Part shown: positions 1 to 64,000 of the stretch, one piece after another
Numbering within the stretch: position 1 is the first letter of the stretch
Layout of the letters: the number at the start of each line of letters is the position of its first letter
Sequence record: PZ445524.1
Source of the DNA: a phage
Length of the DNA stretch: 64,000 nt
Reading direction: 5' to 3' (one strand)
Translations under genes and position numbers: made by a program
Notes under the pieces: model-generated
Database searches by the model: none
Told to the model about the DNA's origin: nothing
The model's input: the letters and a program-made list of their open reading frames with translations, nothing else

Positions 1-48
1 CTTTTTGTTAACAGATGAATTAATAATAACAAATAATTCTTAAAGCAT

Positions 49-357
49 TTATTTACCAATAAATTGAAGCAAATGCTCAACTTTCATACCATTAACAGAA
101 ATCAATTTGTCAATAGAAAAACCTCGCCATGCACCAAGCTCAACATCAAATACTGGAATCATGTCAGTAGATTCTTTCCGAGTAGATTCAGTCAATTTAC
201 CAGTTTGCATGGTTGGCATAAAGTCTGCATCACGAGTACCTTTCATAGTACGAATAGTACCATCAGACTTTTCAAAAACTACGTTTGAAACACCCATGGA
301 CAATTTAGTTTTCAAAATTTCACGAATTGCTACTTTCTGCTCAGTTGTTAGTTTCAT
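49..357 (-). CDS. hypothetical early protein (102 aa)
   Basis: ATG at 355-357, weak SD; stop of upstream ORF abuts start (TAAATG); lies downstream of cd. Confidence 0.55.
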   Translation of the reverse strand: MKLTTEQKVAIREILKTKLSMGVSNVVFEKSDGTIRTMKGTRDADFMPTMQTGKLTESTRKESTDMIPVFDVELGAWRGFSIDKLISVNGMKVEHLLQFIGK

Positions 358-594
358 TTATTTACCTATTACAGTTTTAATATGAGTTGTTCCACGTTCT
401 TTAAGGGTGGAAAGTAATTTTTGGCATTTTTCTAAATCAGATTTCCAACTATATGGTTTATCAATACAAACCCAATTTGTCTTATAATACTGTTTCCATT
501 TAGAGAAAAAATATTTCTTATACTCTACAGCAAACGAGATGTTCTCATTAGAATAAGAACTAATTGCTGTGAGCTTTACCAAACGAAATTTCAT
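358..594 (-). CDS. hypothetical early protein (78 aa)
   Basis: ATG overlaps cd stop by 1 nt (TAATG). Confidence 0.5.
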   Translation of the reverse strand: MKFRLVKLTAISSYSNENISFAVEYKKYFFSKWKQYYKTNWVCIDKPYSWKSDLEKCQKLLSTLKERGTTHIKTVIGK

Positions 595-1175
595 TATTCA
601 CCACAGAATTCGTTGATATTTTCCCAATTTAACTTATTCAAGTTTTTCTTAGGAACATTGAACACTTCAATACCCGCATTTCGCAGAATATCATCCCAGC
701 CAGGTTTATTTTTATCATATGTTTCGCAATAAACCAGCTTTTTAATTCCAGATTGAGCTATCGCTTTTGCGCAATCCGGACATGGAGAAAGTGTTACATA
801 CATAGTAGCACCTTCAATTGAAGAACCGTTTCGTGCAGCAAACAAAATTGCATTTAGTTCAGCATGAATTTCATTTTTAGATGACCATTCCGAGTGAGCG
901 CTGCGGTGTTCTTTCGCCAAAACAAAACGATCAGTTGAACCAAATGATACGCATTCAGGCTTATGACCTTGAATGATAGTATGTTTAGGCTTATTCAACA
1001 ACCAACCTTGCTCAGCAGCATAATCACAACAGTTCACTCCCCCTGCGGGTGAACCATTATACCCAGTAGAAATAATACGTCCATTCTTTTCAATTACTGC
1101 TCCTACCTTCCAGGAGCAACATTTTGATTCCTGCGATACTAAATATGCAATTTGAAGTACTGTACTCGCTTTCAT
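594..1175 (-). CDS. cd: dCMP deaminase
   Basis: 193 aa; zinc-binding cytidine/dCMP deaminase motifs HAELNA and SPCPDCAKAI. Confidence 0.9.
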   Translation of the reverse strand: MKASTVLQIAYLVSQESKCCSWKVGAVIEKNGRIISTGYNGSPAGGVNCCDYAAEQGWLLNKPKHTIIQGHKPECVSFGSTDRFVLAKEHRSAHSEWSSKNEIHAELNAILFAARNGSSIEGATMYVTLSPCPDCAKAIAQSGIKKLVYCETYDKNKPGWDDILRNAGIEVFNVPKKNLNKLNWENINEFCGE

Positions 1176-1510
1176 TTCATAATCACCAGATAAGCAGATT
1201 TAGCAGTTTCAACACGATAAATTTCGTGACGAAGTTTAGTTATACTTTTAATAACAGAACTAATTATATTCTGCCCATCTTTAAAGCGGTTTTTCTTATC
1301 AATAAAAACTGCGCCAGTCATCTTTTTGTGAAGCTCAATTGGATACTTCGTCACAATAATAGCATCATACACAGAAGGATGAATACTATTCACCAGAGTA
1401 TCATTCATTAAAGTTATTCTAATGAACTTTGCTGTTTCAGAGTCAAGCGCTCTATGATCACCAGTATCATTTTTAAGACAATTATCAATTATATCAGTTA
1501 AATTCATCAT
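1172..1510 (-). CDS. hypothetical protein (112 aa)
   Basis: ATGA overlap with cd start; co-oriented. Confidence 0.55.
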   Translation of the reverse strand: MMNLTDIIDNCLKNDTGDHRALDSETAKFIRITLMNDTLVNSIHPSVYDAIIVTKYPIELHKKMTGAVFIDKKNRFKDGQNIISSVIKSITKLRHEIYRVETAKSAYLVIMK

Positions 1511-1746
1511 AGTACGCCATACACCCTTTGTGCTTCAACTAATCCATCAAAATCCAATTTAAGATGCGATATTTGATCGCCATCGCCTGGATTCACAATT
1601 ACTAATACTGAACGAGGAGTTTCGGTAATAACACGAACCGATGTTTCAGGAAATCGTTCAGAAACCTTATTTACCAATTCCTGTGCAAATAGCTTAACTT
1701 TTTCTTGGAATTCTTTAACAGTAATCGGTTTTTCACTTAGCAGCAT
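1507..1746 (-). CDS. hypothetical protein (79 aa)
   Basis: ATG at 1744-1746 preceded by GAGGAAA SD; early promoter upstream. Confidence 0.55.
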   Translation of the reverse strand: MLLSEKPITVKEFQEKVKLFAQELVNKVSERFPETSVRVITETPRSVLVIVNPGDGDQISHLKLDFDGLVEAQRVYGVL

Positions 1747-1770
1747 TTTGTTTTCCTCATTTGTTTGGTA

Positions 1771-1805
1771 GAGCTATAATATCACAACTCTACCGTAAAG
1801 TAAAC
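1771..1805 (-). promoter_or_regulatory. early promoter (GTTTAC -35, TATTAT -10)
   Basis: - strand GTTTAC, ~18-nt spacer, TATTAT, then SD and ATG of ORF 1507..1746. Confidence 0.55.
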
Positions 1806-1807
1806 TA

Positions 1808-2083
1808 TTAAATTGCTTTGAATTCTGCTGTCTGCGATTCAAAACGAATATCGCCTTTGATGACTAGCTCAGCATCAAGACCGAATACAACAATGATATG
1901 CGCGGAACCTGGATACAGCGTAATGGCAACAGAATCCACCTGGTCTGGAAGCAAAGTGTTCAATACATGAGTCACTTGAGCATGGATTCGAAGCTCAGCT
2001 GCGTTATCAAGTTTTTCAAACATATTATTAGCGATAATTTGGCTAAACACTACTTCTACGATTTTAGAGTAAGTCGGAAACAT
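1808..2083 (-). CDS. hypothetical protein (91 aa)
   Basis: ATG with GAGGT SD. Confidence 0.5.
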   Translation of the reverse strand: MFPTYSKIVEVVFSQIIANNMFEKLDNAAELRIHAQVTHVLNTLLPDQVDSVAITLYPGSAHIIVVFGLDAELVIKGDIRFESQTAEFKAI

Positions 2084-2147
2084 ATTTACCTCACATAATT
2101 TTCTTCAAGCCAATTAATAATATCCCAAGTTTTATGATGCAAAGCCA

Positions 2148-3276
<1,129 letters not shown>

Positions 3277-3280
<4 letters not shown>

Positions 3281-3576
3281 TTACATTTATCCTCTTTTAA
3301 CTCTTGACGATAATAACATATCATAGTTTTCTGGTCATGTACATATCGTTTTACATCATTAAGCCAAATACGAAATTCCTGAGAATCTTCAAATGGCATA
3401 CCGACCCAAGCTTTACCATCGATAACTTTAACTTGCCAAGATAGTTTAGCTTCATCATATGACTTTATTTGTACAGGCCAATTAGGATGAACTGTTTCTT
3501 TCTTTACTTCTAGAGGCTTTGTCGAACAACCAACTAGAAGACCAATAGATAATATTACTGCTGATAGTTTAATCAT
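3277..3576 (-). CDS. putative lipoprotein (99 aa)
   Basis: N-terminal signal peptide with lipobox LLVGC. Confidence 0.55.
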
Positions 3577-3926
3577 TTAGAAAGGTCCTGGATGTCTTCT
3601 GCGAACTTGTTGAAGGAGTTGTTGATTTGTTTTTCAACCAATCCTGGCTTATGAGCCACCACATCCGCCTTCTTTGCATCTTTGCGCAGTTTTTCATTTT
3701 CACGCTCAATAGCAGCAATTGCCTCACGATTTTTAGTATTCATCGCATCAATATAATTATACTGAATTCGCAAATTATTTAATGCTAAGGCGTTTTCATT
3801 GGCCGTTTTTGTAATTTCTACAACAGACGTTTCTAATCTTTCAATTTTATTTTTTAAAATTAAAGAAGTTCCGCCTAATGCAATTACAATTAATAGCAAA
3901 CCTGCTGTCGTATTACTTAATTGCAT
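3573..3926 (-). CDS. membrane-anchored coiled-coil protein (117 aa)
   Basis: N-terminal hydrophobic segment then charged heptad-like sequence. Confidence 0.55.
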   Translation of the reverse strand: MQLSNTTAGLLLIVIALGGTSLILKNKIERLETSVVEITKTANENALALNNLRIQYNYIDAMNTKNREAIAAIERENEKLRKDAKKADVVAHKPGLVEKQINNSFNKFAEDIQDLSK

Positions 3927-4420
3927 AAAGTTTTAATAACCTCTATAATATCGTCTTGAGAAAGACCGTTAATTAAAATATGATGTTCAGCTGGAGATTT
4001 AGAAATTTTAAAGCATGCCGCAACATCTTCTGCCATATCTGATGCACTACGATTTGGATTACTAATTCCAAGACGATGCTTTCCAGTCAAAGGATTGACG
4101 ATGATATAGCATTTGCAGCTATTGATATGAACATTAGGTTGAGTCTGATTAATGAATACTTCGCACTCATACTTAGCGAGTTGATTTTCTAAAAAGACTT
4201 TCATCTCTTCAACCGCATCAGGAAGCATATCACGGGCTTGCTCAAGACGACGATTTCGATATTCTTTAATGGTCGTTTTCCGCTTGACTTGCTTAGCTAA
4301 ATCTTTCTTAAGATCAGTGATATATCCAACTCGACGATTTCCTTTGAATACAGAAATCCCATCTGTAGTATCACCGTATGCTTCAACGACCATTTCAGTA
4401 GTAATAAGTTGTAAATCCAT
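3917..4420 (-). CDS. alc: putative Alc (host transcription unfolding/termination protein)
   Basis: 167-168 aa ORF at the position between pseT and rnlA expected from T4 gene order; assignment is positional. Confidence 0.6.
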   Translation of the reverse strand: MDLQLITTEMVVEAYGDTTDGISVFKGNRRVGYITDLKKDLAKQVKRKTTIKEYRNRRLEQARDMLPDAVEEMKVFLENQLAKYECEVFINQTQPNVHINSCKCYIIVNPLTGKHRLGISNPNRSASDMAEDVAACFKISKSPAEHHILINGLSQDDIIEVIKTLCN

Positions 4421-4484
4421 CATAAAGTCCTCATGTTATGTCAGTAAGACTACTATAACACAACACGAGGGACTTGTAAACAGC

Positions 4485-6072
<1,588 letters not shown>

Positions 6073-6099
6073 AATAAAATGGGCCTTGCGGCCCACTCC

Positions 6100-8367
6100 T
6101 TAAAAGTATTTTTTAAAACTCATCATAACTTTATCATCAACATCATTATCAATCTGTGCAACAAGGTAAGATGACAGTTCTACTTCTTGTGGCGCGGATT
6201 GAACATTATCAGAATTAAGATATTCACGAATCCAAGGATATGGATGTTTAACCGGAGCATCGGTAATTGGGCATGGAAGACCACACTGTTTCATACGAGA
6301 TACAGTTAAGTAATCAATAAAGCTCCACATGCTATTTGTATTTAATCCAGGAACATCGCCATCTTTAAATAAATGAACTGCCCAATCTTTTTCTTGGCGG
6401 TTAACTTCCATGAAAATATCAACTGCTTCTTGTTCACACTCTTGAGCAATTTTAACCCATTCATCGCCATCAGTACCGGATTGAAGTTGACGAATAATAT
6501 ATTGAGTGCCTTTAAGGTGAAGCTGCTCATCACGTGCAATGAACTTCATAATCTTGGCATTACCTTCCATGATTTCCATGTTCTTATGGAAGTTAAAGGT
6601 ACCGTATGTTCGATTGAGCTCGCTAATTCTCAACCCGTTCTCTTATGAACTGCTGCATGTTACCATGCAGTCCAGACTATATCACAATCCCGGAGGGATT
6701 CTCCCCATTTCGAGTCGCTTGACCCTACGTCCGAAGACTAGTCGTTGAACCTTGCTTTGCAATTGTCGCCGTGCCATCGTTTATATGTTGATGGTGATAA
6801 ATCTTTCTTACCACAATATGGACAATTCAATTGAATTCTATTTGGATTTAATTTACATCTGTCATTATGTTTTAGATAAAATCCAGGACCTTTACCAATG
6901 TGACCACAGAAATCACATGTGATTTCTTTTTGTGCAGGATGGGTCCCGTTCTTAACCATTTCTAATGTTTTTGCTGATGTTCTTTTCTTATGGTCTTCTG
7001 ATAAGAAATGATGTGAACCGTCATTTACCCGTTTTGATTGAGTTTCTGACTGCATTTTACCACCGCAAAATACATGAGTACCTTCTTTTATAGCTGCAAT
7101 ATTGCGTTCTTTAACTTTTGCAATATGCTCAGCTTGTTGAAAATTATGTATACCTAATGCAACTCTATTTAAATTAGATTTACGCTGTATTTCACCATCT
7201 AAAAGATGAAATGTACCATTTTCTATCTTAGATTTAATAGAGGCAATATTTTTAGCTCGTACTTCAGGGATATTAAAAATCTGGATTTCTCTAGATTTTG
7301 CGGCTTTAGAAGCTAATTCAGAAATTTCTTCAGGAGAATATTTCATTCTAAGCTTTATAGCATGACAAGCCTGGTAATCTTTTTGAGCTAAATGTATATC
7401 ATAATGTTCCTGTATAGAAAGGCACATCAAATTATCTAAATCATTATTTTCACGGTTACCGTCTTTATGATGGATTTCGTATGTTCTTCCATCAGAATCT
7501 TTAGGTATAGGTCCGTTAGCATCTATCCAAATTTTTCTATAGTTCAATTGTGCATCCTCTTAAAAGTATAATCATATTTATATTATACTAATTAAAGGTG
7601 CAAGCAAAACCTTGGCTGCTAGTTTTCCATAAAGGACTTTCCAGCAATTAAAGGAGTTTTCGATAAACGTTACCGTTTAAAGGCGCATTTTACGCAAAAG
7701 ATACATAAAAACGAATAGCTTCCAATGCGTTGATTACATGGAGGCAAAGGTAAAGAGATTTCATTAAAGCACGTTTAGCTTCGGCTTCTTGTTTAATAGC
7801 TCGGTTTAAACGAAAGACGGCATCAGGAGATTCTTTAGCTAGTTCTACAAATTCTTTAGCATTTTCCCATTCACGGGTTTTAATCAGAACATCATCATAA
7901 TAACGCCCAATGGATTCAGCACGTTTCATAATAGCTTCATCTAATACAATCTCATCAAATACCTTCGATGGATCAGTATAAAGATTTCGCATGATATGTG
8001 TATATGAACGGCTGTGAATAGTTTCACTAAAAGTCCACGTAGCAACCCATGTATCAAGACTTGGGTCTGAAATTAATGACATAAGTACAGCAGATGGCGC
8101 ACGACCCTGAATGCTATCCAAAAGTGATTGATACTTCAGGTTGTTAGTAAAAATATTTTGCTGATACTGAGGAAGCTTATTAAACTGTGCAGCATCCATC
8201 ATTAAGTTTACTTCTTCCGGGCGCCAGAAAAATGATAATTGCTTTTCGGTCAAATCTTCAAAAACTTTATGGCGTTGAATGTCATAACGCGCAATACCAA
8301 GACCTGAACCAAAAAACATAGGTTCTTTTAAAACATCAACTGGATTTGTATTAAAAACTGTAGACAT
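6100..8367 (-). CDS. nrdB: ribonucleotide reductase small subunit NrdB, interrupted by a group I intron (exon1 7692..8367, exon2 6100..6602)
   Basis: Exon 1 ends FYVSFA + U; joining to 6602 restores CTFNFHKNMEIMEGNAKIM, colinear with the R2 iron-ligand region; intron 3' nt is G. Confidence 0.85.
6603..7691 (-). mobile_element. group I intron in nrdB (about 1089 nt) carrying an HNH homing endonuclease ORF
   Basis: Exon frames only join across this interval; exon 1 ends in U, intron ends in G; boundaries inferred, not folded. Confidence 0.75.
6738..7547 (-). CDS. intron-encoded HNH homing endonuclease, I-TevIII-like, full length (269 aa)
   Basis: HNH motif EIHHKDGNRENNDLDNLMCLSIQEHYDIH; C-terminal Cys clusters CDFCGH and CPYCG; start is TTG with AAGAGGA SD, no in-frame ATG. 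Confidence 0.8.
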   Translation of the reverse strand: MNYRKIWIDANGPIPKDSDGRTYEIHHKDGNRENNDLDNLMCLSIQEHYDIHLAQKDYQACHAIKLRMKYSPEEISELASKAAKSREIQIFNIPEVRAKNIASIKSKIENGTFHLLDGEIQRKSNLNRVALGIHNFQQAEHIAKVKERNIAAIKEGTHVFCGGKMQSETQSKRVNDGSHHFLSEDHKKRTSAKTLEMVKNGTHPAQKEITCDFCGHIGKGPGFYLKHNDRCKLNPNRIQLNCPYCGKKDLSPSTYKRWHGDNCKARFND

Positions 8368-8401
8368 ATTATTCTCGCTTATTATAGGTTTAAATATTTA
8401 A

Positions 8402-9205
8402 TCACATATTATGTATAAGCACTTCAGTCTGAAATGATGCACCTTTCTTTTGCTTCCTATACATGGTTTCAAAATATTCAATTTTGAAATTATTAGAAAG
8501 GGCCCAATCTTTTAAAATATAATTATTAATATCGTCCGATAGATTATTAGTGATAATAAATTTAGACTTTGACCGTTTAATTTTATCTAATAATTCTAAT
8601 TCATCCTTTTCTTCCCATCCTGAATATTTAAATTTAGTAGAAAGATAAGGCGGGTCAATGAATAAATTTTTGTTTTCAAAATCTAAATCTCTGAATGATT
8701 TATTACTAAATGTAAATCGGTGTTGTCTATTTTTAAATTCAGAAAATTTATCCTGTTGAGACTTATTAAAAGAAGTTCTGGAATACTTGGCTCTGTTGGC
8801 GAAAGCCGCGTTATAGTTCCCATTACTAGAAAATCGGATTAATGAACTGAATGAAAATAAATGTAGAACATAAAGATATAGTCCGTTTTTGGTTTTATCG
8901 TATTCTTTTGACAGATTATAAAAAGGTGCTGAATCTTTGTCATTCAAATTGAAGTCTTCAATAATTTTAACTATATCATTAATTGAAGATGATTTCATCT
9001 TTTTATACATGTCTATAAGAGGAGTATTAATATCATTACATATAACATTTCTTTGACAATTCATAGAAAATCCAAGACCGCCACAAAAAGCATCCAAAAC
9101 GGGCTTATCATCAAAGCAGTTTGAAAATTGTCTAATAAATGGCATATACTTATGCTTTGCACCTGGATATGTTATGGCAGGTAGGTCTTTCATATTATTT
9201 CTCAT
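8402..9205 (-). CDS. DNA N6-adenine methyltransferase, Dam family (alpha class)
   Basis: 267 aa; motif I DAFCGGLG near N-terminus, motif IV DPPY near residue 187; LYLYVLH and WEEKDELELL blocks resemble T4 Dam. Confidence 0.75.
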   Translation of the reverse strand: MRNNMKDLPAITYPGAKHKYMPFIRQFSNCFDDKPVLDAFCGGLGFSMNCQRNVICNDINTPLIDMYKKMKSSSINDIVKIIEDFNLNDKDSAPFYNLSKEYDKTKNGLYLYVLHLFSFSSLIRFSSNGNYNAAFANRAKYSRTSFNKSQQDKFSEFKNRQHRFTFSNKSFRDLDFENKNLFIDPPYLSTKFKYSGWEEKDELELLDKIKRSKSKFIITNNLSDDINNYILKDWALSNNFKIEYFETMYRKQKKGASFQTEVLIHNM

Positions 9206-9237
9206 TTGTTAGTGACTCGTCCGTGAGTCAAATTATA

Positions 9238-11502
9238 TCATAATTTACAGGATGAACAATCTTCAGCTTTTGGAGTTTCTATTTCATAATCATCAGTACC
9301 AGAACCATCACGGGTATTATGATAATAGAAATTTTTAATGCCATAATACCATCCGTATAGCATGTCATCAATCATTATTGACATTGGAACCTTTCCCTTT
9401 GGAAAAATCTGCGGGTCATAGTATGTATTCGCTGAAGCTGATTGACATACCCATTTCAGCATAATAGCTACCTGCGTAAGATAAGGTTTATTACCTTTCT
9501 TAGCTAATTTCCATGTATAATCATATAGGTCTATGTTATGCTCAATATTGGGCACGACTTGATTAAAGGAGCCCTCTTTTGATTCTTTAACAGAGACTGG
9601 TCCACGTGGAGGCTCGATGCCGTTTGTACTGTTAGAAACTTGGGAAGATGACTCACATGGCATAAGTGCTGATAATGTGCTATTACGGATGCCAAATAGC
9701 TTAAGGTCTTCCCGCAGCGACGACCAGTCACAAACGTATTTTGGAGCTGCGATTTGGTCAATCTTTTTATTGTACCAGTCGATAGGTAATTCGCCTCGAG
9801 ACCAACGAGTGTCTGAATAATATTCGCAAGGTCCTTTTTCTTTGGCGAGCTTAATGGATGCTTTAATGAGTCCATACTGTAATCTCTCAAATAGTTCATG
9901 TGTTAAATCGTTAGCATCTTCATAAGAAGCAAAGTTACTTGCCAGCCAAGCTGCATAGTTAGTAACACCTACACCAAGGTTACGACGCTTTTTAGCTTTT
10001 TCTGCTTCAGGAACTGGATATCCTTGGTAATCCAACAGATTATCAAGAGCACGAACTTGAACTTCTGCCAATTCATTAATTTTATCTTGGTCTTGCCAGT
10101 CAAAATTATCCAGTACGAAGGCAGAGAGAGTACACAACCCAATTTCAGCATCAGGACTATTCACATCATTTGTTGGAATAGCAATTTCACAGCACAAGTT
10201 ACTCTGACGAATAGGTGCCTTTTCACGAATAAACGGAGTATAGTTATTCGTATTATCAATGAACTGTACATAAATCCTTGCTGTTCCTGAACGTTCAGTC
10301 ATGAGCAATTCAAATAGTTCACGGGCTTTAATACGCTTTTTACGAATATTAGGGTCTTTTTCTGCTGCTTCGTATAATTCACGGAAACGGTCTTGGTCTT
10401 TAAAATAAGAATAATAAAGCTCTCCACCCATTTCATGCGGACTGAACAAAGTAATGTAATCGTTCTTTCCAAAACGTTCCATCATCAAATCATTCAGTTG
10501 AACGCCATAATCCATATGACGAATGCGGTTTTCTTCTACGCCTTTGTTATTTTTCAAAACGAGAAGATTTTCAACTTCCAAATGCCAAATAGGATAATAA
10601 GCAGTAGCAGCGCCGCCACGAATTCCACCCTGTGAGCATGATTTAACTGCAGTCTGAAAATGTTTCCAAAAAGGAATAACACCGGTATGGCGTACTTCAC
10701 CCATGCCAATCTTAGAACCTTCGGCACGAATCATACCAACGTTAATACCAATTCCAGCGCGTTTAGAGATATATTCAACAATTGAAGCGGAAGCCTTATT
10801 GATAGACTTCAGCGAATCACCTGCCTCAATAACAACACATGAACTAAACTGTCGAGTCGGAGTACGACAACCAGCCATAATAGGAGTTGGCAATGAAATC
10901 TGTCGAGTAGATACTGCTTCATAAAAACGAATAACATGTTTTAATCTATCAACAGGTTCATCTTGATGCAATGCCATTCCAATAGTCATAAATGCAAACT
11001 GTGGAGTTTCATAAATTTGACCAGTGGTTTTATCTTTAACTAGATATTTTTCTTTTAATTGCATCGCCCCGGAATAAGTAAATTCCATATCCCGCTCGTG
11101 CTTAATTTTTGATTCTAAAAATGTAATTTCTTCTGCTGAATATTTTGACAATAATTCAGGGTCATATTTACCTTCATTTACACAGTAAGAAATATGGTCA
11201 ATAAATGAACGTGGTTCATACTGCCCATAAACATGCTTACGAAGAGCGAACATTAAACAGCGTGCAGCTACATATTGATAATCAGGTTCTTCAACCGAAA
11301 TAGAATTCGCAGCAGCCTTAATGACAATAGTCTGAATATCATCAGTTGTCATTCCATCACGGAGATAAGATTTAATATTTTCATATAATTCATAAGGATC
11401 TACTGATGTTCCTTCAGCTGCCCAAGATAAAACTTTAATAATTTTTTGTGGGTCAAAGCTCTGAGAAACACCACTACTTTTGATAACATTAATTAATTGC
11501 AT
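9238..11502 (-). CDS. nrdA: ribonucleotide reductase large subunit
   Basis: 754 aa; class Ia RNR alpha with ATP-cone N-terminus and active-site NLCCEI; SD GAGGA. Confidence 0.95.
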   Translation of the reverse strand: MQLINVIKSSGVSQSFDPQKIIKVLSWAAEGTSVDPYELYENIKSYLRDGMTTDDIQTIVIKAAANSISVEEPDYQYVAARCLMFALRKHVYGQYEPRSFIDHISYCVNEGKYDPELLSKYSAEEITFLESKIKHERDMEFTYSGAMQLKEKYLVKDKTTGQIYETPQFAFMTIGMALHQDEPVDRLKHVIRFYEAVSTRQISLPTPIMAGCRTPTRQFSSCVVIEAGDSLKSINKASASIVEYISKRAGIGINVGMIRAEGSKIGMGEVRHTGVIPFWKHFQTAVKSCSQGGIRGGAATAYYPIWHLEVENLLVLKNNKGVEENRIRHMDYGVQLNDLMMERFGKNDYITLFSPHEMGGELYYSYFKDQDRFRELYEAAEKDPNIRKKRIKARELFELLMTERSGTARIYVQFIDNTNNYTPFIREKAPIRQSNLCCEIAIPTNDVNSPDAEIGLCTLSAFVLDNFDWQDQDKINELAEVQVRALDNLLDYQGYPVPEAEKAKKRRNLGVGVTNYAAWLASNFASYEDANDLTHELFERLQYGLIKASIKLAKEKGPCEYYSDTRWSRGELPIDWYNKKIDQIAAPKYVCDWSSLREDLKLFGIRNSTLSALMPCESSSQVSNSTNGIEPPRGPVSVKESKEGSFNQVVPNIEHNIDLYDYTWKLAKKGNKPYLTQVAIMLKWVCQSASANTYYDPQIFPKGKVPMSIMIDDMLYGWYYGIKNFYYHNTRDGSGTDDYEIETPKAEDCSSCKL

Positions 11503-11819
11503 AAGTCCTCAACTTGAAAATCGTCTTTAAACAATCGGTTAACTATATGAGCTATTATATCACCATGACACGGCTTTGGTTTACATGTGCATCCTAGCCT
11601 CATTCCACGTAAAGGCTCTAAATGTGCTTTAGTTATTTCTCCGGATTTAATTCGACGTATAAAATCTTTTTTGAATAATTCAATGGCAGCCGGGAGGCTG
11701 CCAGCATCTTTACCGACGTAATTTCCCCAAAATGTACCGCGGTGAATATTAACATCAAAGTCGGATTTGTATTTATTCACTACCCGGCATAGACGGCCCA
11801 CGCTGGAATAATTCGTCAT
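11493..11819 (-). CDS. hypothetical protein (108 aa)
   Basis: ATG at 11817-11819; contains [11 protein letters not shown]; overlaps nrdA start. Confidence 0.5.
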
Positions 11820-12036
11820 ATTGTTTTTCCGTTAATACAGTAATATCGTAGTAACAGTCAGAAGAAGTTTTAACTGTGGAAATTTTATTATCAAAATACT
11901 CACGAGTCATTTTATGAGTATAGTATTTTTTACCATAAATGGTAATAGGCTGTTCTGGTCCTGGAACTTCTAACTCGCTCGGGTTAGGAAGTGTAAAAAG
12001 AACTACACCAGAAGTATCTTTAAATCGTAAAATCAT
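11773..12036 (-). CDS. hypothetical protein (87 aa)
   Basis: ATG with GAGGA SD immediately downstream of td exon 2. Confidence 0.5.
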
Positions 12037-12055
12037 ATATCCTCACAATTAATAA

Positions 12056-13932
12056 TTACACCGCCATCTTTCCTTTAATAGGAGGGTGTGATACATAGTT
12101 GTTAAGAACGAAATCTTTAGGCCTAAGTTTAAGAACATATTTTAATTGTTCTTTAGTAGAAAGATATCGGAATTTATAAGGTAGACCACTTATTACCAGC
12201 TCACAAAGCTCTTTAGGTTCACGCCTCAAAATTTCTTTACATTGTTCTACGTGATTCATATAGATATGAGTATTACCACCAGAAAATATCAAATCCCCTG
12301 GAATAAGATTACACATCTTAGCTACAATATGAACTAACGTAGCATATGATGCAATATTAAACGGTAGCATTATGTTCAGATAAGGTCGTTAATCTTACCC
12401 CGGAATTATATCCAGCTGCATGTCACCATGCAGAGCAGACTATATCTCCAACTTGTTAAAGCAAGTTGTCTATCGTTTCGAGTCACTTGACCCTACTCCC
12501 CAAAGGGATAGTCGTTAGGCATTTATGTAGAACCAATTCCATTTATCAGATTTTACACGATAAGTAACTAATCCAGACGAAATTTTAAAATGTCTAGCTG
12601 CATCTGCTGCACATTCAAAAATAACCCCATCACATGAAATCTTTTTAATATTACTAGGCTTTTTACCTTTCATCTTTTCTGATATTTTAGATTTAGTTAT
12701 GTCTGAATGCTTATGATTAAAGAATGAATTATTTTCACCTGAACGATTTCTGCATTTACTACAAGTATAAGCAGAAGTTTGTATGCGAACACCGCACTTA
12801 CAAAACTTATGGGTTTCTGGATTCCAACGCCCATTTTTACTTCCGGGTTTACTGTAAAGAGCTTTCCGACCATCAGGTCCAAGTTTAAGCATCTTAGCTT
12901 TAACAGTTTTAGAACGTTTCTTAATAATTTCTTCTTTTAATGGATGCGTAGAACATGTATCACCAAACGTTGCATCAGCAATATTGTATCCATTAATTTT
13001 AGAATTAAGCTCTTTAATCCAAAAATTTTCTCGTTCAATAATCAAATCTTTCTCATATGGAATTTCTTCCAAAATAGAACATTCAAACACATTACCGTGT
13101 TTGTTAAAAGACCTCTGAAGTTTTATAGAAGAATGGCATCCTTTTTCTAAATCTTTAAAATGCCTCTTCCATCTCTTTTCAAAATCTTTAGCACTTCCTA
13201 CATATACTTTATTGTTTAAAGTATTTTTAATCTGATAAATTCCGCTTTTCATAAATACCTCTTTGAATATAGAAGTATTTATTAAAGGGCAGTCCTACAA
13301 TTTAGCACGGGATTGTCTACTAGAGAGTTTCCCCGTTTAGATAGATTACAAGTATAAGTCACCTTATACTCAGGCCTCAATTAACCCAAGAAAACATCTA
13401 CCGAACGTTGATACCACTGCAAATCCAAATAGCCATTACGAACATTAAATTGATAAAACATATGACAAGGCGGTAATGCCATCTGCTTGAGTTCAGCTGG
13501 ATTCCATGCTGAAACAATTTGACGCCTATCATTTGGCAGTTTTTTAATACGATCAATAACTTCTATAATTTGGTCTACACCACCAAAATCACGCCACTGT
13601 TTTCCATAAATTGGACCAAGTTCACCGCTATGGTATCCTAAATCTTTTGCTTGATTTTCGTAATTTTCATCCCAAACTGTTTTGCCTTGGATTAACGAAT
13701 CATGCTGAATTAATCGTAAATCATTGACATTTGTGCTTCCTGATAAAAACCATATTAACTCGGCAATGCAAGCTTTCCAGGCGAGCTTTTTAGTTGTTAC
13801 TGCAGGAAAACCTTTGGTTAAATCCCAACGCAATTTAGTACCGAACAAAGCAATTGTTCCTGTGCCTGTTCGGTCATCGGTTTCATAACCATTTTCAAAA
13901 ATGTCTTTAATTAAATCTTGGTATTGTTTCAT
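12056..13932 (-). CDS. td: thymidylate synthase, interrupted by a group I intron (exon1 13384..13932, exon2 12056..12367)
   Basis: Exon 1 ends YQRSVDVFLG, exon 2 begins LPFNIASY; spliced product 286 aa. Confidence 0.9.
12368..13383 (-). mobile_element. group I intron in td (1016 nt) carrying I-TevI
   Basis: Exon 1 ends in U (GGU), intron ends AUG with terminal G before CUA CCG; length equals the known T4 td intron. Confidence 0.85.
12515..13252 (-). CDS. intron-encoded GIY-YIG homing endonuclease I-TevI
   Basis: 245 aa; N-terminal GIYQIKNTLNNKVYVGSAKDFEKRWKRH, zinc finger CKCGVRIQTSAYTCSKC, C-terminal DNA-binding region. Confidence 0.9.
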   Translation of the reverse strand: MKSGIYQIKNTLNNKVYVGSAKDFEKRWKRHFKDLEKGCHSSIKLQRSFNKHGNVFECSILEEIPYEKDLIIERENFWIKELNSKINGYNIADATFGDTCSTHPLKEEIIKKRSKTVKAKMLKLGPDGRKALYSKPGSKNGRWNPETHKFCKCGVRIQTSAYTCSKCRNRSGENNSFFNHKHSDITKSKISEKMKGKKPSNIKKISCDGVIFECAADAARHFKISSGLVTYRVKSDKWNWFYINA

Positions 13933-13977
13933 TTAGTACCTTATATAAATTATAATACATTTTATGAAGCTAAATAA

Positions 13978-14337
13978 TCAATACGGTTTAGCATCAAATT
14001 TTCTCTCAATTTCAGGTGTGAAATATAATTCTTTACCACGTTTGGAAAAGCGACCAATAATATGATAATTATTCTCATCAAACGTGATATTACCAATATC
14101 CATAGCTTTCAACCAAATATCGATATTTCTATCCAGCTTTATGTCAAAATTCCAATACGGAGAACTATTACCGAAAATACTGCAAGCGGATTCAGTGAAA
14201 CAACTGCTATAAATCTTGTCTTTAGGAACTACTAATTGATAGACACCTTTAATAAACTGAGGACCTTGCCATTTTGGCTGTTTCGCGTCTTTTTCTAATA
14301 GAATAGGGTAATAATTAAAATTCATATTTTCAGCCAC
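13978..14337 (-). CDS. hypothetical protein (116-119 aa) between frd and td
   Basis: 360-nt ORF in AT-rich DNA; GTG at 14335-14337 or ATG at 14323-14325; no strong SD; no recognisable motif. Confidence 0.5.
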   Translation of the reverse strand: MAENMNFNYYPILLEKDAKQPKWQGPQFIKGVYQLVVPKDKIYSSCFTESACSIFGNSSPYWNFDIKLDRNIDIWLKAMDIGNITFDENNYHIIGRFSKRGKELYFTPEIERKFDAKPY

Positions 14338-14345
14338 GCGTTATT

Positions 14346-15172
<827 letters not shown>

Positions 15173-15182
15173 ATTATTTTCC

Positions 15183-15426
15183 TTAAACAGACTTTTTCAC
15201 AATTTTCCAATCAGCTTTAAACTGCTCGACGTCAGAATGGTAAATCCAAAATCCTGCGCTTTCTCCGTCTTCATAAAGAGGACATCCATCGCATTCATCT
15301 TCCCATCCCATATCGCGTAAAAGATGTTCAGCTTTTTCAACAAGTTCAGAATCTTTACCGATGATATTAAAATACCATTTACCTCTAACTTCCGAATCTT
15401 TGATGCTCTGACGTTGTAATCTCATT
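15183..15426 (-). CDS. hypothetical protein (80 aa)
   Basis: Start moved to ATG 15424-15426 with GAGGAG SD; the longer ORF-track N-terminus would include the promoter. Confidence 0.5.
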
Positions 15427-15449
15427 TTATTCTCCTCAGTAGTTGATAA

Positions 15450-15483
15450 GGCTATAGTATCATTACCATAGCCTGTTGTAAAC
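15450..15483 (-). promoter_or_regulatory. early promoter
   Basis: - strand GTTTAC ... TACTAT upstream of ORF 15183..15426. Confidence 0.5.
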
Positions 15484-15485
15484 AT

Positions 15486-15713
15486 TTATTTTTGGATTAA
15501 GCCCATATAAAATTTAGCATCTTCAGGATACATGCCATCACAATACTCATTGGTCATAAAACTAATAAGGTCTTCAAGAGGACCTTGGACTTCAATTTGA
15601 ATACTAAAGAATTGGGTGTCTTTAATGTAAGCCATACTCAAAGAAGGATAACGATTGCGGATAACTTCGTAAGTGTATTCAAAATCAACAATATCAATAT
15701 TAACCTTAGCCAT
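15486..15713 (-). CDS. hypothetical protein (75 aa), paralog of 16197..16424
   Basis: [13 protein letters not shown]...NEYCDGM aligns with [13 protein letters not shown]...NEYCDGM; SD GAGGAAA. Confidence 0.55.
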
Positions 15714-15739
15714 TTTATTTTCCTCATGTAGTTGATAGG

Positions 15740-15772
15740 GTAATAGTATCACACTACTACCCTACTGTAAAC
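15740..15772 (-). promoter_or_regulatory. early promoter
   Basis: - strand GTTTAC ... GATACTAT upstream of ORF 15486..15713. Confidence 0.5.
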
Positions 15773-16152
15773 TACTTTTTGAAAGTTTTTCGCAAAAGTT
15801 CAATGATTTCGTCTACATTGTTTTCGTCTACAATGCAGTGAATTTTTGTTACGCCAGAAACCAGGTCTTTGACTTCATCTTTTTCAGAAGTCGGTTCTTT
15901 ATACTCACGAAAACAATGAAATTCGTCTTCGCAAATTTCTAAAAGTCTATCTTTGAGGTAAAAATGCTTTCCATTTGCGCATTCAATGTGTTTTACTGCT
16001 TTATATCCATTAGCGACGGAAACTTCTTTAACTTCAAACCATCCGCCATTATCTCGAATGGCTTTAACTATTGATGAATTAGAACGTGGGCTATAATTAA
16101 TAAATGTATCAATAAGTCTTGGAACAAGTTCATACTTTTTACCGGTATACAT
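15772..16152 (-). CDS. hypothetical protein (126 aa)
   Basis: ATG with GAGGAAA SD; hairpin 16167-16186 upstream. Confidence 0.55.
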   Translation of the reverse strand: MYTGKKYELVPRLIDTFINYSPRSNSSIVKAIRDNGGWFEVKEVSVANGYKAVKHIECANGKHFYLKDRLLEICEDEFHCFREYKEPTSEKDEVKDLVSGVTKIHCIVDENNVDEIIELLRKTFKK

Positions 16153-16196
16153 TACGTTTTCCTCATTTTAATAGGGGCTTGATAGCCCCTTGATAA

Positions 16197-16424
16197 TTAC
16201 TGTTCAATAAATCCTGTGTAAAATTCTACATCTTCAGCATCCATACCGTCGCAGTATTCATTAACCATAAACTGTTTAAGACGATTTAAAGGACCTTCAA
16301 TAACAACTGAAACATTACAATTAGGATCATTTAGTGCGCTTATGATACTAAGTTCAGGATAACGATTACGAATAATTTCTTCAATATATTCAAAATCAAC
16401 AACATCAATATCAATTTTAGCCAT
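16197..16424 (-). CDS. hypothetical protein (75 aa), paralog of 15486..15713
   Basis: ATG with AGAGGAAA SD; own early promoter upstream. Confidence 0.55.
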
Positions 16425-16467
16425 ATTATTTTCCTCTTTAATTATCAGCAGTATTGCCGATAGTTGT

Positions 16468-16497
16468 ATATTACCACAGTATGCTTTGGTTGTAAAC
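16468..16497 (-). promoter_or_regulatory. early promoter
   Basis: - strand GTTTAC ... TAATAT upstream of ORF 16197..16424, just after the gene 32 terminator. Confidence 0.5.
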
Positions 16498-16520
16498 AGT
16501 TTTGTGAAAAATTTTTAAAA

Positions 16521-16547
16521 TAAAAAAAGGGGACCCTAGAGGTCCCC
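16521..16547 (-). terminator. rho-independent terminator after gene 32
   Basis: - strand GGGGACC-UCUAG-GGUCCCC followed by UUUUUUUAUUUU. Confidence 0.8.
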
Positions 16548-16569
16548 AATTAATTAGTAATATAATCTA

Positions 16570-17478
16570 TTAAAGGTCATTCAAAAGGTCATCCAGGTCC
16601 GTGTCATCAGCACTAGATGAACTGCTAGAGCTTGAGCTCATAAAATCATCTTCAGTTTTTGTATTGAAGTCATCAACATTGAATGCATCCAAATCATCAG
16701 CAACTTTATCAGCTTTCTTAGCGGCAGTTGCTGCGGCACCGCCCATCACAGCAGTTCCCATAACTTGACCGAATTTAGTGCTCAGTTCTTCAAACGATTT
16801 GAATTTATCTTTAGAAGTCATTTCAGAAAGGTCAACCATTTGTTCGAACAGTTCTTTCTGGAAAGATTCATCATCAATGTTTGGAATCGCAGATTGATTC
16901 AGGAATTTAGATTCATCGTAGTTACTAAATCCAGAAACCTGTTTAACTTTCAGTACAAAGTTAGCACCTTCCCACGGACAAGTTACATCAACCGGAGTTT
17001 CACCCATTTCAACATCAACTGCAATCATTGCATTGATTTTATCCCAGATTTTCTTACCGAAACGGTATTTAAATACTTTACCTTCATTTTCTGGAGCAGC
17101 TGGGTCTTTTACAACAAGAATATTAGCCCAGTAAGAAGTTTTACGTTTAACAAGACTGTACTCTTTATTGTCAGTGTTGTACAGATCATTTTTACTGATG
17201 TACTGACATACTGGGCAAGAATCGTAATCACCGTGGGTAGATGAACATGTTTCAATATACCATTTACCATTTTTCTTGAAACCGTGATTTACAAGAATTG
17301 CGAATGGTGCTTGTTCATCATTTTTAGACGGAAGAAAACGAATTACTGCTTGACCGTTACCCGCATTGTCGAGTTTCAGTTTCCACTCGCCTTTATCTTC
17401 AGAAGAAAAACCACCTTTATTTCCAGCCAGTTTAGCCATTTGCGCAGCGAGTTCAGCAGTAGATTTACGTTTAAACAT
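16570..17478 (-). CDS. 32: single-stranded DNA-binding protein gp32
   Basis: 302 aa; zinc site [14 protein letters not shown]; acidic Ser/Asp-rich C-terminus; AU-rich leader upstream. Confidence 0.95.
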
Positions 17479-17560
17479 TTTTATTTCCTTTTTAATTTAA
17501 TTAACAGTTGGTGCTATGACGATGTATGACCTCATAGCTGGTCAGTGAGATAATTATAAT
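17479..17560 (-). promoter_or_regulatory. gene 32 mRNA leader / autoregulatory translational operator
   Basis: - strand reads ...UUAAUUAAAUUAAAAAGGAAAUAAAUG; unstructured AU-rich tract adjacent to a structured region. Confidence 0.6.
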
Positions 17561-17562
17561 CT

Positions 17563-17570
17563 ATTTATAA
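17563..17570 (-). promoter_or_regulatory. late-type promoter TATAAATA upstream of gene 32
   Basis: Reverse complement TATAAATA about 85 nt upstream of the gene 32 ATG. Confidence 0.55.
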
Positions 17571-17577
17571 TAAGCAA

Positions 17578-18231
17578 TTAATACTTGCAAGATTTCACAG
17601 TTTCAATAAAAACACTTTTAGCTTTCTGTGAATCAATATTTAAAATTTTTCTATAAGCCTTTAACTTTATAGAATAATTATTCCAGACTAAATTATCAGT
17701 CTGTTCATCATGTTTATCAATTATATTTAAAAACGAATCAAGCAAGATAAACGTCTCAAACGAAATTATGTTCGATTGCAGAAGTTTAAAAATATAACTT
17801 GATTGAACTTTTGGATTATACTCAAAAATTTCTTTAAAAGCAGAAACTTCAACTTTTTTACTAAAATAATAAATGTTGCGAATATCTTCTTCAAACTTAA
17901 ATTTAATTTGCTTTAAGCGTCCGATATATTCACGATAAAACACAAGTGCATCAGCGTCAGAGATGTCACCAATCCAAGCATCTTGGTTAGCAACCAAATT
18001 GCTTATAAAGATTAAAGCAAGTTCCTTTAATTTATATTTTTCTGATAACTTCTGGAAAAAATACTTATCCCTTCGCTTTTGATAAGCGGCATCAGACACC
18101 CGCATGCACCAATTATACTTAATAACATCATACTTTCCATTCATATGCTGTTTTATCATTAAGTATAATTTATAAACTGATTTACCATCAATGTATCTTT
18201 CACCACCAGCAGGCATGCGGAGTTTAATCAT
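17578..18231 (-). CDS. 59: helicase loader gp59
   Basis: 217 aa basic protein directly upstream of gene 32. Confidence 0.85.
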   Translation of the reverse strand: MIKLRMPAGGERYIDGKSVYKLYLMIKQHMNGKYDVIKYNWCMRVSDAAYQKRRDKYFFQKLSEKYKLKELALIFISNLVANQDAWIGDISDADALVFYREYIGRLKQIKFKFEEDIRNIYYFSKKVEVSAFKEIFEYNPKVQSSYIFKLLQSNIISFETFILLDSFLNIIDKHDEQTDNLVWNNYSIKLKAYRKILNIDSQKAKSVFIETVKSCKY

Positions 18232-18566
18232 AGTAGAAAATCTAATGTATTAGTTTTTTCACAGCGAACAACAGAAGGACGTAAAAGATTTTCGTCAATA
18301 GCTTCTGACTGAATTTTTTCAATTATACCCGAAGGAATAAATTTAGCAAATTGAGTTTCAGGAATAGAGTTTTCTTCCAAGAATGCTGTCGTAGCTTCAA
18401 GATAACTCATTCCAAACTCTTCTACCATTTTTTCAATAATAAATCCATTTTCTTGACGATCAAGAAGCTTTGCTATTTCATCCTTTTCTTTCTTGATTGA
18501 GAGTTCTTTTTCTGAAAGACCGGTCTCATCGACCGGACGAATATCATTTAGAGAAAACTGTGTCAT
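18228..18566 (-). CDS. 33: late transcription co-activator gp33
   Basis: 112 aa from ATG 18564-18566; acidic; position 59-33-dsbA. Confidence 0.75.
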   Translation of the reverse strand: MTQFSLNDIRPVDETGLSEKELSIKKEKDEIAKLLDRQENGFIIEKMVEEFGMSYLEATTAFLEENSIPETQFAKFIPSGIIEKIQSEAIDENLLRPSVVRCEKTNTLDFLL

Positions 18567-18813
18567 AAAGTTCAACTACCTCTTCAGTTTCAGCTTCAAA
18601 CACATCACGGTTATCTTTATGATACAAAGCTAATAGACGATTAAACATCTTACCATCAACACCAAGTTCATCTTTAGCACGAATTCGAATATCTTTAATC
18701 AGTTCATTATAACCGGAAATTTTCAGTTTATGATCAGATGCTTCTTTAATAAATTTAGCCAAGTCTTCGCCATGGATAGCTTCATCAAATTCAACCATTT
18801 CTTTTTTAGCCAT
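18544..18813 (-). CDS. dsbA: dsDNA-binding protein DsbA
   Basis: 89 aa; GAGGTG SD; position between 33 and rnh. Confidence 0.7.
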   Translation of the reverse strand: MAKKEMVEFDEAIHGEDLAKFIKEASDHKLKISGYNELIKDIRIRAKDELGVDGKMFNRLLALYHKDNRDVFEAETEEVVELYDTVFSK

Positions 18814-18821
18814 TATTCACC

Positions 18822-19739
18822 TCAAAATTCATTAATGCTATTAGTTAATTTAGAAAGACCCGCTTTTACAAAATATGAATAAATTTTGCCACGCGGTGGT
18901 AATTTATATGAATTATAGTAATTCACAATGTTTGAAGCAATATTATCAGGAATATAATCAAAATCAATTAGAACTAAATTTTCTTTATATCGATTATATT
19001 CAGATTCAGTGAGAAGCACCTTAGCTTGCTCACGGTCATTAGCAATAGCTTCAACGATTGAAGTTTTCATTGAAGGAGTTCGTTCACCTTCAACTCTGGT
19101 AAACCAAAAGTCAGATCGTACTTTAACTGAAGCAACGTTATCCTTTTTGTCGCCTTTAAGGATTTTAGTCATACAGTCAATTTCAGCAGAACCGCTTTTA
19201 ATTTTAACCCATTTCTTGTGCATCGGTGACCATTGCTTAACATTTGGGTATTTGTGAAGTTGAGTAAAGTCACCATCCGACGAAATGATTAAAATCTTAT
19301 GTCCTTCTAAAGAGAACTTTTTAACAAGAACAGCAATGTGGTCATCTGCTTCATACTTATCAATATCCATAACAATGTATGGCATATAAGCTTTCAATTC
19401 ATCTATAACTTTATGGCTGGATTCAAAATAACCTTCCCAGTCCCAAGTAGATTCTTCTCGTGCTTTTCCACGGTTTTTCTTGTAATAATACGCGAAATCA
19501 CGACGCCAGTATCCAGATTTCGCGTTATCAATACACAGTACAATTTTAGTGTATCCAAGCGTTTTTGCTTTTTTGACATTAAACTTAATTGAGTTCAATA
19601 TCAAATGACGAACCATTGATAAATTAATTTTTTCTTTATCTGGGAAGTTTACCAGAGCAGTTGAAAGCGCAATTTGACTAAAGTCAATTAAGCAGATTCC
19701 TTCTTTGTAATCTTCATCCAACATCATTTCTAAATCCAT
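18822..19739 (-). CDS. rnh: RNase H (5'-3' exonuclease / flap endonuclease)
   Basis: 305 aa from ATG 19737-19739 (MDLEMM); FEN-family acidic residues. Confidence 0.9.
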   Translation of the reverse strand: MDLEMMLDEDYKEGICLIDFSQIALSTALVNFPDKEKINLSMVRHLILNSIKFNVKKAKTLGYTKIVLCIDNAKSGYWRRDFAYYYKKNRGKAREESTWDWEGYFESSHKVIDELKAYMPYIVMDIDKYEADDHIAVLVKKFSLEGHKILIISSDGDFTQLHKYPNVKQWSPMHKKWVKIKSGSAEIDCMTKILKGDKKDNVASVKVRSDFWFTRVEGERTPSMKTSIVEAIANDREQAKVLLTESEYNRYKENLVLIDFDYIPDNIASNIVNYYNSYKLPPRGKIYSYFVKAGLSKLTNSINEF

Positions 19740-19764
19740 ATGAACCTCGTTCAATTAGTGAGAT

Positions 19765-19797
19765 TTCTATTATATACCATCCAAATCTTAAAGTAAA
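19765..19797 (-). promoter_or_regulatory. early promoter for rnh, divergent from the gene 34 late promoter
   Basis: - strand GTTTAC ... TATATAAT upstream of the rnh ATG. Confidence 0.5.
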
Positions 19798-19801
19798 CAA
19801 G

Positions 19802-19809
19802 TATAAATA
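19802..19809 (+). promoter_or_regulatory. late promoter TATAAATA for gene 34
   Basis: Exact TATAAATA about 35 nt upstream of the gene 34 ATG. Confidence 0.8.
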
Positions 19810-19843
19810 CTTATTATTGAAAACACAATAGGAGCCCGGGAGA

Positions 19844-22800
19844 ATGGCCGAGATTAAAAGAAAGTTCAGAGCAGAAGATGGTCTGGACGCAGGTGGTGAT
19901 AAAATAATCAACGTAGCTTTAGCTGATCGTACCGTAGGAACTGACGGTGTTAACGTTGATTACTTAATTCAAGAAAACACAGTTCAACAATATGATCCAA
20001 CTCGTGGATATTTAAAAGATTTTGTAATCATTTATGATAACCGCTTTTGGGCTGCTATAAATGATATTCCAAAGCCAGCAGGAGCTTTTAATAGCGGACG
20101 CTGGAGAGCATTACGTACCGATGCTAACTGGATTACGGTTTCATCTGGTTCATATCAATTAAAATCTGGTGAAGCAATTTCGGTTAACACCGCAGCTGGA
20201 AATGACATCACGTTTACTTTACCATCTTCTCCAATTGATGGTGATACTATCGTTCTCCAAGATATTGGAGGAAAACCTGGAGTTAACCAAGTTTTAATTG
20301 TAGCTCCAGTGCAAAGTATTGTAAACTTTAGAGGTGAACAGGTACGTTCAGTACTAATGACTCATCCAAAGTCACAGCTAGTTTTAATTTTTAGTAATCG
20401 TCTGTGGCAAATGTATGTTGCTGATTATAGTAGAGAAGCTATAGTTGTAACACCAGCGAATACTTATCAAGCGCAATCCAACGATTTTATCGTACGTAGA
20501 TTTACTTCTGCTGCACCAATTAATGTTAAACTTCCAAGATTTGCTAATCATGGCGATATTATTAATTTCGTAGATTTAGATAAACTAAATCCGCTTTATC
20601 ATACAATTGTTACTACATACGATGAAACGACTTCAATACAAGAAGTTGGAACTCATTCCATTGAAGGCCGTACAACGATTGACGGTTTCTTGATGTTTGA
20701 TGATAATGAGAAATTGTGGAGATTGTTTGACGGGGATAGTAAAGCGCGTTTACGCATTATAACGACTAATTCTAATATTCGTCCAAATGAAGAAGTTATG
20801 GTATTTGGTGCGAATAACGGAACAGCTCAGACAATTGAACTTCAGCTTCCGACTGATATTTCTGTTGGTGATACTGTTAAAATTTCCATGAATTACATGA
20901 GAAAAGGACAAACAGTTAAAATCAAAGCTGCCGGTGAAGATAAAATTGCTTCTTCAGTTCAATTGCTGCAATTCCCAAAACGTTCAGAGTATCCGCCTGA
21001 AACTAAATGGGTTACAGTCCAAGAATTAGTTTTTAATGGTGAAACTAATTATGTACCAGTTTTAGAGCTTGCTTATATTGAAGATTCTGATGGAAAATAC
21101 TGGGTTGTACAGCAAAACGTTCCAACTGTCGAAAGAGTAGATTCTTTAAATGATTCTACTAGAGCAAGATTAGGCGTAATTGCTTTAGCTACACAAGCTC
21201 AAGCTAACGTCGATTTAGAAAATTCTCCACAAAAAGAATTAGCAATTACTCCAGAAACATTAGCTAACCGTACTGCTACAGAAACTCGTAGAGGTATCGC
21301 AAGAATAGCAACTACTGCTCAAGTGAATCAGAACACCACATTCTCTTTTGCAGATGACCTTATCATTACTCCTAAAAAGCTGAATGAAAGAACTGCTACA
21401 GAAACTCGCAGAGGTGTTGCTGAAATTGCTACGCAGCAAGAAACTAATGCAGGTACTGATGATACTACAATCGTCACTCCTAAAAAGCTTCAAGCTCGTC
21501 AAGGTTCTGAATCATTATCTGGTATTGTAACCTTTGTATCTACTGCAGGTGCTACTCCAGCTTCTAGCCGTGAATTAAATGGTACGAATGTTTATAATAA
21601 AAACACTAATAATTTAGTTGTTTCACCTAAAGCTTTGGATCAGTATAAAGCTACGCCTACTCAACAGGGTGCAGTAATTTTAGCAGTTGAAAGTGAAGTA
21701 ATTGCTGGACAAAGTCAGCAAGGATGGGCAAATGCTGTTGTAACGCCAGAAACGTTACATAAAAAGACATCAACTGATGGAAGAATTGGTTTAATTGAAA
21801 TTGCTACGCAAAGTGAAGTTAATACAGGAACTGATTATACTCGTGCAGTCACTCCTAAAACTTTAAATGGTCGTAAAGCAACTGAAAGTTTAAGTGGTAT
21901 AGCTGAAATTGCTACGCAAGTTGAATTCGACGCAGGCGTCGACGATACTCGTATCTCTACACCATTAAAAATTAAAACTAGATTTAATAGTACTGATCGT
22001 ACTTCTGTTGTTGCTCTATCTGGATTAGTTGAATCAGGAACTCTCTGGGACCATTATACCCTTAATATTCTTGAAGCAAATGAGACACAGCGTGGTACAC
22101 TTCGCGTAGCTACACAAGTTGAAGCTGCTGCAGGAAAATTAGATAATGTTTTAATAACTCCTAAAAAGCTTTTAGGTACTAAATCTACTGAAGCACAGGA
22201 AGGTGTTATTAAAGTTGCAACTCAGTCTGAAACTGTGACTGGAACATCAGCAAATACTGCTGTATCTCCAAAAAATTTAAAGTGGATTGTGCAGAGTGAA
22301 CCTACCTGGGCAGCTACTACTGCGGTAAGAGGTTTTGTTAAAACTTCATCTGGTTCAATTACATTCGTTGGTAATGATACGGTAGGTTCAACACAGCCAT
22401 TAGAATCATATGAGAAAAATAGCTATGCGGTATCACCATATGAATTAAACCGTGTATTAGCAAATTATTTGCCGTTAAAAGCAAAAGCTGCTGATACAAA
22501 TTTATTGGATGGTCTAGATTCATCTCAGTTCATTCGTAGGGATATTGCACAGACGGTTAATGGTTCACTAACCTTAACCCAACAAACGAATCTGAGTGCC
22601 CCTCTTGTATCATCTAGTACTGGTGAATTTGGTGGTTCATTGGCCGCTAACTCAACATTTACTATCCGTAACACAGGAACTATGACGCCCCGTATCGTTT
22701 TCGAAAAAGGTCCTGCATCTGGTGCAAACCCGGCACAGTCAATGAGTATTCGTGTATGGGGTAACCAATTTGGTGGCGGTAGTGATACGACTCGTTCGAC

Positions 22801-23719
22801 AGTGTTTGAAGTTGGCGATGATACATCTTATCACTTTTATTCTCAACGTAATAAAGACGGGAATATAACGTTTAGCATTAATGGTACTGTGATGCCAAAA
22901 AATGTTAACGCTTCAGGCACGTTGAATGCGAATGGCGTAGCAACATTTGGTAGTTCAGTTACAGCCAATGGTGAATTCATTAGCAAGTCTGCAAATGCCT
23001 TTAGAGCAATAAATGGTAATTATGGATTCTTTATCAGGAATGATGGCGGCAGCACATATTTTATGCTTACTGCATCGGGTGATCAGACTGGCGGATTTAA
23101 TGGATTACGTCCATTATCAATTAATAATCAATCTGGACAGGTTATAATTGGTGAAAGCTTAATCATTGCTAAAGGTGCTACTATAAATTCAGGCGGTTTG
23201 ACTGTTGTTAACTCGAGAATTCGTTCTCAGGGTACTAAAACATCTGATTTATACACCCGTGCACCAACATCTGATACTGTAGGATTCTGGTCAATCGATA
23301 TTAATGATTCAGCTACTTATAACCAATTCCCGGGTTATTTTAAAATGGTTGAAAAAACTAATGAAGTGACTGGGCTTCCATACTTAGAACGTGGCGAAGA
23401 AGTTAAATCTCCTGGTACACTGACTCAGTTTGGTAATACACTTGATTCGCTTTACCAAGATTGGATTACTTATCCAACGACGCCAGAAGCGCGTACCACT
23501 CGCTGGACACGTACATGGCAGAAAACCAAAAACTCTTGGTCAAGTTTTGTTCAGGTATTTGACGGAGGTAACCCTCCTCAACCATCTGATATCGGTGCTT
23601 TACCATCTGATAATGCTACAATGGGGAATCTTACTATTCGTGATTTCTTGCGAATTGGTAATGTTCGCATTGTTCCTGACCCAGTGAATAAAACGGTTAA
23701 ATTTGAATGGGTTGAATAA
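19844..23719 (+). CDS. 34: long tail fibre proximal subunit gp34
   Basis: 1291 aa; repeated TPKKL/ATETRRG motifs; late promoter and AGGAG SD upstream. Confidence 0.95.
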   Translation: MAEIKRKFRAEDGLDAGGDKIINVALADRTVGTDGVNVDYLIQENTVQQYDPTRGYLKDFVIIYDNRFWAAINDIPKPAGAFNSGRWRALRTDANWITVSSGSYQLKSGEAISVNTAAGNDITFTLPSSPIDGDTIVLQDIGGKPGVNQVLIVAPVQSIVNFRGEQVRSVLMTHPKSQLVLIFSNRLWQMYVADYSREAIVVTPANTYQAQSNDFIVRRFTSAAPINVKLPRFANHGDIINFVDLDKLNPLYHTIVTTYDETTSIQEVGTHSIEGRTTIDGFLMFDDNEKLWRLFDGDSKARLRIITTNSNIRPNEEVMVFGANNGTAQTIELQLPTDISVGDTVKISMNYMRKGQTVKIKAAGEDKIASSVQLLQFPKRSEYPPETKWVTVQELVFNGETNYVPVLELAYIEDSDGKYWVVQQNVPTVERVDSLNDSTRARLGVIALATQAQANVDLENSPQKELAITPETLANRTATETRRGIARIATTAQVNQNTTFSFADDLIITPKKLNERTATETRRGVAEIATQQETNAGTDDTTIVTPKKLQARQGSESLSGIVTFVSTAGATPASSRELNGTNVYNKNTNNLVVSPKALDQYKATPTQQGAVILAVESEVIAGQSQQGWANAVVTPETLHKKTSTDGRIGLIEIATQSEVNTGTDYTRAVTPKTLNGRKATESLSGIAEIATQVEFDAGVDDTRISTPLKIKTRFNSTDRTSVVALSGLVESGTLWDHYTLNILEANETQRGTLRVATQVEAAAGKLDNVLITPKKLLGTKSTEAQEGVIKVATQSETVTGTSANTAVSPKNLKWIVQSEPTWAATTAVRGFVKTSSGSITFVGNDTVGSTQPLESYEKNSYAVSPYELNRVLANYLPLKAKAADTNLLDGLDSSQFIRRDIAQTVNGSLTLTQQTNLSAPLVSSSTGEFGGSLAANSTFTIRNTGTMTPRIVFEKGPASGANPAQSMSIRVWGNQFGGGSDTTRSTVFEVGDDTSYHFYSQRNKDGNITFSINGTVMPKNVNASGTLNANGVATFGSSVTANGEFISKSANAFRAINGNYGFFIRNDGGSTYFMLTASGDQTGGFNGLRPLSINNQSGQVIIGESLIIAKGATINSGGLTVVNSRIRSQGTKTSDLYTRAPTSDTVGFWSIDINDSATYNQFPGYFKMVEKTNEVTGLPYLERGEEVKSPGTLTQFGNTLDSLYQDWITYPTTPEARTTRWTRTWQKTKNSWSSFVQVFDGGNPPQPSDIGALPSDNATMGNLTIRDFLRIGNVRIVPDPVNKTVKFEWVE

Positions 23720-23727
23720 GAGGTATT

Positions 23728-24843
23728 ATGGAAAAATTTATGGCAAAGTTTGGACAAGGATATGTCCAAACGCCATTTTTATCGGAAAGTAATTCAGTAA
23801 GATATAAAATAAGTATAGCGGGTTCTTGCCCGCTTTCTACAGCAGGACCATACGTTAAATTTCAGGATAATCCTGTAGGAAGTCAAACATTTAGCGCAGG
23901 CCTTCATTTAAGAGTTTTTGATCCTTCCACCGGAGCATTAGTTGATAGTAAGTCATATGCTTTTTCGACTTCAAATGATACAACATCAGCTGCTTTTGTT
24001 AGTTTCATGAATTCTTTGACGAATAATCGAATTGTTGCTATATTAACTAGCGGAAAGGTTAATTTTCCTCCTGAAGTAGTATCTTGGTTAAGAACCGCCG
24101 GAACGTCTGCTTTTCCATCTGACTCTATATTGTCAAGATTCGACGTATCATATGCTGCTTTTTATACTTCTTCTAAAAGAGCTATCGCATTAGAGCATGT
24201 TAAACTGAGTAATAGAAAAAGTACAGATGACTATCAAACTATTTTAGATGTTGTATTTGACAGTTTAGAAGATGTTGGAGCTACCGGGTTTCCAAGAAGA
24301 ACGTATGAAAGCGTTGAGCAATTCATGTCAGCGGTTGGTGGAACTAATAACGAAATTGCGAGATTGCCAACTTCAGCTGCTATAAGTAAATTATCTGATT
24401 ATAATTTAATTCCTGGAGATGTTCTTTATCTTAAAACACAGCTATACGCCGATGCTGATTTACTTGCTCTTGGAACTACGAATATATCCATTCGATTTTA
24501 TAATGCATCTAACGGATATATTTCTTCAACACAGACTGAATTTACCGGGCAAGCTGGGTCATGGGAATTAAAGGAAGATTATGTAGTTGTTCCAGAAAAC
24601 GCTGTAGGATTTACGATATACGCACAGAGAACTGCACAAGCTGGCCAAGGCGGCATGAGAAATTTAAGCTTTTCTGAAGTATCAAGAAACGGCGGCATTT
24701 CGAAACCTGCTGAATTTGGCGTCAATGGTATTCGTGTTAATTATATCTGTGAATCCGCTTCACCTCCGGATATAATGGTACTTCCTACACAAGCATCGTC
24801 TAAAACTGGTAAAGTGTTTGGGCAAGAATTTAGAGAAGTATAA
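23728..24843 (+). CDS. 35: long tail fibre hinge protein gp35
   Basis: 371 aa; SD AAGAGG. Confidence 0.9.
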   Translation: MEKFMAKFGQGYVQTPFLSESNSVRYKISIAGSCPLSTAGPYVKFQDNPVGSQTFSAGLHLRVFDPSTGALVDSKSYAFSTSNDTTSAAFVSFMNSLTNNRIVAILTSGKVNFPPEVVSWLRTAGTSAFPSDSILSRFDVSYAAFYTSSKRAIALEHVKLSNRKSTDDYQTILDVVFDSLEDVGATGFPRRTYESVEQFMSAVGGTNNEIARLPTSAAISKLSDYNLIPGDVLYLKTQLYADADLLALGTTNISIRFYNASNGYISSTQTEFTGQAGSWELKEDYVVVPENAVGFTIYAQRTAQAGQGGMRNLSFSEVSRNGGISKPAEFGVNGIRVNYICESASPPDIMVLPTQASSKTGKVFGQEFREV

Positions 24844-24847
24844 ATTG

Positions 24848-24872
24848 AGGGAGCCTTCGGGTTCCCTTTTTC
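24848..24872 (+). terminator. terminator-like hairpin after gene 35
   Basis: GGGAGCC-UUCG-GGUUCCC (one mismatch) followed by UUUUUCUUU. Confidence 0.55.
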
Positions 24873-24874
24873 TT

Positions 24875-24882
24875 TATAAATA
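24875..24882 (+). promoter_or_regulatory. late promoter TATAAATA for gene 36
   Basis: Exact TATAAATA between the post-gene-35 hairpin and the gene 36 SD. Confidence 0.75.
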
Positions 24883-24905
24883 CTATTAAAATAAAGGGGC
24901 ATACA

Positions 24906-25565
24906 ATGGCTGATTTAAAAGTAGGTTCAACAACCGGAGGCTCTGTCATTTGGCATCAAGGAAATTTTCCATTGAATCCGGCCGGTGACGATGTACTCTA
25001 TAAATCATTTAAAATATATTCAGAATATAATAAACCACAAGCTGCTGATAACGATTTCGTTTCTAAAGCTAATGGCGGTACTTATCTAAACCGAGTTACC
25101 TTTAACCGGGGTATTCAAGTCCCGGGAGCCGGCAATGGTCTGACCGGGATGTTTGTTGGGCCAGGTGATGGAGCAACTTATGATAATGTTAACCTTGATA
25201 TAATATCTTGGTATGGTATCGGATTTAAATCATCTCAAGGAACAGGACCCAGGACAATTGTTTTTAACGTTCGTGATGGTGAAATTTCGGCCCGTGGTAA
25301 TATAAATTCACAGCGTCAGGTGCGAGCCGAAGCCGCAGCGCCCATTGCCGCAAATGACCTTACTAGAAAGGACTATGTTGATGGAGCAATAAATACTGTT
25401 ACAGCAAATGCGAACTCTAGAGTGTTACGATCTGGCGACACTATGACGGGTAACTTAACCGCACCAAACTTTTTTTCGCAGAATCCTGCATCTCAACCTT
25501 CACATGTTCCACGATTTGACCAAATCGTAATTAAGGATTCTGTTCAAGATTTCGGCTATTATTAA
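24906..25565 (+). CDS. 36: long tail fibre distal connector gp36
   Basis: 219 aa; late promoter TATAAATA upstream. Confidence 0.9.
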   Translation: MADLKVGSTTGGSVIWHQGNFPLNPAGDDVLYKSFKIYSEYNKPQAADNDFVSKANGGTYLNRVTFNRGIQVPGAGNGLTGMFVGPGDGATYDNVNLDIISWYGIGFKSSQGTGPRTIVFNVRDGEISARGNINSQRQVRAEAAAPIAANDLTRKDYVDGAINTVTANANSRVLRSGDTMTGNLTAPNFFSQNPASQPSHVPRFDQIVIKDSVQDFGYY

Positions 25566-25573
25566 GAGGACTT

Positions 25574-28500
25574 ATGGCTACTTTAAAACAAATACAATTT
25601 AAAAGAAGCAAAACCGCAGGTGCACGTCCTGCTGCTTCAGTATTAGCCGAAGGTGAATTGGCTATAAACTTAAAAGATAGAACACTTTTTACTAAAGATG
25701 ATTCAGGAAATATCATTGATTTAAGCATTTCCGCTGGCGGTAATATCAGTGGAAATATCACTCAAACTGGTGATTATACACAGACTGGAAAATTTAATTT
25801 AATTGGTCCGCAAATTGTAGCAAGCGGTGGATATATTGAGTTTAATTATCGTACTACTGGAAGTGGGGCTTGGTCCGGTCAACATACTGCGAAAGCTCCA
25901 ATTTTTGTAGATTTAAGCTCAGCTACTTCCACATCTGAATATAATCCTATAATTAAACAGCGCTTTAAAGATGGAACTTTTTCTGTTGGTACGTTAGTAA
26001 ATGAAGGAAGTTTTAAGATTCATTATATCAATGAAACTGGGGATTCGAAATATTGGACTTTTAATCGTAATGGTAATTTCCAAGTTGTCACGGGCGATTT
26101 ATTTGTCAGCAACGGTAATATTTCCGCTTCAGGCAATATTAACTCGGCAACTGGATTTGTTTCTGCACCGCAGATTAATACAAAAACCATAGTTTTTGAT
26201 ACAAAAGCATTCGGACAATACGATTCGCAGTCATTAGTTCAATATGTTTATCCTGGAACCGGTGAAACAAACGGAATCAATTACCTTCGTAAAGTTCGAG
26301 CTAAATCAGGCGGAACCATTTACCATGAAATCGCTTCTGCGCAGACCGGTAAGAATGATGAAATTTCTTGGTGGACCGGAAATACACTTACTACTAAATT
26401 AATGGGTCTTCGTAATGATGGCGCAATGGTATTACGTCGTTCACTTGCTATTGGCACAATTACCACCGATGAAAATACTAACAACTATGGTTCTCCTACT
26501 CCAATGGGAGAAAGATATATTGCTTTGGGCGATGCTGCCACTGGTTTAAAATACATTAAGCAGGGTGTTTATGATTTAGTAGGTAATTGGAATTCTGTTG
26601 CTTCTATTACTCCTGATAGTTTCCGTAGTACTCGTAAAGCATTATTTGGACGTTCCGAGGACCAAGGCGGAACGTGGATTATGCCTGGAACGAACGCTGC
26701 TCTCTTGTCTGTTCAAACCCAGGCAGATGTGAATAACGCAGGTGATGGTCAAACCCACATTGGATATAATTCTGGCGGTAAAATGTCCCACTATTTCCGC
26801 GGTAAAGGCCAAACTAATATTAATACTCAAGAAGGCATGGAAGTTAACCCTGGTATTTTGAAATTGGTAACTGGCTCTAATAACGTACAGTTTTATGCCG
26901 ACGGAACAGTATCTTCAATACAAAGAATTAAATTTGATAACGGATTAGTTCTTACTGGTGCTAGACCCGACGGTATTCAACTTGACGCTCCTACAACAAC
27001 AGATGGCACTAAAACTATATTGTGGGCCGGCGGTACTCGCCCAGGTCAGAATAAAAGTTATCTATCTATCAAAGCATGGGGTAATGCCTTTAATGCATCT
27101 GGCGATCGTGCTCGTGAAACGGTTTTTGAGGTAGGTGATGGACAAGGTTACCATTTTTATTCTCAACGAGTTGCTCCCGGATCAGGTTCTACCGTCGGAC
27201 CTATTCAATTTCGAGTTAATGGTGGTTTATTAACTGCAGGTAGTATTGTTGCTTCTGGTTCTATTACAACTGAATCTTCTTTGAGTGTTAATAATGGCAT
27301 GTCAGTAATCGGTGAATTAAAGGTTGGTGGTACCGCAGATAACTTCCGTATTTGGAACGCTAAATACGGCGCTATTTTCCGTCGTTCAGAAGATTCCTTG
27401 TATATAATTCCTACAGCCATTAACCAAGGCGAAAGCGGTGGAATAAGCGATATAAGACCGTTCAGTATTAACCTTGGCACTGGCTCTGTTGCAATGGGTA
27501 ACCATACTCAAGCGGGTAAAAACCTTTTCACGGTTGATAACGTTTCTAAATTAGTACAAACTGATGTTCGTTTCCGTGTTAACATGGATTCCGACGGTAT
27601 TGTTTTGAATGCTTCTTCTCAAGCAGCGTCTAACTTTATCCAAGGACGTAAAGCAGATGCTCCGAAATGGTATCTCGGTATTGGCGACGGTGGTAACGTT
27701 GTTCGTTTACATAACTATACCTATTCCCACGGTATTGCATTAAACTCTGATACTGTAGATATTACTAAGCCTCTTAAAATTAATAATATTCGAATTGGTA
27801 CAGATGGCAACATCACAGGTGGTACTGATAATTTTGCCAATTTAAATACAACGTTAAACAATAAAGTCAATGTTGGTGGTTGGTCAGGCGGAGCTACAAC
27901 TGGGTGGTATAAGTTTGCGACAGTTAATATTCCTCAATCTACTGGAACAGTATCATTTAAAATATATGGTGGTTCAGGATTTAATTTTAAAAGTTATGGG
28001 CAAGCTTCTGTCGCAGAAATAATTCTTAGAACTGGAAATAATAATCCTAAAGGACTTAACGCTACATTATGGAACAGAACTTCTGAAGCATTTTCACAAA
28101 TTGCTACAGTTAACACAAGCAATGATACATATGACGTTTATGTTTATGTGGGAGGATATTCAAATGCTTTAGTCGTCGAATATTCATGTACCAGTAATAG
28201 TACAGTAACTGTGGTTGGTGTTAATGGAGGAATTCAACCTATTGTTGAAACACTTCCAGAAGGTCATGTAGTAGGTAAAACTGTAAAATTATTGAATAAC
28301 ATTGATGGAATGTTTTCAGCTGGTGAATCTGATATTATTACTCGCGGTGAATTTGTTACCAATAACCAAAAAGGTTTACGCATTAAATCTAGAGGCAACG
28401 ATATTGATTCTAATGCTGTTATTATTCGAAATGATGGTGGAAGTTTTTATATTCTAGCTACAGATAAGAATACATCATCAAATCCTGATGCTGCATCAGG

Positions 28501-29467
28501 TAATTGGAATAATTTAAGACCTTTCTCCATTAATATGGCTGATGGTCGCGTTGGTATGAACCATGGTCTAAATATTACCGGCGGTGGCTTGAATGTTACT
28601 GGTGGCTTGAATGTTACTAGTGGTAATACTAGTTTAGGTAATATCTCGTCTCGTGTAGTAGCAGGTTGGCGAGGAGCGTCTGGTTGGGCTGATAACTCGG
28701 ATACAATGAAATCTAAAATCACCTTTATGGCAGACCATGGGGATTTATCTAATTCAGGCAGTTATTATCCTATTGTAGGTGCATACAGCAACTATGGTTC
28801 AGCGGGTTATCGTCAAACCTTTGAATTTGGATGGGTCGGCTCTGGTACCACCGCTGGATGGCGAGAAGGTATTATTCGTATTCGCGGAGATAGTTCTAGC
28901 GGCCAGCAAGCAAGATGGCGATTTACAATGGATGGTATTTTAGATTGCCCGGGTAAAGTACAGATGCCACAAACAAGTGCATTTGGTGTCAATACAACAA
29001 ACGCACTTGGTGGAAACAGTATAACATTTGGTGATAGCGATACTGGTATTAAGCAAAATGGCGATGGATTATTAGACATATATGCGAACAACGTACAAGT
29101 ATTCCGTTTCCAAAACGGTGATTTGTACTCATACAAAAATATAAATGCTCCAAACGTTTATATTCGTTCTGATATTCGTTTAAAATCCAACTTTAAGCCT
29201 ATCGAAAATGCACTTGATAAAGTTGAAAAACTTAACGGTGTCATTTACGATAAAGCTGAATACATCGGTGGAGAGGCAATTGAAACTGAAGCAGGTATTG
29301 TGGCTCAAACGTTACAAGACGTTTTACCAGAAGCTGTCCGTGAAACAGAAGATAGCAAGGGTAATAAAATACTCACTGTTTCTTCTCAAGCCCAGATTGC
29401 TCTTCTAGTTGAAGCTGTGAAAACACTTTCTTCTCGTGTAAAAGAACTTGAATCTAAACTTATGTAA
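25574..29467 (+). CDS. 37: long tail fibre distal subunit gp37 with C-terminal S74-like intramolecular chaperone domain
   Basis: 1297 aa; N-terminus MATLKQIQFKRSK; last ~100 aa SDIRLK...GIVAQTLQDVLPEAV match the endosialidase-chaperone pattern. Confidence 0.9.
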   Translation: MATLKQIQFKRSKTAGARPAASVLAEGELAINLKDRTLFTKDDSGNIIDLSISAGGNISGNITQTGDYTQTGKFNLIGPQIVASGGYIEFNYRTTGSGAWSGQHTAKAPIFVDLSSATSTSEYNPIIKQRFKDGTFSVGTLVNEGSFKIHYINETGDSKYWTFNRNGNFQVVTGDLFVSNGNISASGNINSATGFVSAPQINTKTIVFDTKAFGQYDSQSLVQYVYPGTGETNGINYLRKVRAKSGGTIYHEIASAQTGKNDEISWWTGNTLTTKLMGLRNDGAMVLRRSLAIGTITTDENTNNYGSPTPMGERYIALGDAATGLKYIKQGVYDLVGNWNSVASITPDSFRSTRKALFGRSEDQGGTWIMPGTNAALLSVQTQADVNNAGDGQTHIGYNSGGKMSHYFRGKGQTNINTQEGMEVNPGILKLVTGSNNVQFYADGTVSSIQRIKFDNGLVLTGARPDGIQLDAPTTTDGTKTILWAGGTRPGQNKSYLSIKAWGNAFNASGDRARETVFEVGDGQGYHFYSQRVAPGSGSTVGPIQFRVNGGLLTAGSIVASGSITTESSLSVNNGMSVIGELKVGGTADNFRIWNAKYGAIFRRSEDSLYIIPTAINQGESGGISDIRPFSINLGTGSVAMGNHTQAGKNLFTVDNVSKLVQTDVRFRVNMDSDGIVLNASSQAASNFIQGRKADAPKWYLGIGDGGNVVRLHNYTYSHGIALNSDTVDITKPLKINNIRIGTDGNITGGTDNFANLNTTLNNKVNVGGWSGGATTGWYKFATVNIPQSTGTVSFKIYGGSGFNFKSYGQASVAEIILRTGNNNPKGLNATLWNRTSEAFSQIATVNTSNDTYDVYVYVGGYSNALVVEYSCTSNSTVTVVGVNGGIQPIVETLPEGHVVGKTVKLLNNIDGMFSAGESDIITRGEFVTNNQKGLRIKSRGNDIDSNAVIIRNDGGSFYILATDKNTSSNPDAASGNWNNLRPFSINMADGRVGMNHGLNITGGGLNVTGGLNVTSGNTSLGNISSRVVAGWRGASGWADNSDTMKSKITFMADHGDLSNSGSYYPIVGAYSNYGSAGYRQTFEFGWVGSGTTAGWREGIIRIRGDSSSGQQARWRFTMDGILDCPGKVQMPQTSAFGVNTTNALGGNSITFGDSDTGIKQNGDGLLDIYANNVQVFRFQNGDLYSYKNINAPNVYIRSDIRLKSNFKPIENALDKVEKLNGVIYDKAEYIGGEAIETEAGIVAQTLQDVLPEAVRETEDSKGNKILTVSSQAQIALLVEAVKTLSSRVKELESKLM

Positions 29468-29469
29468 AA

Positions 29470-29487
29470 GAGGGCTTCGGCCCTCTA
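29470..29487 (+). other. UUCG-tetraloop hairpin between genes 37 and 38
   Basis: AGAGGGC-UUCG-GCCCUCU directly after the gene 37 stop, 10 nt before the gene 38 SD. Confidence 0.6.
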
Positions 29488-29497
29488 AGGATTTTTA

Positions 29498-30283
29498 ATG
29501 GCAATTGTAGGTGTTCCTGGCTGGATTGGTGAATCTGCCGTGAATGAAACTGGACAACGTTGGATGGATGCTGCGATGAAAGCTGTTCGTGTTTCAGTTC
29601 CCGGCTGGATGAGCTCAATGGCTGGGCAATCTAAAGAAGTATATTATAGCGTTGGTGCTAGTAATTCTTATAATAAAGACACACTAATAAATTGGATAAA
29701 AGCCCAAGGTAGTACTCCTGTTGTTATTACAATTACAGGAAATATTGTTTCTCAATCTACAGGTGTTCCATGCTTAGATTTTCCTAGCTCATTAACTAAT
29801 GCATACGTGACACTTAATATCAATTCAGGCGTGTATGTTTGGGGTCGCGGCGGTAATGGTGGAAATAACTCTGCTGGTGGAGCAGGAGGAACTGCAATAA
29901 ATAACGGAATTGGAACTAGATTACGTATTAACAACAATGGTGTTATCGCAGGCGGTGGCGGCGGTGGCGGTGGTGGGTATTATTCTCCTATGTCACAAAT
30001 GAAATTAACCTTTGGCGGTGGCGGCGGTCGTCCGTTTGGTGCTGCTGGTGGATCTGCCAACATGCAATCAGGCGCAACTGCTGGTACTATTTCCGCGCCA
30101 GGTAAAGGGTCTGTCAACGGTGTCTATAATGGCGGAAACGGCGGTGATGCTGGTGCCGCAGGTGGTAAATGTAATATTCGTGGTCAAGGATCAGAATATA
30201 ACGGCGGTGCTGCGGGTAAAGCTGTTACTGGTAATGCTCCAACTTGGACTAAAGTTGGTACAATATACGGTTCAAGAGTATAA
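29498..30283 (+). CDS. 38: receptor-recognising adhesin gp38 (T2-type, glycine-rich)
   Basis: 261 aa; poly-Gly tracts (GGGGGGGGGYY, FGGGGGRPFGAAGG) separating short variable segments. Confidence 0.85.
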   Translation: MAIVGVPGWIGESAVNETGQRWMDAAMKAVRVSVPGWMSSMAGQSKEVYYSVGASNSYNKDTLINWIKAQGSTPVVITITGNIVSQSTGVPCLDFPSSLTNAYVTLNINSGVYVWGRGGNGGNNSAGGAGGTAINNGIGTRLRINNNGVIAGGGGGGGGGYYSPMSQMKLTFGGGGGRPFGAAGGSANMQSGATAGTISAPGKGSVNGVYNGGNGGDAGAAGGKCNIRGQGSEYNGGAAGKAVTGNAPTWTKVGTIYGSRV

Positions 30284-30313
30284 TTTGAATAAATATCCTT
30301 AAAAGGAGGGTCT

Positions 30314-30970
30314 ATGGCAGCACCTAGAATATCATTTTCGCCCTCTGATATTCTGTTTGGTGTTCTAGATCGCTTGTTCAAAGATAACGCTACCGGGAAG
30401 GTTCTTGCTTCCCGGGTAGCTGTCGTAATTCTTTTATTTATGATGGCGATTGTTTGGTATAGGGGAGATAGTTTCTTTGAGTACTATAAGCAATCAAAGT
30501 ATGAAACATACCGTGAAATTATTGAAAAGGAAAGAACTGCACGCTTTGAATCTGTCGCCCTGGAACAACTCCAGATAGTTCATATATCATCTGAGGCAGA
30601 CTTTAGTGCGGTGTATTCTTTCCGCCCTAAAAACTTAAACTATTTTGTTGATATTATAGCATACGAAGGAAGATTACCTTCAACAATAACTGAAAAATCA
30701 CTTGGAGGATATCCTGTTGATAAAACTATGGATGAATATACAGTTCATTTAAATGGACGTCATTATTATTCCAACTCAAAATTTGCTTTTTTACCAACTA
30801 AAAAGCCTACTCCCGAAATAAACTACATGTACAGTTGTCCATATTTTAATTTGGATAATATCTATGCTGGAACGATAACCATGTACTGGTATAGAAATGA
30901 TCATATAAGTAATGACCGCCTTGAATCAATATGTGCTCAGGCGGCCAGAATATTAGGAAGGGCTAAATAA
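30314..30970 (+). CDS. t: holin T
   Basis: 218 aa; single N-terminal TM segment and large periplasmic domain; SD AAGGAGGG. Confidence 0.9.
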   Translation: MAAPRISFSPSDILFGVLDRLFKDNATGKVLASRVAVVILLFMMAIVWYRGDSFFEYYKQSKYETYREIIEKERTARFESVALEQLQIVHISSEADFSAVYSFRPKNLNYFVDIIAYEGRLPSTITEKSLGGYPVDKTMDEYTVHLNGRHYYSNSKFAFLPTKKPTPEINYMYSCPYFNLDNIYAGTITMYWYRNDHISNDRLESICAQAARILGRAK

Positions 30971-31243
30971 TTATTTGTTCGTATACATCTCTAGATATCG
31001 ATATACACCCTCAAAACCCTCGTTGAATTCGTCGATGAGGGTTTTCTTATCTTCCTGAGTTAATTCAGAAACAATTTTACGGAATGAATTCTGATTTAAT
31101 TTTCTACCTTCATGCGTTACTCCAATCTCATTCAGAAATGCAATAAAATTAGCACGATTCTCAACAATATCTTCTCTGGAAAATTTAATCAAAATAGACG
31201 CAACAGTAATAATTTCACGAACTGTATCAATATTTTTATTCAT
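30971..31243 (-). CDS. asiA: anti-sigma70 factor AsiA
   Basis: 90 aa; convergent with t. Confidence 0.9.
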   Translation of the reverse strand: MNKNIDTVREIITVASILIKFSREDIVENRANFIAFLNEIGVTHEGRKLNQNSFRKIVSELTQEDKKTLIDEFNEGFEGVYRYLEMYTNK

Positions 31244-31404
31244 TAACTATACCACTCAATTAGTTGACTTTGTTATAATATCATCAGACGCTTGATTTGT
31301 AAACTGGTCTGTGTTATTTTCTTTAAAAATTTTTTCTACGAATTCCTTGAACGACTCACGTTCCTGAGCTACATTATGCTCGATTACCTTTTCAAGATTA
31401 TGAC

Positions 31405-31683
31405 TCATTCGAAATAATCTTCAATTTCGTAATCATGGACATAAATCATTATAGTTTTTAATACATCATCGATACTTTTTCCTGGTGCTGGAATTACGTA
31501 AAAATACCCTGCTTTTGAGAGGTCTTTATAAGTTCCAATCAAGAAATCATTATTCTCAAGATGTAGTTCTTCAACTAATTCATTGACAATTGAGTGGTAT
31601 AAATTTGGTAGAAACTTATATAGCTTTTCTAGAATATCAATTTTGATTGTATATTGAACCACGGACTGAGAATCAATAATCAT
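31405..31683 (-). CDS. arn: putative anti-restriction nuclease Arn
   Basis: 92 aa acidic protein at the expected position next to asiA; positional call. Confidence 0.6.
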   Translation of the reverse strand: MIIDSQSVVQYTIKIDILEKLYKFLPNLYHSIVNELVEELHLENNDFLIGTYKDLSKAGYFYVIPAPGKSIDDVLKTIMIYVHDYEIEDYFE

Positions 31684-31766
31684 AGACCTTCCCCTTATGT
31701 TTCTGTTTGCGATTAGATTCTTTAAACGCTTTCTTCTTATCCTTATGAACAGAAGCTTTATTAAAA

Positions 31767-31985
31767 TTATGCTTTGCGACTAAATTGTTCATAGTGCTGA
31801 ATTACCTCTCTCAAACATTTGCATGTGAATGAAAACTTTTTAGCTACACCACATTCAAATATATGTTCTCTTAAATCGTGTGTATCGGTATATCCCATCT
31901 CAACAATAAAATGCCGTATTAGATTTTTATCTTTATCATTGAGAGAATTAAAATAATCAGATTTTGAATTAATTTCCCTGGCCAA
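31767..31985 (-). CDS. hypothetical protein (72 aa)
   Basis: TTG start with AAGGTG SD; four-cysteine pattern CG...C.C. Confidence 0.4.
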   Translation of the reverse strand: MAREINSKSDYFNSLNDKDKNLIRHFIVEMGYTDTHDLREHIFECGVAKKFSFTCKCLREVIQHYEQFSRKA

Positions 31986-32265
31986 ATTGAATCACCTTCA
32001 GTTGACGTTTTAACTCTTTTATCATTTCTTCGTTCATCGTAATATAAAGATCGCGTAAAGCAGGTTTTAACATTCCATTTACTGGAGAACTAAATGGACA
32101 TACATAATCTTTTCCTACAAGCTTTTTGGTGAATTCCATATCACAGAACTTAAATCCCGGCTCATTGGTATAAATTCCCCAATTAGTTGACATCATTTTA
32201 TTGGCATATTCCAGTGCCTGGATTTGATTCATAATTCCATCAATTTGAAACTTTTTAATATTCAT
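31969..32265 (-). CDS. hypothetical protein (98 aa)
   Basis: ATG at 32263-32265, 1-nt overlap with upstream stop. Confidence 0.5.
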   Translation of the reverse strand: MNIKKFQIDGIMNQIQALEYANKMMSTNWGIYTNEPGFKFCDMEFTKKLVGKDYVCPFSSPVNGMLKPALRDLYITMNEEMIKELKRQLKVIQFGQGN

Positions 32266-32726
32266 TAGTAAAGGTCCTCAGAGTAAAGTTCTTTTTCACT
32301 ACCACCACGTTCAATACGTACTTGTCCAGCGTAAGTTGCAATAATCATTGCTTCTTCACGTGTCCAATAATTACTATATTGGTCAATAAACCCTTGGTCA
32401 TCATCACAAACTTGCTGAGTAACTAATTGAGGTTTAACTACATCTAAAACTTCTGCCATATCTTTAGAATAATGACGAGCACCTGGAATAATAAGAGTTC
32501 GTCCATCTTTTAATTTAAAACGATTAGCTGCGCAAACAATTCGTCGTTGATACTTTTGATTTTCATCCCAATATGCAGTCTGCCAACAGATTTCAGGAAC
32601 TTCTTTCAGAATATCTTCTTCTGTGCATTTATAACCATGCGCTTTAAATTTTTCAACAAGACTTTCTGGAGTTTCACGAGATAAAGGAACATTCAGCATT
32701 TTTAAACGATTGATAAATGGGTTCAT
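32265..32726 (-). CDS. hypothetical protein (153 aa)
   Basis: ATGA overlap with upstream gene. Confidence 0.55.
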
Positions 32727-33052
32727 TTAAACCATCCTTTAATACGCTGCCACAAAGTTTTCTGCTGAGCTTTGTTAACACCAATTGAACGAATAACCGG
32801 TTGAGATTCCTGGAATTCTTTATAATCGGCAAGGTAAATTTCGTAAGCTGCATCCGTAAATGAACTTATCGCTGCCATAAAATTATTGCGAATACCTACT
32901 GGAGCATCTTTACTTTCACGAATAATCATGTATTTACCAGTCTTAATCTTTACAATAGTTCCAAGATAAGCTCCATGGTACCAAATATCCCAACCCTCTT
33001 GAGTAGGTTCTGCGCAACGACGAAGTTCATTAACGATTTCTAACTTGTTCAT
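32723..33052 (-). CDS. hypothetical protein (109 aa)
   Basis: ATG at 33050-33052 just downstream of motA. Confidence 0.55.
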
Positions 33053-33062
33053 TATTTATTCC

Positions 33063-33698
33063 TCACAGTTCAGATGCTACAGTGATTACAGCTTCAATGT
33101 TTTCTGCCGAGCGTTTAATGTCAAGATACACATTACCGTTTTTAGCGATTTTACATGACATTCCGATATCAGTAAATTTCTGAATATGATGTTCCATCAT
33201 TTTGTATCCAAAAATTCGCATATTTCCATTGTTGTTAATTTCAAAATTACGAATTCCGTTAGTGCGTTTTTCTAAAATAGCAAGATAATTACTACGATAA
33301 ATTTCAACCTTTTTAAGAACAAATCCATTTTTATCTAAAAGTTTTAACACGAGGTCTTTATCTTCTTCCATATCGGAAGTAATCTCGCGAGCTTTACGAG
33401 TTGCTCGTTTTTTCAGTAGTTCCGGAGCATTTTCCTGTGCGTATAAAGTAGCTGCATTTGAAATAATATCCTGAGCTTCACCTGTAATGATTAATCCATC
33501 ACCAGATTTCTCCACCAGGCCTTTTTTAATCAATACCCCAATATTACTATTAACTACTGCGTTACCTAAATCTGGATGCACCTCACGAACTTCTGCAGCT
33601 GTAATGAAATCTTTCTTAGCAATGGTAATTAAAATCGTAGCAGTTTTTTCATTCAGAACATCGTTAGAAGCTTTGATGATGTAAGTTACTTTAGACAT
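33063..33698 (-). CDS. motA: middle-transcription activator MotA
   Basis: 211 aa; early promoter and terminator upstream. Confidence 0.85.
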   Translation of the reverse strand: MSKVTYIIKASNDVLNEKTATILITIAKKDFITAAEVREVHPDLGNAVVNSNIGVLIKKGLVEKSGDGLIITGEAQDIISNAATLYAQENAPELLKKRATRKAREITSDMEEDKDLVLKLLDKNGFVLKKVEIYRSNYLAILEKRTNGIRNFEINNNGNMRIFGYKMMEHHIQKFTDIGMSCKIAKNGNVYLDIKRSAENIEAVITVASEL

Positions 33699-33737
33699 TT
33701 TCTAATCTCCGTAATTCTGTATCAGTAGTTGATAGTT

Positions 33738-33769
33738 GTATAGTACCACAGTATGCTTTGGTTGTAAAC
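33738..33769 (-). promoter_or_regulatory. early promoter for motA
   Basis: - strand GTTTAC, 18-nt spacer, TACTAT, then SD GGAG and motA ATG. Confidence 0.55.
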
Positions 33770-33790
33770 CGTTTTGTGAAAAAATTTTTT

Positions 33791-33822
33791 GAAATAAAAA
33801 AAGGGAGAGCCTCGGCTCTCCC
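33791..33822 (-). terminator. rho-independent terminator downstream of gene 52 and the 49-aa peptide
   Basis: - strand GGGAGAGCC-GA-GGCUCUCCC followed by a U-run. Confidence 0.75.
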
Positions 33823-33827
33823 TAAAA

Positions 33828-33977
33828 TTACTGCATGAATGTGATAACTATCATGATAACACGTTGAATTCCGAACGCAAGAAGACCTCCTGCTACGGCT
33901 GGAACAACACCTAACCCCGCCAGTAAAATGCTACCAGATACTAATGCAGCGCTTGTAATACCAATGAATGGACTCAT
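33828..33977 (-). CDS. small hydrophobic membrane peptide (49 aa)
   Basis: Hand-translated MSPFIGITSAALVSGSILLAGLGVVPAVAGG...; ATGA overlap with gene 52 stop. Confidence 0.5.
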   Translation of the reverse strand: MSPFIGITSAALVSGSILLAGLGVVPAVAGGLLAFGIQRVIMIVITFMQ

Positions 33978-35302
33978 TTGATTTCCTCTAAATCTTTGGT
34001 GTATTCTGTAACTACATCAGTAGTTTTCCAATATTCGTTTTCTTCTTTTTTAGCTTTAGCTTCTTCAGCAAGTTTCTTCGCTTCATCGGAAGTCATATGA
34101 AAAATATTCATTCCAACTAGTTTATCAACATAAGAAGAATACATATCGATTTTCGAAAGTTCTTCGGTCAGTTCTTTACGAGTTTTACCCTGTACAACGA
34201 TTTCACCTGAAATTACCTTCTTAATGAAATGTGCCTTGGCAAAGGCTAAACGAAAAGCTGACTCAGTTTCTTTAATTTTGTTATCAATTCGTTTTTGGAC
34301 ATAAGTTTTACGAACTTCAACGAAGTCTTTAATTAAATCGACTACGTTATCGTAAACTTGTAGTTTTCCTTTCTCATTAATAACCGTAATATTCTGGGAA
34401 CGACGCTCAATCAACCCGAAGTCTTTCATAATTTTTGCATGGCGTTCTTCTTCGTTATCGCTCAAAGAGTATTCTTTGCGGAATTTAACTTTGAAGCCAA
34501 AGCCATGCTCACCACAAGCATCATCCCATGTAATGAAGCCTTTATCTTCAAGCGGGTCTAAGATTTTACTCACATAAGTTTCACGATCATACTTATACGG
34601 AATCTCAGTGATATGCATTTGAGTTCGTGAAGTAAACTTGTATGTTCCACGAATTTCATATTGCCCATCAATTTCAACGACTTCACCACGAAATTCTGGG
34701 AATTCTACTTTCGGTTTAGTTACTTTCTTTCCTTGAAGAGCTTGCAGTACAGCTTTCTTAACAGAAGAAACACTATGAGGAAGAATGTAAGTTGCATAAC
34801 CAGTTGCAATACCGGAAACGCCATTAAGAAGAACAGTAGGAATAACAGGCAAATAGAAAGCAGGCGGAATGTGTTCTTTATCTTGATGTACCGGAGCATA
34901 TTCAGTATCTTTATATACGTTATAGAAATTTTTACTTACACGAGCAAAAATATAACGACTTGCTGCTGCCTTTTGGACAGTACGAGAACCAAAGTTTCCT
35001 TGACCATCTAATAGAGGAAAGTTATTATTCCAAGTATTAGCCATCAAAGCGCCCGCATCTTGTGCAGAGTTTTCGCCATGATGATATCCAAGGTCCGCTA
35101 CACCACCTGCGATAGAAGCGAGTTTGTGAAACTTATCTTTATTTCCTCGTGCCAAATCAAGAGCTCGAGCAATAACAAATCGTTGAACTGGCTTAAATCC
35201 ATCAATCATATTTGGAATGGCACGATTTTCAACCGTGTACATAGCATAAGCCAATGCTTCATTATCAATGATACTTTTTAAATCGCGATTATTCAGTTGC
35301 AT
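33974..35302 (-). CDS. 52: DNA topoisomerase II medium subunit gp52 (GyrA-like)
   Basis: 442 aa; motif FKPVQRF. Confidence 0.92.
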   Translation of the reverse strand: MQLNNRDLKSIIDNEALAYAMYTVENRAIPNMIDGFKPVQRFVIARALDLARGNKDKFHKLASIAGGVADLGYHHGENSAQDAGALMANTWNNNFPLLDGQGNFGSRTVQKAAASRYIFARVSKNFYNVYKDTEYAPVHQDKEHIPPAFYLPVIPTVLLNGVSGIATGYATYILPHSVSSVKKAVLQALQGKKVTKPKVEFPEFRGEVVEIDGQYEIRGTYKFTSRTQMHITEIPYKYDRETYVSKILDPLEDKGFITWDDACGEHGFGFKVKFRKEYSLSDNEEERHAKIMKDFGLIERRSQNITVINEKGKLQVYDNVVDLIKDFVEVRKTYVQKRIDNKIKETESAFRLAFAKAHFIKKVISGEIVVQGKTRKELTEELSKIDMYSSYVDKLVGMNIFHMTSDEAKKLAEEAKAKKEENEYWKTTDVVTEYTKDLEEIK

Positions 35303-35306
35303 AAAT

Positions 35307-35447
35307 TTACCATACTAGTGAATGTAGTGCCATAATAACATCAGAAATGAAAAGCACGACTTGAATTAATCCGAACATTACTCCATAATATAGTGCTACC
35401 AATAAAGTAGCAAGGGCTAATGAATAGCCCAAGATTTTCTTAATCAT
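35307..35447 (-). CDS. small hydrophobic membrane peptide (46 aa)
   Basis: Hand-translated MIKKILGYSLALATLLVALYYGVMFGLIQVV...; below ORF-track size cutoff. Confidence 0.45.
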   Translation of the reverse strand: MIKKILGYSLALATLLVALYYGVMFGLIQVVLFISDVIMALHSLVW

Positions 35448-35598
35448 TAGTAGATAACAACACAAATGTTAAATATGCACACATACCCTGGGCTAAAGCT
35501 TGTGAAAACACACTGCTAGCATCGATACAGATAGTTAAAACACATGCTACTATCCAACAAATAAATGAAATAACTCCTAATAATTTTGCGATATTCAT
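35440..35598 (-). CDS. small hydrophobic membrane peptide (52 aa)
   Basis: ATG at 35596-35598 with GAGGAG SD; paralogous to the adjacent 51-aa peptide. Confidence 0.5.
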   Translation of the reverse strand: MNIAKLLGVISFICWIVACVLTICIDASSVFSQALAQGMCAYLTFVLLSTND

Positions 35599-35608
35599 AA
35601 TATTCTCC

Positions 35609-35764
35609 TCAACTATTTTTAGAACCAATGTACGCGAATAATGATAAAATCGCTAATACGCCCTGAGCTGATGCTTGCAAAAATACTGAAGTTTCTCCAG
35701 TTATTACTGTTCCGATGCATAAAAAGAACCAACAGAAAAAGGCTATACCGTGAACAAATTTCAT
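35609..35764 (-). CDS. small hydrophobic membrane peptide (51 aa), ac-like by position
   Basis: Hand-translated MKFVHGIAFFCWFFLCIGTVITGETSVFLQASAQGVLAILSLFAYIGSKNS; sits next to stp. Confidence 0.5.
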   Translation of the reverse strand: MKFVHGIAFFCWFFLCIGTVITGETSVFLQASAQGVLAILSLFAYIGSKNS

Positions 35765-35771
35765 ATTTTCC

Positions 35772-35852
35772 TCACTGGCGTCCGAAGACGCCTTTGGTTT
35801 TAAGATTGTTACGATAGAACTGCATCACATGTTCGTTATGGAAATTACTCAT
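35772..35852 (-). CDS. stp: Stp peptide (26 aa)
   Basis: Hand-translated [26 protein letters not shown], matching my recollection of T4 Stp; ATG overlaps ndd stop. Confidence 0.8.
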
Positions 35853-36310
35853 TAATATGCCTGCAAAACAAATTTAAAGTTATCAGCCAACATACGGTTC
35901 ATTTCTTCAAGTGTTTGATACTCAGAATGATGATTACGAGTAAACGCCAAAGCTAACTGACCTTTTCCAAATCCCGTCGTCAGAGGTTTCATCTTAGAAG
36001 CAGGCAGATAAAACACTGTGTATGGAACATTGTTATTTGCAATAGTACGCGCAAGTTGAGACCGGCGTTGACGAATATGACTTAAAACCGCACTGAATCC
36101 TTGCTTAGAACGTTGATTACCTACATAAAATCGTGCAGACACACATGGATTACTAAATGGACGACCATCTAATTTACTTACTAAAAAGTAAAATCCAGGT
36201 TTAGATAAAATATCTTTATGCGGAGTTCCTAAAAACCATTCACCACCCTTGATTGTACCAATAACAGTTGCGCCTGCATTGTTCAGATCAGTAACAGTCA
36301 TGTATTTCAT
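35852..36310 (-). CDS. ndd: nucleoid disruption protein Ndd
   Basis: 152 aa from ATG 36308-36310 with GAGGAAA SD. Confidence 0.75.
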
Positions 36311-36370
36311 ATTAATTTCCTCTAAATTATTTTCTACTCCAAGGCCGCATGAATACACACGGCCATTAAA

Positions 36371-36586
36371 TTAATCGTCGCAGTCGACGCTCAATTCCCA
36401 AAACTCTTCTACAGTATAAGTTTCAGTATCATTTTCAATACAGAAACGTTCATTACTGTTATTTGCTAAAGTAGCATTAACTGTCGGTTTCTCGCTAGTG
36501 CTCTTAAGAGGTGAAATACGAATTAACTGATCACCGTTATCTAAACAGAAAATTTCACCAACTTTTACATCTTTAAAACTTTTCAT
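36371..36586 (-). CDS. hypothetical acidic protein (71 aa)
   Basis: ATG with GAGGTG SD. Confidence 0.5.
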   Translation of the reverse strand: MKSFKDVKVGEIFCLDNGDQLIRISPLKSTSEKPTVNATLANNSNERFCIENDTETYTVEEFWELSVDCDD

Positions 36587-36701
36587 AATTCACCTCAAGG
36601 AGTATAAAATCCAAATGCAGTTGTTGACCATCCCATCCAATACGGAAAATTTGCACCAATGTAAAACATGAGAATATAAAACCAACCGCTCAGCAAATTC
36701 A

Positions 36702-36899
36702 TCATTTTACACCATTCCAAATTGTTTCAACCACGGATTTTAAACCATTTTGATGAATATCAATTCCGACTACCGCCATCAAATAAATTCCAACTACAAC
36801 TGAACCTAAGGCAAAAATCAGCATGAAAATGAATAAAGCCGGAAAAATATTATCGAAAAACCATTCAATAAATGTAAAAGCACTGCGTTTACGCTTCAT
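36702..36899 (-). CDS. small membrane protein (65 aa)
   Basis: Start moved to ATG 36897-36899 with GAGGAAAA SD; hydrophobic core. Confidence 0.45.
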   Translation of the reverse strand: MKRKRSAFTFIEWFFDNIFPALFIFMLIFALGSVVVGIYLMAVVGIDIHQNGLKSVVETIWNGVK

Positions 36900-36906
36900 A
36901 TTTTCC

Positions 36907-37020
36907 TCACATAAATCCAAAGTAAACGTTTAATACATCAATCATTAAAACGATTGGGAATATACTCAAAACTATTAGTATTATAACTACATTCCATATA
37001 GCTTTAATAATCTTTTTCAT
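36907..37020 (-). CDS. small membrane peptide (37 aa)
   Basis: ATG 37018-37020 with GGAGGAA SD; MKKIIKAIWNVVIILIVLSIF... Confidence 0.4.
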   Translation of the reverse strand: MKKIIKAIWNVVIILIVLSIFPIVLMIDVLNVYFGFM

Positions 37021-37262
37021 TTTCTGTTCCTCCGTAGTTGATAGGGTAATAGTACCACGGAAGAACAGTCTTGTAAACAACTTTTTAAAAATATTCGTAA
37101 TAAATGTGAATACCAACTACTACCGCTGAAACCTGTGCAACCCACCACGCACAAGCAATAAGTACAGAATTCAAAATTTTCATAATAACCTCATCACAAA
37201 AGTAAATGTTAAACAAATTAATGGAATACTAATTAACCAAACAAAACACCACCATAATGAAC

Positions 37263-37526
37263 TCATAGTTCAATCTCAGCGATTTTCATTTCATTACTAT
37301 TAATAGCCGCTTTAAGACTATCTGAAAGAATTACATTCCAATGGTCATTCATATGACCACTAACTAAGCGTGTAATTTCTTCAGGAGTTGAAAAATAAGG
37401 CTGATCAGACTCCCAATGCGATAGTCCCAAGCGAGTATAAATCATACCTTCATCATCGCTAGAATATTCAACTGACACAAACTCATCAGTTATTTTATGT
37501 TTAGCGTAATAAAATTTAAATTTCAT
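37263..37526 (-). CDS. hypothetical protein (87 aa)
   Basis: ATG 37524-37526. Confidence 0.5.
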   Translation of the reverse strand: MKFKFYYAKHKITDEFVSVEYSSDDEGMIYTRLGLSHWESDQPYFSTPEEITRLVSGHMNDHWNVILSDSLKAAINSNEMKIAEIEL

Positions 37527-37531
37527 TTTAC

Positions 37532-37738
37532 TCAATAATCCGCTAAAAGATCAACGATTGCATCACGAAGACACTTATTCGCAATACGTTTAAGAGCAAT
37601 TTCAGTTTCTGGAGCATTTTGAATAATCATTGAATTCAATTCAGCCTCAGCAAACTGAAGTTCTTTAACTAATTCAGCTTTATATTTTCCTTGCCCTTTC
37701 TTAGCTTTTGCTCGTTTTAATTCAGCTGTAGTAAACAT
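37532..37738 (-). CDS. hypothetical protein (68 aa)
   Basis: ATG 37736-37738 with GGAG SD; early promoter upstream. Confidence 0.5.
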   Translation of the reverse strand: MFTTAELKRAKAKKGQGKYKAELVKELQFAEAELNSMIIQNAPETEIALKRIANKCLRDAIVDLLADY

Positions 37739-37820
37739 TTTATTCTCCAAATCCGTATCAGTTGATAGTTGTATATTACCACAGTCCTTGTGGTATGTAA
37801 ACCGTTTTGGGAAAAAATTT

Positions 37821-38378
37821 TTAAATGGAGAGATACCATCCGTTGTAGTTGCTTTTTCTTACAACCTTACGAAGGTCTTCTCTATCACCGATGAATTTCG
37901 GAGTGTACTGGATGACACCTGGGTGAATTTCTTTAGTGTTGAATATAATTATACAGTCAGCGACTTGGTGATTCAGAATGGGCCCTAGATTTATTCCAGA
38001 ACCGTATGGATACTCTCCGCTGCATCCGGTTGTTACCGAAATCCAACGTGAGTCAGTTTGATGTGTCTTAACTTCTACACGAAGCCCACAGTATTTTGGA
38101 TGCGCCAATACATCCCATGCATATGTGTACGGATCATCGACATCTTCTTGACCTTTGTTAACATACCCGCTCAGCCAATCTGCTACAAAAAACTCTGCGT
38201 ACACAGCGATACGGCATCTTTCGATAACTTCTGCCTTATCCTGATTTGGGTTTTGTTTTAAAGAGTATCTTGCAGTATCAGCAATTTTGACCTTCATTTC
38301 ACTGGTCAAGTCACTGTTCGATAGGGTAAATGTCGGAATCTGAAATAGTCTCTGTAACCCAGGATTCGTTTTCTGCAT
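37821..38378 (-). CDS. denB: putative endonuclease IV DenB
   Basis: 185 aa ORF at the expected position before rIIB; positional and size-based. Confidence 0.6.
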   Translation of the reverse strand: MQKTNPGLQRLFQIPTFTLSNSDLTSEMKVKIADTARYSLKQNPNQDKAEVIERCRIAVYAEFFVADWLSGYVNKGQEDVDDPYTYAWDVLAHPKYCGLRVEVKTHQTDSRWISVTTGCSGEYPYGSGINLGPILNHQVADCIIIFNTKEIHPGVIQYTPKFIGDREDLRKVVRKSNYNGWYLSI

Positions 38379-38444
38379 TTAAACTTTCCTTTATGTCGGA
38401 ATCACCGATATTCATATAATAAATCATAATTTCTCTTAAAACAA

Positions 38445-38466
38445 AAGGGCCGAAGCCCTTATTTAT
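38445..38466 (-). repeat. intercistronic hairpin element, copy 1 (AAGGGC-tetraloop-GCCCUU + AUUUA)
   Basis: Near-identical ~21-nt sequence also at 38676-38696. Confidence 0.6.
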
Positions 38467-38657
38467 TTGAATTGTGCAATTCTTTTCTCTAGACATTCAG
38501 CATAAGATTTCATTGAGATGAACTGTGAAAGTAGCAGTTCTTGCTCAACTGCGTTAACTGTTAGAAACTTTGTGCTTTCTAAAAATTTACTCAGTGCATT
38601 AATTTTGAGCATTAATTGATCATATTCTTCTTTTACTCGTGCTTGATAACCTAACAT
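38463..38657 (-). CDS. hypothetical protein (64 aa)
   Basis: ATG with AAGGAAA SD; hairpins on both sides. Confidence 0.5.
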   Translation of the reverse strand: MLGYQARVKEEYDQLMLKINALSKFLESTKFLTVNAVEQELLLSQFISMKSYAECLEKRIAQFK

Positions 38658-38675
38658 AATTTTCCTTAATATGAT

Positions 38676-38696
38676 AAGGGCCGAAGCCCTTATTTA
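38676..38696 (-). repeat. intercistronic hairpin element, copy 2, immediately after the rIIB stop
   Basis: Same sequence as 38445-38466; overlaps the rIIB stop codon. Confidence 0.6.
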
Positions 38697-39628
38697 AATT
38701 GTTCAGTAACGTCTTCAACTACTTCGTATTGGCAGGTACGCATTTTAGCATCGTTGTAATCAATCGGAATTGATACTACATCACGCGGATGTACTTTAAC
38801 TTTTACAACTCGGCTAGTTGAACTGCCAAAGTGACGAATATAAGATTTAGAACACACATGCAGACCACGAGAACAAGTTTGTGTATCATCGTCATTCACA
38901 CGAGTACGTGGCATTTTAACTACTTTACCCGGACTGTTATCAAAGGTGTTTGAGTGACAGTCAAAGTAATTGCTGCGAACTACTTTCCAAGCATAGAAGT
39001 AACCATCTTCTGTAATTTCAATATCGTTTGCTACCAAGAAATCAAAGAGTCGAGATACCGCTTTTTGGCTTGGGTTTTCTAGCAGATTTTCCAAGAACGG
39101 AAAATAAAATTCAAAGTTTTCGCCTTTTTCCATCGAGTCAAGAATACGATCAACCAAACCAGACCGCAATTCAATATTTTGATAGAACAAGCTTCCACCT
39201 TCAATTCGAACATCGCCGGAAATATATTTTTCAACAGCACGACGAACATTAATTTTTTGTGCCGCTTCTTCCAACTTATCCGCTACAAGCAGATTAAGAA
39301 TTTCCTGGAAGTTTGAATGAGTATTAGGAGTTGCGTTATAAGTTACACCGTCAACAGTAATTGAAATGAATTTTTTAGATGCATTCCAAATAATGTCAGA
39401 TTTAGCAACTGGAGCAATAACTGCATCGCTATTAACTTTAACTGTAATATCACCGCTAATAGTAACTTTAGGGTGTTTAGCTTCTTCAGCATTTTTCAAA
39501 ACACGACGGATTGTGTCAACCGATACACCTTGCCAATCAGCCAATTCCTGTTGGGTATAATTACCACTTGAATACAGCTTAACAATTTCAGCTTGTTCGT
39601 TTTTGGTCAGGCATTTAATATTGTACAT
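38690..39628 (-). CDS. rIIB: rapid-lysis protein rIIB
   Basis: 312 aa; immediately follows rIIA. Confidence 0.9.
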   Translation of the reverse strand: MYNIKCLTKNEQAEIVKLYSSGNYTQQELADWQGVSVDTIRRVLKNAEEAKHPKVTISGDITVKVNSDAVIAPVAKSDIIWNASKKFISITVDGVTYNATPNTHSNFQEILNLLVADKLEEAAQKINVRRAVEKYISGDVRIEGGSLFYQNIELRSGLVDRILDSMEKGENFEFYFPFLENLLENPSQKAVSRLFDFLVANDIEITEDGYFYAWKVVRSNYFDCHSNTFDNSPGKVVKMPRTRVNDDDTQTCSRGLHVCSKSYIRHFGSSTSRVVKVKVHPRDVVSIPIDYNDAKMRTCQYEVVEDVTEQFK

Positions 39629-39639
39629 AATTTTCCTTA

Positions 39640-41817
39640 TTAGGCCGCAAGGGCCTTCATAGTTTTAGCGATTTGGGAAACTTCATCATCACTTAAAGAG
39701 TTGCGATAACCGATGAAGTCGGAAACAATACGGAATTTCTTGGTAAACTCAGCAACCATTTTATCACTGTTTTTTGAAGCATTATTTGATAATACATCAA
39801 AAAGATTAGTTACTGTCCAGATGTCATGACCGATGGTATCTTTTCCACCATTAAAATATACACCCTGTAATGAACTAACCATATTAGCAAGTCGTGTATA
39901 TTCTTCAGAAACTTCATCTACACTGAAGTACTTCATCATAAAATCTAACTCAGGATACTTGATAATTTTATCAATATATCGTTTAGCTGAACTTGAATAA
40001 CCTACATACTTATCATAATCTACATCATCAAAAGCATCTACATATAAATCACGCAAAGCTTCAAAAATACATTGGCACTGACCGAGTTCTTTTACCTTTT
40101 TCTGTAAAAGCGGACGAATAACATAAAATTCATTAATGCCAATAAGATTAGCCATACGAATCAAAATATTCATAGATGGATGACAAAGAGATGTAGTACC
40201 ATCCATAGAGAAAATATCAGAACGATGCATATACGCTACATAACCAGTAATTTCATCTGCTTCTGATGTGAGCGTAAATAATTCCTCTTTTTCCCAGCGC
40301 CCATCTTTAATTTCAAACTTAAATGCTGTAGCAGCTTTAGGACGAGGAGCTTTACTTTTAACTACCTTTGGAATATAGCTTTTAACTAAAGCTTCAATTT
40401 CTGACAAATAATGAATGTTAACTTCATCACTTTCAAACATCGCCATAATATCAGGAAGTAAATCAATCTGCGATTCTACTTCTGGATTAATAAACAGAAG
40501 ACGCTCATTGTGATGAATATTCAAAGTGTTATTAAATTCACTATCATCTAACGCATGCGCTAATCCACGAACAATATTAACACGATTTTTAATATTATCA
40601 ATAACGATATTAATTTTTGTTGTATTAATACCAAACAGACGATAACTTGATGCAACGGCTGAAGTTTCATGACTTTGCTTAATGCGCTTCAGTCGAGGGT
40701 CAAGATTTACTTCATACACAACTCCTGCATTGCATAACTTACTGTCAGGTTCAAACATGCTCTGCATCTTTTTATATGACAGATTTTTAGTCGTGAATTT
40801 GACTGAATTACTAATCATATAATCTCGAGCAGAATACCCCATCTTCATCAATTCACGATATGTGTGACGAGGAGATGTAGATTCTTTAAATCGTTTTACA
40901 TCTTCATTAAATGCTTTCTCACTGAGTTCTTTAACTCGTTCAATAATATTTTTACGAGTACGATCATCCAGTGAAAGAGCCTCGCGTGATGGAGCAATAT
41001 CCAATGAACCCATTGGAAACTTAATGTAATTCACTTCATTGCGAATGCTTAGCCAGTTACGGTCTCTAATAACACCATCGATAGGATAAACAATACCGCC
41101 GTAGATAGCATATAATCCACCACGATCAGGCCAGTATCTTTCTGGATTTACGCCGTAATAATCATCGAAATCCGGAAAATAATCAATTTCGCGGTCAAGA
41201 CCATTAATGATAGCCAAATCTTTGAATGGTCGCATGATATAAGAAACTTCATAAGCAAAGTTTCTAAAGTCTTTTTCTTCAACTGGAACTACGATTTCAA
41301 TACCAGTTTTATCATCTGGACCCATTTCTTTTACGAATGTAGGTTTAATTTGTGGACCATCGCCATCCATGTAAGCTACATAACCACGAATTTCACCTTT
41401 ATGATACGAAGTAATACTAAATGTATCAGTATAACTAAATGGAGATTTAGAACCTAAACCAAATCCGCCAATGAAATCGTTAGATTCAGCCTTAGATGAA
41501 CTGAAGTATGAATTATACAAACCAGGAGAATTATCATCACCCTGAATATCAAAATCACTCATACCCGGACCAAAATCTCGACAAACAAATCGTGGGTCTA
41601 AACGTCCAGGAACTTGTATGATAAATTTTTCAGGATTTCCATTAAGTGCATGGGCATCAATCATGTTGGTAATCAATTCACGGACTACTGCGCGAATCTT
41701 GTTTGTATACAAATCAGATGATAGAATTTTAAATACTTTAGGAGATGCTGTGATGCTAAATGCTTTTGATTTAGAACCATTACCAAGAATTGTTTCTTTT
41801 TCAGTGGTGATAATCAT
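39640..41817 (-). CDS. rIIA: rapid-lysis protein rIIA (GHKL-type ATPase-like N-terminus)
   Basis: 725 aa; N-terminal ATP-binding motifs ELITNMIDA and FGLGSKSPF. Confidence 0.92.
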
Positions 41818-41827
41818 AATTTCCTCA

Positions 41828-42031
41828 TTAATTCATATTACGCTTAATAACTTCAGCAACTTCTAGTAATTCATCTTTAGTTGCGGTGTCGGATTGAATT
41901 TTATCTCTAATATCCTTAAAGCGGTTTTTAAATTCTTCGGCTTCTCCCATATCGAAAAAGCGTTGAATGATTCTATATTCTCGATGAACTGCTTTATCAA
42001 AAAGTTCTAAATTTACTCTATATGATTTCAT
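41828..42031 (-). CDS. hypothetical protein (67 aa)
   Basis: ATG with GAGGA SD; early promoter upstream. Confidence 0.55.
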
Positions 42032-42054
42032 TTCAATATCCTCATTTGCCCAAT

Positions 42055-42086
42055 TAATTATACCACATCCTTGTGGTAAAGTAAAC
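42055..42086 (-). promoter_or_regulatory. early promoter upstream of ORF 41828..42031
   Basis: - strand GTTTAC overlapping the gene 60 stop, then a -10-like element. Confidence 0.45.
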
Positions 42087-42618
42087 TACTGGCTCATCCA
42101 TTCTTTACGAAGGTCAGCATTATCTCCCATGAGCATTTCAAAAAGCTCTTTCCAGTTCTCAGGAAGTTTAACAACATCATATACTGGATTTTGAATCATT
42201 TCACGATATTCAGATTTTTCCAAAGAGCCAAGTCCTTTAATATAACGGATGCTATGTTTAGGTAAAGCATCTTTAGCACTCTCATATTCAGCGACTGTAT
42301 AAAACCATTCTTGTTTTTTACCGACCTGAGCGATGATTACAGGAGTTTTGACAAAGCGAATTCTTCCTTGTTCAAACAGTTCTGGCCAATTACTAAAAAA
42401 TCCGAGCAAAGAAGGATAAATAGAACCTAATCCAATAATCTCTTAATTATGAGGTATTTCTATAGATAGCCCGAAGGCTATCCATCGTGATCTGCGTCTG
42501 TCATAATAGCGACATTCGCATAGTTCATTGAAGAGGATTTAATAGAACGACGAACATTGTTCTGCAATTTATATTTTTTCATATCAACGCTAGAAGAATC
42601 AATTTTTACAAATTTCAT
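42086..42618 (-). CDS. 60: DNA topoisomerase II small subunit gp60, with 50-nt translational bypass (codons 1-46 at 42481..42618, codons 47-160 at 42086..42430)
   Basis: ATG 42616-42618 (MKFVKIDSS); codon 46 GGA then UAG; landing GGA 42431-42433; resumes UUA GGU (LGSIYPS...). Confidence 0.9.
42431..42483 (-). other. gene 60 translational bypass element (take-off GGA, UAG stop, stem-loop, landing GGA)
   Basis: - strand reads GGA UAGCCUUCGGGCUAUC...UUAUU GGA; UUCG tetraloop hairpin directly 3' of the take-off codon. Confidence 0.85.
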
Positions 42619-43417
42619 TATACACCTCATAGAACTTTTCATCAGGAATCCAACCGCGTTTAAATTCATTAAATGCTCGGCCGAATAATTTTGAATTCAC
42701 AGTTATATTATTAACTGATTTCCATTTAGCAACTCCCGTTCGTTTATAATGATCGGGGTCATATTTCGTGACGTACCATTCATATAAATTTGGTATTAAT
42801 TTTACAGCCTCTGGATTTGTCGCTGATTTATTATACCATGGTTTCGCTTTTTCAAGTTCAGCTGCTTTTGCAGTAGCAGCAACAGTATTTCCAATACCAA
42901 CTAATTTTTCAGCTTTAATGCGTGGATCATTAACATGAAGACGAAAAACTTCGCCTTTTTCATTTTTAAAGCATGTCATGCCTTTAATTCCAGGAAGCTT
43001 AACACCTTTATTAACACCGCACCATTCCTTTGGGTTAAATGATCCTTTAATTAATAAGGCGCATTTACCCGATTTAATACTTCTCATTAAAACTTTATCT
43101 TTCATAAAGTTTTTTGACCATTCAGATACTGCTCTTTGATGGTAAATTCTAGCAATTTCATATAATTTACTAGAACGTAAATATTTTTCAGTGTTTAACA
43201 TTCTATTCATCGCATATGCCATTTCACGATTACGATGAATTTTATATAGTAGAAAATGTGCTAAAAAGTGTTCACGAAAAGTCAGTTTCACCAAATTTTC
43301 TTTATCATCAGAACCTCCCATTGATCTTGGAAGGATATGATGAATTTCACCCTTAAATTTAGAAACGCGGGTTTTACCCCGCACTATTAAGTCATTATAG
43401 ATTTTTTCGTAATTCAC
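42599..43417 (-). CDS. mobA: HNH homing-endonuclease-like protein (Mob family) between genes 39 and 60
   Basis: 272 aa; HNH motif EIHHILPRSMGGSDDKENLVKLTFREH; no ATG near N-terminus (GTG start), overlaps gene 39 end and gene 60 start. Confidence 0.65.
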   Translation of the reverse strand: MNYEKIYNDLIVRGKTRVSKFKGEIHHILPRSMGGSDDKENLVKLTFREHFLAHFLLYKIHRNREMAYAMNRMLNTEKYLRSSKLYEIARIYHQRAVSEWSKNFMKDKVLMRSIKSGKCALLIKGSFNPKEWCGVNKGVKLPGIKGMTCFKNEKGEVFRLHVNDPRIKAEKLVGIGNTVAATAKAAELEKAKPWYNKSATNPEAVKLIPNLYEWYVTKYDPDHYKRTGVAKWKSVNNITVNSKLFGRAFNEFKRGWIPDEKFYEVYNEICKN

Positions 43418-44945
43418 CTACTGTTATCCATTTACCATTAATCTGTACTTCATCATTTTCATTTACGATAATTGTATCGCCATTTAGTTCGAAAGTAAAC
43501 CACTCGCCATCTTCTTTTTCTTCAAACGCCTTTTCACCAAGAACTAGACCAGTGATTGCGCAAATATCAAATAGTTCTTTGTTTTTAAGCATATCGGCAT
43601 ATGACATACCCCAGCTATTAAGAACTTTACCGCGCAATGGATAACCACCATGAAGTTCTTTATCGCGAACATCAATAAGATATCCGATAGCAGAATCACC
43701 CTCAGTCAAGAAAAGAGTAGTGTCAGCATCTTTACCGCAAAGATTCGCTTTGATATGTTTATGAACCTTAGCTTTAGAAGCCTTTTTAGCTGCTTTAGTT
43801 TCTGCTGCTTTTTCTGCCGCCAATTTACGAGCCAAAGCAGCTTCAATAATCGGCATCAGAATTGCTTCATTATTTAGAATAGCGCGTGAAATCTTTTTAG
43901 CATCAAGCTGAATATGACTACGAATTTCACCAAATGGAGAAGTCAAACGCTCTTTAGTTTGAGAATCAAATCGCATGTTTTTCATATCACGAACAAACAT
44001 AACGATAGTCAAACATTCTTTAACACGTGCTTTAGTTACATCAATTTTGAACTTACGTTTGATTTGTGGAATAAGGTCTTCACAAATATCATCCATAACA
44101 CAGTCAATGTGATGGCCACCATTCTTAGTGTGGATGTTATTCACATAAGTTAATTGACGAAATCCATCCGGTGAACGACCAACCGCAATAGAACAATTTT
44201 CTTGTTCTTGAACAATAGCATGTTCATCATACTGCCGTGCATATTTCTTAAAATTGCCCTGAACCTTTTTACCATTAAAGGTAAATTGGATATCAGGATA
44301 AACAACAGCAAGTGTCTGGAGACGATCTAGTGTAATGTCAAGATAAACTTGGGACAGCTCATTAGTTTCAAATGACATAAAATCAGGAATGAAAGTAACA
44401 CGAGTTCCTTTCCATTTTCCAGGAATATCTTCCCATGATTTATTTTCCATGCCATTTGAACAACGAACTACAATATTATTTTGACCATCGCCAGTTTCAC
44501 CAACAAACATCACAGAAAAAATGTTTGTCAAACTAGAACCAACACCATTCATACCGCCAGTGACGCGTTCTTTATCATCACCAAAGTTACCACCTGCTTT
44601 TGGAATAGTCCATGCAGCAACAGGACCAGGAATTTCTTCACCGGTAGGTGTTTTAACCATCGCTTGTGGAATACCACGACCGTTATCTTCAACTGTTACT
44701 TGATTGTTTTTAATAGTAACATTAATTTTATTTGCGAATTTAAACTTAGTACGAATACCTTCATCTACTGAGTTATCGATAATTTCATCAATAAGCTTAA
44801 CAAGACCAGGTACATACTGAACACTTTCCCATTTACCAAACAGAAAGCGCTCATGCATTTCATTAGCAGAAGAGCCAATATACATGCCGCTACGCTTTTT
44901 GATATGTTCAATATCGCTCAGAATTTTAATTTCATTCTTAATCAT
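43395..44945 (-). CDS. 39: DNA topoisomerase II large subunit gp39 (GyrB-like ATPase)
   Basis: 516 aa from ATG 44943-44945 with GAGGA SD; ATPase motifs GLVKLIDEIIDNSVDE and GRGIP. Confidence 0.92.
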   Translation of the reverse strand: MIKNEIKILSDIEHIKKRSGMYIGSSANEMHERFLFGKWESVQYVPGLVKLIDEIIDNSVDEGIRTKFKFANKINVTIKNNQVTVEDNGRGIPQAMVKTPTGEEIPGPVAAWTIPKAGGNFGDDKERVTGGMNGVGSSLTNIFSVMFVGETGDGQNNIVVRCSNGMENKSWEDIPGKWKGTRVTFIPDFMSFETNELSQVYLDITLDRLQTLAVVYPDIQFTFNGKKVQGNFKKYARQYDEHAIVQEQENCSIAVGRSPDGFRQLTYVNNIHTKNGGHHIDCVMDDICEDLIPQIKRKFKIDVTKARVKECLTIVMFVRDMKNMRFDSQTKERLTSPFGEIRSHIQLDAKKISRAILNNEAILMPIIEAALARKLAAEKAAETKAAKKASKAKVHKHIKANLCGKDADTTLFLTEGDSAIGYLIDVRDKELHGGYPLRGKVLNSWGMSYADMLKNKELFDICAITGLVLGEKAFEEKEDGEWFTFELNGDTIIVNENDEVQINGKWITVGELRKNL

Positions 44946-45014
44946 CACTTATCCTCGTTTGGTTTCGGGAATATTATACTCCAATAATCATAAAGCTAAA
45001 GGCCCGAAGGCCTT

Positions 45015-45275
45015 TTATTTAAAACGAATAGTCGAATCCTTGAAGAATAGTCCAGAACATACTGTTCCTTCTACTTTCTGCCCAGTAGGTCCAATAGCAC
45101 GAAATCCAGTATGCTGGAAATCATTTTCAGAGCAACCGAACCAATTATATCCAGTGATTTCAATATTAGTAAAACCACTTGAAGACAAAACTTTGGTTGC
45201 ATTATCAGCATCAGTACATCCTATTAAAGACACTGCTAATACTAATGCTGCAATAGAACGATTAATATATTTCAT
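45015..45275 (-). CDS. putative lipoprotein (86 aa)
   Basis: Signal peptide with lipobox SLIGC. Confidence 0.5.
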   Translation of the reverse strand: MKYINRSIAALVLAVSLIGCTDADNATKVLSSSGFTNIEITGYNWFGCSENDFQHTGFRAIGPTGQKVEGTVCSGLFFKDSTIRFK

Positions 45276-45280
45276 AATTT

Positions 45281-45652
45281 TCACTTAAATTTAATGGCTT
45301 GAAGAAGACTAATAACTCTCAAGCGGCTTCTTTCATCTTTAACTGTAAAAGAAAGAGGGTCACCAGATTTCATAGTGATAGTGCATCCAAAATCAAAATT
45401 TTCGGGAACTTCTTCGAAGAAGTCAAATTCTTCAGCATAAATTAGAACATTACTCTGCATACTGTGAAGAATTTTTCCATTATTTCCAGACGCTGTACTA
45501 ATCATCGTAACATTATGACCTTTCATATCTTCAACGATAAATTCGCTTGTAGATATTACAGCATTAATAGAACCATTCCTATAAATAGCAGACATTAGAT
45601 ATTTCTTTTCTTCGCCTTCGCGAATACGATATTTCTTACCGATTTTAAACAT
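45281..45652 (-). CDS. hypothetical protein (123 aa)
   Basis: ATG 45650-45652 just after the upstream stop. Confidence 0.5.
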   Translation of the reverse strand: MFKIGKKYRIREGEEKKYLMSAIYRNGSINAVISTSEFIVEDMKGHNVTMISTASGNNGKILHSMQSNVLIYAEEFDFFEEVPENFDFGCTITMKSGDPLSFTVKDERSRLRVISLLQAIKFK

Positions 45653-45654
45653 AA

Positions 45655-45831
45655 TCACCCTTTAAGTAAGTCGTAAAAACCACCATTCACATGCTTAGGA
45701 GCAGAAGGCCGACGAGTAGACAAACGATGACATTTAGGGCAAACATCATTTTCTCGTTCAGAAATCTTTTTAATTTTTTCATATTCATGCCCGCAGTCTT
45801 CAGATTGGCATTTATAATCATACATTGGCAT
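45655..45831 (-). CDS. small zinc-ribbon protein (58 aa)
   Basis: Hand-translated MPMYDYKCQSEDCGHEYEK...DVCPKCHRL; two CxxC pairs. Confidence 0.45.
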   Translation of the reverse strand: MPMYDYKCQSEDCGHEYEKIKKISERENDVCPKCHRLSTRRPSAPKHVNGGFYDLLKG

Positions 45832-45833
45832 AA

Positions 45834-46253
45834 TTATTCCTTAAAATGAGCTTTCAGCATCTGATACAAAGACCATGCCTGTTCATTATTTTCAATAGTA
45901 ACTTTCATTACCGGGAATTCTGTGAAATCTTCTATTTGTTCTTGCTCTTCCTGCTCTTGTTCTTCAGCAGCCTGATATGGATTTTCAACTTCGTCAAAGA
46001 ACCCAGCTTCGTTAGTAGAGAGCCAGATAAAGTTTTCGTCAAGGATATCACCGCCGGCACAACGTTTGAGTACACCTATGGATGTCATAATTTTAGTAGG
46101 ACGCCCAAGATAATCAGCATCTAAAATTTTAAAAGGCTCCATACCTAAACGTCGTGCATAGATTCCGTTATCAGTATGGTCTTTAATAAAATTTTCTTGA
46201 GCTTGTTTATTTTTAAATTGATACCATTTATTAACTTCAAATTTAATAGCCAT
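45834..46253 (-). CDS. hypothetical acidic protein (139 aa)
   Basis: [10 protein letters not shown] acidic tract; position of T4 goF, identity not verified. Confidence 0.55.
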
Positions 46254-46468
46254 TAATAAATTTCCTTCCAGTAAGTTGTGCCGTCTTCAGTAATTTCACG
46301 AAATACACCGTAAATTGGCTGTTTATCACCGACTTTCTCATACACATAAACAGAAGTCAAGTGAGTAAACTTGCTAGTATGTTCCTTTTGAACTACTACC
46401 AAATTTGGATCAAATAATACATCTTCAAATTCGTCATTAGTGCAATTCTGAACAATTTTACGTTTCAT
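46253..46468 (-). CDS. hypothetical protein (71 aa)
   Basis: 1-nt stop/start overlap; position and size fit T4 cef, not verified. Confidence 0.5.
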
Positions 46469-46481
46469 TATAATTTCCTCA

Positions 46482-46751
46482 TTAATTGAACATTGGAGCG
46501 ATACGTTTCAGAAGAGTAGCAGCACCTTTGGCGAATTTTACATCATGAAAAACAGTTTCTTCTTCCGTTACAACACGAACTTTAATGTTTTCACAATCCC
46601 AATTTTTACGAACAATCTTCAAAAGCTGCAGTAAATCTTTACATTCAGCAATATCGATAACACATCCACGAGAATCTTCCATTATCGCACGATAACCGTA
46701 AGCCATACCATAATCGTTGAAAGATTGCTCGATGATAATTAAGTTTTCCAT
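46482..46751 (-). CDS. hypothetical protein (89 aa)
   Basis: ATG 46749-46751 with GGAG SD. Confidence 0.5.
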   Translation of the reverse strand: MENLIIIEQSFNDYGMAYGYRAIMEDSRGCVIDIAECKDLLQLLKIVRKNWDCENIKVRVVTEEETVFHDVKFAKGAATLLKRIAPMFN

Positions 46752-46848
46752 TTTATTCTCCAAGTTGTTTTCTGTATCAGTAGTTGATATTGATATAGTA
46801 CCATAATCAACTACTGATGTATATAGTTTTATGAAAAAATTTTAAACT

Positions 46849-47346
46849 TTATGCACAGCGAGCTTTGCTATAGTGTTTAATCCAACTTTCAGGAATGACT
46901 TTGTATGTTCCTAAAAATACCGCGTTGTACAGCTTAACACCATCTTCTACCCACTGATCGGTAATGTATGCGCACATAGCACGAGTACGGTGTTTTTGAA
47001 CAACCCCTTCCTCATCTTCAGTAAATTCGAATTCATAAGGAGCAACGAACTTGATAGCTTGACCGAGTTTCCACTTAAAGTCTACACCTACATGCGAAGT
47101 ATCAATCGTTTCAATTCCTTTAGCAGGAACAGCTTTCAAAAACGCAGATTCAAGAAATTTCGCGCGAACATAACCAAACTGAGGTTTAGACTTTCCATCT
47201 TTAGGAATGATACGCACTTTTACTTCAGAATCTTCATCTTTAACGCCGTGTTTAAGCTGAATGCTTACAATTTCGACCAATTTTCCTGCTGCTTTAGAAC
47301 GGGATTTATCAGATACACGAGCAATTTCACCAATATTAATAATCAT
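46849..47346 (-). CDS. hypothetical protein (165 aa), MotB-like by position; paralog of 47423..47965
   Basis: C-terminal block YITDQWVEDGVKLYNAVFLGTYKVIP shared with the next ORF. Confidence 0.5.
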   Translation of the reverse strand: MIINIGEIARVSDKSRSKAAGKLVEIVSIQLKHGVKDEDSEVKVRIIPKDGKSKPQFGYVRAKFLESAFLKAVPAKGIETIDTSHVGVDFKWKLGQAIKFVAPYEFEFTEDEEGVVQKHRTRAMCAYITDQWVEDGVKLYNAVFLGTYKVIPESWIKHYSKARCA

Positions 47347-47422
47347 AGTTATCTCTCACTTGTTAAAAAGATTTTATACTCCGCGGGACCATTATACTCT
47401 GGTCCCAAGAGTTTGTAAACTA

Positions 47423-47965
47423 TTAATTTAAAATAGCTACCACCGCACTACGAGGTACTACGCTAAAATCACCTGCATGAACAACGTTCAGAAGTTCAAC
47501 ACCATCTTCAATCCATTGGTCTGTTACCCAACCACAGACCGAAATAAATGGGGTCTTAATAGCTACTGCATGAGTCAAAAGGTCAGTAGGATCAACTTCT
47601 TTGAAGAGGATAAGCTCTGCTTCAAAGACTATAGTTTTAATTACTTCATCATTATCTAAGCGATGTGCTCGAATCACGTAAGCTTTATTCTTATCATACC
47701 AGTTACTTTTTGAAAAGCTTTTAACCACAAACTCGCCTTCACCAAAAGCATTAGTCAATGCTTTATAACCCAAATTTAGTTCAGTAGTTTTAATTTCAGT
47801 TTCAACCAGTTTGTAGGTTTTGCCAATTTCGATGGTCCGAGCAGTCATAAATGTTTCCTTAATTTCTAATGGTTTAACAAGAGTGCCGTACATGCTTGCT
47901 ATATCCATATCAAACGGTTTATCTACAGGATTCGGTGTGTATTCAGGATTATAATTAAATTTCAT
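47423..47965 (-). CDS. hypothetical protein (180 aa), paralog of 46849..47346
   Basis: C-terminal block WVTDQWIEDGVELLNVVHAGDFSVVP. Confidence 0.55.
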   Translation of the reverse strand: MKFNYNPEYTPNPVDKPFDMDIASMYGTLVKPLEIKETFMTARTIEIGKTYKLVETEIKTTELNLGYKALTNAFGEGEFVVKSFSKSNWYDKNKAYVIRAHRLDNDEVIKTIVFEAELILFKEVDPTDLLTHAVAIKTPFISVCGWVTDQWIEDGVELLNVVHAGDFSVVPRSAVVAILN

Positions 47966-47967
47966 AA

Positions 47968-48468
47968 TTATCTCATTTCAATAAAATCTACGAGTTCAGC
48001 ATGCGATTTGCGGAACATTACTTGATGCCCACCAATGATAACTTCATCTTCAGGAACTTCGTATACAGCGAGATAAAATCCTTTAGAAGATAATTCTTCC
48101 CGCTCTTCTCGTGTGAACCATCTCATCATATCATACTCACTAGCGAAAGCAAAATGATAAAGAGCTATAAACCATCCTGGAATATGATATTCTACTCCAA
48201 CATAATCTTTCTTGAACTTAGTATTAATTACTATATTAGCGTTTTTAACTAATAGTTTATCTTCGTGTGGTAAAGGAATTCTTTTATTATTATCGCTATG
48301 ATGCATAAAATTAGGTCTGTCATAACCTACGTGTAATAGCCACTCTTCGCTCCATGAATCTATTATACTCCTGTACGGCGTTATTTGAACACAAAGATTT
48401 CGACGTATTGTTATAGCGTCTTCATAATCAAGAATACTAAACGATGATTCAACACGATAAATTTTCAT
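47968..48468 (-). CDS. hypothetical protein (166 aa)
   Basis: ATG 48466-48468; early promoter upstream. Confidence 0.55.
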   Translation of the reverse strand: MKIYRVESSFSILDYEDAITIRRNLCVQITPYRSIIDSWSEEWLLHVGYDRPNFMHHSDNNKRIPLPHEDKLLVKNANIVINTKFKKDYVGVEYHIPGWFIALYHFAFASEYDMMRWFTREEREELSSKGFYLAVYEVPEDEVIIGGHQVMFRKSHAELVDFIEMR

Positions 48469-48494
48469 TTTTATTATCCTCAGTAGCTATGGTG

Positions 48495-48526
48495 TTATAA
48501 TACCATAACTAACCGAGGAAGTAAAC
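48495..48526 (-). promoter_or_regulatory. early promoter
   Basis: - strand GTTTAC ... TATTAT upstream of ORF 47968..48468. Confidence 0.5.
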
Positions 48527-48532
48527 AACTTT

Positions 48533-49216
48533 TTATCGTTTTGTTGGAAGAGATAGAGGATCGCATTCTTCCTCTGATGGAGCGTCTTCAAGACCCATAG
48601 CATACCGCAAAGCATACTTCATCATCAGGATGTCTTTCGCACAGTCATGAATAGAATCATGTGCAACAAATCCATCTAAAGTTCCCTTTGGAAGGGGGCA
48701 TGTGGTCATATCACGAACAAGGAGAAGTGCTTCAATTCTGGTACGAATATCACGCTGATTCCAGAATTTACATGGTTCTAACTTAAATGTGTCAAGTTCA
48801 TTCTCAGAAACACCATTAAGACGTTGAATATCACGAATGAGATCGACTAAAATTGGAAAATCAAACGACATTCCACGGCACCAGCCTTGAGATTTCCAAG
48901 GATCGATATTATGCGCATTGATGTAATCATTAAATTTTGCAATACCATCGATGGTGCTTACATCTTCATCTGATGGTGCAATATTTTTTCGAGCTTCAGG
49001 AGACTGATTTTTCCACCATTCGATAGTGCTTTTAGTAAAAAGACGATGTCCTTTTTGGCTTTTTAAATCAAATTTGATTTTAATGCCGCGTGAAACTAAT
49101 TCATCAAATGTTTCAACTACTTCTGGGTTAGGGTCAAAAGCAATTACAGCTAAATCAATAACAGCTGCTTTTTCACCACTTCCCATTGTTTCAAAATCTA
49201 TAATAAAATCAAACAT
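48533..49216 (-). CDS. dexA: exonuclease A (DnaQ-like 3'-5' exonuclease)
   Basis: 227 aa; Exo I-like motif FDFIIDFETMG. Confidence 0.8.
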   Translation of the reverse strand: MFDFIIDFETMGSGEKAAVIDLAVIAFDPNPEVVETFDELVSRGIKIKFDLKSQKGHRLFTKSTIEWWKNQSPEARKNIAPSDEDVSTIDGIAKFNDYINAHNIDPWKSQGWCRGMSFDFPILVDLIRDIQRLNGVSENELDTFKLEPCKFWNQRDIRTRIEALLLVRDMTTCPLPKGTLDGFVAHDSIHDCAKDILMMKYALRYAMGLEDAPSEEECDPLSLPTKR

Positions 49217-49458
49217 TAAATTTTCCTTGCTAAATCGCGAATTTGACCTACAGTATAGTCTTGAATATAAACTTTATTAATAGGTTCATCAATAAATTTT
49301 GCCATAGATTCAATATCTTTTTGCATCTCTTCAAGACTGTATATTATCTTTAAAGCTTTTTCGCGAATAGTAATATTTTCAGGACCAGAATTTTTCTCAA
49401 TGACAGCTTTAACATTTGTCATAAGAGATTTAAACTGACACCAACTTAATTCAATCAT
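49216..49458 (-). CDS. hypothetical protein (about 80 aa)
   Basis: Internal ATG 49456-49458 chosen; ORF-track start is GTG. Confidence 0.45.
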   Translation of the reverse strand: MIELSWCQFKSLMTNVKAVIEKNSGPENITIREKALKIIYSLEEMQKDIESMAKFIDEPINKVYIQDYTVGQIRDLARKI

Positions 49459-49696
49459 TAATAACCGCCTTATAAAGATGGCTAATTTCACCTAAAATGT
49501 AATCACTGATTGTAACAGTTTTTACTTCACCACAAAAGAATTCTAACGCAATCAAATCTCGTTCAATTTCTTCCAATTGAAGCATTAACTTGCCTGATTC
49601 AGTTTTCACATTTTTGCGATTTTTGCTATAAGCTATTTCATAAATTTCGCTTACTTTATCTTGAAGAAGATAAAACTGATCTTTAGTTATTTCCAC
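49451..49696 (-). CDS. hypothetical protein (about 81 aa)
   Basis: GTG start with GAGGAAG SD. Confidence 0.45.
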   Translation of the reverse strand: MEITKDQFYLLQDKVSEIYEIAYSKNRKNVKTESGKLMLQLEEIERDLIALEFFCGEVKTVTISDYILGEISHLYKAVIND

Positions 49697-49717
49697 GAAT
49701 AGCTTCCTCAAATTTAA

Positions 49718-51037
49718 TCATACATAAAATACATCATAACGACCACGGGTAACACCAACATAAAGAAGTTGTTGGGCCAATTCAGCATCTGCATAATGAA
49801 TACAAGGCGTATAAATGAAAGCACGGTCTACAGACATACCCTGAGCTTTATGGAATGTTGATGCAGGAAGTGCTTTCACTTTACTGAACTGTGATTTAGC
49901 ATCCCAAAAATCACTCCACGGAGCTTTTCCGCCTTTGTTCCAATTTTTATAAGTTTCTGCCGTTTTACCTAAAAATAAATTAAACTTATATAGCTCTTCA
50001 TCAGATGAAATTATTTTAATCTTTTCACGATAATATTCATCATCGCCGTAAGTTTCTACTGTTAAATCCCAATGACGAATTAAGTATTCTCCAGAAACAC
50101 CACGAGCTTTAACAAAGGTTGATGTATACTCTGCTTCTATAATACGAACTAATTGTCCGTTATTAAAAATAATTTCTGACACAGGCTTTCCATCAATTTT
50201 ATATGTTTTAATTAATGGTTCCTGCATTACAATAATTTCACCGACAATAAAATCTTTATCAGTTTCAAAAATCTTTTTACGAATAATGCTATTTAACTTG
50301 TCAACAGATTTATTCGTAAATGCCATTACACGATTTTCAAACAAATCATCTAGTGATTTGACGATTGAAAAATAATTTACCATAAAATCGCGTAAAGCGG
50401 TATCACCAGTAAATCCACGTACTCCATGCCCGTCAACAACTTTATCATAAATCCACTTACCGTTACGAACGTCAGTAGCTACATCAATAATAGGAGCATT
50501 ACTGCGTTTAACTTCAGTGAGTTCACACTGATAAAAATCTTTATGTGTAAAGAATGGACTGATATAAGCAGTATTTTCTCCTGGGTCAACAGGTCTAATT
50601 TGCTTATTATCACCTATTCCAATTATGGTACACCAAGGTGGAATAGTTGAAAGCAGAATTTTAAATAGCTTTCTATCATACATTGACACTTCGTCGCAGA
50701 TTAATACCCTGCATTTAGCTAAATCTGGTACTTCCTTCTGCTCGAAGAGGACATTTTCTTCATATGTTACCGGGTTAATTTTAAGAATGCTATGAATAGT
50801 ACTTGCTTCTTTCCCTGATAGTTTTGAAAGAATCTTTTTAGCTGCATGAGTAGGAGCTGCTAAAATAATACCAGTTTCACCCGTAGATATTAAAGCTTCA
50901 ATGATGAACTTAGTAAGAGTAGTCTTACCAGTACCAGCAGGTCCATTAATAGTTACATGATGTTTCTTTTCTTTAATAGCCTTCATAACAATGTTAAAGG
51001 CATTTTTTTGACCTTCGGTCAAATCATCAAATGTCAT
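49718..51037 (-). CDS. dda: Dda DNA helicase (SF1B)
   Basis: 439 aa; Walker A GPAGTGKTT, Walker B LICDEVSM. Confidence 0.92.
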   Translation of the reverse strand: MTFDDLTEGQKNAFNIVMKAIKEKKHHVTINGPAGTGKTTLTKFIIEALISTGETGIILAAPTHAAKKILSKLSGKEASTIHSILKINPVTYEENVLFEQKEVPDLAKCRVLICDEVSMYDRKLFKILLSTIPPWCTIIGIGDNKQIRPVDPGENTAYISPFFTHKDFYQCELTEVKRSNAPIIDVATDVRNGKWIYDKVVDGHGVRGFTGDTALRDFMVNYFSIVKSLDDLFENRVMAFTNKSVDKLNSIIRKKIFETDKDFIVGEIIVMQEPLIKTYKIDGKPVSEIIFNNGQLVRIIEAEYTSTFVKARGVSGEYLIRHWDLTVETYGDDEYYREKIKIISSDEELYKFNLFLGKTAETYKNWNKGGKAPWSDFWDAKSQFSKVKALPASTFHKAQGMSVDRAFIYTPCIHYADAELAQQLLYVGVTRGRYDVFYV

Positions 51038-51345
51038 CGTAAATTCCCTGCAATTGGTATACTAACAATACGCCCAGTATCTAAAATTCGCCGATATAAT
51101 CTTTGTGTGTCTACATCAGGCTTAACATGTTTAACTTCTATTTTATTAAACCAAAACTTGCGTGGAGTCTCAACTAGTCTTGGAATTCCCATACCTAAAG
51201 CTAGTTTATATTGCTCTTTAAGAGTAGTAAATACTTTATCAGCAATCTCCCTTTCAAAAAATACAGCAGGACGATGTTCATCAAGTGGAACTGGCGCCGT
51301 AAATCCGTCTTTGTCTCGGTAAACTATCGCATATACATAAACCAT
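51034..51345 (-). CDS. hypothetical protein (103 aa)
   Basis: ATG with GAGGATAA SD; ATGA overlap with dda. Confidence 0.55.
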   Translation of the reverse strand: MVYVYAIVYRDKDGFTAPVPLDEHRPAVFFEREIADKVFTTLKEQYKLALGMGIPRLVETPRKFWFNKIEVKHVKPDVDTQRLYRRILDTGRIVSIPIAGNLR

Positions 51346-51346
51346 A

Positions 51347-52093
51347 TTATCCTCGGATAAGTTTAAAAATTGAACAATTTAGCGGATATCCTCTTTTCAG
51401 TTTAAGTTTATCAATAAAAGACAAATTTTGATACCGCTCTACACCTTGAATAATTTTATCACACATATCATATTGCATTTCTGCTTCTGACAACTTTTTC
51501 ACAATTTTCCAATCCGAGCCTTTAAGAAGAACGTTCAGTTTAACAACTTCAGCGCCTTCTGCTATGCGAGAACCATCAATACGAGCTTTAAGTGCTATAA
51601 TTCTTAGCTTAATGTCAGAGGTCTGTTTTGATTTAGAAAGCTGAGAAATGTGTTCAATTCGGTTTTCACGTTTTTTCTGTATAGCTTTAATTTGATTATA
51701 AGTCTTTTTGATTTTAGCCCATTTCTTTTCATCTAAATTTAGTTTATGAACTTTTTTCGCAGATGAACGACCAATTCGCAAAGCAAATAAATCACGTTTT
51801 TCAATCAACTCCTCTAAAGTATAATCAGAACGAAATGTATTATACTTTTTCTTTACTGCAATAACATTCCCTTTAATGTATCCAATGTTATTATCAAAAC
51901 GTTCTAATGATAATTTCTCTCCTTCAATACGATTATCAAAAGGTTCTCCTGAGTAAGCACAAACTTTCTGATCTAAAATGTTCTTAATGTAATTGAAATC
52001 TAAGTTAAAATCTTTAGAACGTCTTTTTGCAGATGCCTGAGTATGCTCTAGACGACGTTTAATTTTACGAATTTGATTATTAGACAGCTTCAT
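51347..52093 (-). CDS. hypothetical basic protein (248 aa); position corresponds to T4 srd
   Basis: Lys/Arg-rich; early promoter upstream; identity not verified. Confidence 0.55.
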   Translation of the reverse strand: MKLSNNQIRKIKRRLEHTQASAKRRSKDFNLDFNYIKNILDQKVCAYSGEPFDNRIEGEKLSLERFDNNIGYIKGNVIAVKKKYNTFRSDYTLEELIEKRDLFALRIGRSSAKKVHKLNLDEKKWAKIKKTYNQIKAIQKKRENRIEHISQLSKSKQTSDIKLRIIALKARIDGSRIAEGAEVVKLNVLLKGSDWKIVKKLSEAEMQYDMCDKIIQGVERYQNLSFIDKLKLKRGYPLNCSIFKLIRG

Positions 52094-52124
52094 ATTTTTC
52101 TCACATCTTACGGACGGTTAACTA

Positions 52125-52159
52125 CTTATACTATAACATTTTTACCTTAACTTGTAAAC
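52125..52159 (-). promoter_or_regulatory. early promoter upstream of ORF 51347..52093
   Basis: - strand GTTTACA ... TAGTAT. Confidence 0.45.
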
Positions 52160-52216
52160 AACTTTATGTAAAAATGCTTTAAAACTTTCATGGTATAATG
52201 AATTTAAGTCCTTCCA

Positions 52217-52819
52217 TTATAGATTAAATCCTTCAAAATCAAGAGTATAGATAGTGTATGTTGAATACTTTTTGTACTCATATCTATCTGCAATTCTAAA
52301 TACACTTCCAGCTGGTATCATTACTTCTTGTTCATCTGAAACTAATTCCATATTACGATAACGATGGCTATCCGGAAACTTAAAGTTTGGATTGTATTCT
52401 TTACAACGTAGAGCTTTTATAGCATACTCCTGGAAATTGAATACCATAGGAGCTTTGAATTCAAAAATAACTTGTGTGTTATACTCTAAACCGGAAGCAA
52501 AATGTAGAGCTATATTTTTATCATATGAAGCTGATACTACTTTATCAAATTTAATAATATCAATTCCTTGATTTAATACTTGTTTAGTCTCAGCTGGAAC
52601 ACCTCTCCAAAGAGGTTTATCGTTTGGAACCAAACGAGATTTGATTATTTCATTTAACCAAGTATGATCATCTGGCTTATTAGTAATACAATGAATTAAA
52701 AGTTCAATTTCAGATAAATTAAACCCTTCAGAAAGTAATTCTTCACGAATAGAAGCACGCACCGATGCATCCATTGATTTTATTTTAAAATCTTTTAGTT
52801 GCATTACTGAGTATTTCAT
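52217..52819 (-). CDS. modA: ADP-ribosyltransferase ModA
   Basis: 200 aa; R-S-ExE pattern (LWRG, SASYD, EQEVMIP). Confidence 0.7.
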   Translation of the reverse strand: MKYSVMQLKDFKIKSMDASVRASIREELLSEGFNLSEIELLIHCITNKPDDHTWLNEIIKSRLVPNDKPLWRGVPAETKQVLNQGIDIIKFDKVVSASYDKNIALHFASGLEYNTQVIFEFKAPMVFNFQEYAIKALRCKEYNPNFKFPDSHRYRNMELVSDEQEVMIPAGSVFRIADRYEYKKYSTYTIYTLDFEGFNL

Positions 52820-53439
52820 TCAACTACCTCAATATCATAAACTTTAAATGTTCCAAATGAATCGTGTAATTTTTCTTTTGAAATAGAAGTTATTCTATAC
52901 TTTCCAATTGGAATCATCCATTCTTGTTCACGCACAATCATCATTAAGTTATCAGTACGCTCTGAATCTAGCCCATCAGTATCTTCATACGTGTACTTGA
53001 ACTCAGTATTAGGAGAAGAAAGTATAATATCGCTGATATGGTCAGAATAATTAAAAGCTTTATCAGTTTTTAAGCGAAGTATTATTTTAGTAAAATATTC
53101 AGCATAAGAAAAAGAACATGCTGTGAGTAAACTAGTAGTAAATGAATCTACCCTGTTCGTTGAAAACACTTCTCCAACTTGTAAATCTTTAATAAGTTCT
53201 TCTGTTGATTTTGATATACCACGATATAACTGATAAGGCGATTTAGTTAAATGCTTTTTAATGATTTTATTCAATTGCCGATGAAGAGCTTCATTCTTTT
53301 TGGCTTCCATACATTGCCAAAGAACAGATTGCTCAAAGTCAGTAAATTTTTCACAGACTTTTTTATACATATCATATTGAAAATCAACGCTTTCAGCTTT
53401 TATAGATAACTGTTCAACATCTGCAAGATTAATAATCAT
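52816..53439 (-). CDS. modB: ADP-ribosyltransferase ModB
   Basis: 207 aa; R-S-ExE pattern (LYRG, STN, EQEWMIP); GGAGG SD; ATGA overlap with modA. Confidence 0.7.
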   Translation of the reverse strand: MIINLADVEQLSIKAESVDFQYDMYKKVCEKFTDFEQSVLWQCMEAKKNEALHRQLNKIIKKHLTKSPYQLYRGISKSTEELIKDLQVGEVFSTNRVDSFTTSLLTACSFSYAEYFTKIILRLKTDKAFNYSDHISDIILSSPNTEFKYTYEDTDGLDSERTDNLMMIVREQEWMIPIGKYRITSISKEKLHDSFGTFKVYDIEVVE

Positions 53440-53461
53440 GATAGCCTCCGTATACTTCAGA

Positions 53462-53495
53462 AGCTATCATATCATCGTTAGGAAGGAAAGTAAAC
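53462..53495 (-). promoter_or_regulatory. early promoter upstream of modB
   Basis: - strand GTTTAC then a -10-like element about 17 nt downstream. Confidence 0.45.
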
Positions 53496-53506
53496 AACTT
53501 TTTGAA

Positions 53507-53689
53507 TTATTTTGCCCAGGGAGCCCAGGGCGGAGGGTCAAGATGGTATGAAGCTAGTTCTTCTAGAAGAGCATCTGGGGCTTCAATTCCATAATTCTGT
53601 AATACTATACGGTACTCTTTCTTATAATCACTAGAATCATTCCGGATATTCGTAGAATGATTATCTTCTAACATCTCAAATAAATCCAT
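53507..53689 (-). CDS. hypothetical acidic protein (60 aa)
   Basis: ATG 53687-53689. Confidence 0.45.
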   Translation of the reverse strand: MDLFEMLEDNHSTNIRNDSSDYKKEYRIVLQNYGIEAPDALLEELASYHLDPPPWAPWAK

Positions 53690-53697
53690 ATTAATTC

Positions 53698-54168
53698 CTA
53701 GCGATAAAAACCAAAATAACGATTAGCTTCAATAATCTTTCTTTCTTCTTCGGACATTCTCCAACGTAGTCCAACATCAAAATGAGCCCAGACCATCTTA
53801 ACAAATGCGTTTATATCTTTAATATCTTCAATAATGAATGTTTTACTTTTAAAAGGCTGACTCGCTAATTTAACTTTATCATCTTCAAACAGGTCAAAAA
53901 GACCATATTCATGAGCTCTTTTATAGCCTTTAATAGTTAAAGCTTCAGAAGAAGAAAACGGTGAATCAGTATCCTGCAAAATATCTTCAGTATGCTTTAT
54001 AATTAGAATAACATTTTCTGGATATTTTCTTTCTTTTATATCTTCAATTAAAAAATCCGGATTTTCTGCTAAAGGAATAATTAATGAGCATTTTTTACCA
54101 AGAGTATTTACTGATTTACCTTCTTTAGACATGAATTCTACTGAATAATGTTTTGCTACTTCAATCAT
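53698..54168 (-). CDS. hypothetical protein (156 aa)
   Basis: ATG with AAAGGAAA SD. Confidence 0.55.
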
Positions 54169-54321
54169 GTGATTTCCTTTTGCCTACTAATGGACCATCG
54201 GGAATTTTGTTTTCCTGGATATATTTCTCATTTTCTTCCATCATTTTACGACCAATTTTAAGAAGCAAATCCATTGCTTCATTTGCTTTAGCTTTAGCCT
54301 CTTCTAACGTCATATCTTTGT

Positions 54322-54525
54322 TCATGATTTATCCCCATAGATGTCTCTCATCAATTTAAGCGCTGAGCGCTCTAATTTCTTTTCTTTCTCAGCACTAATC
54401 ATTGATTTCATCCATTCTTCCGATTCGTTCTGCATTTCTTTATTTGCTTGTTCAACCCAACCATCATCAATATACATTGAGTTTGGTCTATTGAACCATT
54501 CAAGAATTTTCTTCAGAACTTTCAT
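54322..54525 (-). CDS. hypothetical protein (67 aa)
   Basis: ATG 54523-54525. Confidence 0.45.
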
Positions 54526-54985
54526 TTGTTTTACCTAAAACAATAGTAGGATTATCATCAAATTCATGAATTTTGAGTAAATTTGGATTTAAACTATTCC
54601 ATACAGAAGAAATAAAGTATGATAAAGCATCTTCACTCACAATTATAAACTTATTTCCTTTATCTATTTTCCAGTCATATACTGAATCGTACGAATAAAA
54701 AGATAAAGGATTACCATTATATTGTTCTGCGCTAACATTAATGTATTCGGATTTAGTAAATGCTTCAATTGCTCTAAACGGACTATTTGGCACAGTTTCA
54801 ATAATTCCGATCTTTTTAAGTTTTATTTCAACATCTTCTGGAACTGGCATTGAAACGAAATTTTCTACGAGATACATAGGGTTACAATAACCCTTATCAA
54901 TCACTACGGCTACAGTAATTGGAACATCTTTAGCAAACGACATGCTATTACTGCTAATATACATTTCAAACAAAATCGCTTCCAT
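54500..54985 (-). CDS. hypothetical protein (161 aa)
   Basis: ATG 54983-54985 with GAGGAAA SD; size fits T4 mrh, not verified. Confidence 0.5.
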
Positions 54986-54993
54986 AATTTTCC

Positions 54994-55326
54994 TCAATCA
55001 CAAGATGTAGATGAACAACTAGAATCACAAGAACTTCCACATGAATCGCCCGTCCATACATGAACAGGAACATTAGTATCATATGAATCAGAACTAGACT
55101 GCGCATTAGATGATGTAGTAGGTGTTGACCAGCGCCGAGGATTTTTATAATATTCTTGGGCTTCTTCATAAGTCATAGTAACTGCTTCTACTGTTCCATC
55201 TCCCATATAAACATATTCAACTACAGTTAAAGGAAGGTAGTCATTTGAAATAGGAACTACACCTTCCCCAGGAGTCGTAGAGAAAAAATCCGTAAAGAAA
55301 CTTTTAAACCAATTAAAGATAAACAT
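54994..55326 (-). CDS. hypothetical protein (110 aa) with Cys/Ser-rich C-terminal tail
   Basis: C-terminus [19 protein letters not shown]. Confidence 0.5.
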
Positions 55327-55532
55327 TACAAAAAGCCTCTTTTGAATTCAACTTGTTTATCGCCATAATCATATCGAATCTCTGCATTAAATTCGACAGA
55401 ACCATCGGCGTACATCATAAATGAATGCACAACAACTTCTGTAGACCATGGTTGTAGTTCATATTTCTTCATTACATGCCGTGAAATGATAATATCTAAA
55501 TCTTCATTCGGTTTAATCCAACGATTTAACAT
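55326..55532 (-). CDS. hypothetical protein (68 aa)
   Basis: ATG with GAGGAGAG SD. Confidence 0.45.
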   Translation of the reverse strand: MLNRWIKPNEDLDIIISRHVMKKYELQPWSTEVVVHSFMMYADGSVEFNAEIRYDYGDKQVEFKRGFL

Positions 55533-55597
55533 AGCGCTCTCCTCTATAAGATAATTCTATTATACCATACTCATTTTGGAAAGTAAACCGTTTAAAT

Positions 55598-55623
55598 GAA
55601 AAAAGGACTCCCGAAGGAGTCCT
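55598..55623 (-). terminator. rho-independent terminator after soc
   Basis: - strand AGGACUCC-UUCG-GGAGUCCU followed by UUUUUUCAUUU. Confidence 0.75.
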
Positions 55624-55630
55624 TGAATTA

Positions 55631-55867
55631 TTAACCACCTATTTCTGTTGGCGTAAACATTGCAGCATTCTTAGTTTTCCAGTCAGCTGCATCAGAAACT
55701 ACAGTAGAATATGCCGCCTTTTCAGAAGGAAAGGTCTGATAATGAGAATCTGCAATACGATGCTCGTTAGAATAGATTTCAAATGGAACAGAAACTTCCA
55801 TACCTTTAACTTCTTTACCTTCACCTGCTGGATGAGTAAAGGTCTTTATATTAACGAAACCACCCAT
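55631..55867 (-). CDS. soc: small outer capsid protein Soc
   Basis: 78 aa; AGGAG SD; late promoter upstream and terminator downstream. Confidence 0.8.
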   Translation of the reverse strand: MGGFVNIKTFTHPAGEGKEVKGMEVSVPFEIYSNEHRIADSHYQTFPSEKAAYSTVVSDAADWKTKNAAMFTPTEIGG

Positions 55868-55898
55868 AATAAACTCCTTTATTGTTTAATTACAGGTG

Positions 55899-55906
55899 TA
55901 TTTATA
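55899..55906 (-). promoter_or_regulatory. late promoter TATAAATA for soc
   Basis: Reverse complement TATAAATA about 30 nt upstream of the soc ATG. Confidence 0.7.
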
Positions 55907-56738
55907 AACCATTTTCAAATCTCTTTATCATGTTTATATAATTTTCGTCAGGATAACCTAGGCTAACTGCTAGCTTTCTAAAATTGACATATTTAGGTTT
56001 GTTGTTATTAATCCATAATTCTCTAAGCTCTTTTTCATAATTCCATTTAAGTTGATTTCTGCGTGCAATTTTGCTTAAAGTTTTTCCTTTAGCTTTTAAA
56101 GCTTTTTCAGATGACTGTTTTAATTTTTGAATATTTAAAACTTCTTCTATAGATAAATTATTTTCCTTTGAATATCTTATGCAAAAATCTTTTACTATGG
56201 CTATTAGGCAATTTTTGTGAGTACCTAAAATTTCTGGATTATTTTCTTCAACTAAAATTCCCCAATACCTTCGATAGCGAGGCATATCCCTTGAAATCCA
56301 GTCATTATACCAAAAATCAAAGTTGGAATACATGAAAGATTTTCTTTTACGAAGAGTATCTTGGTTTATCCATTGCTCACGTTTATCAGCCCATAACTTA
56401 ATAGTAAAGTCTTTCTCTAAGTCAGAAAGCTTCTTAAATTGTGAGCTATTTACTGAGGTCATTCTCTGGAATGCATTCAGCAATCCAAATCTTCCAGTTG
56501 AACATAAGAGATAGTGAACATATATGTGTTGATATATTGGGAGATATACTCTATTCCAAGGATATATTTTAAAATCACTATACTCAGGAAATGCACATTT
56601 AGGAAGTATATGATGGGCTTCTGTTTTAGATTTAATGTGAGTGTTTAACTTATACTTATCTATAATTTTTAAATACTCATCTAAAAGTTCCCATTGCGGG
56701 AACTTTTCTTTAAGAGCAGATTTGAAATTAATATCCAT
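55902..56738 (-). CDS. HNH homing-endonuclease-like protein (Mob-type) adjacent to gene 56
   Basis: 278 aa from ATG 56736-56738; motif EAHHILPKCAFPEY; basic C-terminal region; start overlaps gene 56 3' end by 11 nt. Confidence 0.65.
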   Translation of the reverse strand: MDINFKSALKEKFPQWELLDEYLKIIDKYKLNTHIKSKTEAHHILPKCAFPEYSDFKIYPWNRVYLPIYQHIYVHYLLCSTGRFGLLNAFQRMTSVNSSQFKKLSDLEKDFTIKLWADKREQWINQDTLRKRKSFMYSNFDFWYNDWISRDMPRYRRYWGILVEENNPEILGTHKNCLIAIVKDFCIRYSKENNLSIEEVLNIQKLKQSSEKALKAKGKTLSKIARRNQLKWNYEKELRELWINNNKPKYVNFRKLAVSLGYPDENYINMIKRFENGL

Positions 56739-57246
56739 TATCTTGACGTTCAAAATTATGTTTGTTCTTCAAATAATAAAGTTTAAAGATTTCTTCAGCC
56801 GACATTCCAAGAGCAATAAATTTATTCATGAAAAAGTGAAATTGGTCAATCAGTTCAAATTTAATTTCAAGCTGATCTTCGGGAGATAAATCTTGAATTT
56901 TCTTGGATTGCATTTCAGAATAACGTTTCTTCCAAGGTTTCCATACAGCAGAAGCTTCTTTTTCACCATTACTCATACCACCAAGAGAAGTATATAGCTC
57001 GCGAGTTTCGTCTGCGATATAATCGTCTTGGTTTCGCAGCCAAGCAAGAACTTCTCCTGCAGTTTCAAGTGAATCGGGATGACGATTTGTTTCTGGTTTA
57101 TCATTAGCCAAACGAATCTGTAAATGCCGCTGCATATCAAGCATAACCTGCAATGGGTCTTTTTCATCACCGAGAATATCCCAGTATTCATTTTGAGCTT
57201 TATCAACACCTTCGATCAAATGAGCACATTCATTAAAGTGAGCCAT
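56728..57246 (-). CDS. 56: dCTPase/dUTPase gp56 (MazG-like)
   Basis: 172 aa from MAHFNECAHL; middle-promoter-like element upstream. Confidence 0.85.
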   Translation of the reverse strand: MAHFNECAHLIEGVDKAQNEYWDILGDEKDPLQVMLDMQRHLQIRLANDKPETNRHPDSLETAGEVLAWLRNQDDYIADETRELYTSLGGMSNGEKEASAVWKPWKKRYSEMQSKKIQDLSPEDQLEIKFELIDQFHFFMNKFIALGMSAEEIFKLYYLKNKHNFERQDNGY

Positions 57247-57280
57247 TATTTTTCCTTTCAATTCATGGGTTAGTAGATTA

Positions 57281-57305
57281 ATTATACAATAAATATATAA
57301 AGCAA
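57281..57305 (-). promoter_or_regulatory. MotA-dependent middle promoter for gene 56
   Basis: - strand TTGCTTTA (MotA box) then 11 nt then TATAAT, about 40 nt upstream of the gene 56 ATG. Confidence 0.6.
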
Positions 57306-57317
57306 TAAGGAGGACAT

Positions 57318-57518
57318 ATGGTACAAAAATTAATGGCACTTGTTGATGCCATAAAAGGTAATAAGAAACGTATAGCTTTTACTATTTCTGCTATGGTAGG
57401 AATTTTACTCTGGAACTTTATTTTATCACCTGTTGCAATTGCACATGGTATTAATATTCCAGTAGTTACTCTTGATACATTCGTAGATTTAGCATTTGCT
57501 TTAGTTGGGTTAATTTAA
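57318..57518 (+). CDS. small putative membrane protein (66 aa) on the + strand between genes 56 and 61
   Basis: SD AAGGAGGA then ATG at 57318; two hydrophobic segments; stop overlaps gene 61 stop convergently (TTAA). Confidence 0.45.
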   Translation: MVQKLMALVDAIKGNKKRIAFTISAMVGILLWNFILSPVAIAHGINIPVVTLDTFVDLAFALVGLI

Positions 57519-58543
57519 ATCTTAGCATATTTAGATAGCCGCATTTTAGCCATCAACCCCTGGGCAATATTATTTTTCATATATTCCATAATTTGTTCAG
57601 GGGTTGCACCTTCCTTTCTAATCATATCATTAACATCTTTTGATTTCCAGGGAGATTTATCCCAAAACATAACCCTTTCTCCTGCATCAACTAATTTAGT
57701 CATCCGTTTAATAGTGTCAGGGTGACGAGGTTCATTATCTAAAACCCACACTCGTCTATCTTTAAATGGAACAACTTCTAGGTCTAATTGACCACCCGTA
57801 ATAGCTATACCATTTTCAATAAAAAGTGAATCTATAGGTCCTTCTAGAACATATACATCACCATCTTTAACTCGTTCGACTCCATAGATTTTTGTTGCTT
57901 CAGGATAAGCTTTGATGGTGATATATTTTTGAGGAGCATCTTTCTTTAATGCACGTCCTTGAAAAGACTCAGCTTTTCCATTAGCATTATAAATTGGAAT
58001 AACAAGACGAGGCTCAGAAATTTCCTTTTTATATGTTCCCGGTGCTATGCTATTAACCAATTTAGGCCATTCGGTTGTAAACCAAAGATATTTCCATTTA
58101 TCCTTTGGAATACAACGAGCTTTTACATATTTTATAATTGGATGGTCTTCCGCCAGTTTATCTAATCTAACACATGACGGAAGAGATTTAATTATTTTCT
58201 TCTCAGGTTGTTTAGGAAGTTCTTTAGGTTTTTCTACTGGACGACTTTTACCTTTTTCTTTTCTTATTTCAAAGATATACTCACGATATAAATCAGGTTC
58301 AAACTCCTTTAAATATATTCCGATTGGTGCATGATAGTTACAGTTATAACAATGAATATTTCCTTCATTATTATCACCATAATACCATCCACGGGCTTTA
58401 TTTTGGTCGGTTTTTGAATCTCCACACACTGGGCATCTAAACCGTAATTTAAAAGTTGAACTATTATTTACTTGTGTGAATTTAGGTAAATGAGCTAATG
58501 CACGGTATGCAAACTCATTATCAATCCAAGGTATTGATGACAT
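57515..58543 (-). CDS. 61: DNA primase gp61
   Basis: 342 aa; zinc ribbon CPVCGDS...CYNCNYH plus TOPRIM-like core. Confidence 0.92.
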   Translation of the reverse strand: MSSIPWIDNEFAYRALAHLPKFTQVNNSSTFKLRFRCPVCGDSKTDQNKARGWYYGDNNEGNIHCYNCNYHAPIGIYLKEFEPDLYREYIFEIRKEKGKSRPVEKPKELPKQPEKKIIKSLPSCVRLDKLAEDHPIIKYVKARCIPKDKWKYLWFTTEWPKLVNSIAPGTYKKEISEPRLVIPIYNANGKAESFQGRALKKDAPQKYITIKAYPEATKIYGVERVKDGDVYVLEGPIDSLFIENGIAITGGQLDLEVVPFKDRRVWVLDNEPRHPDTIKRMTKLVDAGERVMFWDKSPWKSKDVNDMIRKEGATPEQIMEYMKNNIAQGLMAKMRLSKYAKI

Positions 58544-58545
58544 TT

Positions 58546-58710
58546 TTACTCTTCTTTTTCTTTAGATTCCTCTTTTTTCTTTTTAGGAATCTGTTCAGGA
58601 CCTTTATTTACTACAGCGCCTGATGTTGTTCCAGTAGAGATATTTTCAGGACTACCACCTGAATCTCCAGCGACCATATCTTCTTTGATAAATTCTTTAT
58701 ATGTTTTCAT
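58546..58710 (-). CDS. small acidic/basic-tailed protein (54 aa)
   Basis: Hand-translated MKTYKEFIKEDMVAGDSGGSPE...KKKKEESKEKEE; stop 2 nt before gene 61 start. Confidence 0.45.
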   Translation of the reverse strand: MKTYKEFIKEDMVAGDSGGSPENISTGTTSGAVVNKGPEQIPKKKKEESKEKEE

Positions 58711-58711
58711 A

Positions 58712-59338
58712 TTAACCTCTATTCATAAAAGCATTAAAAATTTGGTCATCAATAGAAACATTTACTTTAGACTGTTTTTCGGATGGTAATTCATATCCAC
58801 ATATTACAATTTTGTGATCAATATCAAAATACACAGAAGCAATATGATTAATGATATTTTCAGTGAAGTCTAAATCAACATCAATGTCTTTTTGACCAAA
58901 GCCCAAAGGATAAATAATGCGAGTAATTCGATTATCTTTAACAAAGATTCCACCGACATACTCTGTGCTGCGTTTAAAGTCTACACGCCGACGAAATGAA
59001 AAATATTCAGGCTCTTTATGAGCTCGGCTCATAGGGCACAACGAATAACTAGAATAAGAAATGTCAAATCCTACGCCTTCAATATGAACTAAATTGTCAT
59101 GATTAAACCAATTATAATCATATGCCAAGTCCATTAGATTGTCATATGTGAAAGGCACCGGATTAACATCATTGGTCACAAGCATATAATTAGCAACTGC
59201 TATAATTTCATTATTTTTAACGAATACAAACCGTGATTGATGCGAATGGCCTGGACCTGCGTTTTCACGATTAATGATATAACACTGGGCACCTTTATAT
59301 TTGTACGTGTCTTTACACTTGTGCATTTGATAAAGCAT
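58712..59338 (-). CDS. hypothetical protein (208 aa)
   Basis: ATG 59336-59338, 1-nt overlap with upstream stop. Confidence 0.6.
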   Translation of the reverse strand: MLYQMHKCKDTYKYKGAQCYIINRENAGPGHSHQSRFVFVKNNEIIAVANYMLVTNDVNPVPFTYDNLMDLAYDYNWFNHDNLVHIEGVGFDISYSSYSLCPMSRAHKEPEYFSFRRRVDFKRSTEYVGGIFVKDNRITRIIYPLGFGQKDIDVDLDFTENIINHIASVYFDIDHKIVICGYELPSEKQSKVNVSIDDQIFNAFMNRG

Positions 59339-59631
59339 TATTCACCTACCACTTCAGCGATGATATTTTTATTATTAAAGTTTTTATCGCAATACAGAAC
59401 ATAATTATACTGCATTACACCACCAGACTTAAGCTGTTTTTGCACTTCAGCTTTCATTTCAGGACGATCGCGCTCAACGATATTCATAATATCTGCTTCA
59501 ATTTGAGTTTCAACCTCAGTCTGATCCGCAGTCATAGACCATTCGCACAAATCTTTATCATAACCTGCCATAGCAGGCTGAGCAGCACAAGAAGCTAAAG
59601 CAAAAATTGTAGCAAAGATAAATTTTTTCAT
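59338..59631 (-). CDS. sp: Spackle periplasmic protein (superinfection exclusion / lysozyme inhibitor)
   Basis: 97 aa with signal peptide MKKFIFATIFALASCAAQPAMA; GAGGAG SD. Confidence 0.75.
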   Translation of the reverse strand: MKKFIFATIFALASCAAQPAMAGYDKDLCEWSMTADQTEVETQIEADIMNIVERDRPEMKAEVQKQLKSGGVMQYNYVLYCDKNFNNKNIIAEVVGE

Positions 59632-59654
59632 GATAATCTCCTCAGTAGTTTATG

Positions 59655-59688
59655 TTTATATAGTATCTCAATTTCCAACAAAAGTAAA
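59655..59688 (-). promoter_or_regulatory. early promoter for sp
   Basis: - strand GTTTAC ... ATACTA-type -10 upstream of the sp SD. Confidence 0.45.
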
Positions 59689-59691
59689 CAG

Positions 59692-59988
59692 TTATTTTAA
59701 AACTTCTGCATAATCACATGTTACAAACTGTTTCTCTAGCTTAACGATCTTACGAAAATACCTTTTACACTGACGAATCTGTCGCTTCGTAGGACGTACA
59801 GCAAACTTAATAAATTCCACTCGACCAAATGGAGGACTTTCTTCTGCTGGAATATCTAACACCAATTCCCACGTATCGGCAATAAGTGCTTTGAATTGCG
59901 TATTTTTCCTGACGCTATACGGAGTAGGTTTAAATAAAACAATATGCATATTATCCTCGGCAATCCACTTCACATACTTTCTTTTCAT
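59692..59988 (-). CDS. hypothetical basic protein (98 aa)
   Basis: ATG 59986-59988. Confidence 0.5.
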   Translation of the reverse strand: MKRKYVKWIAEDNMHIVLFKPTPYSVRKNTQFKALIADTWELVLDIPAEESPPFGRVEFIKFAVRPTKRQIRQCKRYFRKIVKLEKQFVTCDYAEVLK

Positions 59989-60133
59989 CAATGAAAGCTT
60001 TAACTAATGCTTTATTAACTTCAGCATACTGAGTAGTAGCCCATTGAACGTCATCTTTCATCATTGTGGTTTCTTTAGTAAACATGCTTTCATTCTTAAA
60101 CCACCCCATAAAAACTACCTTTACCAATTCCAT
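59951..60133 (-). CDS. dmd: Dmd antitoxin (inhibitor of host RnlA/LsoA toxins)
   Basis: 60 aa; GAGGAG SD; position directly downstream of gene 41. Confidence 0.75.
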   Translation of the reverse strand: MELVKVVFMGWFKNESMFTKETTMMKDDVQWATTQYAEVNKALVKAFIDEKKVCEVDCRG

Positions 60134-60159
60134 AACAATCTCCTCATTTAACCAACAAG

Positions 60160-60192
60160 ACTACTATACCATAGTCTTGTCAGCTTGTAAAC
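60160..60192 (-). promoter_or_regulatory. early promoter for dmd
   Basis: - strand GTTTAC (overlapping gene 41 stop) ... TATAGT, then SD GAGGAG. Confidence 0.5.
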
Positions 60193-61619
60193 TAAAATTT
60201 TAATTCATTTGCCAAAGCATCTAACTGGGCTCGAGTGGATTCATTTCTTTGATAGCGATTCTGCTCAGCCTGAATCTGTTGTGAACCTGCTACTTCGTTC
60301 ACTTCAGTTGGAGTAGAATCTTGTTCAATTTCTACCCATTTCTGATTTCCTTTTTGAACACCCATCAAAAACTTATTCCATTTGTTCTTATCGCCATATC
60401 GTGATTTGATTTGCTTAATGAGTTGTTGTTCAGCAGCTGCTAACTCCTCGGTTTCAATGACCGCAAGCATAAAATCGGCTGTTGCTGGAAGACCGGCAGA
60501 TTCTGCAATATCGCTCATGTTAACATCAGAAGAATCCCAAGCTTGTTTACCAACCTGTGCTGCAGTCCAAAGAACAGTTTCGGTTTCAACAGCAAGAGCA
60601 CGCAATTCCTCTGCAATAGCTTTAACAGTTGTGTAACTATTTTCTGAATAAACTCTAATGCGGCAAGATTTACAAATACCCAGATAGTCGACAATAATGA
60701 TTGTTGGAACAAAATTCTTCTTGAGCTTCAATTCGTTTAAAAGTGATCGAAATGTATTAGCATCTGCTCCACCGGTAGGATACTGTTTAACGATTAAACG
60801 ACCGAGAGTAGATTTCTCACGCCATTTTTCCATTTTTCCTTTATATTCAGCGTAAGAAATATGCCCATCATCAATGTCATCAAGAGAAACATCAAGCATA
60901 TTAGCATCAATACGCTTAGCACAGACTTCTTCTGCCATTTCCATGGAAATGTAAAGAACATTATGTCCGAGCTGCAAATAATCTGCTGCCAATGAACACA
61001 GACCTAATGACTTACCAACGTTAACGCCAGCCATTAAAACGTTCAGTGTTCCAGTCTCAGCTCCGCCTTTAGTAATTTTGTTTAGAATTCTGAGTTTAAA
61101 TGGAACCTTACGAGCTTTATTCATATAAGATAGCCAACGTGCTTCGTAGTCAGCCATCCAATCATGACCAACGTAGCTATCAAATGAAATTGATAATGCT
61201 TGGCGCATGATGTCAGGAATAGCACCAACATCCGGCATTTTCTTATTTCGTTTTTCCGGAGGAAGCTCAGCATTAGTTTGAATTTCGATTATTTTAGACG
61301 TAGCATTAAACATCGCCCTTTGCTGAACATATTTTTCTGTTTCTTTTACTAACCAGCTGTGGTCTTCCGGAGAATCAGCCAGTTTTGAAATAAGTGTTTT
61401 TACACCAGAATATTCTGTTTCAGTAAATGAACTATTTTCTAATGCAACATTTAACGCATTAATAGATGGAACGCTATGATACTCATTGACATGAGATTTA
61501 ATTAATTTGAATGTATTTTTAGCTGGACCACTTTCAAAATATTCTGAATCCATATATGGCCAAACTTTTGAAAAATAAGCTTGATCAAATATGAGATGAG
61601 AAAGAATAATTTCTACCAC
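60192..61619 (-). CDS. 41: replicative DNA helicase gp41 (DnaB family)
   Basis: 475 aa; Walker A GVNVGKS; GTG start with AAGGAG SD. Confidence 0.93.
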   Translation of the reverse strand: MVEIILSHLIFDQAYFSKVWPYMDSEYFESGPAKNTFKLIKSHVNEYHSVPSINALNVALENSSFTETEYSGVKTLISKLADSPEDHSWLVKETEKYVQQRAMFNATSKIIEIQTNAELPPEKRNKKMPDVGAIPDIMRQALSISFDSYVGHDWMADYEARWLSYMNKARKVPFKLRILNKITKGGAETGTLNVLMAGVNVGKSLGLCSLAADYLQLGHNVLYISMEMAEEVCAKRIDANMLDVSLDDIDDGHISYAEYKGKMEKWREKSTLGRLIVKQYPTGGADANTFRSLLNELKLKKNFVPTIIIVDYLGICKSCRIRVYSENSYTTVKAIAEELRALAVETETVLWTAAQVGKQAWDSSDVNMSDIAESAGLPATADFMLAVIETEELAAAEQQLIKQIKSRYGDKNKWNKFLMGVQKGNQKWVEIEQDSTPTEVNEVAGSQQIQAEQNRYQRNESTRAQLDALANELKF

Positions 61620-61628
61620 ACTTACTCC

Positions 61629-61973
61629 TTAAAAGAATTTAAATTTTTTCTTTGACCTTTTATTAAATGCATCTTGTAGTTGCATTGTAATACATTTTTC
61701 TACATGAGGAGCTAACTCAGCTTTTCTTTCTTGGTCAAGAACAGCAAAGTCCATTACAACCTTTCCATCAACCCAATCCAGTTTAGTTACATACACTATA
61801 TGTGTAGAACCATCTTCTAGTTTAATGACAATCTCCTGGATAACATTTTCCATAGCGGATTTAATTATCTTAAGAGACTCATTAAAAAGACGTTCTTTTC
61901 TTTCTTCTTCCCCCTCCGAAGAGGGGGATTCATCGATAATTTCTAGATCTAAATCTAAATCATCTTTATTCAT
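61629..61973 (-). CDS. 40: putative head vertex assembly protein gp40
   Basis: 114 aa from ATG 61971-61973, overlapping uvsX 3' end; acidic; positional call. Confidence 0.6.
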   Translation of the reverse strand: MNKDDLDLDLEIIDESPSSEGEEERKERLFNESLKIIKSAMENVIQEIVIKLEDGSTHIVYVTKLDWVDGKVVMDFAVLDQERKAELAPHVEKCITMQLQDAFNKRSKKKFKFF

Positions 61974-63147
61974 TAAATTCTTCCATATCACTTAACTGTT
62001 CAAGGTCAGTTTCTAAATCAGCTGCTGATTTACTTTTACTTTCTGGAGATTTAAATTTTTCAACCTTTGAGTTAATCAATTCATCAACTTCAGCTTCAAC
62101 AATTTCATTACTATCAATAGCACCTAACTGATAAGCACGTTTAATAGCATCTCGGAATGGTTGATGCTTAAATAAAGGACCCCAGAATGTAGTACAGTTA
62201 GTATCTTTTGCACGCCAAGATTTTTCTTCGCGAATCATCTCGCCGGTTTCTTCGTCAAGAAATTCACGAGCATACCAGCCATTTTTTGGTTTTACTACAA
62301 ATCCTAATTCTAGAGCCATATCTAACAATCCAGAATAAGGATCGATACCACCGTCAAATTTAACATCAATAAAGAATTTACTTTTTTCTTTAACGGTACG
62401 AGATTTTTCTACATTTAGAACAAATTGATACCCCTGAAGATCAGAACCATCTTTAATCTGACGCTTACCGATAATGAATACAGTATCAGCCGAATACATT
62501 ACGCCTGTACCACCTGTCATCACGGTTTTACTAAACATTTCAATTGTTTCAATTGTATGGTTAACCGCAACACATGGAATATTTTTAATGCTAAAATAAG
62601 GAGTAACAATACGGAATAATGACTTCAGTGATTTAGCACGAGTCATATCTGCCACAGATTTTTCATTCAAGGCATCTTCCGTTTCTTTCTTAGAAGCCAT
62701 ATTACCGATTGAGTCGATGAATACAATAACCTTTTCACCACGCTCAATAGCTTCAAGCTGGTTCACCATATCAATTTTCAGCTGTTCAACTGACTGAATT
62801 GGCGTATGAATTACTCGTTCCGGGTCAACTCCCATGGATCGCAAATAAGCTGGAGTAATACCAAATTCGCTATCATAGAATAAACAAACCGCGTCAGGAT
62901 ATTTGTTCAAATACGCTGCAACCATAGTCAAAGACATATTTGATTTAAAGTGTTTAGAAGGCCCTGCGAAAATAGTTAAACCAGACTGCATACCGCCATC
63001 AATCGCACCAGAAATAGCAATATTAAGCATTGGGATTTTTGTGCGAATTACATCCTTTTCATTAAAGAATTTAGATGTAGTCAGTTCAGCAGTCATTTTA
63101 GAAGTGGAAGCTTTAATCAAACGGGATTTTAAATCTGCAATAGACAT
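61966..63147 (-). CDS. uvsX: UvsX recombinase (RecA/Rad51 family)
   Basis: 393 aa; Walker A GPSKHFKS; acidic C-terminal tail. Confidence 0.93.
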   Translation of the reverse strand: MSIADLKSRLIKASTSKMTAELTTSKFFNEKDVIRTKIPMLNIAISGAIDGGMQSGLTIFAGPSKHFKSNMSLTMVAAYLNKYPDAVCLFYDSEFGITPAYLRSMGVDPERVIHTPIQSVEQLKIDMVNQLEAIERGEKVIVFIDSIGNMASKKETEDALNEKSVADMTRAKSLKSLFRIVTPYFSIKNIPCVAVNHTIETIEMFSKTVMTGGTGVMYSADTVFIIGKRQIKDGSDLQGYQFVLNVEKSRTVKEKSKFFIDVKFDGGIDPYSGLLDMALELGFVVKPKNGWYAREFLDEETGEMIREEKSWRAKDTNCTTFWGPLFKHQPFRDAIKRAYQLGAIDSNEIVEAEVDELINSKVEKFKSPESKSKSAADLETDLEQLSDMEEFNE

Positions 63148-63454
63148 TCATTTTTTCCATAGGCATCATTATATTTTTCTCGCGGTTTATAATAAAGGGT
63201 TTATACTTAGAGTTTAACTACATTAAAACTTATTTAAGATAGAATAATTTTATCACTCAATCTTTTAGCATTATCGCTTGAAGTCTCAGTTAACTGAGCA
63301 TTTGGCTATTCGATGAACTTCTCTCTTTTCTAATCAATATAACAAAAGAAGTCCCAAAAAGCAAACAGACCTAAACCGATAATAAGCAATAAAGGTCCTA
63401 ACATTTATTCCACCGGTTAAAGATAAATAACTTTCTAATAATAGTTCATAATTT

Positions 63455-64000
63455 TTATAAATCAATAGCTTTTTTGAACGCATCTTGCCATTCGGCTTTC
63501 TTTTCACGGGTTTTATTTAAAATATCATGTTGAATAGAAAGCATCTCTTTACGTAAAACATCACTGTGTTTTAACTCATTGACTCTATCAATGAGTTCAG
63601 CACGATTATTTACATAAAAACGAGCATCATTAATAATTCGATGTTTGGTATCAAATTCTTCGTCAATTAGCATCACTGCATCAGATGCCATTGTTTCCCA
63701 GACGCGTAAGGTAATAAAGTTGTCATTATAATTCTTGTCACCAATAATTAATGCAGCAATAGCTTGACTATTCTTTTCAGATACCATGTTCATAGGAATT
63801 TTTCCAGTGAACACCGGAGCTTTGGTCCAAGGATATTTAGGATTTTTAAACTGTTTTTCTCGTGCATTGCCAAAAAACTCAATATTTAAACCGGTGTCAA
63901 ATAAGAATTCTACCATCTTGGATTCGCGTTGACCGGACCGAAATGAACCGCCATAAATAACATCCAAAGTTTTCTTGGTAGGCTTAGATAATTGAAAATC
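63455..64000 (-). CDS. bgt: DNA beta-glucosyltransferase, C-terminal part (5' end beyond window)
   Basis: Open frame reaches the window edge; stop at 63455; recognised from recalled T4 beta-gt C-terminus and position upstream of uvsX. Confidence 0.65.
   Translation of the reverse strand, partial: DFQLSKPTKKTLDVIYGGSFRSGQRESKMVEFLFDTGLNIEFFGNAREKQFKNPKYPWTKAPVFTGKIPMNMVSEKNSQAIAALIIGDKNYNDNFITLRVWETMASDAVMLIDEEFDTKHRIINDARFYVNNRAELIDRVNELKHSDVLRKEMLSIQHDILNKTREKKAEWQDAFKKAIDL

Follow-up and report, generated by a model that had tools for sequence, protein, structure and literature searches.

Two genes of phage T4, gene 25 and gene 38 (the latter at the gene 37-38 junction), are translated from validated split Shine-Dalgarno (SD) sequences (PMC3014915). 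Folding of the intervening hairpin shortens the distance between the SD and the start codon from 22 to 5 nt for gene 38 and from 27 to 11 nt for gene 25; both hairpins enhance initiation, and mutations that destabilise them reduce it (PMC3014915). The accommodated site of gene 25 (Nivinskas et al. 1999; Malys & Nivinskas 2009) is conserved in T-even relatives but not in distant T4-like genera (PMC3014915).

We analysed a stretch of 64,000 nucleotides of phage DNA (sequence record PZ445524.1), here called the window, in which the endonuclease II gene denA follows nrdB. On the minus strand, the nrdB-denA junction (6102..6070) reads UAAGGAG-U-GGGCC-GCAA-GGCCC-A-UUUUAUU-AUG, and the sequence of the T4 junction is identical. 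Its parts are listed in Table 1. The core of the hairpin stem pairs GGGCC (6094-6090) with GGCCC (6085-6081), and a sixth pair, U6095-A6080, is possible.

Table 1. Features of the nrdB-denA junction (window coordinates)
Feature	Coordinates	Strand	Remarks
nrdB exon 2 stop UAA	6100..6102	-	ORF 6100..6633; homologous region annotated in RB3 and T4
SD UAAGGAG (GGAG = 6099-6096)	6096..6102	-	overlaps the nrdB stop; sole SD available to denA
Hairpin UGGGCC-GCAA-GGCCCA	6080..6095	-	arms 6095-6090 and 6085-6080; GNRA tetraloop 6089-6086
Possible extended helix GGAG (6099-6096) / UUUU (6079-6076)	6076..6099	-	in MFE structures; partial masking of the SD
U-rich 7-nt tail UUUUAUU	6073..6079	-	effective SD-AUG spacer with the hairpin folded; also U-tract of a possible weak terminator
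denA (endonuclease II, 136 aa)	5662..6072	-	ATG 6072-6070; 100-99% identical to annotated EndoII proteins
In-frame GUG in the 5' arm of the stem	6094..6096	-	annotated denA start (144 aa) in T4 reference records; unlikely to be the true start

The first-pass annotation of this DNA had named a GGAG overlapping the nrdB stop, about 27 nt from the denA ATG, as the only SD-like sequence upstream of denA, and both the sequence and a duplex calculation for the tail bear this out. The first G of GGAG lies 27 nt upstream of the A of the ATG, with 23 nt between the two motifs. UAAGGAG was calculated to form a duplex of -8.7 kcal/mol with the 3' end of 16S rRNA; a proximal SD for denA was not found, the tail UUUUAUU yielding no duplex with the 16S 3' end (+2.8 kcal/mol). 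Folding of the 16-nt hairpin reduces the SD-AUG distance from 23 nt in the linear RNA to 7 nt. Measured against the ranges that we used for split sites, the linear distance lies above the lower limit of about 15 nt and the folded spacing falls within about 5-11 nt. A search for promoter consensus sequences between nrdB exon 2 and denA found none, so that every denA mRNA includes the hairpin.

Folding of the junction RNA, which had been proposed as a check, gave a stable hairpin: the 61-nt junction context has a minimum free energy (MFE) of -18 kcal/mol (z = -3.4), and equally good folding was obtained in 3 of 200 shuffles. The isolated 16-nt hairpin reaches -11.6 kcal/mol, and its pairing probability was about 1.0 in all three contexts folded. 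The thermodynamic model also extends the helix through GGAG, by G.U, A-U and G.U pairs with UUUU (6079-6076) worth about -3.3 kcal/mol, and the predicted probability of being unpaired is 0.01-0.05 for G6098, A6097 and G6096 in the window phage, as it is in T4. Thus, the hairpin that had been placed between the SD and the ATG is stable and conserved, but it is here not cleanly "between" the two, since the helix is predicted to run through GGAG. In T4-type sequences, this predicted pairing of GGAG with the U-tail would lower the availability of the SD rather than raise it; the cost of opening it (3.3 kcal/mol) is smaller than the energy of the SD:anti-SD duplex (-8.7 kcal/mol). The GGAG/UUUU extension is missing from the RNAalifold consensus and is not conserved among relatives. 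As a general conserved feature, masking of the SD by the lower stem was considered and rejected, because lineages range from strong masking to none. No Rfam family matches the hairpin, the sole overlap being a chance-level L20_leader hit (E = 0.3; 22 bits, where the gathering score is 58.7).

We then compared 23 distinct nrdB-denA junctions of Tevenvirinae, whose DenA proteins are 57-99% identical; these variants share descent, the number of independent lineages being perhaps a dozen. In all 23, an AAGG/GGAG that overlaps the stop is followed by a tetraloop hairpin, a tail of 6-10 nt without an SD, and an ATG. The SD is 5' of the hairpin in every one of them and never inside the tail, and both the AAGG/GGAG after the stop and the tail are kept while adjacent positions vary. 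With the hairpin excluded, the SD-AUG spacing is 7-11 nt in 22 of the 23 junctions, despite hairpin lengths that range from 12 to 18 nt. The earlier proposal that folding brings the SD to a functional distance is therefore supported, as modelled, both here (7 nt) and in these relatives. Both sides have changed in five of the seven stem pairs, with 88.8% of cells paired; the observed covariation score was reached by none of 500 shuffles, and slid controls scored far lower. Independently, RNAalifold recovered a 6-bp helix with the SD outside it. The loop is swapped as a whole among the stable tetraloops GCAA, GUAA, UUCG, UUUG and UUAG, which indicates selection on stability rather than on loop sequence; C(UUCG)G is the loop of most denA homologues, and C(GCAA)G that of the window phage. 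The module is nevertheless dispensable, since neither SD nor hairpin is left in Yersinia phage fHe-Yen9-01, whose nrdB stop overlaps the denA start as UUAUGA. The hairpin is present in the Yersinia phages TG1 and phiR1-RT. Distant DenA-like matches (L077-L081; 40-42% identity, on contigs of 37-152 kb) lack nrdB context and were uninformative. As a putative target of RegB in the SD of a prereplicative gene, GGAG is not conserved, occurring in just 7 of the 23 variants, and it is predicted to be paired in the window phage.

The layout proved to be rare when the window and T4 were scanned. Among the 71 long ORFs of the window, denA alone has a strong distal SD (-8.8) without a proximal one, and it is likewise the only one of 896 window ATG-ORFs recovered by an explicit criterion of SD, hairpin, tail and ATG. 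In T4, where all 2325 ATG-ORFs were put to the same criterion, it returned four ATGs: one inside gene 37 and the starts of genes 25 and 38 and of denA. In these scans only Watson-Crick stems were allowed; a version that permitted G.U pairs gave three false positives at internal ATGs and missed denA, because the stem swallowed GGAG. The window contains about ten tetraloop hairpins just after stop codons, and that of denA begins 4-5 nt past the UAA. Wherever the other intercistronic hairpins of the window have a readable downstream SD, this SD is 3' of the hairpin and the tail is longer (10-19 nt), whereas denA alone has its SD 5' of the hairpin; its geometry is thus specific. A chance occurrence of the denA layout was ruled out by the covariation and the scan statistics.

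The closest likeness is to gene 38 of T4, whose junction with gene 37 is UAAGGAG-AGGGGCUUCGGCCCUU-CUAAAU-AUG. Both sites have a stop-overlapping UAAGGAG, an immediately following GC-rich hairpin with an extra-stable tetraloop, a short SD-free tail and an AUG, and the predicted helix of each takes the last bases of GGAG into its lower part. Their spacings are also similar, at 22 nt (gene 38) and 23 nt (denA) in linear form and at 5 and 7 nt when folded. They differ in the loop (UUCG in gene 38, GCAA in denA), in the tail, which is U-rich and terminator-like in denA but not terminator-like in gene 38 (CUAAAU), and in timing, gene 38 being late and denA prereplicative. Moreover, the effect of the gene 38 hairpin has been reported from experiments, whereas the denA site is known here from sequence comparison and prediction. 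Gene 25 shares with denA a distal SD that is brought to a functional distance by an intervening hairpin, as well as the phylogenetic limit, the arrangement not being conserved in distant T4-like genera in both cases. In contrast to denA, which starts in a true intergenic gap, the start of gene 25 overlaps the end of gene 26. Gene 25 has GAGG for its SD, and its hairpin is AU-richer and weaker (-6.4 kcal/mol compared to -11.6 kcal/mol). The first-pass comparison with the split SDs of T4 genes thus holds, as the layout matches the gene 37-38 junction and the scan groups denA with genes 25 and 38. Extra-stable intercistronic hairpins of the C(UUCG)G type are reported for T4 (Tuerk et al. 1988). 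The denA hairpin belongs with these T4 intercistronic hairpins by its short, C-G-closed GC stem, its tetraloop of the UUCG/GNRA kind and its position a few nucleotides past a stop.

On balance, we consider it reasonably probable that denA has a split, or accommodated, ribosome-binding site of the gene 38 design, with the hairpin as its looped-out spacer. Having no nearby promoter of its own, denA would be read from transcripts that pass through nrdB. On such RNA, the UAAGGAG over the nrdB UAA would be too far from the AUG for use while unfolded (23 nt); folding of the 6-bp hairpin capped by C(GCAA)G would leave 7 unpaired nucleotides (UUUUAUU) between SD and AUG, and the 30S subunit could then hold the SD:anti-SD duplex with the AUG in the P site and the hairpin bulged out. 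We infer that ribosomes use the upstream SD of denA and that folding raises denA translation. This translational role would be overlaid on the T4-type class of post-stop tetraloop hairpins, which is possible since the SD is here 5' and not 3' of the hairpin. To judge by its sequence, denA is probably a third example of the known split-SD kind and not a new mechanism. The first-pass annotation had gone further and suggested structure-dependent translational control; comparative and computational data support the structure, but they would fit a constitutive requirement and not a regulated switch. Ribosomes finishing nrdB would cover the SD and melt the hairpin, which would count against a split site. 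In the literature, we found no account of the denA initiation region and no T4 3'-end or ribosome-profiling data; an older mention of denA is possible.

The hairpin could instead be solely an intrinsic terminator or attenuator, or a protector of the 3' end of nrdB mRNA, with denA weakly translated from read-through and the SD-like sequence incidental. We regard this as unlikely, although several observations speak for it. The GC-rich stem is followed by UUUUAUU, and with the stem fixed at 6 bp the d'Aubenton-Carafa-type score is +24.7, which puts it above the weak (+13.5) and below the strong terminators (+49 to +56) of the window; the hairpin is annotated as a "terminator" in phages G8 (-15.3) and Merlin, stable post-stop tetraloop hairpins are common in the window genome, and a low level of a DNA-degrading nuclease is plausible. 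Moreover, experiments have demonstrated a weak terminator nearby, in mobE of the same nrd region, which like the denA element combines a stem-loop and a short U-tract with a requirement for read-through into downstream genes (PMC2790892). However, the terminator score is above 0 in only 10 of the 23 junctions, several others being strongly negative (-43 to -23), and the U-tract is not conserved across relatives; the tails of variants L031 and L033 are GUAAAGCU and AUAAAGCU. A consensus terminator scan made no call at the hairpin or anywhere in 5400-6800; we think that it missed the hairpin because the stem was extended through G.T pairs into the U-tract. Termination as the sole role also leaves unexplained the conserved post-stop AAGG/GGAG and the 6-10 nt tail, and the equivalent hairpin of gene 38 is a translational element without a U-tract. 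Any termination must in addition be leaky, as there is no promoter downstream of the hairpin. Alongside its proposed role in a split site, the denA hairpin probably also ends some transcripts or shields the 3' end of nrdB.

Termination-reinitiation offers another account of the stop-overlapping SD, which is retained in every variant, even where the stop is UAG (UAGGAG, L071). Ribosomes completing nrdB would unwind the hairpin, stay on the RNA through this SD and restart at the denA AUG, so that denA output would depend on nrdB translation and not on de novo binding of 30S subunits. The overlap of the two genes in fHe-Yen9-01 fits such coupling, and denA adjoins or overlaps its upstream gene in Aeromonas phages, RB16 and Slopekvirus, which makes coupling a recurrent solution for denA. 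Nevertheless, we hold it to be rather improbable here: coupling has no need of a conserved, very stable hairpin, the restart codon would lie 27 nt past the stop once the hairpin is melted, which is long for efficient reinitiation, and the gene 38 site, which shares this layout, is described as a split SD requiring the folded structure. A start at GUG 6096-6094, which is in frame and open through to the AUG, would place the hairpin inside the coding sequence and leave no long SD-start spacing to explain. This 144-aa form is the one annotated in AF158101.6 and NC_000866.4 (denA = 137517..137951), and we consider it very improbable indeed. UAAGGA abuts the GUG at zero spacing, and the GUG lies in the stem; only 3 of 21 variants have an upstream start codon in frame; the length of the gap between the genes (24-32 nt) is often not a multiple of 3, and neither are the differences in it; and substitutions in the junction keep base pairs, not codons. 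The conserved N-terminus of DenA is MKxIA (M1-K2-x-I4-A5), the 136-aa protein is used in records of the RB3 family and in structural and biochemical work on EndoII, and the construct of PDB 2WSH begins with MKEIATEY after its tag. These points argue explicitly for revising the T4 reference records, so that denA begins at the AUG (136 aa) instead of the GUG (144 aa).

A more elaborate version of the split site, to which we give only a slight chance, would make the stop-overlapping SD and the fast-folding hairpin a dedicated coupling valve between nrdB and denA. Each terminating nrdB ribosome would melt the hairpin and occlude the SD, and refolding behind it would reset the split SD, which could then recapture the same ribosome or admit one new 30S subunit. 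If so, a nuclease that degrades host DNA would be metered to the translation of ribonucleotide reductase, tying nucleotide scavenging to dNTP synthesis, and at the gene 37-38 junction this module would set the ratio of the tail-fibre protein to its chaperone.

If confirmed, the denA junction would add a third split ribosome-binding site, conserved across genera, to the very few proven ones, those of T4 genes 38 and 25; the understanding of how split sites work would be unchanged. The 23 natural variants of the junction provide a ready-made mutational series, and the simple search for SD, hairpin, tail and ATG gives few false positives, so that the class could be surveyed in other phages. The denA element also serves as a warning with respect to automated pipelines, which call it a "terminator" and leave denA without a ribosome-binding site. 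In the annotation of phage Merlin, ribosome-binding sites are given for the two genes downstream of denA and none for denA itself. The window phage carries a gene 38 of the T2 type, in which the SD lies after the hairpin (29469-29500).

The window comes from a T4-like (Tequatrovirus, RB3-like) genome, and the 1.2 kb around its nrdB-denA junction show 98.4-99.2% identity to the best 30 T-even phage records. Read on the minus strand from 6102 to 6070, the junction is UAA-GGAG-U-GGGCC-GCAA-GGCCC-A-UUUUAUU-AUG, identical to that of phage T4. The GGAG (6099-6096) adjoins the nrdB stop codon, which the longer AAGGAG overlaps, and its first G precedes the A of the denA start codon by 27 nt. A GGGCC/GGCCC stem with a GCAA loop takes up most of the 23-nt spacer, and U6095-A6080 is a possible sixth pair. 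All elements named by the first-pass annotation, which had proposed that hairpin folding brings a distal Shine-Dalgarno sequence (SD) to a working distance from the AUG of denA (endonuclease II), are present where it had placed them, and its observation of a hairpin between the SD and the denA ATG is confirmed.

RNA folding, the check proposed with that observation, gave -18 kcal/mol for a 61-nt context (z = -3.4), a stability equalled by 3 of 200 shuffles. The 16-nt hairpin by itself reached -11.6 kcal/mol, with a pairing probability of about 1.0 in all contexts folded. Of the window's 71 long ORFs, only denA combined a strong distal SD (-8.8 kcal/mol; region -45 to -21) with the lack of a usable proximal SD, in line with the earlier claim that no other SD-like sequence precedes its ATG. 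Likewise, an explicit SD-hairpin-tail-ATG criterion selected one of 896 ATG-ORFs in the window, denA. In both the window and T4, the helix is predicted to take in the GGAG by pairing it with the U tail (G.U, A-U and G.U; about -3.3 kcal/mol; unpaired probability 0.01-0.05), an extension that would partly mask the SD. The masking cost of about 3.3 kcal/mol is well under the SD:anti-SD duplex energy of -8.7 kcal/mol. The extension is lineage dependent, being strong in some phages and absent in others, and is missing from the RNAalifold consensus. Rfam holds no family for the denA hairpin.

The denA loci drawn from IMG/VR and annotated phage records yielded 23 different nrdB-denA junctions; the DenA proteins of these phages share 57-99% identity with that of the window. 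By matching identity to annotated records, these are relatives of Mosigvirus/Dhakavirus-type coliphages and of Salmonella, Klebsiella, Enterobacter, Edwardsiella, Citrobacter (Moonvirus), Serratia and Yersinia phages. In all 23, the stop codon is directly followed by GG(A/U/C), GAG or GGAG (one junction ends nrdB with UAG and has UAGGAG as its SD), next by a GC-rich hairpin with a stable tetraloop, and then by an SD-free tail of 6-10 nt and the ATG. The loop is UUCG in most and otherwise GCAA, GUAA, UUUG, UUAG or CUUGA. Stem sequences vary (GGGCC, GGGGC, GGGAC, GGGAGAC, AGGGC, GAGGGC, CAGGGC and others) with pairing retained: 88.8% of cells were paired, and both sides had changed in 5 of 7 pairs. 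None of 500 shuffles matched the observed covariation score or paired-cell fraction, and slid registers all scored far lower. Independently, RNAalifold returned a 6-bp consensus helix with the SD outside. Although the hairpins measure anywhere between 12 and 18 nt, the unpaired nucleotides from the AGG core to the ATG number 7-11 in 22 of the 23 junctions, as predicted by a requirement for a folded SD-AUG distance. The arrangement is absent from more distant genera; Krischvirus denA has a hairpin and then an ordinary SD, and in Aeromonas phages 25 and Aeh1, RB16 and Slopekvirus another gene lies upstream, its end adjoining or overlapping the denA start.

The split-SD mechanism itself is already known. 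According to Uzan and Miller, whose review (PMC3014915) names only T4 genes 38 and 25 as cases, RNA structure between SD and AUG shortens an over-long spacing in these two genes, from 22 to 5 nt and from 27 to 11 nt, respectively; destabilising mutations lower initiation of both, and the gene 25 arrangement is limited to close T-even relatives. Both regions were taken from the T4 sequence, in which the gene 37-38 junction is UAAGGAG-AGGGGCUUCGGCCCUU-CUAAAU-AUG. Like denA, gene 38 thus has a stop-overlapping SD, a tetraloop hairpin immediately after it, a short tail and the AUG, and its lower stem also encroaches on the GGAG. We applied a single criterion (SD duplex of <= -5 kcal/mol ending at most 5 nt from a Watson-Crick hairpin of <= -5 kcal/mol, SD-free tail of 3-12 nt) to every ATG-initiated ORF of 25 aa or more in the assembled T4 genome (2325 in total). 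Four ATGs matched: the starts of genes 25 and 38, that of denA, and one lying within gene 37. Both established split sites were thus retrieved, and denA was the single gene added. A split SD at denA is, in our judgement, somewhat probable, given that its structure and geometry are conserved and that its design is shared with a validated case; the regulated translational control suggested by the first-pass annotation would go beyond what these data support. The literature searched, with key older sources outside its coverage, held no account of the denA case, which would be a third example of a split SD, with a rich natural variant series.

In one Klebsiella-type lineage (L021/L023/L026, three relatives' contigs), the nrdB-denA junction, UAAGGAGAGGGCCUUCGGGCCCUUCUGUUAUG, is almost identical in sequence to that between T4 genes 37 and 38, UAAGGAGAGGGGCUUCGGCCCUUCUAAAUAUG (159620-159651), a likeness that could have arisen convergently from common constraints or from a cassette present in both. 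In the window, the gene 37-38 junction (29460-29500, plus strand) carries a T2-type gene 38, its product beginning MAIVGVPGW, with the layout UAAA-AGAGGGC-UUCG-GCCCUCU-A-AGGAUUUUUA-AUG. Here the SD is 3' of the hairpin, whereas in the unrelated T4 gene 38 it is 5'.

About ten other stable tetraloop hairpins lie shortly after stop codons in the window. Taken by itself, the hairpin therefore belongs to a common T4-type kind of intercistronic element, which we take to be the class of Tuerk et al. 1988. In the six with a readable downstream SD, the next gene's SD is on the 3' side of the hairpin, and 10-19 nt separate the hairpin from the ATG. The peculiarity of denA is the position of its SD, not the hairpin.

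Features of the nrdB-denA region and other hairpins of the window, with terminator scores (own scoring of stem plus U-tract) where listed
Feature	Position	Strand	Remarks
nrdB exon 2	6633-6100	minus	ORF listing and RB3 annotation
denA	6072-5662	minus	followed by rnlA
Tetraloop hairpin after stop	39641-39656	minus	short GC stem, UUCG-type loop
Tetraloop hairpin after stop	38673-38693	minus	same
Tetraloop hairpin after stop	35776-35792	minus	same
Tetraloop hairpin after stop	16172-16190	minus	same
Tetraloop hairpin after stop	38444-38460	minus	same
Tetraloop hairpin after stop	44997-45015	minus	same
Tetraloop hairpin after stop	42464-42482	minus	same
Tetraloop hairpin after stop	29469-29487	plus	
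Long-U-tract hairpin	16528-16547	minus	score +56
Long-U-tract hairpin	33801-33823	minus	score +49
Long-U-tract hairpin	55602-55624	minus	score +13.5

The denA hairpin could also be read as a terminator. Its 6-bp stem and UUUUAUU scored +24.7, on a scale where the clear terminators of the window lie at +49 to +56 and the majority of its remaining intercistronic hairpins between -65 and -33, and the G8 and Merlin GenBank records label it as such. However, the score was positive in just 10 of the 23 junctions, the U-tract is wholly missing in two variants, and a consensus terminator scan did not call the hairpin. No promoter consensus was found between the hairpin region and denA, so any termination there must be partial. 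Weak termination or 3'-end protection is likely a second function, not one replacing the translational role. In the record of Citrobacter phage Merlin (NC_028857.1; 678-700 in contig L083), where the hairpin is labelled "terminator", an RBS is marked for each of the two genes downstream of denA and none for the denA homologue, an example of how annotation pipelines handle this element. The scored UUCG-type minus-strand hairpins have no U-tract and strongly negative scores; as a set they look like generic, family-like intercistronic stabilisers. The hairpins at 16528-16547 and 33801-33823 could be bidirectional terminators, since an A-tract precedes them on the plus strand.

Two further readings concern the start of denA. 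Termination-reinitiation from nrdB is conceivable, given that the SD overlaps the nrdB stop and that Yersinia phage fHe-Yen9-01 has lost the whole module, its nrdB and denA overlapping as UUAUGA, while its relative TG1 (L025) retains it. The T4 reference records (NC_000866.4, AF158101.6) place the start at a GUG (137951; window 6096-6094, minus strand), 3 nt past the nrdB stop and within the hairpin stem, giving 144 aa. Yet any in-frame upstream start occurs in only 3 of 21 variants, junction length differences are not multiples of 3, substitutions retain base pairs and not codons, and the conserved DenA N-terminus is MKxIA. The 136-aa protein from the ATG is the one used in RB3-family annotation and in EndoII structural (2WSH) and biochemical work. 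From these comparisons we favour the AUG, which would also amend how the reference records annotate a classic gene.

In fHe-Yen9-01 (KY593455.1; 1490-1510 in contig L028), where the nrdB stop lies over the denA start without an SD-hairpin-tail module, the denA start is where similarity to the related Yersinia phages phiR1-RT and TG1 sets in, and for the nrdB 3' end upstream of it the sole matches are to other phages (about 81%, e.g. VR5); this switch suggests a recombination junction. Further upstream, in the 6634-7690 region (minus strand), a group I intron (Rfam Intron_gpI, 36 bits at 6653-6893, under the gathering score) splits nrdB. Its I-TevIII-like ORF (7547-6738, minus strand) is full length at 269 aa, as in RB3, and truncated in T4, and a late-promoter consensus, TATAAATA, lies just upstream, at 7582-7575.

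Follow-up and report, generated by a model that had tools for sequence, protein, structure and literature searches.

The nrdB intron of the RB3 type was discovered in 1991 by Eddy & Gold (as cited in PMC2988022 and PMC1865063), and the RB3 intron and its endonuclease, I-TevIII, were characterized in 2007 by Robbins et al. (PMC1865063). In the RB3 protein the substitutions H26A, H27A, N39A and H48A abolish cleavage without abolishing binding, and two CX2CX12-13HX3C zinc fingers, one containing C211/C214 and the other C242/C245, are required for DNA binding; homing of the RB3 intron reaches 4.3% per recipient, compared with less than 0.1% for a T4 donor (PMC1865063). The T4 nrdB intron, which has been termed self-splicing (PMC2988022, PMC2790892), is mobilized only in trans, by MobE (PMC2790892).

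We describe here an insertion in the nrdB gene of a 64-kb stretch of phage DNA (the window), which is part of a T4-like (Tequatrovirus) genome. The insertion, 1089 nt at positions 6603-7691 of the minus strand, is almost certainly the T-even nrdB group I intron, of IA type, in its full-length RB3-type form with I-TevIII; its limits rest on alignment with T4 and RB3, on the junction of an intronless allele and on covariation. All features given below lie on the same, minus, strand. The gene is preceded by nrdA (9238-11502) and by an ORF for a D12-class methyltransferase (8402-9205), and is followed by denA (about 5662-6072) and rnlA (4485-5645).

Relation to the RB3 and T4 introns

The element is the same as the RB3 nrdB intron with I-TevIII (KM606994 / AY262130), and is thus already known and common: the two share the host gene, the insertion site, the ribozyme and a 269-aa ORF with a TTG start, and their DNA is 98.1% identical across 1301 nt. 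At the RNA level they differ by a handful of bases, in the P8 loop and in P9, where one compensatory change and one G-C/G·U change are found. The RB3 genome record contains two additional A residues, giving an intron of 1091 nt instead of 1089, and carries mobE upstream of nrdB, where the window has the D12 methyltransferase ORF.

The T4 intron (NC_000866, T4p230/T4p231) is identical to the window copy in the promoter and Shine-Dalgarno (SD) region and at the splice sites, and within the parts outside the ORF it differs by one base only, in the P6 3' strand, where the window has G, as RB3 does, and T4 has A. The major difference lies within the ORF: a segment of 491 nt (6993-7483), covering codons 22-185 and including the whole H-N-H motif, is absent from T4, whose intron measures 598 nt. 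Since 491 is not divisible by 3, the T4 ORF has not only lost its H-N-H motif but is also shifted in frame, and its GenBank entry reads 'defective DNA endonuclease... deletion in proximal half'.

A megablast search with positions 6500-7800 matched 773 of 50,697 phage records, the best matches being Escherichia phages AV119/AV120 (99.8%) and TadeuszReichstein (99.7%), with RB3 and its siblings at 98.1%. By tblastn, a full-length I-TevIII was found in 88 phage records, at 88.8-99.3% identity, and truncations, of the T4 type or other, in about 30, while most of the approximately 700 T4-like nrdB genes in the collection are intronless. The nrdB intron in its intact and presumably mobile form is therefore widespread in Tequatrovirus-like phages, and it is the laboratory T4 version, judging from the relative numbers of full-length and truncated ORFs, which represents the exception. 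Conceptually, the window adds nothing to the work of Eddy & Gold (1991), as cited in the later papers, and of Robbins et al. (2007). Its value is one of annotation: many genomes split the nrdB exons, label the intron ORF a 'hypothetical protein' or start it past the TTG.

The I-TevIII reading frame

The intron contains an ORF of 269 aa (6738-7547), delimited by the ORF list, by alignment with RB3 and by Pfam, which starts at a TTG and is preceded by a Shine-Dalgarno sequence, AAGAGGA (7555-7561), ending 7 nt before this codon. The RB3 GenBank CDS also starts at TTG and has an equal extent of 810 nt; the TTG is further supported as the true start because counting it as codon 1 brings the published numbering into register, with H26, H27, N39, H48, C211, C214, C242 and C245 all present at their expected places. 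The reading frame is open throughout its 269 codons, and its product aligns without gaps with RB3 I-TevIII, with 267 of 269 residues identical. The Pfam domain HNH_3 is recognized at residues 4-48 (E 6.1e-13, 48.6 bits, cut-off 24.8), the H-N-H motif itself occupying residues 26-48 (7404-7472). A regular-expression search located the CX2CX12-13HX3C pattern twice near the C-terminus, at residues 211-231 (zinc finger 1, 6855-6917) and at residues 242-263 (zinc finger 2, 6759-6824), where I-TevIII has its domain for DNA binding and dimerization. Judged by its sequence, the ORF is a full-length I-TevIII. The preliminary description, drawn from the letters of the window, had proposed a 269-aa frame with a TTG start and a strong SD, an intact HNH motif and C-terminal Cys clusters, and had set it against a truncated and defunct T4 counterpart; each of these points stood up to the comparisons reported so far.

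The exact 269-aa sequence is absent from a collection of 15 billion proteins, and a search of the PDB with I-TevIII returned no match. Pfam also reports a FlgM match at residues 74-114, barely above its cut-off (26.2 against 25 bits), which is probably compositional, the region being a Lys/Ser/Ala-rich helical linker.

The two residues which set the window protein apart from RB3 I-TevIII, the sole protein tested biochemically, are both close to functional positions: D23Y falls three residues before the catalytic H26, in the neighbourhood of the H26/H27 pair, and D246G adjoins the zinc ligand C245. They could be taken as signs that the intron splices, but that its endonuclease is inactive or weakened as in T4, the element being then unable to home by itself and persisting only by vertical descent or by co-conversion. 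We consider this unlikely. Both Y23 and G246 are also found in phage TadeuszReichstein, and Y23 recurs in the diverged, 88.8%-identical copy of phage S16, so that it is rather D23 of RB3 which looks derived; on these comparisons, D23Y and D246G are read as natural variants and not as lesions. Against a dead endonuclease also stand the integrity of all 269 codons and of the eight essential residues, and the 88 records with a full-length ORF, whose number suggests selection or recent spread. In favor of the rival, the gene for MobE, which mobilizes the defunct T4 intron in trans, was not found in the 64-kb window, by either the ORF list or Pfam; if I-TevIII were dead, the intron would thus have no obvious driver.

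We therefore favor an active endonuclease and, by analogy with the RB3 experiments, a window allele that is very probably competent for homing. The RB3 enzyme binds the intronless nrdB allele as a dimer, via its two zinc fingers; I-TevIII of the window would do likewise, and double-strand-break repair would then copy the intron into that allele.

Exon junction and ribozyme core

nrdB is encoded by exon 1 (7692-8367, 676 nt) and exon 2 (6100-6602, 503 nt with the stop codon), both defined by the ORF list, by a check of the spliced product and by alignment with E. coli R2. Exon 1 ends in ...UUUUGCGU (in a longer reading of the minus strand, ...UCUUUUGCGU), and the 5' strand of P1 consists of its final 4 nt. 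The intron begins with AAAAUGCGCC, its first base being an A, and ends in ...CAUACG (in a longer reading, ...CGAACAUACG), its last base being the G at 6603; exon 2 begins with GUACCUUUAAC. Once the two exons are joined, 7692 to 6602, they form an in-frame sequence of 1179 nt encoding a NrdB of 392 aa, which reads ...RFYVSFACTFNFHKNMEIMEGN... across the junction (more extensively, ...AIRFYVSFACTFNFHKNMEIMEGNAKIM...).

Residues 3-388 of the joined protein align with E. coli R2 (1piy; E 7.6e-127, phmmer against PDB chains), and the alignment is ungapped at the junction, FYVSFAC|TFNF (query ...FYVSFACTFNFHKNMEIMEGNAKI...), the nearest gap being of one residue, 7 positions downstream. As the alignment runs through the junction, the Cys assembled from U of exon 1 and GU of exon 2 corresponds to a conserved residue. 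At the DNA level, a 240-nt junction spliced in silico finds a single ungapped match of 240 bp in the intronless nrdB of phage vB_Eco_Solly. The bases flanking each boundary are unlike each other, with T|A at the 5' site and, at the 3' site, G|G followed by T, and the boundaries can for this reason not be slid along the sequence. The preliminary description had claimed that the nrdB frames join by removal of about 1089 nt, with a U at the end of exon 1, a G at the end of the intron and a Cys codon restored between them; its coordinates, length and junction proved exact.

The ribozyme core is divided by the ORF into a 5' half (7604-7691), resting on helix coordinates and pair counts, and a 3' half (6603-6760), for which Rfam and blastn results are also available. 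The exon GCGU pairs with the internal guide GCGC (7683-7686), read from the sequence and kept outside the pair count, in a short P1 of 4 bp with a U·G pair at the splice site; no P10 pairing was identified in the window intron. P2 follows at 7664-7679, the 5' strand of P3 at 7651-7656, P4 at 7641-7647 with 7616-7622, P5 at 7626-7636 and the 5' strand of P6 at 7604-7610. Beyond the L6 loop, the 3' strand of P6 lies at 6754-6760, the 5' strand of P7 at 6739-6743, P7.1 at 6729-6738, P7.2 at 6712-6725, the 3' strand of P3 at 6701-6706, P8 at 6687-6699, the 3' strand of P7 at 6675-6679, P9 at 6653-6670, P9.1 at 6637-6650 and P9.2 at 6614-6633, the intron closing with the terminal G (6603). The UAG stop codon of the ORF extends from P7 into the first base of P7.1; the last codons, together with this stop, overlap the region from P6' to the start of P7.1, and coding sequence and ribozyme thus share the same bases. 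The presence of P7.1 and P7.2 between P7 and P3' is the hallmark of the IA subgroup in the classification of Michel & Westhof, and both these extras and P9.1/P9.2 are present in the window intron.

Helices were placed by hand and then tested by covariation, independently of T4, in an alignment of the window intron, from which L6 had been cut out in silico (intron positions 97-927), with eight phage introns retrieved by blastn with the 3' core, each scoring 84-104 bits with Rfam Intron_gpI (threshold 50). These relatives come from quite diverse phages and genes: orf142 of Staphylococcus phage Twort, another Staphylococcus phage, a Clostridioides phage, Bacillus phage BSP21, Pseudomonas phage PAP02 and the rV5 terminase gene. 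Across the nine introns the structure of 63 pairs from P2 to P9.2, with the P3/P7 pseudoknot, is 92.1% paired, a proportion which is inflated because one member of the alignment supplied the structure; this does not apply to the counts of double changes, and compensatory changes on both sides are found in 46 of the 63 pairs. None of 500 shuffles reached any of the five measures, and control alignments, in which the 3' partners were slid by 1-3 columns, were 37-44% paired.

When taken separately, P2, P3, P4, P5, P6, P7.2, P8 and P9 are each supported on their own. P2, P3, P4 and P5 are 98-100% paired and contain compensatory changes (P3 100%, with double changes in 6 of 6 pairs; P4 98%; P5 100%); P6 is 92% paired, with double changes in 7 of 7 pairs, P8 93%, and P7.2 87%, with 4 of 5 pairs compensatory. 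P7 is invariant across the nine introns. Weaker support was obtained for P7.1, of 3 bp only (56-89% paired in the MAFFT alignment), and P9.1 and P9.2 are 71-76% paired in this alignment, which was built from sequence only. Changes which preserve pairing are seen within the nrdB lineage as well: phage S16 replaces A-U by G-C and C-G by U·G in P2, and a G-C of P9 is A-U in both S16 and RB3; the S16 ORF has meanwhile diverged to 88.8% protein identity. The minimum-free-energy fold of an in silico, ORF-less mini-intron, which served as a guide only, recovered P1, P4-P6, P7.1, P7.2, P9, P9.1 and P9.2. P2 was not recovered, and the method is blind to the P3/P7 pseudoknot.

The introns of Twort orf142, the rV5 terminase gene, the BSP21 nrd gene and PAP02 share with the window the architecture from P2 to P9.2, including P7.1/P7.2, as well as the conserved J6/7-P7 (GUUCAACGACUA) and J8/7-P7' (GAUAUAGUCU) elements, and the window 3' core is 70-79% identical to them by blastn. 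They differ from it in residing in other host genes and in having a mostly ORF-less L6, and they score 84-104 bits with Rfam.

The covariance search of 6603-7691 that the preliminary description had proposed as a check of the group I assignment did not reach threshold in the window itself. With the Rfam model Intron_gpI (RF00028, gathering threshold 50 bits), no group I match was found in positions 6000-8500 (2.5 kb) or, at the gathering threshold, in the whole 64-kb window; in a 311-nt slice, the window copy scores 36.3 bits (E 6e-8) over 6653-6893, below this threshold of 50, and the T4 copy scores 35.7 bits. The shortfall is due to the roughly 840 nt of ORF inserted in L6, as the model misaligns coding sequence as P1-P5, and for the same reason the Rfam alignment of the window was rejected as a structure. 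In phage vB_vPM_PD112 (NC_054928), on the other hand, this intron is found naturally without the ORF at an identical insertion site, its core being only a few bases different: 785 nt are missing, the loss running precisely from one ACAATTG repeat to another, and the window retains the two copies, at 7545-7551 and 6760-6766. With its 304 nt, the PD112 allele reaches 68.6 bits (E 4.8e-17), and the P1-P9 placement given by the model agrees with the manual one. The covariance model thus recognizes the intron by proxy only, through the ORF-less allele; together with the T4-identical core and the covarying P2-P9.2 fold, this score upholds the assignment to group I.

The absence of any Rfam match above threshold in the window, and several automatic annotations which list two nrdB CDSs and a 'hypothetical protein', are what might be expected if there were no intron at all, but a split or disrupted nrdB with a free-standing HNH cassette, the two halves being translated separately or the gene being dead. 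This is hardly credible. The sequences on either side of the ORF form a complete and strongly covarying group I core, essentially that of the self-splicing T4 intron, and the ORF-less allele does pass the Rfam threshold; the rule of a U before and a terminal G at the end of the intron is obeyed, and a conserved Cys codon is restored. Furthermore, exon 2 has neither a start codon of its own nor an SD at the junction. An assembly artefact was rejected, near-identical copies being found in dozens of independent genomes.

For the spliced intron, then, the expected course is the following. The pre-mRNA would fold as a group I ribozyme, its 5' splice site marked by a U·G pair, and two transesterifications, initiated by guanosine, would ligate GCGU to GUACC, forming the Cys codon UGU of the 392-aa NrdB; the ligated junction would read ...TCTTTTGCGT|GTACCTTTAAC..., with 1089 nt removed. 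That the window allele splices in this way we infer from its fold and from the identical T4 core.

Sequence signals upstream of the ORF

In T4, a hairpin sequestering the SD in long transcripts has been described for the intron endonucleases, and the middle and late promoters of the three intron ORFs have been mapped by primer extension (PMC2988022). A corresponding hairpin is predicted in the window at 7551-7602, where CACCUUU would pair with AAGAGG(A)UG and thus cover the SD of I-TevIII: its folding energy is -14.9 kcal/mol (z -3.85), and none of 200 shuffles was equally stable. Inside the hairpin lies a match to the T4 late-promoter consensus, TATAAATA, at 7575-7582, as located by motif position. 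In long early and middle transcripts the hairpin would therefore bury the Shine-Dalgarno sequence, whereas shorter transcripts from the late promoter would start downstream of the hairpin 5' arm and, being without this arm, would have a free SD and be translatable.

A short way upstream of the late promoter, a 20-mer, UUUUGCUUGCACCUUUAAUU (7590-7609), resembles the homing site which spans the insertion point (TTTTGCGT|GTACCTTTAACT), the two being identical at 17 of 20 positions; such a match was reached by none of 1000 shuffles. The 20-mer shares bases with the P6 5' strand and with the 5' arm of the SD-burying hairpin. Demonstration of an operator role is limited to I-TevI; for I-TevIII such a role has been proposed (PMC2988022). 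The 20-mer may serve as a putative operator for autorepression; that it is a real I-TevIII operator, through which the intact enzyme would repress its own late transcription, is a suggestion that we make tentatively and with some doubt. This phage would offer a clean natural background for an operator test, because I-TevIII is intact and mobE is absent. In the ORF-less PD112 allele, the late-promoter box lacks the 'AT'.

Loss of the endonuclease ORF and the intronless allele

The I-TevIII ORF within the nrdB intron is flanked by a 7-bp direct repeat, ACAATTG, found at window positions 7545-7551 and 6760-6766 (minus strand). An ORF-less nrdB intron, 304 nt long, is present in phages PD112 (positions 420-725 of its comparison sequence) and CE1, and the end-points of the deletion coincide exactly with these repeats. 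Judging from this coincidence, deletion between the two ACAATTG copies would be a natural path to losing the I-TevIII ORF. The late-promoter box of PD112 lacks the 'AT'.

In the intronless nrdB of vB_Eco_Solly (positions 200-241 of its comparison sequence), synonymous changes are found directly at the insertion site, when compared with the window exon at 7692-7711: the codons read TTT GCG TGT in the intron-bearing exon and TTC GCA TGT in the intronless allele. These changes would weaken the pairing of P1, the helix formed by the exon 1 end and the intron guide.

Other insertions in the region

The gap between nrdA and nrdB, which is an insertion hot spot for endonucleases, is occupied in the window by a 267-aa ORF (8402-9205, minus strand), assigned to the D12-class N6-adenine DNA methyltransferases (Pfam PF02086, E 1.4e-23) and featuring a DPPY motif. 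The same gap contains mobE and nrdB.1 in T4 and mobE in RB3, while it is empty in TadeuszReichstein. Among 50,697 phage records, only 8 contain DNA matching this ORF, with a best identity of 96.7%. With T4 Dam, the encoded protein shares no more than about 34% identity, and it is therefore a second methylase, distinct from the latter.

The td (thymidylate synthase) gene of the window is also split: its exon ORFs, at 13381-13932 and 12056-12370 (minus strand), are separated by an insert spanning about 12371-13380, within which lies a 245-aa GIY-YIG ORF (12515-13252, both minus strand). This ORF resembles I-TevI, so that the insert looks like the group I intron known from the td gene of T4. Neither the td insert nor the nrdB intron produced an Rfam match at the gathering threshold in a search of the 64-kb window.

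Public annotation and marginal matches

Annotations of the nrdB intron and of I-TevIII are inconsistent across public records. In TadeuszReichstein (positions 1874-2563 of its comparison sequence), the annotated start lies 120 nt 3' of the TTG, so that the H-N-H motif is deprived of its first histidines; several megablast-matched records are inconsistent too. Other records label the ORF 'hypothetical protein', and nrdB is frequently entered as two separate CDSs, rather than as a join.

A weak Rfam match to L20_leader (22.3 bits, E 0.24; 6065-6191, minus strand), shared with T4, stems from a GC-rich hairpin, GUGGGCCGCAAGGCCCAU, followed by a U-rich stretch, between the nrdB stop and denA. It is probably not an L20 leader but a terminator-like or stabilising hairpin. 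A marginal Pfam match to FlgM (anti-sigma-28; 26.2 bits, cut-off 25; 7206-7328, minus strand) corresponds to I-TevIII residues 74-114, the linker that connects the H-N-H domain to the zinc fingers, and is most likely compositional.

Follow-up and report, generated by a model that had tools for sequence, protein, structure and literature searches.

The window analysed here, which is the whole stretch of 64,000 nucleotides of phage DNA (sequence record PZ445524.1), encodes a Dam-like adenine methyltransferase (hereafter, the methylase) in the spacer between nrdA and nrdB. The features of this locus, together with the gap between genes 56 and 61, where T4 carries dam, are the following:

6738..7547, minus strand: intact HNH (I-TevIII-type) ORF of 269 aa in the nrdB intron (PF13392 HNH_3, E 6e-13)
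7690..8367, minus strand: nrdB exon 1, the downstream neighbour, starting 34 nt past the methylase stop
8388..9209, minus strand: inserted cassette of about 822 bp, bounded by aligning the junctions to T2, where the site is empty, and to RB10, where it contains mobE
8402-9205, minus strand: methylase ORF as first called, 267 aa
8402..9193, minus strand: methylase coding sequence from the conserved start, 263 aa, stop TGA at 8402-8404
9213..9230, minus strand: stem-loop TGACTC-ACGGAC-GAGTCA just past the nrdA stop, with a 6-bp stem and a 6-nt loop
9232..9240, minus strand: TGATATAAT, an extended -10-like element, read directly, that overlaps the nrdA stop TGA (9238-9240)
9238..11502, minus strand: nrdA, 754 aa, the upstream neighbour (ORF call)
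57247..57514, no strand assigned: gap between genes 56 and 61 without dam, equivalent to the T4 interval minus a block of ~0.9 kb (about 880-890 bp)

The methylase ORF is the sole Dam homologue in the 64-kb window when T4 Dam is used as a tblastn query (E 6e-38; the runner-up has E 2.3). As first called, it includes four additional N-terminal codons that are not conserved: the first ATG (9205) is replaced by ACG in phage NR1 and is missing in PhiKpNIH-6 and in the clusters P0003 and P0004, as opposed to the second ATG (9193), which is the conserved start and is preceded, 7 nt upstream, by a weak Shine-Dalgarno sequence, GAG (GGAG in PhiKpNIH-6). Translation probably begins at this second ATG. 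The sequence-only reading of the window had described the initiation region as unusual; this oddness is explained by the start having been placed four codons too early and by the adjacent hairpin, which is a property of the flank. The hairpin (-7.5 kcal/mol, z -1.7) is by itself unremarkable; it is found at the empty site of T2 and in all methylase carriers, with a compensatory change, GGCTC...GAGCC, in PhiKpNIH-6. Thus, the hairpin exists as described but belongs to the conserved 3' flank of nrdA, outside the cassette, and its presumed link to the methylase gene does not hold, given its presence at the T2 site.

The cassette is a precise insertion into the spacer and consists of the methylase ORF alone, preceded by about 4-16 nt and followed by 14 nt, flanks so short that there is no room for a promoter of its own. 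Its GC content is 28.5%, against 36-38% in nrdA and nrdB. Fourteen promoter-like sites are detected between positions 8200 and 9600 compared with 8.8 expected; the best internal one (8943-8915) is absent from the allele found in phages BGP and CF-SP2 and was rejected as a chance match. No terminator is called in the same interval, and the hairpin is not followed by a U-run. The homing endonuclease gene mobE, which occupies the nrdA-nrdB spacer in other phages, has no promoter of its own and is transcribed together with nrdA (Wilson and Edgell 2009, PMC2790892), and by analogy the methylase, too, is most likely co-transcribed with nrdA, presumably early or middle within an nrdA-(methylase)-nrdB message. 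A middle promoter of nrdB has been located at the 3' end of nrdA (PMC2790892) and could provide additional transcription of the methylase. The TGATATAAT element, common to the window and the empty site of T2, would drive the methylase as well, if active; no convincing MotA box was found upstream of it at the nrdA stop.

Family, fold and selection

The methylase matches the PF02086 profile over its full length (84.4 bits against a curated cut-off of 22, E 1.4e-23; residues 13-249 aligned with positions 1-251 of the 253-position profile) and is also recognized by PHROG 56, 'DNA methyltransferase' (E 2e-36); in profile searches, the methyltransferase is the only domain of the protein, full length and intact. 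Motif I, DAFCGGLG (residues 38-45), precedes DPPY (residues 184-187), which is the alpha-class order originally noted for the 267-aa ORF, and the target-recognition hairpin region (residues 118-138) lies between the two. Both motifs are intact, with G42, D184, P186 and Y187 invariant or nearly so among 80 homologues. By sequence, T4 Dam comes first among the solved relatives (E 3.5e-37, residues 8-256), followed by DpnM (1e-5) and E. coli Dam (EcoDam, 1e-4). The AF2 model, for which the input was an 80-sequence alignment, reaches pLDDT 92.2 and pTM 0.90 (an earlier 5-sequence alignment of the subfamily yielded an unusable model with pLDDT 42), and a Foldseek search with this model retrieves T4 Dam as the top match (E 1e-21, TM 0.84-0.89), EcoDam as the next one (0.72-0.80), and then DpnM. 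The full-length profile match, the motif order and the Dam-type fold place the methylase in the D12/alpha class (PF02086). The original assignment to Dam-family-like alpha-class adenine methyltransferases diverged from T4 Dam is thereby borne out: the methyltransferase fold is recovered and near-identity to T4 Dam is not, the two proteins being 34% identical.

The divergence is substantial also by other measures. The methylase scores 92.3 bits with the NCBIfam model TIGR00571 'dam', below the threshold of 114.85 (T4 Dam, 239.5 bits), and in an exhaustive HMMER search of 1.84 billion representative proteins, the subfamily forms one isolated cluster at 50% identity. It is from this exhaustive search that the isolation is judged; a word-indexed protein search gave just 4 clusters.

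The score below the NCBIfam dam cut-off and the very low GC content could be taken to indicate a gene relic without activity or an ORF called in error. This is extremely improbable, considering the full-length Pfam match, the intact catalytic and AdoMet motifs, the high-confidence structural model and, above all, the substitution pattern. The dN/dS ratio is 0.027 in the comparison with NR1 and 0.08-0.18 with the other alleles (0.03-0.18 overall), dS among the alleles reaches values above 1, and none of the copies, of which there are at least 9, is disrupted. The methylase is under purifying selection, and the dN/dS analysis effectively refutes the possibility of a relic.

Distribution of the cassette and its relation to canonical dam

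In a survey of the nrdA-nrdB spacer, the methylase insert is present in 8 of the 698 records, the others being empty (with a spacer of ~51 bp) or containing homing endonuclease genes; in most Tequatroviruses, the spacer is empty or carries mobE or another homing endonuclease, so that the site is indeed the endonuclease hot spot that it had been taken for. Nine GenBank phages from at least three genera encode the methylase, in every one of them between nrdA and nrdB, and the same holds for two metagenomic contigs. At 97-99% protein identity, the carriers are vB_Eco_NR1, ECO07P2, 236Ecol005PP, T4_ev240 and EP02SG (Tequatrovirus); at 77-80%, they are BGP, Salmonella phage CF-SP2 (Gelderlandvirus), fDHCT2 and Klebsiella phage PhiKpNIH-6 (Marfavirus). 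The window phage is not the same record as any of these, the best match being 96.8% at the nucleotide level, and the window-type allele is represented in Tequatrovirus by six copies (those of the five GenBank carriers and the window), all from close relatives, with 96-97% mutual identity. In several GenBank carriers, the gene is already annotated as 'DNA adenine methylase' or putative methylase; in the literature, we found no description of a methylase gene between nrdA and nrdB and no functional characterization of any carrier's copy. A search of IMG/VR with peptide patterns of the subfamily produced 48 pattern matches, none of which was confirmed, and no further loci. The sequence-only reading had named near-identity to T4 Dam and the presence of dam at this very locus in other T-even genomes as findings that would count against it. 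Other T-even phages (NR1, ECO07P2, T4_ev240, 236Ecol005PP, EP02SG and BGP, several of them annotated) do carry the same gene at the same locus, so this contrary evidence exists in part; identity to canonical T4 Dam does not.

The layout of T4 given in that reading, with dam between genes 56 and 61 and mobE between nrdA and nrdB, is correct, and so is the absence of dam from the 56-61 locus of the window. The gap between the start of gene 56 (57246) and the end of gene 61 (57515) contains no minus-strand ORF of the size of dam, and in the alignment with T4, the dam-bearing block is cleanly absent; a conserved 66-aa ORF on the plus strand (57318-57518) is kept. There is, however, nothing special in this arrangement, which is the majority state: the same contiguous dam-less gap is found in 347 of the 519 Tequatrovirus-type records, including T6, RB14 and RB18, and the classic dam cassette is present in roughly a third of the Tequatrovirus records. 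Canonical dam is missing from eight of the nine methylase carriers; BGP has both genes, and mutual exclusivity of the two was dropped as a firm claim for this reason. The statistical link between methylase carriage and dam absence is weak because about two thirds of the Tequatroviruses lack dam anyway and the copies of the window type belong to close relatives.

That most carriers lack dam at 56-61 and that no solved structure is closer than T4 Dam are the observations behind the proposal that, within the T-even lineage, a T4-type dam left 56-61 for nrdA-nrdB and diverged afterwards. Several lines of evidence make such a relocation highly unlikely. The methylase shows neither the 56-61 position nor the high identity to T4/T2 Dam that would qualify it as an orthologue of T4 dam: it is 34-35% identical to T4 Dam, whereas identity among these phages exceeds 95% for the flanking genes. 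T4 Dam is no closer to it than Dam-like proteins of unrelated phages are; the Dam-like protein of Alcaligenes phage Afa-NA1 is closer (41%), shares the insertion that follows the recognition hairpin in this subfamily, and has 35% identity to T4 Dam. Furthermore, in Gelderlandvirus and Marfavirus, the methylase gene at nrdA-nrdB is about as divergent as its flanks, which suggests long residence at this site, and a dam-less 56-61 gap is common among phages without a methylase between nrdA and nrdB, in addition to the coexistence of the two genes in BGP. The methylase thus appears to represent a parallel lineage.

Exchange among phages is suggested by the identities of individual genes. The methylases of BGP and CF-SP2 share 91% identity; BGP nrdA is 98% identical to nrdA of the window and 82% to that of CF-SP2. 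We count this pattern as support for lateral exchange of the methylase. The cassette probably moves between phages, also across genera, via homologous recombination between the conserved nrd sequences on either side, and the repair of double-strand breaks set off by neighbouring homing endonucleases might aid its spread. The site is polymorphic, as would be the case for a free-standing mobile cassette, but the cassette does not encode a nuclease that would drive its own movement.

The location in a homing endonuclease hot spot, the low GC content resembling that of homing endonuclease genes, and the HNH gene that lies ~0.85 kb from the methylase in the window as well as in BGP, and is intact as the sequence-only reading had it, could also be accommodated by a different scheme, in which the methylase serves as the protective partner in a selfish pair with a nuclease, conferring immunity against a co-resident endonuclease (e.g., the intron HNH) or forming a restriction-modification-like module. 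The nrdB intron is itself deduced solely from the split of nrdB and the presence of the HNH ORF; a scan of positions 5500-13500 at the Rfam gathering threshold gave no match to a group I intron. A pair of this kind has very little probability. In NR1 and CF-SP2, which have the methylase without the nrdB intron, and likewise in fDHCT2, PhiKpNIH-6 and the metagenomic contigs, nrdB is uninterrupted and no nuclease gene is adjacent, and conversely the intron endonuclease occurs without the methylase in many phages. Across all carriers, no conserved nuclease partner was seen next to the methylase, and no cognate restriction endonuclease lies beside it, the adjoining genes being nrdA and nrdB in every case. 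Sensitivity to methylation is not known for homing endonucleases of the I-TevIII kind.

DNA-reading residues and target specificity

The residues that read GATC are seen in the crystal complexes of T4 Dam and EcoDam. The roles of the EcoDam residues are taken from PMC4417163. In alignments with T4 Dam and EcoDam, the methylase retains the intercalating aromatic residue (F119, equivalent to EcoDam Y119 and T4 F111), S120 and L122 of the reading hairpin, and R124 (EcoDam R124, T4 R116), the arginine responsible for reading G in the fourth base pair; R138 aligns with T4 R130, although the alignment is ambiguous there owing to an insertion of six residues right after the recognition hairpin. These residues suggest that the target is probably GATC-like. 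The position that contacts the third base pair, T4 P126 (EcoDam P134), is occupied by Ala in the window allele; the BGP/CF-SP2 allele and P0003 have Ser there. Together with the insertion, this replacement implies that GATC specificity should not be assumed, and we consider the chances of strict GATC specificity to be even.

The T4 dam-h mutant, reportedly described by Miner, Schlagman and Hattman in 1989, is said to carry precisely the change of Pro126 to Ser and to have relaxed specificity. The methylase might, tentatively, be a natural counterpart of dam-h, methylating GATC and near-cognate sites or some other motif and offering broader protection from restriction, with Arg-type and Lys-type alleles that may differ in target. 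Apart from the Ala and Ser replacements, this possibility is compatible with the properties of the BGP/CF-SP2/fDHCT2 allele, in which the recognition hairpin is rewritten (SMLKFSKDDKYIAS) and the nearly invariant Arg124 is replaced by Lys; Arg occupies this position in 73 of the 80 relatives, and Lys is found solely in this allele. Divergence between alleles is concentrated on the 5' side of the gene, over two thirds of its length, where the DNA-recognition region lies (dN of 0.15-0.24, compared with 0.04 in the 3' third). EcoDam with the R124A substitution no longer discriminates at the fourth base pair (PMC4417163). The maintenance of canonical dam along with the methylase in BGP argues against simple redundancy of the two enzymes and fits a difference in specificity. 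Nevertheless, we regard altered specificity as doubtful: residues other than Pro are common at the position of T4 Pro126 (among the 80 relatives, for which specificity is unassigned, there are 35 Pro, 18 Ser and 13 Ala), the effect of a single residue is not transferable across 34% identity, and the window allele keeps four of the five other reading residues. A still more speculative and rather improbable extension of the same idea is that of a dam-h-like methylase with at least two recognition-loop alleles (Arg124/Ala134 and Lys124/Ser134) that have different targets and would be exchanged among T4-like genera with the cassette, carried along by the repair of breaks that neighbouring homing endonucleases set off.

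Likely role and comparison with known systems

Altogether, the methylase is likely a functional orphan AdoMet-dependent N6-adenine methyltransferase of the D12/alpha class, encoded by a promoterless single-gene cassette between nrdA and nrdB. Among the Dam-like enzymes of phages, it represents a rare lineage of its own; as an enzyme it is ordinary, and what is unusual is the place of its gene in the genome. The enzyme would methylate adenine at GATC or a close, possibly relaxed, site in phage DNA that contains hydroxymethylcytosine, as this DNA replicates, and in a dam-less phage, it could perform a non-essential role in anti-restriction and self-marking, as T4 Dam does.

Adenine methylation in T-even phages seems to be reached by two routes unrelated by descent, via dam at 56-61 or via the rare nrdA-nrdB lineage, and neither gene is part of the T-even core. 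Among phage-therapy isolates, the presence of the methylase predicts m6A-carrying phages that would resist or trigger particular host restriction systems. For enzymology, the subfamily offers natural variants at the specificity-determining positions corresponding to T4 Pro126 (dam-h) and EcoDam Arg124, and for genome evolution, it illustrates clearly how non-nuclease cargo can occupy a homing endonuclease insertion site and, apparently, be exchanged across genera. If the comparison of its alleles with dam-h proved true, the cassette would be a portable, specificity-polymorphic anti-restriction module, beyond a simple substitute for Dam. All these findings leave the current understanding standing.

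Of the known systems, T4 Dam (M.EcoT4Dam; PDB 1Q0S, 1YF3, 1YFJ, 1YFL) is the most similar one, with a shared D12/alpha fold, a similar size, the same order of motifs (FxGxG, recognition hairpin, DPPY) and conserved equivalents of the intercalating Phe, Ser, Arg116 and Phe127 (which, as the dam-c mutant is reported to indicate, is required for hmC-DNA) and a probable equivalent of Arg130; both enzymes are orphans found in T4-like phages with hmC DNA. The methylase differs from T4 Dam in the genomic locus and much of the sequence, in the Ala at the Pro126 position, the post-hairpin insertion and a shorter C-terminal region, and in scoring below the TIGR00571 cut-off, which T4 Dam exceeds by a wide margin. 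The GATC-specific D12 enzymes EcoDam and DpnM (M1.DpnII) share the fold and the catalytic motifs, and equivalents of EcoDam Y119, L122 and R124 are present, with Ala in place of P134; the identity to the methylase in structural alignments is 16-18%. Recognition of the first base pair is predicted to be of the T4 type, by an arginine of the hairpin, unlike that by K9/Y138 in EcoDam. Within the subfamily, BGP, CF-SP2 and fDHCT2 differ from the window in possessing a distinct allele with Lys for Arg124. As for the genomic context, the closest parallel is provided by mobE-type cassettes (PMC2790892), which share the insertion site and, similarly to the methylase cassette, are tight, promoterless single-gene inserts dependent on nrdA transcription, with low GC content and a patchy distribution. 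In contrast to the methylase cassette, which lacks a homing mechanism of its own, these cassettes encode nucleases, and mobE displaces the flank hairpin and the promoter region at the 3' end of nrdA, both of which are retained next to the methylase.

Identity and lineage of the methylase

The ORF located between nrdA and nrdB was correctly read from the sequence alone as a Dam-type adenine methyltransferase, and both motifs of this enzyme family are in place:

8402-9205, minus strand: methylase ORF, 267 aa, with DAFCGGLG at residues 38-45 and DPPY at residues 184-187

The full length of the protein is covered by a match to PF02086 (D12-class N6-adenine DNA methyltransferase; 84.4 bits, Pfam cut-off 22); it also matches PHROG 56 'DNA methyltransferase', and is the sole homolog of T4 Dam in the whole window (tblastn, E 6e-38; next E 2.3). 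Among solved structures, T4 Dam stands well apart as the nearest by sequence (E 3.5e-37, residues 8-256), followed by weaker matches to DpnM (1e-5) and EcoDam (1e-4). The AlphaFold2 model, obtained with an alignment of 80 homologs (pLDDT 92.2, pTM 0.90), is most similar to T4 Dam chains (TM 0.84-0.89), then to EcoDam and then to DpnM. Every copy of the methylase is intact. Pairwise dN/dS is 0.027 in the comparison with phage NR1 (dS 0.17) and 0.05-0.18 for more distant alleles (dS 0.3 to >1); the gene is under strong purifying selection.

Divergence from T4 Dam, also proposed earlier, is borne out by the 34% identity between the two proteins and by a score under the NCBIfam TIGR00571 'dam' cut-off (92.3 bits versus 114.85), whereas T4 Dam reaches 239.5. 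When 1.84 billion cluster representatives were searched exhaustively with HMMER, a single cluster of this type was retrieved (E 2e-134), with a runner-up that is 35% identical (E 2e-28), and a word-indexed search among 5.8 billion proteins yielded four 90%-identity clusters. Alcaligenes phage Afa-NA1 encodes the nearest outgroup, a Dam:

L013 (comparison locus, PV550095.1), 2510-3304: Afa-NA1 relative of the methylase, in a 78-kb Alcaligenes phage genome

This protein is 41% identical to the methylase and 35% to T4 Dam, and has an insertion after the recognition hairpin in common with the methylase subfamily. Given the low identity to T4 Dam, the sub-threshold score, the isolation of the cluster and this outgroup, the methylase belongs, as judged from these comparisons, to a lineage of phage Dam-like enzymes that runs parallel to T4 dam instead of being derived from it. 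The suggestion of a relocated dam is not supported: an outgroup with the same post-hairpin insertion, closer than T4 Dam itself, speaks against it. The Afa-NA1 gene adjoins topoisomerase genes.

The insert in the nrdA-nrdB spacer

Alignment with the empty site of T2 and with mobE of RB10 places the limits of the insert near 9209 and 8388, for a length of about 822 bp; apart from the ORF, it has only a few upstream and 14 downstream bases. The GC content of the methylase gene is 28.5%, compared with 36-38% for nrdA and nrdB, and resembles that of the homing-endonuclease genes in the window. Homing-endonuclease ORFs noted in the window are:

6738-7547, minus strand: intact I-TevIII-type HNH ORF, 269 aa, in the nrdB intron
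12515-13252, minus strand: I-TevI ORF, 245 aa, in the td intron, with GIY-YIG, zinc finger and DNA-binding domains
55902-56753, minus strand: HNH-type homing endonuclease, 283 aa, between soc and gene 56 (PHROG 655, E 2e-33)

A marginal FlgM Pfam match of the I-TevIII ORF is probably spurious, and no group I intron reaches the Rfam gathering threshold in 5500-13500. The 283-aa ORF has no Pfam match and shares about 26 nt with the 3' end of gene 56; in T4, the same site is occupied by the GIY-YIG gene segF.

The nrdA-nrdB site is polymorphic. The window comes from a T4-like phage, with Tequatroviruses as its best overall matches (95-97%). Among 698 phage records with matches to the flanks, 8 have the methylase; most of the others have an empty spacer of about 51 bp, and a substantial minority carry mobE or another homing-endonuclease gene. 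A protein search added PhiKpNIH-6.

Carriers of the methylase, with identity
NR1, 236Ecol005PP, T4_ev240, ECO07P2, EP02SG (Tequatrovirus; window-type): 96-97% nt
BGP (Tequatrovirus): 81% nt
CF-SP2 (Salmonella Gelderlandvirus): 79% nt
fDHCT2: 80% nt
PhiKpNIH-6 (Klebsiella Marfavirus): 77% aa

The position holds in all nine carriers and in two metagenomic contigs, and several records label the gene 'DNA adenine methylase' or 'putative methylase'. A handful of public phage genomes already include the gene in annotated form. Across genera, divergence of the methylase is similar in degree to that of its flanks (78.7% nt in CF-SP2, with nrdA at 81.7% and nrdB at 83.1%; 74.7% in PhiKpNIH-6, with nrdA at 71.4%), which suggests long residence at this site. 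The exception is BGP, where the flanks are of Tequatrovirus type (nrdA 98.4% identical to that of the window) and the methylase is 91.4% identical to that of CF-SP2. Such a Gelderlandvirus-like allele in a Tequatrovirus context is direct evidence that the cassette has moved laterally, and supports horizontal exchange.

The first ATG (9205) is not conserved: NR1 has ACG instead, PhiKpNIH-6 lacks it, and the homolog clusters P0003 and P0004 start with MKDL; therefore, translation most likely starts at ATG 9193, which is preceded at 7 nt by GAG (by GGAG in PhiKpNIH-6). The nrdA end contains two further elements:

9213-9230, minus strand: stem-loop after the nrdA stop, outside the insert
9232-9240, minus strand: TGATATAAT element, overlapping the nrdA stop codon, common to T2

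The hairpin noticed between the nrdA stop and the methylase ATG thus exists but is not a methylase feature, as it is found in the 51-bp empty spacer of T2 and in all carriers. With this hairpin in the flank and a start codon preceded by GAG, the supposedly unusual initiation region falls away. Alone, the hairpin is weak (-7.5 kcal/mol, z -1.7) and no U-run follows it; in PhiKpNIH-6 it shows a compensatory double change (GGCTC...GAGCC). The stem-loop is kept across at least three genera (T2, BGP, CF-SP2, fDHCT2, PhiKpNIH-6), methylase present or not, and is missing in mobE-containing phages; it could mark the 3' end of an RNA or act in stability or processing. The cassette leaves no room for a promoter, and mobE at the same site is co-transcribed with nrdA (Wilson and Edgell, PMC2790892). 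The TGATATAAT element is a candidate for the nrdB middle promoter at the 3' end of nrdA; no MotA box was identified near it.

Canonical dam and the 56-61 locus

In T4, as stated in the sequence-only reading, dam lies between genes 56 and 61 and mobE between nrdA and nrdB (likewise mobE in RB10). The absence of dam from the 56-61 gap was also correctly noted: between the start of gene 56 (57246) and the end of gene 61 (57515) there is no dam-sized minus-strand ORF, and alignment with T4 and BGP reveals the T4 interval minus a clean block of about 0.9 kb (880-890 bp) with dam. This dam-less gap is matched contiguously in 347 of 519 records, including T6, RB14 and RB18; being the majority state, it indicates that canonical dam is itself an accessory cassette whose absence here is not special. 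The gap contains another ORF:

57318-57518, plus strand: hydrophobic 66-aa ORF, opposite to the early genes, with a strong AAGGAGG Shine-Dalgarno

The ORF falls into PHROG 2024, a family of unknown function (E 4e-31), and is conserved in BGP and in T4 (unannotated in AF158101).

Eight of the nine carriers have a single Dam-like locus, the second match in PhiKpNIH-6 being the other end of one gene split by the record boundary. BGP has both canonical dam and the nrdA-nrdB methylase:

L005 (OZ035849.1), 3501-4304, and L011, 4964-5743: comparison loci for the BGP allele and the canonical dam entry

The 56-61 locus of BGP additionally includes a 186-aa ORF. The negative association between the methylase and canonical dam is suggestive only: about two-thirds of Tequatroviruses are without dam in any case, and the six window-type Tequatrovirus copies (five GenBank carriers and the window) are closely related.

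Recognition hairpin and predicted specificity

GATC is read by a beta-hairpin in the complexes of EcoDam and T4 Dam. The EcoDam residues involved are Y119, which intercalates; R124, which recognizes the G of the fourth base pair (discrimination there is lost in R124A); L122 and P134, with contacts to the adjacent base pair; and N120, K9 and Y138, with further contacts (PMC4417163). In alignments, the methylase hairpin has F119, S120 (T4-like), L122 (EcoDam-like) and R124, with an Arg at or near the position of T4 R130. The BGP/CF-SP2/fDHCT2 allele contains Lys124, found only there among 80 relatives, 73 of which have Arg. At position 134, these relatives have Pro (35), Ser (18) or Ala (13) among other residues. 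The methylase has Ala in place of Pro, followed by a 6-residue insertion, with Phe135 kept; Ser134 is present in the BGP/CF-SP2/fDHCT2 allele and in P0003, which keeps Arg124. The hypermethylating T4 mutation dam-h is reportedly Pro126 to Ser, and dam-c is said to be Phe127 to Val (Miner, Schlagman and Hattman 1989). Strict GATC specificity has about even chances; relaxed or altered target specificity is a less probable, tentative alternative. The best reading is a GATC-type enzyme, with possibly relaxed discrimination, that would act on hmC-containing phage DNA.

Among the palindromic tetramers in the window, GATC shows the strongest depletion by a wide margin (66 sites; observed/expected with a second-order Markov model, 0.31; next-lowest, TCGA, 0.66), and no GATC site lies inside the methylase gene.

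Altogether, the methylase is a genuine, rare and apparently functional accessory enzyme of a known class in a known hot spot and, by analogy with T4 Dam, might protect phage DNA from host restriction.

Follow-up and report, generated by a model that had tools for sequence, protein, structure and literature searches.

What kind of tip does the long tail fibre of this phage carry, and which receptor is it likely to recognise? In the window, the whole 64,000-nucleotide stretch of phage DNA that was analysed (PZ445524.1), open reading frames and family matches give the fibre gene order 34-35-36-37-38-t, and the question concerns its distal genes:

24906..25565, + strand: gene 36, 219 aa, the distal hinge connector attaching gp37 (Pfam Phage_T4_gp36, E 2e-33)
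25574-29467, + strand: gene 37, open reading frame of 1297 aa
29498-30283, + strand: gene 38, open reading frame of 261 aa

The original prediction described a T2-type module combining a gp37 that ends in a self-cleaving chaperone domain with a glycine-rich gp38, and all of these features are present where it had placed them. The locus is very likely the distal tip module of a Tequatrovirus long tail fibre on the T2/S16 plan, with cleavage, a 3:1 stoichiometry and Tsx as receptor; its architecture and mechanism, taken jointly, are close to certain. As such, it is a commonplace tip for the long tail fibre of a T4-like E. coli phage and textbook biology, the principle of a self-cleaving gp37 capped by gp38 being familiar from the 1980s onwards. 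No database searched contained the exact sequence of either gp37 or gp38, and what is new is the combination of alleles only, the underlying biology being already described.

Within gene 37, a mature fibre, a chaperone and a catalytic pair can be delimited:

25574..29167, + strand: predicted mature distal half-fibre, aa 1-1198, ending in ...APNVYIR
29168..29467, + strand: C-terminal intramolecular chaperone (IMC; Peptidase_S74), aa 1199-1297 plus stop codon
29168-29170, + strand: predicted nucleophile S1199
29183-29185, + strand: predicted general base K1204

The fibre part includes a Gp34_trimer-like domain (aa 508-632), a gp37_trimer region (aa 675-749) and a conserved tip (aa ~1145-1198) that is the gp38 docking part, of which aa 1152-1198 align to the gp37 tip of phage S16 (PDB 6F45 chain A). 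Both the size of 1297 aa and an S74 segment beginning at 29168 had been foreseen, and they are borne out by the open reading frame and by a full-model match (1-58/58) of Pfam Peptidase_S74 (PF13884) to aa 1199-1256, at 56.6 bits (cutoff 22 bits) and E 3e-15; the E-values of the Pfam and PHROG matches for gp37 and gp38 are far beyond chance. The codon of S1199 begins at nucleotide 29168 (S1199-DIRL-K1204), and 29153-29200 translates to NVYIR-SDIRLKSNFKP. The SDIRLK motif aligns with the S16 gp37 cleavage site SDRRIK, with catalytic Ser and +5 Lys in register, and the pair also fits the spacing in T5 pb1, where Ser1264, with Lys1269, cuts T1263-S1264 (PMC4690869). In S16 gp37 the cut falls at DLNVS^SDRRIKK, and DVYIR^SDGRLKI is present in the related fPS phages (PMC7917993). 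The predicted scissile bond of gp37 is R1198-S1199 (NVYIR1198^S1199), which would release 99 aa. The last ~150 aa (1151-1297) are 98-100% identical to T2 gp37, and PMC3157838, citing Drexler 1986, reports gp37 of T2 and T6 to be cleaved C-terminally and then capped by gp38. Autocleavage is thus supported by the Ser/Lys match to S16 and T5 pb1 and by the nearly T2-identical C-terminus; no counterparts of the Arg/Asp "folding sensor" residues, which lie upstream in the K1F/T5 mechanism, could be identified from the gp37 sequence.

The second protein can be divided into three regions:

29498..29632, + strand: gene 38, N-terminal attachment domain, aa 1-45, with Trp prongs W9, W22 and W37 (Gp38_N; S16 alignment; PMC6851490)
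29633..29848, + strand: gene 38, linker and first part of the central beta-helix, aa 46-117 (6F45 chain D alignment; borders approximate)
29849..30283, + strand: gene 38, receptor-specificity domain, aa 118-261 plus stop codon, with glycine-rich motifs (GRMs) alternating with hypervariable loops

It matches Pfam GP38 (PF05268) over its full length (239 bits, cutoff 25 bits, E 7e-71), Gp38_N (PF21721; E 7e-18) and, again at full length, PHROG 2056 "tail fiber protein; host specificity" (E 5e-104). The GP38 match and the Gly tracts agree with the predicted 261-aa protein in which poly-Gly tracts flank variable segments. Against the S16 gp38 structure (PDB 6F45 chain D) it aligns over aa 8-259 (E 1e-49) with all three Trp matched, and its first 45 residues fall into the T2 subtype, with 43/45 identities to T2 as against 30/45 to T6. 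The shared gene name "38", together with database records that call homologues "assembly catalyst", could suggest instead that the S74 domain is a non-cleaving relic and that gp38, as in T4, is an assembly factor only and not part of the virion. This is hardly credible: the catalytic Ser and Lys are intact within a full-length S74 profile match, the gp37 C-terminus is nearly that of T2, and gp38 resembles a structurally defined virion adhesin of S16 and shows no similarity to T4 gp38 by BLASTP (E = 19). The S74 domain is likewise present in gp37 of T2 and T6 and missing from that of T4, so that the claim of an adhesin rather than a T4-type chaperone stands.

Two putative expression signals lie upstream of gene 36 and between genes 37 and 38, respectively:

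24875..24882, + strand: exact T4-type late promoter motif TATAAATA, upstream of gene 36
29469..29486, + strand: hairpin AGAGGGC-UUCG-GCCCUCU, 7-bp stem, UUCG loop, -13.4 kcal/mol

An exact motif search of the + strand of the fibre region found one further copy of the promoter motif only, at 19802 before gene 34, and none in front of gene 38. Because it matches the known T4 late-promoter consensus, the motif at 24875 is the probable start of a 36-37-38 late transcript. The hairpin follows the stop codon of gene 37 and precedes AAGGA (29487-29491), the Shine-Dalgarno sequence of gene 38; the same hairpin is annotated as a putative terminator in phage G8, and a stem-loop/potential terminator feature is listed under the match of the T2 record X04442 to the locus. 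From the motif match, it may have such a function here.

By analogy with its relatives, the tip would be assembled as follows. After probable late transcription of genes 36, 37 and 38, three gp37 chains would form a beta-helical fibre, with trimerisation nucleated by the C-terminal 99 residues. In a correctly formed trimer, K1204 would then activate S1199 to cut R1198-S1199, and departure of the chaperone would expose the conserved gp37 tip. One gp38 monomer would then dock through its N-terminal helical bundle, W9, W22 and W37 inserting into three equivalent gp37 pockets, and remain in the virion with the GRMs of its C-terminal half forming a polyglycine-II (PGII) sandwich and the hypervariable loops facing the cell surface. 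The S16 crystal structure (PMC6851490) provides the model for the (gp37)3-gp38 stoichiometry as well as for the PGII sandwich. The sequence itself shows the genes, their families, the catalytic residues, the Trp prongs, the relations among alleles and the mosaic map; cleavage, stoichiometry, presence in the virion and receptor are carried over from relatives.

The specificity domain of this adhesin (aa 118-261) consists of 33% Gly and is encoded in part by repetitive DNA:

29948-29977, + strand: GRM AGGGGGGGGG
29978-30013, + strand: HVS2 YYSPMSQMKLTF
30014-30028, + strand: GRM GGGGG (G173-G177)

Nine Gly (G152-G160) are encoded by GGC/GGT/GGG codons at 29951-29977, where Tandem Repeats Finder detects a 9-nt x 2.9 array (29951-29976). 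The 15-mer GGCGGTGGCGGCGGT occurs in exactly two copies, at 29951 and 30014, 63 nt apart and in frame. This DNA had been proposed as a substrate for slippage or recombination. The recombination half had been published before, having been put forward for glycine-rich motifs in 1998 (Tetart 1998, as relayed in PMC3157838). The slippage half is weak, because Gly-tract length is constant in close relatives, all of which keep nine Gly and differ in the tract by synonymous changes only, and because no viable T6 was obtained when GRM2-4 and HVS1-3 were removed by engineering (PMC3157838). The tandem array and the in-frame 15-mers do provide the material for a contingency locus that would vary host range by tract-length change or by deletion of HVS2, but the tract mixes GGC, GGT and GGG, without homopolymer or perfect microsatellite, and GRMs are fixed-length PGII helices in the solved structure (PMC6851490); we regard such a locus as highly improbable.

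Which receptor this adhesin recognises can be approached through its loops, which are T6-like, Tsx-type, and not T2-like. Over aa 118-261 gp38 is identical to Pu-Krd-SF4 at 143/144 positions, to Bas39 at 140/144, to T6 at 112/144 (78%) and to T2 at 81/144 (56%). The designation "T2-type" accordingly stands for the architecture and for the joint between gp37 tip and gp38 N-terminus, not for the specificity loops. The receptor is likely the outer-membrane protein Tsx of E. coli, not FadL as in T2 (PMC8594841), because the loop set is that of Tsx-dependent phages and because the whole gp38 is 97.3% identical to those of both Bas39 (MZ501066), whose receptor is Tsx (BASEL supplementary table), and JK38 (MK962755), which is Tsx/Kdo by RB-TnSeq (bioRxiv 10.64898/2026.04.02.716166). 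One HVS set is common to nearly all Tsx-type adhesins (PMC3157838), and receptors are predictable from gp38 phylogeny (PMC12032242). We hold it probable, from these sequence comparisons, that Tsx is the primary receptor. A novel HVS2 residue combination or the mosaic gp37 context might nevertheless direct the same architecture to another receptor, or not to Tsx alone, such as OmpA or a porin of another enterobacterial host. The pair M165, S166 was not seen in the relatives compared (F-S in Bas39, T-P in JoYop, M-P in Pu-Krd-SF4, F-P in T6) and adjoins 167 and 168; these and 208 are the HVS residues (167R, 168I, 208I) that set PST, which recognises OmpA too, apart from T6; single HVS substitutions can switch or broaden receptor use (PMC3157838), as in RB68, moved from OmpF to OmpW by Q206L in HVS3 (bioRxiv 10.64898/2026.04.02.716166). 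Such a shift seems unlikely, as M165 and S166 are each found singly among close relatives whose loops are otherwise identical, the independently characterised Bas39 and JK38 both need Tsx, and type-1 OmpA adhesins form a separate clade (PMC12032242).

Mosaicism is likewise confirmed, on a finer scale than in the original prediction. On the identity maps of gp37 and gene 36, gene 37 is made up of small patches of alleles that other Tequatrovirus phages already carry, and the central part of gene 36 (25106-25405) is the T2/IME339 allele (93-100% nucleotide identity; 34-79% for the other phages compared). The T4-type split of genes 39/60 and the introns mentioned in the original prediction were also found: gene 39, an HNH ORF and gene 60 include the 50-nt bypass element exactly as in T4, an I-TevI ORF divides td, the thymidylate synthase gene, and an HNH ORF divides nrdB.

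Compared with known systems, T2 (LC348380; X04442) shares gene order and the gp37 S74 domain, and its gp37 is 90-100% identical over aa 1-150, 200-600 and 1000-1297; however, T2 gp37 has 1341 aa, aa 600-1000 diverge (22-82% identity), its gp38 specificity domain reaches no more than 56% identity, and the receptor of T2 is FadL. The S16 tip complex has the same three Trp prongs and GRM/HVS layout, and its gp37 can be aligned with the one here over tip, IMC and SD-x-x-x-K cleavage motif, but its gp38 loops differ, its IMC has 113 aa, cut after ...DLNVS (here 99 aa, predicted cut after ...NVYIR), and in the alignment the gp37 tip here is ~16 residues shorter. T6, FriedrichMiescher (Bas39) and JK38 share their HVS set with this gp38, although T6 has the other gp38 N-terminal subtype, a very different 994-aa gp37 and an only 30-42% identical IMC, and Bas39 gp37 is strongly different at aa 1000-1150 (10-24% identity, gaps). 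Phage vB_EcoM_IME339 (MH051915) already pairs a T2/G8-type distal gp37 (82-100% identity over aa 650-1297; aa 50-200 unrelated, 16-32%) with the same Tsx-type gp38 (96.6%). At the DNA level, the whole locus is best matched by vB_EcoM_G8 (MK373787; 90% identity across 93% of the query), whose gp38 is another allele, of 268 aa (177/261 identical). T4 is alike in locus position, gp37 N-terminus and Gp34_trimer-like domain, but its gp37 binds the receptor through a tip of its own (Collar and Phage_fiber repeats), and its gp38 is an unrelated 183-aa assembly chaperone. Finally, K1F endosialidase and T5 pb1 also bear a Peptidase_S74 domain, with Ser and Lys at +5, at the C-terminus of a trimeric fibre; their upstream mature domains are unrelated, and here cleavage would also create the docking site of a separate adhesin.

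The plus strand of the window carries a canonical T-even long-tail-fibre gene block, in which gene 38 occupies the position of T2-type gp38, between gene 37 upstream and the holin gene t downstream:

19844-23719, plus strand: gene 34 (1291 aa)
23728-24843, plus strand: gene 35 (371 aa)
24906-25565, plus strand: gene 36 (219 aa)
25574-29467, plus strand: gene 37, long-tail-fibre protein (1297 aa; the stop codon ends at 29467)
29498-30283, plus strand: gene 38, glycine-rich tip adhesin (261 aa)
30314-30970, plus strand: holin t (218 aa; Phage_holin_T, E 7e-117)

The original prediction had placed a T2-type host-recognition module at 25574-30283, and its description of the locus was borne out without reservation by the gene coordinates, the Pfam and PHROG matches and the glycine tracts. 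The flanks of the locus share 95-97% identity with many Tequatrovirus genomes, such as Pu-Krd-SF4 and ADUt. The segment containing genes 37 and 38 is less conserved than these flanks, its best whole-segment match being vB_EcoM_G8 (90% identity over 93% of the query), and an exact look-up among about 15 billion proteins did not retrieve the exact gp37 or gp38 sequence. Antisense and alternate-frame ORFs within genes 37 and 38 (61-107 aa) were interpreted as frame shadows of the glycine-rich coding sequence. A 96-aa ORF (30012-30302, plus strand, alternate frame) and a 61-aa ORF (29752-29937, minus strand), both inside gene 38, are rich in Ala, Val, Leu and Pro and resemble shadows of GC-rich glycine codons rather than genes.

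The C-terminus of gp37 had been proposed to hold a self-cleaving S74 chaperone starting at position 29168, and both elements of this proposal are supported. Codon 1199 begins at position 29168 (29153-29200 translates as NVYIR-SDIRLKSNFKP), and Peptidase_S74 (PF13884) matches aa 1199-1256 over its full model (positions 1-58 of 58, 56.6 bits, E 3e-15; curated cutoff 22 bits). This intramolecular chaperone makes up the last 99 aa of gp37, downstream of the two other Pfam domains of the protein, a Gp34_trimer-like domain (aa 508-632) and a gp37_trimer region (aa 675-749); gp37 is presumably a trimer. The domain begins with a serine, the predicted nucleophile, followed five residues on by a lysine, the predicted general base (S1199-D-I-R-L-K1204), a spacing that parallels Ser1264/Lys1269 of T5 pb1, where Lys1269 activates Ser1264 and the bond cut is T1263-S1264 (PMC4690869). 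Among the PDB matches of the last 147 aa, only two are meaningful: gp37 of Salmonella phage S16 (PDB 6F45, E 4.5e-11), in which SDRRIK aligns with SDIRLK, and, more weakly, the MYRF ICA domain (E 1e-3); the many influenza HA2 matches (E 0.02-0.6) were set aside as coiled-coil noise. S16 gp37 is cleaved at DLNVS^SDRRIKK, and DVYIR^SDGRLKI is predicted in related Yersinia phages (PMC7917993). By alignment with these S74 sites, gp37 should be cut at R1198^S1199, releasing 99 residues and leaving a mature chain of 1198 aa, whose segment 1152-1198 aligns with the S16 gp37 tip that docks gp38. T2 gp37, which is 98-100% identical to the window protein over aa 1151-1297, also carries the S74 domain, as does T6 gp37; in both, according to Drexler 1986 as cited in PMC3157838, the C-terminus is cleaved off before gp38 caps the protein.

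The family of gp38 is equally clear. GP38 (PF05268) covers aa 47-261 over the entire model (1-218 of 218, 239 bits, E 7e-71) and Gp38_N (PF21721) covers aa 1-42 (64.8 bits, E 7e-18), both with curated cutoffs of 25 bits, and a PHROG 2056 match spans the full protein. The fold is settled by the match to the solved S16 gp38 structure (PDB 6F45 chain D; aa 8-259, E 1e-49); a GFP-gp38 fusion entry (PDB 9V85) also matches (E 1e-33). In the attachment domain, W9, W22 and W37 align with the three tryptophans of S16 gp38 that form the prongs plugging into the gp37 tip (PMC6851490). No similarity to T4 gp38 (NC_000866) was found by BLASTP (best E = 19). A match of aa 1-87 to PHROG 1121, suspected to be a link to T4 gp38, was dropped in view of that direct comparison. 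The absence of a BLASTP match to T4 gp38, together with the S16-type match and the tryptophan prongs, therefore upholds the view that this gp38 is an adhesin and not a T4-type assembly chaperone. The partner protein also differs: T4 gp37 has Collar and Phage_fiber matches and lacks S74, whereas the window gp37 has S74 and neither of the other two, so that it is not the kind of gp37, with its own receptor tip and without S74, that accompanies a T4-type chaperone. We thus annotate gp38 as a predicted T2-type fibre-tip adhesin (PF05268 plus PF21721).

To which receptor this adhesin binds is best read from its close relatives. By tblastn, gp38 is 98.5% identical to that of JoYop, 97.7% to those of Pu-Krd-SF3 and SF4, and 97.3% to a large cluster including FriedrichMiescher (Bas39) and JK38. 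The primary receptor of Bas39 is listed as Tsx (BASEL supplementary table), and JK38 is assigned to Tsx/Kdo by RB-TnSeq (bioRxiv 10.64898/2026.04.02.716166). In the specificity domain (aa 118-261), the window protein is identical to that of Pu-Krd-SF4 at 143 of 144 positions, to Bas39 at 140, to T6 at 112 and to T2 at 81; in the attachment domain (aa 1-45), the corresponding counts are 44, 44, 30 and 43 of 45. According to these domain-wise identities, a single gp38 joins a T2-subtype attachment domain to a T6-like loop set, and its hypervariable segments (HVS) are those of the adhesins of Tsx-dependent phages. The label 'T2-type' consequently holds for the architecture of the module but not for the impression of T2-like specificity that it gives, the loops being T6-like and of the Tsx type. 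The T2-subtype gp37 tip adjoins the T2-subtype attachment domain of gp38, a pairing that, judged from the sequences, agrees with the 'lock-and-key' matching of gp37 C-terminal and gp38 N-terminal subtypes (PMC3157838).

These comparisons make Tsx the preferred receptor assignment, and probably the correct one. It carries a caveat since residues 165-166 in HVS2 are M-S in the window, versus F-S, T-P, M-P or F-P in relatives, and single HVS changes can switch receptor (bioRxiv 10.64898/2026.04.02.716166). This pair adjoins two of the positions that separate PST from T6, 167 and 168 (PMC3157838). Together with the new gp37 patchwork, M165/S166, a pair without earlier record among the relatives compared, might shift or broaden the receptor range, for example to Tsx plus OmpA or to a non-E. 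coli host, which would make the phage a natural single-loop host-range variant; we regard this as improbable and retain Tsx as the preferred receptor.

Comparing protein identity block by block and DNA identity in 100-nt blocks resolves the locus into patches, each closely matched in a known phage:

Mosaic map of the fibre-tip locus (plus strand; closest counterpart and identity)
centre of gene 36 and 25574-26000: T2-type, 98-100%
26000-26200: PaulHMueller/Solly, 92%
26200-27300: G8/T2 type, 86-100%
27300-27500: SholemSchwarzbard/TB004, 95%
27500-28800: G8/IME339 type, mostly 90-100% (83% at 28406-28505)
28800-29000: Lutter, 94%
29000-29600: common to Bas39, Pu-Krd-SF4, T2, G8 and IME339, 94-99%
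29600-30200: Tsx-type gp38 core, 41-78% to T2/G8
30200 onward: conserved in all

The 29000-29600 block covers the last ~150 aa of gp37 with the intramolecular chaperone, an intergenic hairpin and the gp38 N-terminus, and the conserved blocks on both sides of the gp38 core are obvious crossover sites. IME339 already combines a distal gp37 of this type with this type of gp38. The centre of gene 36 (25100-25400, plus strand) is 93-100% identical to T2/IME339 and 34-79% to Bas39, JoYop, G8, Pu-Krd-SF4 and T6; it therefore goes together with the 5' end of gene 37, which is of the T2 type. Gene 37 also contains an 18-nt tandem duplication (28583-28623, plus strand; 2.3 copies, 95% match) encoding GGLNVT-GGLNVT, and in G8 and IME339 the 100-nt blocks covering it (28506-28705) match the window at 100% identity.

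The glycine tracts with their GGC/GGT coding are present in gp38 as originally described. Glycine accounts for 33% of residues 118-261, with runs at aa 118-131, 152-160, 173-177, 212-223 and 236-237, and the differences among relatives cluster between these runs, giving the alternation of glycine-rich motifs (GRM) and HVS. The repeat DNA had been put forward as a recombination or slippage substrate, and the two parts of this idea fared differently. Exact runs of GRM DNA shared with divergent alleles are short (23 nt with T6, 12 nt with T2), which is compatible with the published GRM-crossover model (Tetart 1998, as presented in PMC3157838) and no proof of it. The case for slippage is weak because the tract uses mixed codons, because its length is invariant among relatives, which show synonymous differences only, and because a deletion between the two 15-nt repeats would take out HVS2, while T6 deletions of HVS and GRM were never recovered as viable phage (PMC3157838).

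The late-promoter motif TATAAATA occurs on the plus strand upstream of gene 34 (19802) and gene 36 (24875), and a plus-strand motif scan did not find it before gene 38. A sigma-70 promoter scan, irrelevant to late genes, gave no enrichment over shuffled sequences (33 sites vs 26 ± 6). A C(UUCG)G hairpin (29469-29486, plus strand, -13.4 kcal/mol) separates the stop codon of gene 37 from the ribosome-binding site of gene 38; it is annotated as a putative terminator in G8, and the T2 record X04442 lists a stem-loop feature under the match. It presumably acts as an RNA stabiliser or partial terminator. A possibility weaker than the improbable change of receptor range is that it cuts downstream expression, so that less gp38 than gp37 would be made, which would fit the 3:1 gp37:gp38 stoichiometry of the tip complex. 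A second C(UUCG)G-type tetraloop hairpin follows gene 35 (24847-24868, plus strand) and directly precedes the TATAAATA motif at 24875, upstream of gene 36.

Elsewhere in the window, the T4-type split of genes 39 and 60 that had been mentioned alongside the fibre module was also recovered, as were gene arrangements that support the introns mentioned with it, all on the minus strand:

43395-44948, minus strand: gene 39 of the T4-type split topoisomerase (whole region 42086-44948)
42599-43417, minus strand: 272-aa ORF in the mobA position, between genes 39 and 60, with a weak HNH match
start at 42618, minus strand: gene 60, with the exact T4 take-off GGATAGCCTTCGGGCTATC and the bypass element at 42483-42431
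13381-13932, minus strand: 5' part of td (Pfam model positions 1-175)
12515-13252, minus strand: 245-aa I-TevI ORF splitting td (whole region 12056-13932)
12056-12370, minus strand: 3' part of td (Pfam model positions 176-266)
7690-8367, minus strand: 5' part of nrdB (Ribonuc_red_sm model positions 9-141; region 6100-8367)
6738-7547, minus strand: full-length HNH endonuclease ORF (269 aa), after the 5' part of nrdB

The split of 39/60 is established by the gene order, the exact take-off and a 50-nt coding gap (42480-42431) ending at the landing GGA. For the introns, support comes from the protein side: the td halves surround the I-TevI ORF, and the nrdB arrangement, with its 5' part mapped and the HNH ORF following, fits an intron that harbours an intact I-TevIII-like gene. 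No group I intron model of Rfam matched, either in the whole window at gathering thresholds or in 1-20000 at E <= 0.1; this may be due to the ORF inserted in each intron and is not evidence of absence. Between nrdA and nrdB, an ORF of 267 aa (8402-9205, minus strand) encodes a D12-class N6-adenine DNA methyltransferase, rare in that only five phage records have at least 95% protein identity and four more 77-80%; the remaining 446 matches, less than 60% identical, are presumably canonical T4 Dam.

The original observation and its interpretation were correct, and the feature is a standard T2/S16-type fibre tip. What is added here is limited to the precise position of the predicted cleavage, the assignment to a Tsx-type receptor and the fine mosaic map. 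T2 gp37 processing, the adhesin role of gp38, its polyglycine sandwich fold, recombination through GRMs and the use of gp38 phylogeny to predict receptors have all been published, and the locus opens no new question. Its value is practical, in annotation and in the engineering of phages: sequence alone suffices to call the fibre tip, with gp37 predicted to be cut at R1198/S1199 and gp38 most likely Tsx-specific. It offers a clean lock-and-key example, with a T2-type gp37 tip and a T2-type gp38 N-terminus carrying T6-like loops. Compared with known systems, the locus is of a known kind with a new combination of alleles, built on the T2/S16-type fibre tip that predominates among T-even phages (PMC6851490, PMC3157838).
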